Below are positions 1-32,000 of a DNA stretch of 32,000 nucleotides, in pieces. A model generated the notes under the pieces. It saw nothing but the letters and a program-made list of their open reading frames with translations. It was not told the DNA's origin and searched no databases. Source of the stretch: Caedimonas varicaedens (GTDB lineage: Bacteria > Pseudomonadota > Alphaproteobacteria > Caedimonadales > Caedimonadaceae); the NCBI GenBank assembly GCA_001192655.1, contig BBVC01000022.1:1-32000 (forward strand), read 5' to 3'. The position numbers were made by a program, and so were the translations under genes. Each line of letters opens with the position of its first letter. Position 1 is the stretch's first letter.

Positions 1-133
1 TTATTCTCCAGACTTTAATCCCATCGAGCATAAATGGGCACAAGCAAAAGCAATTAGACGCAAAAAAAGGTGTTCTATCGAGCAATTATTTCAGGATAAT
101 AAAATATGACCGTTTTATATGTTGTTAGCTATA
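1..133 (+). mobile_element. IS630-family insertion sequence, 3' part (truncated by window edge)
   Basis: Reverse complement of 21725..21857, the end of the complete copy. Ends in the terminal repeat ...gaccgttttatatgttgttagctata at 133. Confidence 0.85.
2..109 (+). CDS. IS630-family DDE transposase, C-terminal fragment (partial at window start)
   Basis: Frame-2 translation YSPDFNPIEHKWAQAKAIRRKKRCSIEQLFQDNKI* is identical to the C-terminus of the 274-aa transposase at 21749..22573. Confidence 0.85.
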   Translation, partial: YSPDFNPIEHKWAQAKAIRRKKRCSIEQLFQDNKI

Positions 134-339
134 ATTTGGAAAAAATATTGTATAAGATATTTAAATATTCTATATTAACTATTCATTTTTAGATTTTTAG
201 AAGAAAATTAATAAAGAAAACCCATCATAACAGACAGATACAGAAGCATTCAATAAAGCTCAATCTTAAAATGATGTTATGATATTTTGGTCGACAACAG
301 AGAAAATGACTAAATTATGATATGTGGAAAGGAAATACA

Positions 340-1107
340 ATGAAGAGAATTTTTGCTTTATATTTATTCAATTTGGCATTAATTGCAACAAACACTAGCT
401 TTGCTACGTCTATTTTAGAAGAGGAATGTACGGCTGTTTTTAATGAGCTTATTCGAGTAGGGAAAATTCCTGAAGTGTTGCCTCAAGAAAAAGTCAGGGA
501 AATTCAGGGACAGGGGCGACAAAGAGTTCAAATTGACCAGAATCTGGTGAATGACGTTCAACGCAAACGTGAAGAGTTAAGACAAAACCATGATAACGGA
601 GGCATTTCTTGGGATGAGTATGGAAATGCAGACGAATTAGTGGCTGCAAAATTACCTGTTAGAGACATGAGAGATGAAAAAAAAGACTGTAATGAGACAG
701 CTCTGCACGCTAAATTAATCATACTGGCAAATCAGGCTTTGAAAAAAAGTATTGAATATAAATTAGGAGTAACCCTAAACGATGAAAATAGTTTAGATGT
801 AAAAGCCACTAATAAATTGGGCCAACAAGCTTTTACAGTCTCAAAAATTGAAGGAATTCAAAATAAAGAGGGAGATACGTATGGAGTTTACAGTAAAAAT
901 CCTAAGATTTTTAAATTTATGAAAATACATTCGGACTATAAACAAGGACAAACTTCTTTTGATTTTGAAATGCACGCGTTAGGTGCTTCTTTAATGTGCA
1001 CTGTTACAAGCTCATGGAGACTTTATGGTAAGTTTACAAACTATTATATCTTTAAAAATGGTAAGGTACGTGACCCAGCGGATATTTTATATTCTCTAAA
1101 AGATTAA
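340..1107 (+). CDS. hypothetical secreted protein (orphan, no recognisable family), copy 1
   Basis: ORF 322..1107. The ATG at 340 is preceded by aaagga 7-8 nt upstream. The N-terminus MKRIFALYLFNLALIATNTSFA looks like a Sec signal peptide. The upstream region is AT-rich. I recognise no motif. Confidence 0.6.
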   Translation: MKRIFALYLFNLALIATNTSFATSILEEECTAVFNELIRVGKIPEVLPQEKVREIQGQGRQRVQIDQNLVNDVQRKREELRQNHDNGGISWDEYGNADELVAAKLPVRDMRDEKKDCNETALHAKLIILANQALKKSIEYKLGVTLNDENSLDVKATNKLGQQAFTVSKIEGIQNKEGDTYGVYSKNPKIFKFMKIHSDYKQGQTSFDFEMHALGASLMCTVTSSWRLYGKFTNYYIFKNGKVRDPADILYSLKD

Positions 1108-1126
1108 TTTTGATCAACGTAGAACT

Positions 1127-1156
1127 CGTCTTAGGGAAAAGATTTTCCCTAGGACG
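1127..1156. terminator. hairpin between convergent genes (putative bidirectional terminator)
   Basis: cgtcttagggaaaa-gat-tttccctaggacg: 13-14 bp stem with one G-U/mismatch, lying between the stop at 1107 and the lpxB stop at 1216. Confidence 0.5.
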
Positions 1157-1215
1157 ACGATATTTGTAAAATACAGGCTATGTTTTGCCTGAAAAACAAA
1201 TGTCAAGATCGGTTG

Positions 1216-2346
1216 TTAACGTTTTACTAATCGTAAAATTTGATCCGCTGCGGTATCGCTGGGCATTCCTTTGAGAGGCGAAATAAGCGCTCGAATTTCT
1301 TTTAATTTTTCCTGCTGTGTTCCCTGCATTTCTTTTAGGATATTTTCTACAATATTTTCTGTTGTGCAATTTTCCTGTAACAATTCCGGCACGACACGTT
1401 GATTTAAAAGAATATTGACCAGGCATACATAGGGCGTCAAAATCAGACGTCGCATCACCCAAGCTGTCAGAGGATTAATTTTATAGGCGATTACAGTAGG
1501 TGTTTGAGTCAATGCCAATTCAAGAGCTACTGTTCCAGAAGCGGCCAGAGCAATATTGCTGGCAGCCATTGCTGCAATTTTTTCCTGGGGATCAGAAATG
1601 ATCCTGATGGGTAATGCTGAATCCTTGAGACGATCTCGAATGGACGACTCAAGATGAGGGACAACAGGCAAGAGGATATTAAGATCAGGAAGATGTGACC
1701 TTAAAAGTCTTAAAGACTCTACAAAAAGAGGTAGAAGCTTATCAACTTCTTTCTGCCGGCTGCCTGGTAAAAGACAGAGGAGAGGTTGCTCTTCTGTATA
1801 ACCATAACGTTGTCGGAATCCTTCCCTGCGCTGGGGAGAAATATCCATTTCAATCAGTGGATGTCCCACAAAAGTCGTGAAGAGTCCTTCTTTTTCAAAG
1901 TAAGGTGGCTCAAAAGGAAAAAGCGTTAGCAAGTGAGTCAGTAATTTGGCAGCTTTTTTGGCGCGCCCCGGGCGCCATGCCCAGACTGTGGGCGCTGTAT
2001 AATGAATGACGGGAAAGCCTTTCTTTTTAAGGCGTTTTGCAATTCTGAAATTAAAACCCGGAGAATCAATGGTCACAACGACGTCAGGACGTTTTTTAAG
2101 AATATCGTGCTCTGTTTCCCCAAGACGTTTCAGCAAATGAGGGATATGGGGTAAAACTTCAAAAATTCCCATGATGGAAAGATCGCTCATAGGGAACAGG
2201 CTACGTAACCCCTGCTGTTCCATGTGCATTCCCCCTATCCCAGAAAATGTGACATCAGATTTGCGTTGCAGAGCTTGCATCAAACGCCCCCCTACCTGGT
2301 CTCCTGATGCCTCTCCTGCAATAAGATAAACATGAATCATATCCAT
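1216..2346 (-). CDS. lpxB: lipid-A-disaccharide synthase
   Basis: 376-aa ORF. The N-terminus VYLIAGEASGD and the motifs IDSPGFN and LLPGSR are typical of LpxB. It is the last gene of the lpx cluster. Confidence 0.9.
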   Translation of the reverse strand: MDMIHVYLIAGEASGDQVGGRLMQALQRKSDVTFSGIGGMHMEQQGLRSLFPMSDLSIMGIFEVLPHIPHLLKRLGETEHDILKKRPDVVVTIDSPGFNFRIAKRLKKKGFPVIHYTAPTVWAWRPGRAKKAAKLLTHLLTLFPFEPPYFEKEGLFTTFVGHPLIEMDISPQRREGFRQRYGYTEEQPLLCLLPGSRQKEVDKLLPLFVESLRLLRSHLPDLNILLPVVPHLESSIRDRLKDSALPIRIISDPQEKIAAMAASNIALAASGTVALELALTQTPTVIAYKINPLTAWVMRRLILTPYVCLVNILLNQRVVPELLQENCTTENIVENILKEMQGTQQEKLKEIRALISPLKGMPSDTAADQILRLVKR

Positions 2347-2353
2347 TCTTTCT

Positions 2354-3190
2354 TCATGATTTTATCTTCAGTCCAATTAAAAAGAAGTCATTTTTGTCTG
2401 CAATTTCAACTATTTTCGGCAATTGATGGACAATAACACCACCCGCTTCCACGGCAATACCCCTTAAGCCCGCCTCAAGGGCATGGATGATTGTTTGCGG
2501 TCCTATGGTAGGGCGGTCAGCGCGTGTTTCCTGAAAGGGTTTAAGAATCTTTATCAATACCCCACCTGTTCCCTCGCGTTTTAAGAGCCGGCATCGCACT
2601 AAAAGCTGATCCGTCCCTTCAATCGCTTCAACACCCAGAACAAGACCTTGCTGAACAACAACAGCCTGTCCAATATCACATTTTCCCAAAGCCCTGATGA
2701 TTTTTAAACCATAATCAATGTCTCTTGTCGCTTGTTCATCGGGATGAAAGCGCCCCAACACTCCCTCGGGAACCAAGAGCTTTTCCCCAATAATCTCTTC
2801 AGCACCAACGACACGAAATCCTTCCGTTTCCAAGTTCTGGATAATAATTTTTAAAAGAGAGTCATCTCCAAAAATATTTTTTGCTGACTGGGCAAGCCAT
2901 TTTGCGCATAGGGCATCTGGCTTTAATTCTGTCCAAGAGGGTCTGTGAAATCGCCCCGCAAGAACCAACTCTTTAACCTGTGCTTCTTTTAAACCCTGAA
3001 TGGCTTCTCCCACTTTTCCTAAACGACCCATGATATGAGGATGTTGTAAATAAGTTTCAGGATCTGTTTGACCCGCATAGGCTAATACCAGGAAGGGCCG
3101 TCTCTCTGCCTGGCAGACTTTGATAATTTCTCTTGGAAGATCACCGCTTCCTGCAATAATGCCTAACTTGGGAGATTCAGAGGCTTTCAT
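2354..3190 (-). CDS. lpxI: UDP-2,3-diacylglucosamine pyrophosphatase LpxI (DUF1009 family)
   Basis: Lies between lpxA and lpxB, the usual position of lpxI in genomes that have it (it replaces lpxH). MKASESPKLGIIAGSGDLP is a typical LpxI N-terminus. I chose the start at 3190 (14-nt overlap with the lpxA end). The longer ORF to 3391 runs inside lpxA. Confidence 0.8.
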   Translation of the reverse strand: MKASESPKLGIIAGSGDLPREIIKVCQAERRPFLVLAYAGQTDPETYLQHPHIMGRLGKVGEAIQGLKEAQVKELVLAGRFHRPSWTELKPDALCAKWLAQSAKNIFGDDSLLKIIIQNLETEGFRVVGAEEIIGEKLLVPEGVLGRFHPDEQATRDIDYGLKIIRALGKCDIGQAVVVQQGLVLGVEAIEGTDQLLVRCRLLKREGTGGVLIKILKPFQETRADRPTIGPQTIIHALEAGLRGIAVEAGGVIVHQLPKIVEIADKNDFFLIGLKIKS

Positions 3191-3980
3191 GATCTTTTGG
3201 CACACATAAAGAGCGTGTAGATTCTGCGCGAATAAAATCGATGATCTCCATAACTCTGGGATTTTCAACAAATTTTTCTGCTGTTTTCTGAACGCGTTCT
3301 GCCAGCGTAAAGTCCTGGGAGAACAGGTTTTTATAAGCTTCCCGCAAAGTCTCGATCTCTTCTCGACCTGCTCCCCGACGTTTAAGACCAATCAGATTAA
3401 GACCATAAAGATTTGCCCGTTCTCCCTTAACGGCGCCATAAGGGATGACATCGTGTTCAACGGCGCTCATGCCGCCGATAATGGCGTGGGTGCCGATGCG
3501 GACAAATTGGTGGATGGCAGAAAGTCCGCCAATAATGACGTGATCTTCTACAATAACATGCCCAGCAAGCGTTGCGTTATTAGCCATAATCACACGATTT
3601 CCCAGAATACAATCATGGGCCACATGGGTGCTGGCCATCAGAAGACAATGATCACCCACCTCGGTTTTCATGATTCCCCCGGCTGTGCCAGCCTGAATGG
3701 TCACATATTCCCGAATGATGTTGTGGGCTCCAATGGTCAGGGTTGAAGGTTCGCCCTTGTATTTAAGATCCTGGGTTGGATGACCGATAGAACTAAAGGG
3801 ATAGATTTTTGTTTCTTTTCCAATTTTTGTGCGCCCTGCCAACGTCACATGAGAGATAAGCTCAACGCCGTCGTCCAGCTCAACCTGTTCTGTCAGGACA
3901 CAATAAGGGCCAATCCTGACGTTTTTTCCTATTTTAACAGATTTTTCAATAATCGCTGTTGGATGGATGGAAGAGACCAT
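3177..3980 (-). CDS. lpxA: acyl-ACP--UDP-N-acetylglucosamine O-acyltransferase
   Basis: 267 aa, starts MVSSIHPTAII, with hexapeptide (left-handed beta-helix) repeats. Position fabZ-lpxA-lpxI. Confidence 0.92.
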   Translation of the reverse strand: MVSSIHPTAIIEKSVKIGKNVRIGPYCVLTEQVELDDGVELISHVTLAGRTKIGKETKIYPFSSIGHPTQDLKYKGEPSTLTIGAHNIIREYVTIQAGTAGGIMKTEVGDHCLLMASTHVAHDCILGNRVIMANNATLAGHVIVEDHVIIGGLSAIHQFVRIGTHAIIGGMSAVEHDVIPYGAVKGERANLYGLNLIGLKRRGAGREEIETLREAYKNLFSQDFTLAERVQKTAEKFVENPRVMEIIDFIRAESTRSLCVPKDHESL

Positions 3981-3983
3981 TAA

Positions 3984-4451
3984 TTATGAATCCCCTGCGA
4001 CCATGGCCGTGCAAATTGTTTCAGCATGAACAACGCCATTGACTAGAGCTTCTCCTTTGAATTTCCAAATCGTTTTGCGATTCTGGATTTTTTGTACTCT
4101 GAGTTCCAATATATCTCCGGGAACAACAGGACGACGAAACCTTGCTTCTTCAATAGACATAAAATAGACGTGTCGCTGATTTTTCAGATTCATGCTGTAA
4201 CAAACCAGAATTCCTGCGGTTTGAGCGATCGCTTCAATAATCAAAACGCCCGGCATAATAGGATATTGTGGAAAATGACCCTGAAAAAAATATTCGTTTG
4301 CGGTCACGTTCTTAAAACCCACAGCACTTTCACTGGAAATAATTTTCTCAACTCGATCAACCATCAAAAAAGGATAACGGTGAGGGAGCATCTCCGTAAT
4401 TTCCTGATAGCCCAGCACAATACCCTTACTTACTTTTTCCTGTTCACTCAC
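3984..4451 (-). CDS. fabZ: 3-hydroxyacyl-ACP dehydratase FabZ
   Basis: 155 aa. [20 protein letters not shown] and PGVLIIEA are hallmark FabZ motifs. Confidence 0.95.
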
Positions 4452-5496
4452 GCGTCTTCTTCCTTTCTGCTGGAGATCGTTTTACCATACGGTTAAGCGT
4501 CGCAGTTTGACGCATAAAATCCTTGAGCGGAATAGCAGGACTGCCCAGCACAGTTTCGCCCTCGGGAATGTCTCTCATCACGCCAGATTGAGCACCAATG
4601 CGGGCGCCATTGCCGATGTCTAAATGTCCAATGATGCCTGCCTGGCCTGCAGCAATGACATAATTTCCTAATCGAGTGCTTCCTGCAATGCCGACTTGTG
4701 CAACCAGAACGCATCCTTTTCCCAAAACAACATTGTGTGCAATCATGACAAGGTTATCCAGGCGTGATCCTTGCCCAATGATTGTATCCCGCAAACTTCC
4801 TCGATCAATCGTCGCGTTTGAGCCAATTTCTACATCATCCTCGATAATGACTCTTCCTAATTGAGGAACTGTCACAAATCCTCTCTTATCCATGGCAAAG
4901 CCAAAACCTGCTTGACCTATCCGTACACCAGGATAAATTACAACGCGGCAACCAATAATGGCATGAGAGATCGTCACATTTTGCCCAATCCACGTGTGAT
5001 TGCCAATATCGACCCCGGCGCCAATCACAGTGTTTGCTCCAATTCGACAGTGTTTTCCAATCCTTGCTTTTTCCTTTACCACCACTCCATATTCAAGGAT
5101 TGTTCCTTCTCCTATTTGGGCTGTGGGGTGGGCAGGAGAAGTCATAGAGGACATCTGTCCCTCTGCCTGAGGATACAGTGCGGCAAGAGCAAGGCCAAAG
5201 CTTCGTTGGGGAGAGTCAGAAACCAATAAAGCTATTCCTTTTGGAGCAAGTTCAACGGCTGCGTGCTGAGTAAAACAAACGCCTGCCTTGCTGCTCTGAA
5301 AATCGTTCCTGTATTTCAGATTATGAAACAGAGAGATATCGGAAGGTGTCGCATCTTCAAGAGTCGCCACATTTTCAAAAGCCGAATCTTCAGTCATATT
5401 GAGAGGAAGGGGCATGACGATTTCTGCTCCGGAAACTTCAGAAAGCTTCTTGAGGCTAAGGGCGCCAGAACATTTATAAAAGCGTGGATCAATCAT
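4444..5496 (-). CDS. lpxD: UDP-3-O-acylglucosamine N-acyltransferase
   Basis: 350 aa with hexapeptide repeats. Position skp-lpxD-fabZ. 8-nt overlap with the fabZ start. Confidence 0.92.
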
Positions 5497-5509
5497 GATT
5501 GTTTATCTT

Positions 5510-6097
5510 TTAAGACCATTTTAAAGTGAGAGAGGGAAGTTTTTCATCCAATTTTTTCAGAAGTTCGTCTGTGATTTCAAGAGCATCTTCTCTAAAAATA
5601 ACAAAACTTCGTGGAATAACGAGTTTGTACTTATTTTCAACGGCGGCATCACGAATTAATAACAGGATCGTTTCCTGTACTGTTGTCATAGCCTCATTAA
5701 AAGCTGCTTCAAGCTGTTCACGGTGCTGGGTGGCTTTTTGGTGTACTTTTGCCAGTTTCGCATCAAATTCTTTGCGTTTTTCCGCAAATTCTTCGGACTT
5801 CATATCTTTTTGTTGTTCAACCAGCTTTTTATCCCACGCCAGAAAGAATTCTTCCTGTTTTTTCATTTCTTCCTGGAACTTGAATCGTTGAGTTTCCAGC
5901 TCAATTTGTACTTGTTTAGCCGCCTTGCATTCATGCAAAAGTTTATCAATATTGACAACAGCAATGTCATAAGGTTGGCCAGATTCCTTCGTATTTTTAT
6001 TTTCTGAAGAAATTTTCTGTTCTTGCCCAGAAATCGCGTTTCCAGAACAGACAAAAGTCGGGATAAAAGTGACCAAAATAAGCTGTTTGAAATTCAA
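5510..6097 (-). CDS. OmpH/Skp-family periplasmic chaperone
   Basis: 195 aa with a signal peptide and a K/E/Q-rich coiled-coil body. Lies immediately downstream of bamA, as skp does in most Gram-negatives. Confidence 0.8.
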   Translation of the reverse strand: MNFKQLILVTFIPTFVCSGNAISGQEQKISSENKNTKESGQPYDIAVVNIDKLLHECKAAKQVQIELETQRFKFQEEMKKQEEFFLAWDKKLVEQQKDMKSEEFAEKRKEFDAKLAKVHQKATQHREQLEAAFNEAMTTVQETILLLIRDAAVENKYKLVIPRSFVIFREDALEITDELLKKLDEKLPSLTLKWS

Positions 6098-6108
6098 CCT
6101 TTTCTCCT

Positions 6109-8379
6109 TTAAAAACGCGATGAGAATCCGAATAGCACAAATTGTGTCCGATCGCTTTTTTCTTTCAGAATGGCTTCTGCAAAATCAATCTTAATGGGGC
6201 CCATAGGAGATTTCCAGCGTAACCCAGCGCCCGCTGAAACACGCAACGATGGCTTATCAATAAGGTTAGGGCCTGTCAGCTTTGATTGCCAAACGCTTCC
6301 TGTATCTGAGAAAAGAGCGCCTTTTACGCCAAGCTCATTGGGAAGACCGATCGGGAAAGTAACCTCAAATCCGGCGGCATAGAATTGTTGCCCACCCAAG
6401 GGGTCCTTGGTCACTGTATCATGAGGTCCCACGCCCCCTGCCTCAAATCCACGTAAGGATTCTCCACCCAGGACATAGCGATCAGCAATACGCGTTTTTC
6501 TTCCCAACCCAAACATGATGCCGTACCGTCCTCTCACTTCAATAACGACATCGTCAAACACAGGATAATAATAAGCTCCCCTGATTTGGTTTTTCAGGAA
6601 AGAGATATTTCCGCCAAGACCTGCCAAATCATTGCCGAAACCTATAACGTATCCCATTGTTGGATTAATTTTACTGTCTCTTCGATCATAGGCAATTTCC
6701 TGGGAAACAGCAGACATCAATTTATTTCCTGCTTGCTCTCTTACATAGAGAGAAGCATTCTGGCGGATATGGTTAACATTATCAGTCTGAATACGATACC
6801 CCAAAACCTGAGAGAGATACTCGCTTAACTGATATCCCAAATTTATACTCACCCCATTAATTTGCTGGTCAAACGGGGCATCTTGAAAGCGAGTGCGAGT
6901 GACACGATAAATATCAAATCCTGCGGCTAATTCACGACCCAGGAAATAAGGTTCTGTAAAACCAATATCATATTCCTGACGGCGCTTGGCCAATGTCACG
7001 CCTGTGCGCAGGTCTTGTCCTTTTCCGCGGAAATTATGTTCAGCAAACTTGGCATCAATAAGGGGGCCATCCGCTGTGGAAAAACCTGCACCAAAGCTCA
7101 ACTCTCCCGTCCTCTCCTCTTCAACCTGAATGTCTAGATCCACCAAATCAGGAGCATTCCCTGGTTTTTTATTGATGGTCACTTTTTTAAAGAAGCCAAG
7201 ATCTTTAAGGCGTTTCTCTGAATCTTTCAAAATAGAGGTATTAAATGCATCACCTTCATAAAAACGCACTTCCCGTCGAATGACCTCATCATCTGTACGA
7301 TCATTCTGGAAAATCTGGATTTTATTCACATAGACACGGGGGCCTTCCTGAATATTGAAAGTAACGTTCAGAATATGACCTTTTTGATCTTTCTGGATAT
7401 CAGGCTGTACGTCAACAAACGCATAGCCCATGCTTCCCAAGGCATCCGTCAGAGCAGAGATCGTTTTTTCTACATCCTTGCTGCTGTACCAATCACCTGA
7501 AGAAAAAGTAATCACCTTTCGCAATGCGTTTAAGTTTACCTTTTTCAGGGATGTTTTAATGTCTACCTTCCCAATCTTGTAACGTTCTCCTTCATGAAGG
7601 GTAAAAGTAATAAAAAATTCTTTCTGATCGGGCGTAAGTTCAGCAACGGCTGATTTTACTTGAAAATCAGCATAGCCATGTTCGAGATAAAACTTCCGCA
7701 ATAGTTCACGATCATAGGCAAGGCGGTTGGGATCATAATTATCGTCAGAGGTAAAAAAGCGATACCAACGTGTTTCCTTGGTCTGGATTGTACTTTCAAG
7801 CTTGCTATGATCGAATTTCTTATTACCGATGAAGAAAATTTGACGAACAACTGTTGGCTCACCTTCCTTTATCTTAAAAATAACATCGACCCGGTTTTGA
7901 TCCCGCTGAATAATTTCGGGCGTGACAATTGCAGCAAAATGCCCTTTGAGGCGATAAAGATCCTGAATGCGTTGGGTATCATTGCGAAGGCGCGCCAAAG
8001 TATAGGTTTGTCGGGGGCGCAATTGAAGTTCAGTTTTCAGGATATCGTCCGATAATTTATCATTCCCCTCAAATTCAATTTGATTGACAATAGGATTTTC
8101 CTTCACTTGAATGACAAGCGTTGACCCGTCAATCCTGAGGGAAGCATCCGCAAAAAAACCTGTAGAATAGAGATTTTTCAGGGCTTTATCCAGATCTTCA
8201 TGGGTATATCCCTGTCCCATTTTTAGGTCGATTTGAGAGAGTATGGTTTCACGCTCAATACGAACATTGCCATCAATACGTATATTCTGAATATAAAATT
8301 GTTCTCCCGCCGCATTTGCTGGAAATATAGAAACACACGAAAAAAGGCTAAAAATAAACACCAGAAACAAATTTTTCAC
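6109..8379 (-). CDS. bamA: outer membrane protein assembly factor BamA
   Basis: 756 aa, GTG start, signal peptide, POTRA-like repeats (for example IQNIRIDGN and IVNQIEFEGN), a C-terminal beta-barrel and a terminal aromatic residue (FGFSSRF). Confidence 0.93.
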   Translation of the reverse strand: MKNLFLVFIFSLFSCVSIFPANAAGEQFYIQNIRIDGNVRIERETILSQIDLKMGQGYTHEDLDKALKNLYSTGFFADASLRIDGSTLVIQVKENPIVNQIEFEGNDKLSDDILKTELQLRPRQTYTLARLRNDTQRIQDLYRLKGHFAAIVTPEIIQRDQNRVDVIFKIKEGEPTVVRQIFFIGNKKFDHSKLESTIQTKETRWYRFFTSDDNYDPNRLAYDRELLRKFYLEHGYADFQVKSAVAELTPDQKEFFITFTLHEGERYKIGKVDIKTSLKKVNLNALRKVITFSSGDWYSSKDVEKTISALTDALGSMGYAFVDVQPDIQKDQKGHILNVTFNIQEGPRVYVNKIQIFQNDRTDDEVIRREVRFYEGDAFNTSILKDSEKRLKDLGFFKKVTINKKPGNAPDLVDLDIQVEEERTGELSFGAGFSTADGPLIDAKFAEHNFRGKGQDLRTGVTLAKRRQEYDIGFTEPYFLGRELAAGFDIYRVTRTRFQDAPFDQQINGVSINLGYQLSEYLSQVLGYRIQTDNVNHIRQNASLYVREQAGNKLMSAVSQEIAYDRRDSKINPTMGYVIGFGNDLAGLGGNISFLKNQIRGAYYYPVFDDVVIEVRGRYGIMFGLGRKTRIADRYVLGGESLRGFEAGGVGPHDTVTKDPLGGQQFYAAGFEVTFPIGLPNELGVKGALFSDTGSVWQSKLTGPNLIDKPSLRVSAGAGLRWKSPMGPIKIDFAEAILKEKSDRTQFVLFGFSSRF

Positions 8380-8417
8380 CGAACAACCCTCACATCAAAA
8401 ATTTAAGGCATACTGAT

Positions 8418-9542
8418 CTAGTTAAAGATATTTTTAAAAAACTCAAATACTTTCAAATGGGATAAATCATTCCATGTAGAAATCACTACCAGCAACATGA
8501 CAAGACTAAATCCGATACGATAGCCAGCTTCCTGAACTTTTTCGGAAACAGCTTTTCCACGAATGGCTTCTATAAAATAGAAAAGAAGGTGTCCGCCATC
8601 AAGCATAGGAACAGGGAATAGATTAATCAATCCCAAATTAATGGACAATAACGCTGTTAACCATATGAGGTCTACCAGACTTTTACGTGCCACTTCTCCT
8701 GTCAAATTGGCAATCCCCAAGGGCCCGCTCAGCCCATCTGTTGATTGATTGCCTACAATCATTTGCCCCAGATGAGCCAAAGTTTTTGCGCTGAAAGTGT
8801 AAACGTCTTCTACGGCATAAAAATAGGCGGTTAAAGGGGAACGTTTGACTTCATGATAGGAAGGGGTAATGCCCAGCCTTCCTATTTCATGGTCTCTTAC
8901 TTTTATTGCCTGGGGTGTTGCGCGAATCATCATCTTCTGTTCTTCACGCTGCACATGAAGGACAATTTCATGCCCTGGATTTTCCTGGATAATTTTCTGA
9001 AGCTCGACAAATGTTCCTGTTGTGATGCCATTAATATCCAGAATAAGATCACCTTCCTGAAGTCCAACCTGTTCAGCGGCGCTTTTGGGCATAATGTGAC
9101 CAATTTTCGTCTCCTCAGAAGGAATTTTTTGTCCCATAAAAATATAAAGTGTTCCAAAAAGGAAAATGGCAAAGAGATAATTCGCCAAAGGACCCGCTGC
9201 AGAAACAGCAATTCGTTGCCAGACTGTTTTATGAAAAAGAGAGACTTCTTTATCCTTTTCGCTCATCTCTTGAATGAGTGTCTGATCCGGTTGGCTTGCG
9301 GGGTTCAGATCGCTGAACATTTTGACATAGCCCCCCATTGGAATGATGCTGATTTTCCAGCGTGTTCCCACACGGTCTGTCCAGCCGAAAAGTTCAGCGC
9401 CAAACCCAATGGAAAACACCTCAACTTTTACACCATTCCAGCGCGCAACAAGGTAGTGTCCCAATTCATGGACAAAAACAAGAAGAGAAAGAACCAGGAT
9501 AAAAGGAATAATATTATAATAAACGAGGTTAATCAGAGACAT
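8418..9542 (-). CDS. rseP: RIP metalloprotease RseP (site-2 protease)
   Basis: HELGH zinc motif near the N-terminus, an internal PDZ-like segment and a C-terminal LNLFPVPMLDGG motif. I chose the start at ATG 9542 (374 aa). The ORF is open to 9641, and ATG 9554 is an alternative start. Confidence 0.88.
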   Translation of the reverse strand: MSLINLVYYNIIPFILVLSLLVFVHELGHYLVARWNGVKVEVFSIGFGAELFGWTDRVGTRWKISIIPMGGYVKMFSDLNPASQPDQTLIQEMSEKDKEVSLFHKTVWQRIAVSAAGPLANYLFAIFLFGTLYIFMGQKIPSEETKIGHIMPKSAAEQVGLQEGDLILDINGITTGTFVELQKIIQENPGHEIVLHVQREEQKMMIRATPQAIKVRDHEIGRLGITPSYHEVKRSPLTAYFYAVEDVYTFSAKTLAHLGQMIVGNQSTDGLSGPLGIANLTGEVARKSLVDLIWLTALLSINLGLINLFPVPMLDGGHLLFYFIEAIRGKAVSEKVQEAGYRIGFSLVMLLVVISTWNDLSHLKVFEFFKNIFN

Positions 9543-9745
9543 CCTATGATCCATTCTTAATAGTGATTTTTTAATTCTTGAAGTGTAAAGTCCCAAATGC
9601 GTTCGCGCAAGACAAATTAAAAGGAAAAACGATAAAATCAATCAAGGTTGCATTCTATCATAAAGTTTTATAAAGAAGCATTTGAAGATTTATGTATTTT
9701 TCCTGAAAATACCTGGAGAGTCAAACACGTAGGGGAAAATTAAAG

Positions 9746-10198
9746 ATGCGCCTTGCCCTTTATCAACCTGAAATTCCCCAAAACACGGGGACGCTTTTAC
9801 GACTTGGCGCCTGTCTGGGTGTTCCCCTTGATATTATAGAGCCATGTGGGTTTCCTTTATCAGATGCTGGCTTAAGGCGTGCCGGTATGGATTATCTCGA
9901 GCGTGCAAGCCTAACGCGCCATCAAGGATGGGAAGACTTTCTCAAAGTATGTCCGGGACGTTTGATTCTGATGACGCCCCATACTTCCCATTCCTTTCTC
10001 GATTTTATCTTTGAAAAAGATGATACCCTTCTCTTGGGTCGGGAAAGCTCTGGAGTTCCTGTCACAATTGTTCAACAAATCCAAATCCATCTCAAGATCC
10101 CCATGCTTCCCGATCGGCGTTCAATCAATGTTGCATTGGCGGGCGCCATGGTGTTAAATGAGGCCTTGAGACAAACAAAACTTTTCCCATCTCCATGA
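9746..10198 (+). CDS. trmL: SpoU/TrmL-type tRNA (cytidine/uridine-2'-O)-methyltransferase
   Basis: 150 aa. MRLALYQPEIPQNTG..LRL..PLDIIEP..G..D..LRRAGMDY matches the short TrmL/YibK architecture. Confidence 0.8.
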   Translation: MRLALYQPEIPQNTGTLLRLGACLGVPLDIIEPCGFPLSDAGLRRAGMDYLERASLTRHQGWEDFLKVCPGRLILMTPHTSHSFLDFIFEKDDTLLLGRESSGVPVTIVQQIQIHLKIPMLPDRRSINVALAGAMVLNEALRQTKLFPSP

Positions 10199-11038
10199 TT
10201 GATCAACAAAAAGTTCTTGCCCAAAATTGGTTTGAAAGTCTTCGCGATCAGATCTGTGCGGCTTTTTGAAGCGATTGAAATCACGTATTGCCAGTCCCAT
10301 CCTCCTTCAGATTCAGTCCAGTTTTCCTATAAAACCTGGAAACGTGAAAGCGGGGGCGGTGGGACAATGGCGCTGATGAAAGGAAAAGTATTTGAAAAGG
10401 TAGGTGTTAATGTCTCTACTGTTTGGGGGGAGTTTTCTCCAAAATTTCGGGCAGAGATTCCTGGCGCTGTGGAAGATCCACGTTTCTGGGCAAGTGGTAT
10501 TTCTCTGGTTGCCCATATGGCTTCTCCGCTGGTACCTGCGATTCATATGAACACACGTCATATTATAACGACCAAATCCTGGTTCGGGGGGGGGACTGAT
10601 CTTACGCCTTACTATCCTTATGATGAAGATACCCGGGATTTTCATGATACTCTGCGTCAGACATGTGACGCTTTCAACAAAGACTATTACCCCAAATATA
10701 AAAAGTGGTGTGATGAATATTTTTTTCTTCCTCACCGTAAAGAACCTCGGGGAGTAGGGGGTATTTTTTATGATTATCTTGATTCAGGCTCATGGGAACG
10801 CGATTTTTCCTTTACACAAGGTGTGGGACGCGCCTTCCTTGATGTCTATCCGCGTATTATCCTGCGCCGGCTCAATCTCCCCTGGACAGAAGAGCAGCGG
10901 GAATACCAGCTTCAAAAGCGAGGACGATACGTAGAGTTCAATCTTCTATATGATCGAGGGACGCGTTTTGGCTTGATGACAGATGGCAATATAGAATCCA
11001 TTCTGATGTCCATGCCGCCTGAAGTAAAATGGGTTTAG
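10195..11038 (+). pseudogene. hemF: oxygen-dependent coproporphyrinogen III oxidase, full length but with an apparent +1 frameshift after codon ~24
   Basis: The ATG at 10195 overlaps the trmL stop (ATGA) and reads [24 protein letters not shown]. This matches the conserved HemF N-terminus (E. coli ..LQDTICQQL..). The rest of HemF (EAIE...GGGG...[13 protein letters not shown]...YKKWCDEYF...RGRYVEFNL...SMPP) is in the next frame (ORF 10199..11038). The frame switch is at the T5 run 10263..10267. Confidence 0.65.
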
Positions 11039-11059
11039 AAAAACAGGGATCAAACGATA

Positions 11060-11088
11060 TATAGCTAACAACATATAAAACGGTCATA
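11060..11088. mobile_element. solo IS630 terminal inverted repeat (about 29 bp, rest of the IS absent)
   Basis: tatagctaacaacatataaaacggtcata is identical to the end of the complete IS at 21725..21753. It is fused directly to internal hemF sequence of the inverted arm. Confidence 0.8.
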
Positions 11089-11661
11089 AAAAATACCCCC
11101 TACTCCCCGAGGTTCTTTACGGTGAGGAAGAAAAAAATATTCATCACACCACTTTTTATATTTGGGGTAATAGTCTTTGTTGAAAGCGTCACATGTCTGA
11201 CGCAGAGTATCATGAAAATCCCGGGTATCTTCATCATAAGGATAGTAAGGCGTAAGATCAGTCCCCCCCCGAACCAGGATTTGGTCGTTATAATATGACG
11301 TGTGTTCATATGAATCGCAGGTACCAGCGGAGAAGCCATATGGGCAACCAGAGAAATACCACTTGCCCAGAAACGTGGATCTTCCACAGCGCCAGGAATC
11401 TCTGCCCGAAATTTTGGAGAAAACTCCCCCCAAACAGTAGAGACATTAACACCTACCTTTTCAAATACTTTTCCTTTCATCAGCGCCATTGTCCCACCGC
11501 CCCCGCTTTCACGTTTCCAGGTTTTATAGGAAAACTGGACTGAATCTGAAGGAGGATGGGACTGGCAATACGTGATTTCAATCGCTTCAAAAAGCCGCAC
11601 AGATCTGATCGCGAAGACTTTCAAACCAATTTTGGGCAAGAACTTTTTGTTGATCAATCAT
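11084..11661 (-). pseudogene. hemF: hemF copy 2: 3'-truncated, with the shared frameshift plus an extra one
   Basis: Reverse complement of 10195..10773. C8 at 11263..11270 versus G9 at 10586..10594 in copy 1. The copy ends inside the codons for GGIFYD at the IS remnant. Confidence 0.85.
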
Positions 11662-12109
11662 GGAGATGGGAAAAGTTTTGTTTGTCTCAAGGCCTCATTT
11701 AACACCATGGCGCCCGCCAATGCAACATTGATTGAACGCCGATCGGGAAGCATGGGGATCTTGAGATGGATTTGGATTTGTTGAACAATTGTGACAGGAA
11801 CTCCAGAGCTTTCCCGACCCAAGAGAAGGGTATCATCTTTTCAAAGATAAAATCGAGAAAGGAATGGGAAGTATGGGGCGTCATCAGAATCAAACGTCCC
11901 GGACATACTTTGAGAAAGTCTTCCCATCCTTGATGGCGCGTTAGGCTTGCACGCTCGAGATAATCCATACCGGCACGCCTTAAGCCAGCATCTGATAAAG
12001 GAAACCCACATGGCTCTATAATATCAAGGGGAACACCCAGACAGGCGCCAAGTCGTAAAAGCGTCCCCGTGTTTTGGGGAATTTCAGGTTGATAAAGGGC
12101 AAGGCGCAT
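11658..12109 (-). pseudogene. trmL: trmL copy 2, frameshifted
   Basis: Identical to copy 1 up to ..FIFEK. T4 at 11838..11841 versus A5 at 10014..10018 in copy 1 changes the frame and gives a premature stop (ORF 11699..12109). Confidence 0.85.
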
Positions 12110-12312
12110 CTTTAATTTTCCCCTACGTGTTTGACTCTCCAGGTATTTTCAGGAAAAATACATAAATCTTCAAATGCTTCTTTATAAAACTTTATGATAG
12201 AATGCGACCTTGATTGATTTTATCGTTTTTCCTTTTAATTTGTCTTGCGCGAACGCATTTGGGACTTTACACTTCAAGAATTAAAAAATCACTATTAAGA
12301 ATGGATCATAGG

Positions 12313-13437
12313 ATGTCTCTGATTAACCTCGTTTATTATAATATTATTCCTTTTATCCTGGTTCTTTCTCTTCTTGTTTTTGTCCATGAATTGGGACACT
12401 ACCTTGTTGCGCGCTGGAATGGTGTAAAAGTTGAGGTGTTTTCCATTGGGTTTGGCGCTGAACTTTTCGGCTGGACAGACCGTGTGGGAACACGCTGGAA
12501 AATCAGCATCATTCCAATGGGGGGCTATGTCAAAATGTTCAGCGATCTGAACCCCGCAAGCCAACCGGACCAGACACTCATTCAAGAGATGAGCGAAAAG
12601 GATAAAGAAGTCTCTCTTTTTCATAAAACAGTCTGGCAACGAATTGCTGTTTCTGCAGCGGGTCCTTTGGCGAATTATCTCTTTGCCATTTTCCTTTTTG
12701 GAACACTTTATATTTTTATGGGACAAAAAATTCCTTCTGAGGAGACGAAAATTGGTCACATTATGCCCAAAAGCGCCGCTGAACAGGTTGGACTTCAGGA
12801 AGGTGATCTTATTCTGGATATTAATGGCATCACAACAGGAACATTTGTCGAGCTTCAGAAAATTATCCAGGAAAATCCAGGGCATGAAATTGACCTTCAT
12901 GTGCAGCGTGAAGAACAGAAGATGATGATTCGCGCAACACCCCAGGCAATAAAAGTAAGAGACCATGAAATAGGAAGGCTGGGCATTACCCCTTCCTATC
13001 ATGAAGTCAAACGTTCCCCTTTAACCGCCTATTTTTATGCCGTAGAAGACGTTCACACTTTCAGCGCAAAAACTTTGGCTCATCTGGGGCAAATGATTGT
13101 AGGCAATCAATCAACAGATGGGCTGAGCGGGCCCTTGGGGATTGCCAATTTGACAGGAGAAGTGGCACGTAAAAGTCTGGTAGACCTCATATGGTTAACA
13201 GCGTTATTGTCCATTAATTTGGGATTGATTAATCTATTCCCTGTTCCTATGCTTGATGGCGGACACCTTCTTTTCTATTTTATAGAAGCCATTCGTGGAA
13301 AAGCTGTTTCCGAAAAAGTTCAGGAAGCTGGCTATCGTATCGGATTTAGTCTTGTCATGTTGCTGGTAGTGATTTCTACATGGAATGATTTATCCCATTT
13401 GAAAGTATTTGAGTTTTTTAAAAATATCTTTAACTAG
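12313..13437 (+). CDS. rseP: RIP metalloprotease RseP, copy 2 (intact, 2 aa substitutions)
   Basis: Same length as copy 1. Differs by V->D (HEIDLHV) and Y->H (EDVHTF), plus one synonymous change (GAT/GAC). Confidence 0.8.
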   Translation: MSLINLVYYNIIPFILVLSLLVFVHELGHYLVARWNGVKVEVFSIGFGAELFGWTDRVGTRWKISIIPMGGYVKMFSDLNPASQPDQTLIQEMSEKDKEVSLFHKTVWQRIAVSAAGPLANYLFAIFLFGTLYIFMGQKIPSEETKIGHIMPKSAAEQVGLQEGDLILDINGITTGTFVELQKIIQENPGHEIDLHVQREEQKMMIRATPQAIKVRDHEIGRLGITPSYHEVKRSPLTAYFYAVEDVHTFSAKTLAHLGQMIVGNQSTDGLSGPLGIANLTGEVARKSLVDLIWLTALLSINLGLINLFPVPMLDGGHLLFYFIEAIRGKAVSEKVQEAGYRIGFSLVMLLVVISTWNDLSHLKVFEFFKNIFN

Positions 13438-13475
13438 ATCAGTATGCCTTAAATTTTTGATGTGAGGGTTGTTCG

Positions 13476-15748
13476 GTGAGAAATTTGTTTCTGGTGTTTA
13501 TTTTTAGCCTTTTTTCGTGTGTTTCTATATTTCCAGCAAATGCGGCGGGAGAACAATTTTTATATTCAGAATATACGTATTGATGGCAATGTTCGTATTG
13601 AGCGTGAAACCATACTCTCTCAAATCGACCTAAAAATGGGACAGGGATATACCCATGAAGATCTGGATAAAGCCCTGAAAAATCTCTATTCTACAGGTTT
13701 TTTTGCGGATGCTTCCCTCAGGATTGACGGGTCAACGCTTGTCATTCAAGTGAAGGAAAATCCTATTGTCAATCAAATTGAATTTGAGGGGAATGATAAA
13801 TTATCGGACGATATCCTGAAAACTGAACTTCAATTGCGCCCCCGACAAACCTATACTTTGGCGCGCCTTCGCAATGATACCCAACGCATTCAGGATCTTT
13901 ATCGCCTCAAAGGGCATTTTGCTGCAATTGTCACGCCCGAAATTATTCAGCGGGATCAAAACCGGGTCGATGTTATTTTTAAGATAAAGGAAGGTGAGCC
14001 AACAGTTGTTCGTCAAATTTTCTTCATCGGTAATAAGAAATTCGATCATAGCAAGCTTGAAAGTACAATCCAGACCAAGGAAACACGTTGGTATCGCTTT
14101 TTTACCTCTGACGATAATTATGATCCCAACCGCCTTGCCTATGATCGTGAACTATTGCGGAAGTTTTATCTCGAACATGGCTATGCTGATTTTCAAGTAA
14201 AATCAGCCGTTGCTGAACTTACGCCCGATCAGAAAGAATTTTTTATTACTTTTACCCTTCATGAAGGAGAACGTTACAAGATTGGGAAGGTAGACATTAA
14301 AACATCCCTGAAAAAGGTAAACTTAAACGCATTGCGAAAGGTGATTACTTTTTCTTCAGGTGATTGGTACAGCAGCAAGGATGTAGAAAAAACGATCTCT
14401 GCTCTGACGGATGCCTTGGGAAGCATGGGCTATGCGTTTGTTGACGTACAGCCTGATATCCAGAAAGATCAAAAAGGTCATATTCTGAACGTTACTTTCA
14501 ATATTCAGGAAGGCCCCCGTGTCTATGTGAATAAAATCCAGATTTTCCAGAATGATCGTACAGATGATGAGGTCATTCGACGGGAAGTGCGTTTTTATGA
14601 AGGTGATGCATTTAATACCTCTATTTTGAAAGATTCAGAGAAACGCCTTAAAGATCTTGGCTTCTTTAAAAAAGTGACCATCAATAAAAAACCAGGGAAT
14701 GCTCCTGATTTGGTGGATCTAGACATTCAGGTTGAAGAGGAGAGGACGGGAGAGTTGAGCTTTGGTGCAGGTTTTTCCACAGCGGATGGCCCCCTTATTG
14801 ATGCCAAGTTTGCTGAACATAATTTCCGCGGAAAAGGACAAGACCTGCGCACAGGCGTGACATTGGCCAAGCGCCGTCAGGAATATGATATTGGTTTTAC
14901 AGAACCTTATTTCCTGGGTCGTGAATTAGCCGCAGGATTTGATATTTATCGTGTCACTCGCACTCGCCTTCAAGATGCCCCGTTTGACCAGCAAATTAAT
15001 GGGGTGAGTATAAATTTGGGATATCAGTTAAGCGAGTATCTCTCTCAGGTTTTGGGGTATCGTATTCAGACTGATAATGTTAACCATATCCGCCAGAATG
15101 CTTCTCTCTATGTAAGAGAGCAAGCAGGAAATAAATTGATGTCTGCTGTTTCCCAGGAAATTGCCTATGATCGAAGAGACAGTAAAATTAATCCAACAAT
15201 GGGATACGTTATAGGTTTCGGCAATGATTTGGCAGGTCTTGGCGGAAATATCTCTTTCCTGAAAAACCAAATCAGGGGAGCTTATTATTATCCTGTGTTT
15301 TGACGATGTCGTTATTGAAGTGAGAGGACGGTACGGCATCATGTTTGGGTTGGGAAGAAAAACGCGTATTGCTGATCGCTATGTCCTGGGTGGAGAATCC
15401 TTACGTGGATTTGAGGCAGGGGGCGTGGGACCTCATGATACAGTGACCAAGGACCCCTTGGGTGGGCAACAATTCTATGCCGCCGGATTTGAGGTTACTT
15501 TCCCGATCGGTCTTCCCAATGAGCTTGGCGTAAAAGGCGCTCTTTTCTCAGATACAGGAAGCGTTTGGCAATCAAAGCTGACAGGCCCTAACCTTATTGA
15601 TAAGCCATCGTTGCGTGTTTCAGCGGGCGCTGGGTTACGCTGGAAATCTCCTATGGGCCCCATTAAGATTGATTTTGCAGAAGCCATTCTGAAAGAAAAA
15701 AGCGATCGGACACAATTTGTGCTATTCGGATTCTCATCGCGTTTTTAA
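13476..15748 (+). pseudogene. bamA: bamA copy 2, two +1 frameshifts
   Basis: GTG at 13476. T5 at 13557..13561 versus A4 at 8295..8298, and T4 at 15298..15301 versus A3 at 6556..6558. The ORF is split into 13519..15303 and 15320..15748. Also K2R and F->L substitutions. Confidence 0.88.
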
Positions 15749-15759
15749 AGGAGAAAAGG

Positions 15760-16347
15760 TTGAATTTCAAACAGCTTATTTTGGTCACTTTTATCCCGAC
15801 TTTTGTCTGTTCTGGAAACGCGATTTCTGGGCAAGAACAGAAAATTTCTTCAGAAAATAAAAATACGAAGGAATCTGGCCAACCTTATGACATTGCTGTT
15901 GTCAATATTGATAAACTTTTGCATGAATGCAAGGCGGCTAAACAAGTACAAATTGAGCTGGAAACTCAACGATTCAAGTTCCAGGAAGAAATGAAAAAAC
16001 AGGAAGAATTCTTTCTGGCGTGGGATAAAAAGCTGGTTGAACAACAAAAAGATATGAAGTCCGAAGAATTTGCGGAAAAACGCAAAGAATTTGATGCGAA
16101 ACTGGCAAAAGTACACCAAAAAGCCACCCAGCACCGTGAACAGCTTGAAGCAGCTTTTAATGAGGCTATGACAACAGTACAGGAAACGATCCTGTTATTA
16201 ATTCGTGATGCCGCCGTTGAAAATAAGTACAAACTCGTTATTCCACGAAGTTTTGTTATTTTTAGAGAAGATGCTCTTGAAATCACAGACGAACTTCTGA
16301 AAAAATTGGATGAAAAACTTCCCTCTCTCACTTTAAAATGGTCTTAA
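15760..16347 (+). CDS. OmpH/Skp-family chaperone, copy 2 (intact)
   Basis: 195-aa translation identical to 5510..6097. Confidence 0.78.
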   Translation: MNFKQLILVTFIPTFVCSGNAISGQEQKISSENKNTKESGQPYDIAVVNIDKLLHECKAAKQVQIELETQRFKFQEEMKKQEEFFLAWDKKLVEQQKDMKSEEFAEKRKEFDAKLAKVHQKATQHREQLEAAFNEAMTTVQETILLLIRDAAVENKYKLVIPRSFVIFREDALEITDELLKKLDEKLPSLTLKWS

Positions 16348-16360
16348 AAGATAAACAATC

Positions 16361-17413
16361 ATGATTGATCCACGCTTTTATAAATGTTCTGGCGCCCTTA
16401 GCCTCAAGAAGCTTTCTGAAGTTTCCGGAGCAGAAATCGTCATGCCCCTTCCTCTCAATATGACTGAAGATTCGGCTTTTGAAAATGTGGCGACTCTTGA
16501 AGATGCGACACCTTCCGATATCTCTCTGTTTCATAATCTGAAATACAGGAACGATTTTCAGAGCAGCAAGGCAGGCGTTTGTTTTACTCAGCACGCAGCC
16601 GTTGAACTTGCTCCAAAAGGAATAGCTTTATTGGTTTCTGACTCTCCCCAACGAAGCTTTGGCCTTGCTCTTGCCGCACTGTATCCTCAGGCAGAGGGAC
16701 AGATGTCCTCTATGACTTCTCCTGCCCACCCCACAGCCCAAATAGGAGAAGGAACAATCCTTGAATATGGAGTGGTGGTAAAGGAAAAAGCAAGGATTGG
16801 AAAACACTGTCGAATTGGAGCAAACACTGTGATTGGCGCCGGGGTCGATATTGGCAATCACACGTGGATTGGGCAAAATGTGACGATCTCTCATGCCATT
16901 ATTGGTTGCCGCGTTGTAATTTATCCTGGTGTACGGATAGGTCAAGCAGGTTTTGGCTTTGCCATGGATAAGAGAGGATTTGTGACAGTTCCTCAATTAG
17001 GAAGAGTCATTATCGAGGATGATGTAGAAATTGGCTCAAACGCGACGATTGATCGAGGAAGTTTGCGGGATACAATCATTGGGCAAGGATCACGCCTGGA
17101 TAACCTTGTCATGATTGCACACAATGTTGTTTTGGGAAAAGGATGCGTTCTGGTTGCACAAGTCGGCATTGCAGGAAGCACTCGATTAGGAAATTATGTC
17201 ATTGCTGCAGGCCAGGCAGGCATCATTGGACATTTAGACATCGGCAATGGCGCCCGCATTGGTGCTCAATCTGGCGTGATGAGAGACATTCCCGAGGGCG
17301 AAACTGTGCTGGGCAGTCCTGCTATTCCGCTCAAGGATTTTATGCGTCAAACTGCGACGCTTAACCGTATGGTAAAACGATCTCCAGCAGAAAGGAAGAA
17401 GACGCGTGAGTGA
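16361..17413 (+). CDS. lpxD: UDP-3-O-acylglucosamine N-acyltransferase, copy 2 (intact)
   Basis: 350-aa translation identical to copy 1. Confidence 0.88.
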
Positions 17414-17872
17414 ACAGGAAAAAGTAAGTAAGGGTATTGTGCTGGGCTATCAGGAAATTACGGAGATGCTCCCTCACCGTTATCCTTTTTTGATGGTTGA
17501 TCGAGTTGAGAAAATTATTTCCAGTGAAAGTGCTGTGGGTTTTAAGAACGTGACCGCAAACGAATATTTTTTTCAGGGTCATTTTCCACAATATCCTATT
17601 ATGCCGGGCGTTTTGATTATTGAAGCGATCGCTCAAACCGCAGGAATTCTGGTTTGTTACAGCATGAATCTGAAAAATCAGCGACACGTCTATTTTATGT
17701 CTATTGAAGAAGCAAGGTTTCGTCGTCCTGTTGTTCCCGGAGATATATTGGAACTCAGAGTACAAAAATCCAGAATCGCAAAACGATTTGGAAATTCAAA
17801 GGAGAAGCTCTAGTCAATGGCGTTGTTCATGCTGAAACAATTTGCACGGCCATGGTCGCAGGGGATTCATAA
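17406..17872 (+). pseudogene. fabZ: fabZ copy 2, frameshifted near the C-terminus
   Basis: A5 at 17764..17768 versus T6 at 4088..4093 in copy 1. The translation diverges after ..LELRVQK and stops at 17813. The last ~34 residues of FabZ are lost. Confidence 0.85.
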
Positions 17873-17875
17873 TTA

Positions 17876-18679
17876 ATGGTCTCTTCCATCCATCCAACAG
17901 CGATTATTGAAAAATCTGTTAAAATAGGAAAAAACGTCAGGATTGGCCCTTATTGTGTCCTGACAGAACAGGTTGAGCTGGACGACGGCGTTGAGCTTAT
18001 CTCTCATGTGACGTTGGCAGGGCGCACAAAAATTGGAAAAGAAACAAAAATCTATCCCTTTAGTTCTATCGGTCATCCAACCCAGGATCTTAAATACAAG
18101 GGCGAACCTTCAACCCTGACCATTGGAGCCCACAACATCATTCGGGAATATGTGACCATTCAGGCTGGCACAGCCGGGGGAATCATGAAAACCGAGGTGG
18201 GTGATCATTGTCTTCTGATGGCCAGCACCCATGTGGCCCATGATTGTATTCTGGGAAATCGTGTGATTATGGCTAATAACGCAACGCTTGCTGGGCATGT
18301 TATTGTAGAAGATCACGTCATTATTGGCGGACTTTCTGCCATCCACCAATTTGTCCGCATCGGCACCCACGCCATTATCGGCGGCATGAGCGCCGTTGAA
18401 CACGATGTCATCCCTTATGGCGCCGTTAAGGGAGAACGGGCAAATCTTTATGGTCTTAATCTGATTGGTCTTAAACGTCGGGGAGCAGGTCGAGAAGAGA
18501 TCGAGACTTTGCGGGAAGCTTATAAAAACCTGTTCTCCCAGGACTTTACGCTGGCAGAACGCGTTCAGAAAACAGCAGAAAAATTTGTTGAAAATCCCAG
18601 AGTTATGGAGATCATCGATTTTATTCGCGCAGAATCTACACGCTCTTTATGTGTGCCAAAAGATCATGAAAGCCTCTGA
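17876..18679 (+). CDS. lpxA: acyl-ACP--UDP-GlcNAc O-acyltransferase, copy 2 (intact)
   Basis: 267-aa translation identical to copy 1. Confidence 0.88.
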   Translation: MVSSIHPTAIIEKSVKIGKNVRIGPYCVLTEQVELDDGVELISHVTLAGRTKIGKETKIYPFSSIGHPTQDLKYKGEPSTLTIGAHNIIREYVTIQAGTAGGIMKTEVGDHCLLMASTHVAHDCILGNRVIMANNATLAGHVIVEDHVIIGGLSAIHQFVRIGTHAIIGGMSAVEHDVIPYGAVKGERANLYGLNLIGLKRRGAGREEIETLREAYKNLFSQDFTLAERVQKTAEKFVENPRVMEIIDFIRAESTRSLCVPKDHESL

Positions 18680-19502
18680 ATCTCCCAAGTTAGGCATTAT
18701 TGCAGGAAGCGGTGATCTTCCAAGAGAAATTATCAAAGTCTGCCAGGCAGAGAGACGGCCCTTCCTGGTATTAGCCTATGCGGGTCAAACAGATCCTGAA
18801 ACTTATTTACAACATCCTCATATCATGGGTCGTTTAGGAAAAGTGGGAGAAGCCATTCAGGGTTTAAAAGAAGCACAGGTTAAAGAGTTGGTTCTTGCGG
18901 GGCGATTTCACAGACCCTCTTGGACAGAATTAAAGCCAGATGCCCTATGCGCAAAATGGCTTGCCCAGTCAGCAAAAAATATTTTTGGAGATGACTCTCT
19001 TTTAAAAATTATTATCCAGAACTTGGAAACGGAAGGATTTCGTGTCGTTGGTGCTGAAGAGATTATTGGGGAAAAGCTCTTGGTTCCCGAGGGAGTGTTG
19101 GGGCGCTTTCATCCCGATGAACAAGCGACAAGAGACATTGATTATGGTTTAAAAATCATCAGGGCTTTGGGAAAATGTGATATTGGACAGGCTGTTGTTG
19201 TTCAGCAAGGTCTTGTTCTGGGTGTTGAAGCGATTGAAGGGACGGATCAGCTTTTAGTGCGATGCCGGCTCTTAAAACGCGAGGGAACAGGTGGGGTATT
19301 GATAAAGATTCTTAAACCCTTTCAGGAAACACGCGCTGACCGCCCTACCATAGGACCGCAAACAATCATCCATGCCCTTGAGGCGGGCTTAAGGGGTATT
19401 GCCGTGGAAGCGGGTGGTGTTATTGTCCATCAATTGCCGAAAATAGTTGAAATTGCAGACAAAAATGACTTCTTTTTAATTGGACTGAAGATAAAATCAT
19501 GA
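18666..19502 (+). CDS. lpxI: LpxI (DUF1009), copy 2 (intact)
   Basis: Translation identical to copy 1. ATG at 18666. Confidence 0.78.
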   Translation: MKASESPKLGIIAGSGDLPREIIKVCQAERRPFLVLAYAGQTDPETYLQHPHIMGRLGKVGEAIQGLKEAQVKELVLAGRFHRPSWTELKPDALCAKWLAQSAKNIFGDDSLLKIIIQNLETEGFRVVGAEEIIGEKLLVPEGVLGRFHPDEQATRDIDYGLKIIRALGKCDIGQAVVVQQGLVLGVEAIEGTDQLLVRCRLLKREGTGGVLIKILKPFQETRADRPTIGPQTIIHALEAGLRGIAVEAGGVIVHQLPKIVEIADKNDFFLIGLKIKS

Positions 19503-19509
19503 AGAAAGA

Positions 19510-20641
19510 ATGGATATGATTCATGTTTATCTTATTGCAGGAGAGGCATCAGGAGACCAGGTAGGGGGGCGTTTGATGCAAGCTCTGCAACGCAAATCTG
19601 ATGTCACATTTTCTGGGATAGGGGGAATGCACATGGAACAGCAGGGGTTACGTAGCCTGTTCCCTATGAGCGATCTTTCCATCATGGGAATTTTTGAAGT
19701 TTTACCCCATATCCCTCATTTGCTGAAACGTCTTGGGGAAACAGAGCACGATATTCTTAAAAAACGTCCTGACGTCGTTGTGACCATTGATTCTCCGGGT
19801 TTTAATTTCAGAATTGCAAAACGCCTTAAAAAGAAAGGCTTTCCCGTCATTCATTATACAGCGCCCACAGTCTGGGCATGGCGCCCGGGGCGCGCCAAAA
19901 AAGCTGCCAAATTACTGACTCACTTGCTAACGCTTTTTCCTTTTGAGCCACCTTACTTTGAAAAAGAAGGACTCTTCACGACTTTTGTGGGACATCCACT
20001 GATTGAAATGGATATTTCTCCCCAGCGCAGGGAAGGATTCCGACAACGTTATGGTTATACAGAAGAGCAACCTCTCCTCTGTCTTTTACCAGGCAGCCGG
20101 CAGAAAGAAGTTGATAAGCTCCTACCTCTTTTTGTAGAGTCTTTTAAGACTTTTTAAGGTCACATCTTCCTGATCTTAATATCCTCTTGCCTGTTGTCCC
20201 TCATCTTGAGTCGTCCATTCGAGATCGTCTCAAGGATTCAGCATTACCCATCAGGATCATTTCTGATCCCCAGGAAAAATTGCAGCAATGGCTGCCAGCA
20301 ATATTGCTCTGGCCGCTTCTGGAACAGTAGCTCTTGAATTGGCATTGACTCAAACACCTACTGTAATCGCCTATAAAATTAATCCTCTGACAGCTTGGGT
20401 GATGCGACGTCTGATTTTGACGCCCTATGTATGCCTGGTCAATATTCTTTTAAATCAACGTGTCGTGCCGGAATTGTTACAGGAAAATTGCACAACAGAA
20501 AATATTGTAGAAAATATCCTAAAAGAAATGCAGGGAACACAGCAGGAAAAATTAAAAGAAATTCGAGCGCTTATTTCGCCTCTCAAAGGAATGCCCAGCG
20601 ATACCGCAGCGGATCAAATTTTACGATTAGTAAAACGTTAA
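19510..20641 (+). pseudogene. lpxB: lpxB copy 2, three homopolymer indels
   Basis: T4 at 20142..20145 (versus A3 at 1712..1714), T5 at 20151..20155 (versus A4 at 1703..1706) and A5 at 20275..20279 (versus T6 at 1578..1583). The ORF is split into 19510..20157 and 20288..20641 in different frames. Confidence 0.88.
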
Positions 20642-20700
20642 CAACCGATCTTGACATTTGTTTTTCAGGCAAAACATAGCCTGTATTTTACAAATATCGT

Positions 20701-20730
20701 CGTCCTAGGGAAAATCTTTTCCCTAAGACG
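20701..20730. terminator. mirror copy of the 1127..1156 hairpin
   Basis: cgtcctagggaaaa-tct-tttccctaagacg. Confidence 0.45.
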
Positions 20731-20749
20731 AGTTCTACGTTGATCAAAA

Positions 20750-21517
20750 TTAATCTTTTAGAGAATATAAAATATCCGCTGGGTCACGTACCTTACCATT
20801 TTTAAAGATATAATAGTTTGTAAACTTACCATAAAGTCTCCATGAGCTTGTAACAGTGCACATTAAAGAAGCACCTAACGCGTGCATTTCAAAATCAAAA
20901 GAAGTTTGTCCTTGTTTATAGTCCGAATGTATTTTCATAAATTTAAAAATCTTAGGATTTTTACTGTAAACTCCATACGTATCTCCCTCTTTATTTTGAA
21001 TTCCTTCAATTTTTGAGACTGTAAAAGCTTGTTGGCCCAATTTATTAGTGGCTTTTACATCTAAACTATTTTCATCGTTTAGGGTTACTCCTAATTTATA
21101 TTCAATACTTTTTTTCAAAGCCTGATTTGCCAGTATGATTAATTTAGCGTGCAGAGCTGTCTCATTACAGTCTTTTTTTTCATCTCTCATGTCTCTAACA
21201 GGTAATTTTGCAGCCACTAATTCGTCTGCATTTCCATACTCATCCCAAGAAATGCCTCCGTTATCATGGTTTTGTCTTAACTCTTCACGTTTGCGTTGAA
21301 CGTCATTCACCAGATTCTGGTCAATTTGAACTCTTTGTCGCCCCTGTCCCTGAATTTCCCTGACTTTTTCTTGAGGCAACACTTCAGGAATTTTCCCTAC
21401 TCGAATAAGCTCATTAAAAACAGCCGTACATTCCTCTTCTAAAATGGACGTAGCAAAGCTAGTGTTTGTTGCAATTAATGCCAAATTGAATAAATATAAA
21501 GCAAAAATTCTCTTCAT
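20750..21517 (-). CDS. hypothetical secreted protein, copy 2 (intact)
   Basis: Translation identical to copy 1. One synonymous difference (tct/tcc) near 21446. Confidence 0.6.
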   Translation of the reverse strand: MKRIFALYLFNLALIATNTSFATSILEEECTAVFNELIRVGKIPEVLPQEKVREIQGQGRQRVQIDQNLVNDVQRKREELRQNHDNGGISWDEYGNADELVAAKLPVRDMRDEKKDCNETALHAKLIILANQALKKSIEYKLGVTLNDENSLDVKATNKLGQQAFTVSKIEGIQNKEGDTYGVYSKNPKIFKFMKIHSDYKQGQTSFDFEMHALGASLMCTVTSSWRLYGKFTNYYIFKNGKVRDPADILYSLKD

Positions 21518-29356: not shown

Positions 29357-29535
29357 CCTAAATTTTGGGTGGGGGGTTCCCCTTCAAGAGACTGTATTTT
29401 AACAATACCATGTACATTGTTCTTGAGATCATGCCTAAAAGAATGTATATGAAAATATTATCTGGCAGCGTTAAATAACTTAAAAAGATATATGCCAGGG
29501 CAACGACGATCAATATAATTAATTAAGCAGGTCAA

Positions 29536-30468
29536 ATGAAAATCCTTGCTGGGAATTCTAGTGTTGCTTTAGCCAAAAGCGTTGTTCAAATTTTAGATTT
29601 GTCTCTGGCTCAAGCTTCTATCAAGCATTTTGCCGATAAAGAACTTTTCGTTGAAATATTAGAGAATGTTCGGGGTGAGGACGTCTTTATTATCCAATCA
29701 ACATCTTATCCTGCCAATGACCATTTAATGGAATTGCTTATTATATTAGATGCTCTCAGGCGGGGTTCGGCGCGCCGCATTACAGCGGTCATCCCTTATT
29801 ATGGATATGCCCGCCAGGATCGCAAAACAAGTCCGCGTTCTCCTATTTCAGCGAAACTGACAGCCAATTTGATTACGGTTGCTGGCGCAAGCCGTGTGTT
29901 GACGTTTGATTTGCATTCGGCACAAATCCAGGGTTTTTTTGATATTCCCCTGGACAATCTTTTTTCATCCACTGTTTTTAGCCAGGATATCATAAAGAAC
30001 TATGGCAAGAGCAACGTTATGGTGGTTTCGCCTGATATCGGGGGGGTGGGGCGTGCACGGGCTATTGCCAAAAGAATCGATAGTGACCTGGCGATTATTG
30101 ATAAAAGGCGCGAGCGTGCAGGTGTATCAGAAGTCGTTAATATTATTGGAGACGTCAAGGGAAAAAATCTTATTCTGATCGATGATATTATTGATACAGC
30201 CGGGACGCTTTGTAATGCAGCGCATGCTTTGATGGATGCCGGCGCTTTGTCCGTCAGGGCTTATGTTACGCATGGTGTTTTATCCAATCCAGCCGTTGAA
30301 AGGATCATGACTTCTCCTATTCATGAGATTGTCGTAACAGACAGCATCCAAGGAAATGAAGAAGTTGTAAATTGTCCGAAAATTCGTTTTCTGTCCATTG
30401 CTCCCTTGCTGGCAGAGGGGATTAAGCGCATTTCTGAAGAAAAATCTGTATCCGTTTTATTCGACTAA
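29536..30468 (+). CDS. prs: ribose-phosphate pyrophosphokinase
   Basis: 310 aa. Motifs [24 protein letters not shown] and the PRPP loop [11 protein letters not shown]. Confidence 0.95.
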
Positions 30469-30550
30469 CCAAAAGAGCTTGCAGAATACCCCTAAAAACG
30501 TGTAAATAGTCACACAAGTCTATAGACCTCAATCGTGTAAGGAGCTGGAA

Positions 30551-31204
30551 ATGTCAACCGTAGAAGTATTTAAAGTACAAATCAGGCCTCAAACGGGGGG
30601 CGGTGCCTCACGCTCATTGCGTCGTTCGGGCATGATCCCGGCGATCCTGTATGGTGGAGAGAAAGAGAATATTTCTCTCATGGTTGATCCTCGTGATGTG
30701 GAAAAAGGTTTGCATCAAAGCGGTTTTTATTCCAGAATTTTTGAGCTTGATGTCGGGGATAAAAAAGAACAAGCGCTGGTTCGTGAAGTGCAGTTTCATC
30801 CTGTCACAGATCGTCCCGTTCATATGGACTTCCTGCGTGTCAGGAAAGACAGTAAAATCCATGTGGCTGTTCCCGTTCATTTCCTCAATGAAAATCAATG
30901 CCCAGGTTTGAAGCAGGGTGGTATCCTCAATATCGTTCTTCATGATCTTGATGTTACCTGTGCAGCAGGCAGCATACCGGCAGAATTGACTGTAGATCTT
31001 ACAGGCTTGGAAATAGGCGCCATTATTCACACAGATGTGCTTCAGCTGCCCAAGGGTGTTGTGATCAGTCATCCTGATCGAGATAATACCCTGGCAACCA
31101 TTGTGGCTCCGAAGATTTCTCAGGGTGATGAAGAAGTCGCTGAGATAGAAGAAACAGCAACAACTGAAGAGCCTGCTGTTGCTGAGGCGTCGAAAGAGTC
31201 ATAG
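30551..31204 (+). CDS. rplY: 50S ribosomal protein L25 / general stress protein Ctc
   Basis: 217 aa. ..LRRSGMIPAILYGG.. and ..VQFHPVTDRPVHMDF.. are typical, with an acidic C-terminal tail. AAGGAG at 30540..30545. Sits in the conserved prs-rplY-pth context. Confidence 0.9.
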   Translation: MSTVEVFKVQIRPQTGGGASRSLRRSGMIPAILYGGEKENISLMVDPRDVEKGLHQSGFYSRIFELDVGDKKEQALVREVQFHPVTDRPVHMDFLRVRKDSKIHVAVPVHFLNENQCPGLKQGGILNIVLHDLDVTCAAGSIPAELTVDLTGLEIGAIIHTDVLQLPKGVVISHPDRDNTLATIVAPKISQGDEEVAEIEETATTEEPAVAEASKES

Positions 31205-31290
31205 AAAAGAAGAGTAATAATCATACGGACATGGGAAGTGCCGGGCTCTCTTTCATTGAAAGTAACTCAACATTTTCATAGGATGTTTGT

Positions 31291-31863
31291 GTGATACTTT
31301 TTGTTGGTCTTGGTAATCCTGGCACTCAATATGCTCTAAACCGTCATAATGTCGGTTTTATGGTGGTTGATGTTCTCGCAGATCATTTTTCTTTTTCTGC
31401 CTTTAAGCGACGCGGGGAAGCAGTTATTGCAGAGGGAGAAATTGCTTCCCGGAAAGTTACACTCCTAAAGCCCATGAATTTCATGAATCGATCGGGCATT
31501 TCTGTCAGTGAATTTGCGCATTTTTTCAAAATTCCTCTTGAGGATATTATTGTTGCTCATGATGACCTTGACCTTGTTCCGGGTAAAGTCAAAATTAAGC
31601 AGGGTGGGGGTGCAGGGGGACATAATGGGCTTAGAAGCCTGGATGCGCACCTGGGGCAAGATTATTGGCGTTTACGCATAGGGATTGGTCATCCGGGACA
31701 TCGAGATGCTGTTCATTCCTATGTATTGAAAAATTTTTCTAGTGAAGAGGAAGATTGGCTTGTTCCCTTACTTCAGGCGTTAGCAAGAGAAGCTTCTCTC
31801 CTTGTTCAAAAAGATATGCCGGGCTTTTTAAATAATTTGGCGCTTCGCTTGCGAGAAGCCTGA
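31291..31863 (+). CDS. pth: peptidyl-tRNA hydrolase
   Basis: 190 aa, GTG start. Motifs LFVGLGNPG..Y..RHN.GF and GGHNGL. Confidence 0.93.
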   Translation: MILFVGLGNPGTQYALNRHNVGFMVVDVLADHFSFSAFKRRGEAVIAEGEIASRKVTLLKPMNFMNRSGISVSEFAHFFKIPLEDIIVAHDDLDLVPGKVKIKQGGGAGGHNGLRSLDAHLGQDYWRLRIGIGHPGHRDAVHSYVLKNFSSEEEDWLVPLLQALAREASLLVQKDMPGFLNNLALRLREA

Positions 31864-31881
31864 TGGATAAAGGGTAAAATC

Positions 31882-32000
31882 ATGGGATTTAAATGCGGAA
31901 TTGTGGGATTGCCCAACGTTGGAAAATCAACTCTTTTTAATGCTCTGACGGCAACTGCGGCGGCTGAGGCGGCAAATTATCCTTTTTGCACGATTGAGCC
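31882..32000 (+). CDS. ychF: redox-regulated ATPase YchF, N-terminal fragment (runs off the window)
   Basis: [32 protein letters not shown] contains the P-loop and is the standard YchF N-terminus. It lies downstream of pth, as in many bacteria. Confidence 0.9.

What the first reader, a model, noticed from the sequence alone, without database searches (positions are those of the whole stretch)
10774..11088. Palindrome centre: solo IS630 end fused to mid-hemF through a TCATA microhomology (template-switch signature)
After the complete hemF (stop at 11038) and a ~20-nt spacer there is only the terminal ~29 bp of the IS630 element (11060..11088, identical to 21725..21753). It joins directly to the inverted arm inside hemF, at the position corresponding to 10773.

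The bases tcata (11084..11088) belong both to the IS end (..cggtcata) and to the reverse complement of hemF (..aatcataaaaaatac). That makes them a 5-bp microhomology at the breakpoint.

A simple model fits the observed structure exactly. The ancestral order was IS(+)-cluster-hemF-IS(-)-def. A nascent strand stalled 29 bp into the downstream IS. It switched by microhomology onto the complementary strand within hemF and copied back through the cluster into the upstream IS. It then returned by homology between the inverted IS copies.

This is a fold-back or MMBIR-like inverted duplication, a mechanism well described in eukaryotes. I am not aware of it being commonly reported at this scale in bacterial chromosomes.
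Basis: partly seen in the sequence, partly recalled or inferred. Interest (0 to 1): 0.7.

Follow-up and report, generated by a model that had tools for sequence, protein, structure and literature searches.

The report
Fold-back inverted duplication, unverified 454 contig
A 10.7-kb block of essential envelope genes appears twice, head to head, in a draft genome of the Paramecium symbiont Caedimonas varicaedens, joined as a DNA polymerase folding back on its own strand would join it. This is a known kind of rearrangement, and from this error-prone 454 assembly I cannot tell whether it happened in the cell or in the tube or assembler.

Summary
Window 1..10773 and 11084..21857 are a 99.8% inverted repeat around a 310-nt unique centre. 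That centre contains TA plus the terminal 27 bp of an IS630-family element (11060..11088), fused to mid-hemF through a shared TCATA (chance P=0.006).

Corrections:
- The real IS is 21727..22629. ORF 322..1107 is not its transposase.
- hemF is frameshifted (T5) in both arms.
- Close relatives have a single-copy cluster with hemF directly next to def and both IS sites empty.

The window is the first 32 kb of a 43,140-bp contig of Caedimonas varicaedens BBVC01 (Roche 454, Newbler 2.5.3).

All 19 inter-arm differences are derived on the right arm. They look like 454 errors: 1-nt homopolymer indels, 7/7 transitions AT->GC against a natural 14:43 ratio, and clustering. So the true arms, if both exist, are identical, and the right arm is a thin consensus.

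The anatomy fits fold-back priming followed by return through the inverted IS copies. I put about 45% on a genuine recent chromosomal event and about 40% on an in-vitro or assembler artefact. Reads or PCR would settle it.

The mechanism is already documented in bacteria, for example tandem inversion duplications. Interest is low to moderate.

The parts
1..133 (+). Last 131 bp of an IS630-family copy, IS(+), comprising the transposase C-terminal 43 codons and the IRR, followed by the TA target duplication (132-133). It is cut by the contig start.
   Evidence: Identical to the reverse complement of 21725..21857. The flank from 134 matches the empty site in relatives L082-L084. Annotation numbering leaves no slot for a transposase before ORF322.
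134..10773 (+). Left arm. It holds ORF322 (340..1107), lpxB, lpxI, lpxA, fabZ, lpxD, ompH, bamA, rseP, trmL and the 5' two-thirds of hemF. All are intact except hemF.
   Evidence: ORFs. Pfam families come from the relatives' gene tables. Proteins are identical to GAO97986-97996 and, for several, to MAG GCA_041443065.1. The left arm is ancestral at all 19 inter-arm differences.
10195..11038 (+). hemF (coproporphyrinogen III oxidase). It has a +1 frameshift (T5 against T4) at 10259-10263. The deposited annotation is a 260-aa N-truncated ORF (GAO97996.1).
10769..10773 (+). TATGA, the acceptor microhomology inside hemF and the inner end of the left arm.
   Evidence: The T at 10771 is a natural allele shared with L086 and L087.
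10774..11083 (+). Unique centre, the loop of the fold-back (310 nt). It consists of the hemF 3' end, a 21-nt spacer, TA, and the first 22 nt of the IS end.
   Evidence: Positions 10774..11059 are 100% identical to relative L081.
11060..11088 (+). Solo IS end: the TA target duplication of site 2 plus the terminal 27 bp of the IS630-family IRR. The last 5 nt (TCATA, 11084-11088) are shared with the inverted hemF.
   Evidence: The empty site in L081 reads ACGATA|TACGAAAAAT.
11089..21724 (-). Right arm, an inverted copy of 134..10768. It carries 19 derived differences that break hemF, trmL, bamA, fabZ and lpxB. I read these as sequencing errors of a thin consensus.
   Evidence: The broken products are deposited as GAO97997.1, GAO98000.1 and GAO98004.1.
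21725..22631 (-). Complete IS630-family element. The IS is 21727..22629 (903 bp), flanked by TA at each end. The transposase is 21749..22573 (274 aa, GAO98010.1). The TIRs are 31 nt and 84% complementary.
   Evidence: Pfam DDE_3 and HTH_Tnp_IS630. TIRs. The TA duplication is seen against the empty site in L081.
22691..23284 (+). def (peptide deformylase, GAO98011.1), the ancestral neighbour of hemF.

Best explanation
This is a genuine and very recent fold-back (snap-back or U-turn) inverted duplication in the Caedimonas varicaedens chromosome.

Starting state (inferred): rplQ - IS(+) - [ORF322...hemF] - IS(-) - def. Two identical IS630-family copies had inserted at TA sites in inverted orientation, with their IRR ends facing the cluster.

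Event (inferred): a 3' end was generated 27 bp inside IS(-), at the inner edge of its terminal inverted repeat, by fork stalling or by a break followed by resection. Its last five bases, TCATA, paired with TATGA 310 nt upstream in hemF, either on the same strand or on the lagging-strand template. DNA synthesis then ran backwards through the whole cluster and into IS(+). That produced IS(-)-oriented sequence, which re-paired with the remainder of the real IS(-). The chromosome was thereby reconnected to def.

What the sequence shows directly: both junctions, the hybrid IS, the TA duplications, and the empty sites in relatives.

What is inferred: the order of events, the polymerase steps, and that this happened in the cell.

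The 19 differences between the arms are 454 errors, not divergence.
For: - The junction has a 310-nt loop and 5-bp microhomology (P=0.006).
- The solo TA+27 bp and the far IS end carry the two halves of one TA-duplicated insertion between hemF and def.
- The complete IS joins the site-1 flank on one side and the site-2 flank on the other, as homology-mediated return predicts.
- The TATGA in hemF is a natural allele, not a by-product of the junction.
- Relatives give the single-copy ancestral order on both sides.
- The contig runs straight through position 11088 and through a 903-bp multi-copy IS.
  - That is easier for a short-read overlap assembler if every read leaving the spacer turns into the inverted arm and if both IRR-side neighbours of this IS variant are the same sequence. 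This step is my inference.
  - The exact 274-aa transposase is recorded on only this contig.
- The mechanism is known in bacteria and organelles (PMC4417113; Kugelberg et al. 2010, cited in PMC12625342).
Against: - No reads, read depth or independent assembly support the junction. The exact junction-truncated hemF products are absent from 15 billion proteins, and the IS 29-mer gave no hit in GTDB genomes.
- The source is a 454/Newbler 2.5.3 draft. That version normally collapses long inverted repeats into one double-depth contig (PMC3248859), so a contig spelling out both arms is anomalous.
- The left arm starts at the first base of the contig.
- The right arm is a low-quality copy.
- Every close relative, including a MAG with identical BamA, TrmL and Def, is single copy.
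- In-vitro strand-displacement chimeras have the same inverted, proximal, microhomology signature (PMC1855051).
Confidence: 0.45

Rival explanations
1. Artefact. The true chromosome is single copy: rplQ - IS(+) - cluster - hemF - IS(-) - def. One or a few chimeric molecules or reads were made in vitro by fold-back priming. Possible sources are a strand-displacing or end-repair polymerase, whole-genome amplification if it was used, or emulsion PCR. These reads gave the assembler an exit from the contig exactly where it would otherwise stop, at a repeat boundary. The assembler then threaded back over the same region using leftover low-quality reads and re-entered the IS through the true site-1 junction.
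For: - The draft is 454/Newbler and was produced in a graduate class.
- The palindrome touches the contig start.
- The inserted segment 11089..21753 is bounded by 29-bp direct repeats. Deleting it restores a perfect IS insertion between hemF and def.
- All 19 differences sit on the right arm and look technical:
  - 8 one-nucleotide homopolymer indels, half of them in runs of 3-4.
  - 7/7 transitions AT->GC against a natural 14:43 ratio (Fisher p=2e-4).
  - 3 events within 33 bp (P=0.015).
  - A garbled IS/flank junction.
- In MDA/454 data, 85% of chimeras are inverted, and 93.5% of the proximal inverted ones show 2-21 nt of complementarity (PMC1855051).
Against: - The paper mentions no amplification.
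- Single chimeric reads rarely override the many true reads continuing from the spacer into the IS.
- Newbler does not normally place the same sequence twice (PMC3248859), so this route also needs unusual assembler behaviour.
- It also needs a second wrong step, joining the ORF322 flank to def across a 903-bp repeat.
Confidence: 0.4
2. The molecule is real but not the fixed genome. Fold-back products exist in the DNA preparation as a sub-population. Examples would be a minority of symbiont chromosomes, or broken and degrading chromosomes of R-body-producing cells repaired by snap-back synthesis. The assembler merged this minority path with the main one.
For: It would explain a physical junction with good microhomology together with thin support for the second arm. 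U-turn junctions are common low-frequency species in organelle DNA (PMC4417113).
Against: There is no direct evidence. Reads inside the arm would be indistinguishable from main-genome reads, so thin support is not specifically predicted.
Confidence: 0.1
3. An old duplication whose right copy is decaying into pseudogenes. On this view the frameshifts and substitutions are real mutations under relaxed selection.
For: All differences are derived on the right arm and break five genes, while the left arm stays intact.
Against: - The substitution spectrum is opposite to the lineage's natural one (7:0 against 14:43, p=2e-4).
- The indel-to-substitution ratio is about 1:1.
- Half of the indels fall in runs of 3-4, although 30 runs of 6 or more are available.
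- The differences are clustered.
- The technology is 454.
Confidence: 0.03
4. A transposase-made junction, such as aberrant IS630 transposition or one-ended insertion into hemF.
For: The breakpoint lies at the inner edge of the 31-nt TIR. The acceptor sequence contains TA.
Against: The join is 27 bp inside the element, not at an IS terminus. There is no target duplication at this join. The IS terminus itself (11062) still abuts its own TA target next to the spacer.
Confidence: 0.02

Closest known systems
Fold-back / U-turn inverted duplications: replication U-turns in organelles (Zampini et al. 2015, PMC4417113) and fold-back inverted duplications in human (Hermetz et al. 2014, PMC3907307)
   Same: A 3' end anneals at a short inverted microhomology a short distance upstream on the opposite strand. 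This gives an inverted copy separated from the original by a short single-copy spacer.
   Different: The U-turns were defined at less than 50 bp, whereas here the loop is 310 nt. In eukaryotes the product is a terminal duplication with a dicentric or telomere-capture outcome. Here the event is closed internally by homology between two inverted IS copies.
Tandem inversion duplication (TID) in Salmonella enterica (Kugelberg et al. 2010, Genetics 185:65; cited in PMC12625342 and PMC4417113; details from my own knowledge)
   Same: A bacterial inverted duplication of tens of kb, initiated by snap-back or template switching at short quasi-palindromic sequences.
   Different: A TID has three copies (direct, inverted, direct) with two short-homology junctions, and it was found under selection on F'128. 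Here there are two copies, the second junction lies in 903 bp of IS homology, and no selection is known.
DUP-TRP/INV-DUP rearrangements (PLP1/MECP2; PMC4352052)
   Same: The same two-junction logic. One junction forms by homology between pre-existing inverted repeats, the other by microhomology (MMBIR-like).
   Different: No triplicated segment is present, and the order of the two switches is reversed. The organism is a bacterium and the inverted repeats are IS copies.
In-vitro inverted chimeras of strand-displacement amplification (Lasken & Stockwell 2007, PMC1855051)
   Same: An inverted join of proximal segments (less than 10 kb apart) with 2-21 nt of complementarity, detected in 454 data.
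   Different: Those are individual read-level junctions. Here a whole 10.7-kb second arm is spelled out in a contig. Use of amplification is not documented for this genome.
IS630-family insertion sequence
   Same: A DDE_3 plus HTH_Tnp_IS630 transposase, 31-nt TIRs, TA target duplication, and a size of 903 bp.
   Different: Nothing unusual in the element itself. The solo 27-bp end is a rearrangement product, not a MITE or a standalone repeat.

Membership tests
IS630-family insertion sequence | DDE transposase with an IS630-type N-terminal HTH domain | tested here: met
   PF13358 DDE_3 at 6.7e-31 and PF01710 HTH_Tnp_IS630 at 2.7e-16.
IS630-family insertion sequence | Terminal inverted repeats and TA target-site duplication | tested here: met
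   TIRs are 31 nt and 84% complementary. TA is duplicated at both insertion sites when compared with the empty sites in L081 and L082-L084.
Fold-back / U-turn inverted duplication | Junction joins two nearby positions on opposite strands, leaving a short single-copy spacer | tested here: met
   11088 joins the reverse complement of 10768, with a 310-nt spacer.
Fold-back / U-turn inverted duplication | Microhomology at the junction beyond chance | tested here: met
   5 bp (TCATA/TATGA). P(5 bp or more) = 0.006 in 200,000 simulated junctions.
Fold-back / U-turn inverted duplication | The structure exists in cellular DNA: junction reads, doubled copy number, independent confirmation | not testable with these tools
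The junction-specific proteins are absent from the protein collection. The 29-mer is absent from GTDB genomes.
Tandem inversion duplication (Kugelberg 2010) | Three copies (direct-inverted-direct) with two junctions at short quasi-palindromes | tested here: not met
   Only two copies are present. The second junction lies within 903-bp IS homology.
DUP-TRP/INV-DUP | One junction within pre-existing inverted repeats, the other with microhomology | tested here: met
   A hybrid IS forms one junction and the TCATA join forms the other.
DUP-TRP/INV-DUP | Inverted triplicated segment flanked by duplicated segments | tested here: not met
   No third copy of any part of the cluster exists in the window.
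In-vitro strand-displacement (MDA-type) chimera | Inverted, proximal (less than 10 kb), 2-21 nt complementarity at the junction | tested here: met
   compared with PMC1855051.
In-vitro strand-displacement (MDA-type) chimera | Amplified template and junction supported by isolated reads only | not testable with these tools
   The genome paper gives no library details beyond 'Roche 454'.
Decaying duplicate (pseudogenised paralogous copy) | Differences follow the lineage's natural mutation spectrum | tested here: not met
   7:0 AT->GC:GC->AT against a natural 14:43, Fisher p=1.9e-4. The run-length profile and clustering of the indels also argue against it.

The most novel reading that the evidence does not exclude
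The duplication is real. Its breakpoint at the inner edge of the 31-nt transposase-binding terminal repeat is not a coincidence. On this reading, a transposase-bound (or nicked) IS630 end blocks a fork or creates a break, and the end is rescued by fold-back synthesis. Pairs of inverted IS copies would then act as built-in 'return ramps' that turn such accidents into viable palindromic duplications of essential gene clusters. That would be a route for IS-rich endosymbiont genomes to gain large inverted repeats. This example would have been caught at zero divergence.
Probability: 0.1. Interest if true: 0.55.

Novelty: new member of a known kind. Interest (0 to 1): 0.27.

Why it matters
If real, this would be a clean natural example, with no laboratory selection, of a microhomology-primed fold-back duplication in an obligate endosymbiont. 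Both junctions and both ancestral empty sites are readable. It would double the dose of lipid A and BamA genes. It would also show how inverted IS pairs can rescue a fold-back intermediate.

If it is an artefact, the public C. varicaedens genome (GCA_001192655.1) carries about 10.7 kb of spurious sequence and about 13 spurious or 'pseudogene' CDS (GAO97997-GAO98009). Those would inflate counts of paralogues and pseudogenes in Holosporales comparisons.

Either way the mechanism is not new to bacteria.

Tried and rejected
1. A scan of GTDB genomes with ORF322, and later with the IS 29-mer, found nothing. The source genome is not in that collection.
2. A metagenome scan with hemF gave only relatives at 69% identity or less, which were of no use.
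3. Exact look-ups of hemF (279 aa), the transposase, ORF322 and lpxB found no contig. The source assembly appears to be withheld from that index, so I could not view the contig beyond the window. I inferred the contig start from accession numbering instead.
4. I first thought the patch of 10 differences from L081, which ends 2 bp from the junction and includes the T inside TATGA, was linked to the event through mutagenic repair, arm-to-arm conversion or strain chimerism. I rejected this. At all nine substitution sites the window matches the independent relatives L086 and L087, so L081 and the MAG are the recombinants.
5. Break-induced-replication mutagenesis cannot explain the right-arm changes. 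A density of 1.8 per kb is orders of magnitude too high (my own knowledge of BIR rates).
6. Real pseudogene decay was rejected on the substitution spectrum.
7. A transposase-made junction was rejected on the anatomy.
8. Contigs with RpoA identical to C. varicaedens (L088-L092) were checked for an IS at site 1. None has one.
9. A literature search for Newbler inverted-duplication misassemblies found nothing.

Full report
OBSERVATION. The window contains a giant inverted repeat. Positions 1..10773 pair with 21857..11084 at 99.82% identity (10 mismatches, 9 gap openings). Between the arms lie 310 unique bases (10774..11083). These comprise the 3' third of hemF (stop at 11036-11038), a 21-nt spacer, and then TATAGCTAACAACATATAAAACGGTCATA (11060..11088). 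That 29-mer is identical to 21725..21753 and to the reverse complement of 105..133. It has 3 hits in the window against 0 expected. After base 11088 the sequence continues as the reverse complement of hemF from 10768 downward. TCATA (11084..11088) is common to both partners. In 200,000 simulated fold-back junctions built from this sequence, microhomology of 5 bp or more occurred in 0.6%.

CORRECTED ANATOMY.
- The transposase is ORF 21749..22573 on the minus strand (274 aa; Pfam DDE_3 6.7e-31, HTH_Tnp_IS630 2.7e-16).
- The element is 21727..22629 (903 bp), with 31-nt terminal inverted repeats that are 84% complementary. It is flanked by TA.
- ORF 322..1107 and its mirror are a secreted hypothetical protein with no Pfam hit, not a transposase.
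- The 29-mer is therefore TA (target duplication) plus the outermost 27 bp of the IS, nearly the whole terminal repeat.
- Window 1..131 is only the tail of a second, oppositely oriented copy.
- The arm carries ORF322, lpxB, lpxI, lpxA, fabZ, lpxD, ompH, bamA, rseP, trmL and hemF.

SOURCE. Exact protein look-ups identify the window as the 43,140-bp contig of the Caedimonas (Caedibacter) varicaedens draft genome BBVC01 / GCA_001192655.1.
- Matching proteins include transposase GAO98010.1, Def GAO98011.1, VgrG GAO98014.1, left BamA GAO97993.1, the right BamA fragment GAO98000.1, and the right-arm hemF fragment GAO97997.1. The last of these carries the right-arm frameshift.
- That genome was sequenced with Roche 454 and assembled with Newbler 2.5.3 into 142 contigs as a graduate-class project. 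No further library detail is given (PMC4645214).
- Accession numbering runs RpoA 97984, RplQ 97985, ORF322 97986, LpxB 97987, and so on.
- RpoA's exact sequence is recorded only on contigs of 30,882 bp or less, and there is no slot for a transposase before ORF322.
- I infer that the contig starts inside the left IS copy and that the window is its first 32 kb. The left arm therefore begins at the contig edge.

RELATIVES.
- A MAG contig (GCA_041443065.1, 15,147 bp) has BamA, TrmL and Def identical to the window. It has the cluster once, with hemF followed after 82 bp by def.
- Locus L081 (JGI 3300042946) provides the DNA. It matches window 9764..11061 and then 22628..23808 (100%), overlapping on TATA. 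This shows an empty site and a TA duplication for the IS between hemF and def.
- L082-L084 (97.6% identity) show rplQ, about 780 bp, ORF322, lpxB. Homology with the window starts at position 130, so the other IS site is also empty there. The left-arm junction matches their sequence exactly.
- L085 (95% identity) spans VgrG through def, hemF and lpxB to rplQ and rpoA in single copy.
- So the ancestral state is single copy without either IS. The predicted intermediate, with two IS copies but no duplication, was not found.

THE TWO ARMS DIFFER ONLY BY TECHNICAL-LOOKING CHANGES. With L081, L082, L084 and L085 as outgroups, all 19 differences are ancestral on the left arm and derived on the right.
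- The 19 differences comprise eight 1-nt homopolymer indels, eight substitutions, and a garbled 3-change patch at the IS/flank junction. The indels fall in runs of 3, 3, 4, 4, 5, 6, 6 and 9.
- The indels break lpxB, fabZ, bamA, trmL and hemF.
- Half of the indels hit runs of 3-4, although the arm holds 30 runs of 6 or more.
- All seven transitions are AT->GC. Natural substitutions in this lineage run 14 AT->GC to 43 GC->AT (Fisher p=1.9e-4).
- Three events lie within 33 bp (P=0.015).
- Given 454 chemistry, these are errors of a thin consensus, not pseudogene decay. The true arms, if both exist, are identical.
- The left arm and the right flank are clean by comparison. The one exception is T5 against T4 at 10259-10263, which frameshifts hemF in both arms and is unique to this genome.

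A RED HERRING RESOLVED. All ten differences between the window and L081 lie at 10263..10771. They end 2 bp from the junction and include the T that creates TATGA. At the nine substitution sites the window is identical to two independent relatives, L086 and L087, so L081 and the MAG carry the recombinant patch. The microhomology is natural.

MECHANISM. The geometry is that of a 3' end ...GGTCATA, 27 bp inside IS(-), pairing with TATGA 310 nt upstream. The pairing partner is either the same strand (snap-back after resection) or the lagging-strand template (replication U-turn). The end is then extended back through the cluster into IS(+). The IS(-)-oriented sequence made there can re-pair with the remainder of the real IS(-).
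- This explains why the complete IS carries the site-1 flank on one side and the site-2 flank on the other.
- It also explains why deleting 11089..21753, a segment bounded by 29-bp direct repeats, restores a perfect insertion.
- Shown by the sequence: the junctions and the empty sites.
- Inferred: the order of events, the enzymes, and the venue.

REAL OR ARTEFACT. Arguments for an artefact:
- The source is a 454/Newbler draft.
- The palindrome touches the contig start.
- The second arm is thin and error-laden.
- Newbler 2.53 is documented to collapse long inverted repeats into one double-depth contig and not to repeat sequence between contigs (PMC3248859). A contig spelling out both arms is therefore anomalous.
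- In-vitro strand-displacement chimeras are 85% inverted and proximal, and 93.5% of the proximal inverted ones show 2-21 nt of complementarity (PMC1855051).

Arguments for a real structure:
- A 5-bp microhomology implies a polymerase-made physical molecule.
- The contig passes 11088 and a 903-bp multi-copy IS without breaking. That is easier if no read continues from the spacer into the IS and if both IRR-side neighbours of this IS variant are the same sequence. This step is my inference.
- An artefact needs two assembler errors plus re-use of 10.7 kb.

I cannot decide with these tools. My estimates are about 0.45 genuine chromosomal event, about 0.40 artefact, and about 0.10 real but sub-population molecules.

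COMPARISON AND NOVELTY. The structure works like fold-back or U-turn inversions (PMC4417113, PMC3907307). In its two-junction logic it resembles DUP-TRP/INV-DUP (PMC4352052). In bacteria the closest precedent is the tandem inversion duplication of Salmonella (Kugelberg et al. 2010, cited in PMC12625342). It is not a TID (two copies, not three) and not a DUP-TRP/INV-DUP (no triplication). At best this is a new member of a known kind.

VERDICT. Interest is low to moderate (0.27), pending read-level validation.

Noticed in passing
window 10259-10263 (mirror 11594-11598): hemF carries a +1 frameshift (T5) in both arms. Four relatives (L081, L085, L086, L087) have T4 and an intact 280-aa protein. 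Either hemF is a pseudogene or N-truncated in this strain, or this is a shared consensus error, which would mean the two arms' consensus sequences are not independent.
   Followed up: partly
window 10586-10594 (mirror 11263-11270): The G-run in hemF is G9 in the left arm and G8 in the right arm. It is G10 in an ENA metagenome relative (P0014, which ends WFGGGD*). The tract is unstable or error-prone across technologies.
   Followed up: partly
L081 versus window 10369-10771: The relative L081 and the MAG GCA_041443065.1 carry a roughly 400-bp recombinant patch in hemF (9 substitutions, 3 of them amino-acid changes). Their flanks are otherwise 100% identical to the window. The window allele matches L086 and L087.
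   Followed up: yes
window 21717-21726: The right-arm IS/flank junction reads TATTTCAGGAAAAAA where the left arm and all relatives read TAATTTGGAAAAAA. The variant resembles IS-internal sequence (TTATTTCAGGATAA) about 45 bp away, which suggests read misalignment in the consensus.
   Followed up: partly
window 22275-22281 (A7/T7 tract in the transposase gene): Other copies of this IS in the same genome, and copies in metagenome relatives (P0004, 15 contigs), encode products of about 120 aa that end just after this tract. Frameshift variants of the transposase are therefore widespread. These could be inactive copies or programmed frameshifting.
   Followed up: no
window 322/340..1107 and 20750..21535; L085 17167-17283: ORF322 is a secreted 255-261-aa protein with no Pfam hit. 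It sits between rplQ and lpxB in close relatives but is absent in the 95% relative L085, where lpxB abuts rplQ. It is a lineage-specific insertion next to the first IS site.
   Followed up: partly
L090 2807-3074, L091 2011-2278 versus L084 5321-5588: Two adjacent blocks of about 130-140 bp in the rplQ-ORF322 intergenic region are in swapped order in some relatives, and about 350 bp is missing.
   Followed up: no
window 23958..27267 and 27458-27531: A VgrG (type VI secretion spike, 884 aa) with a downstream 215-aa protein lies just beyond rsfS. Two 33-nt direct repeats, 41 nt apart, sit in the upstream intergenic region.
   Followed up: no
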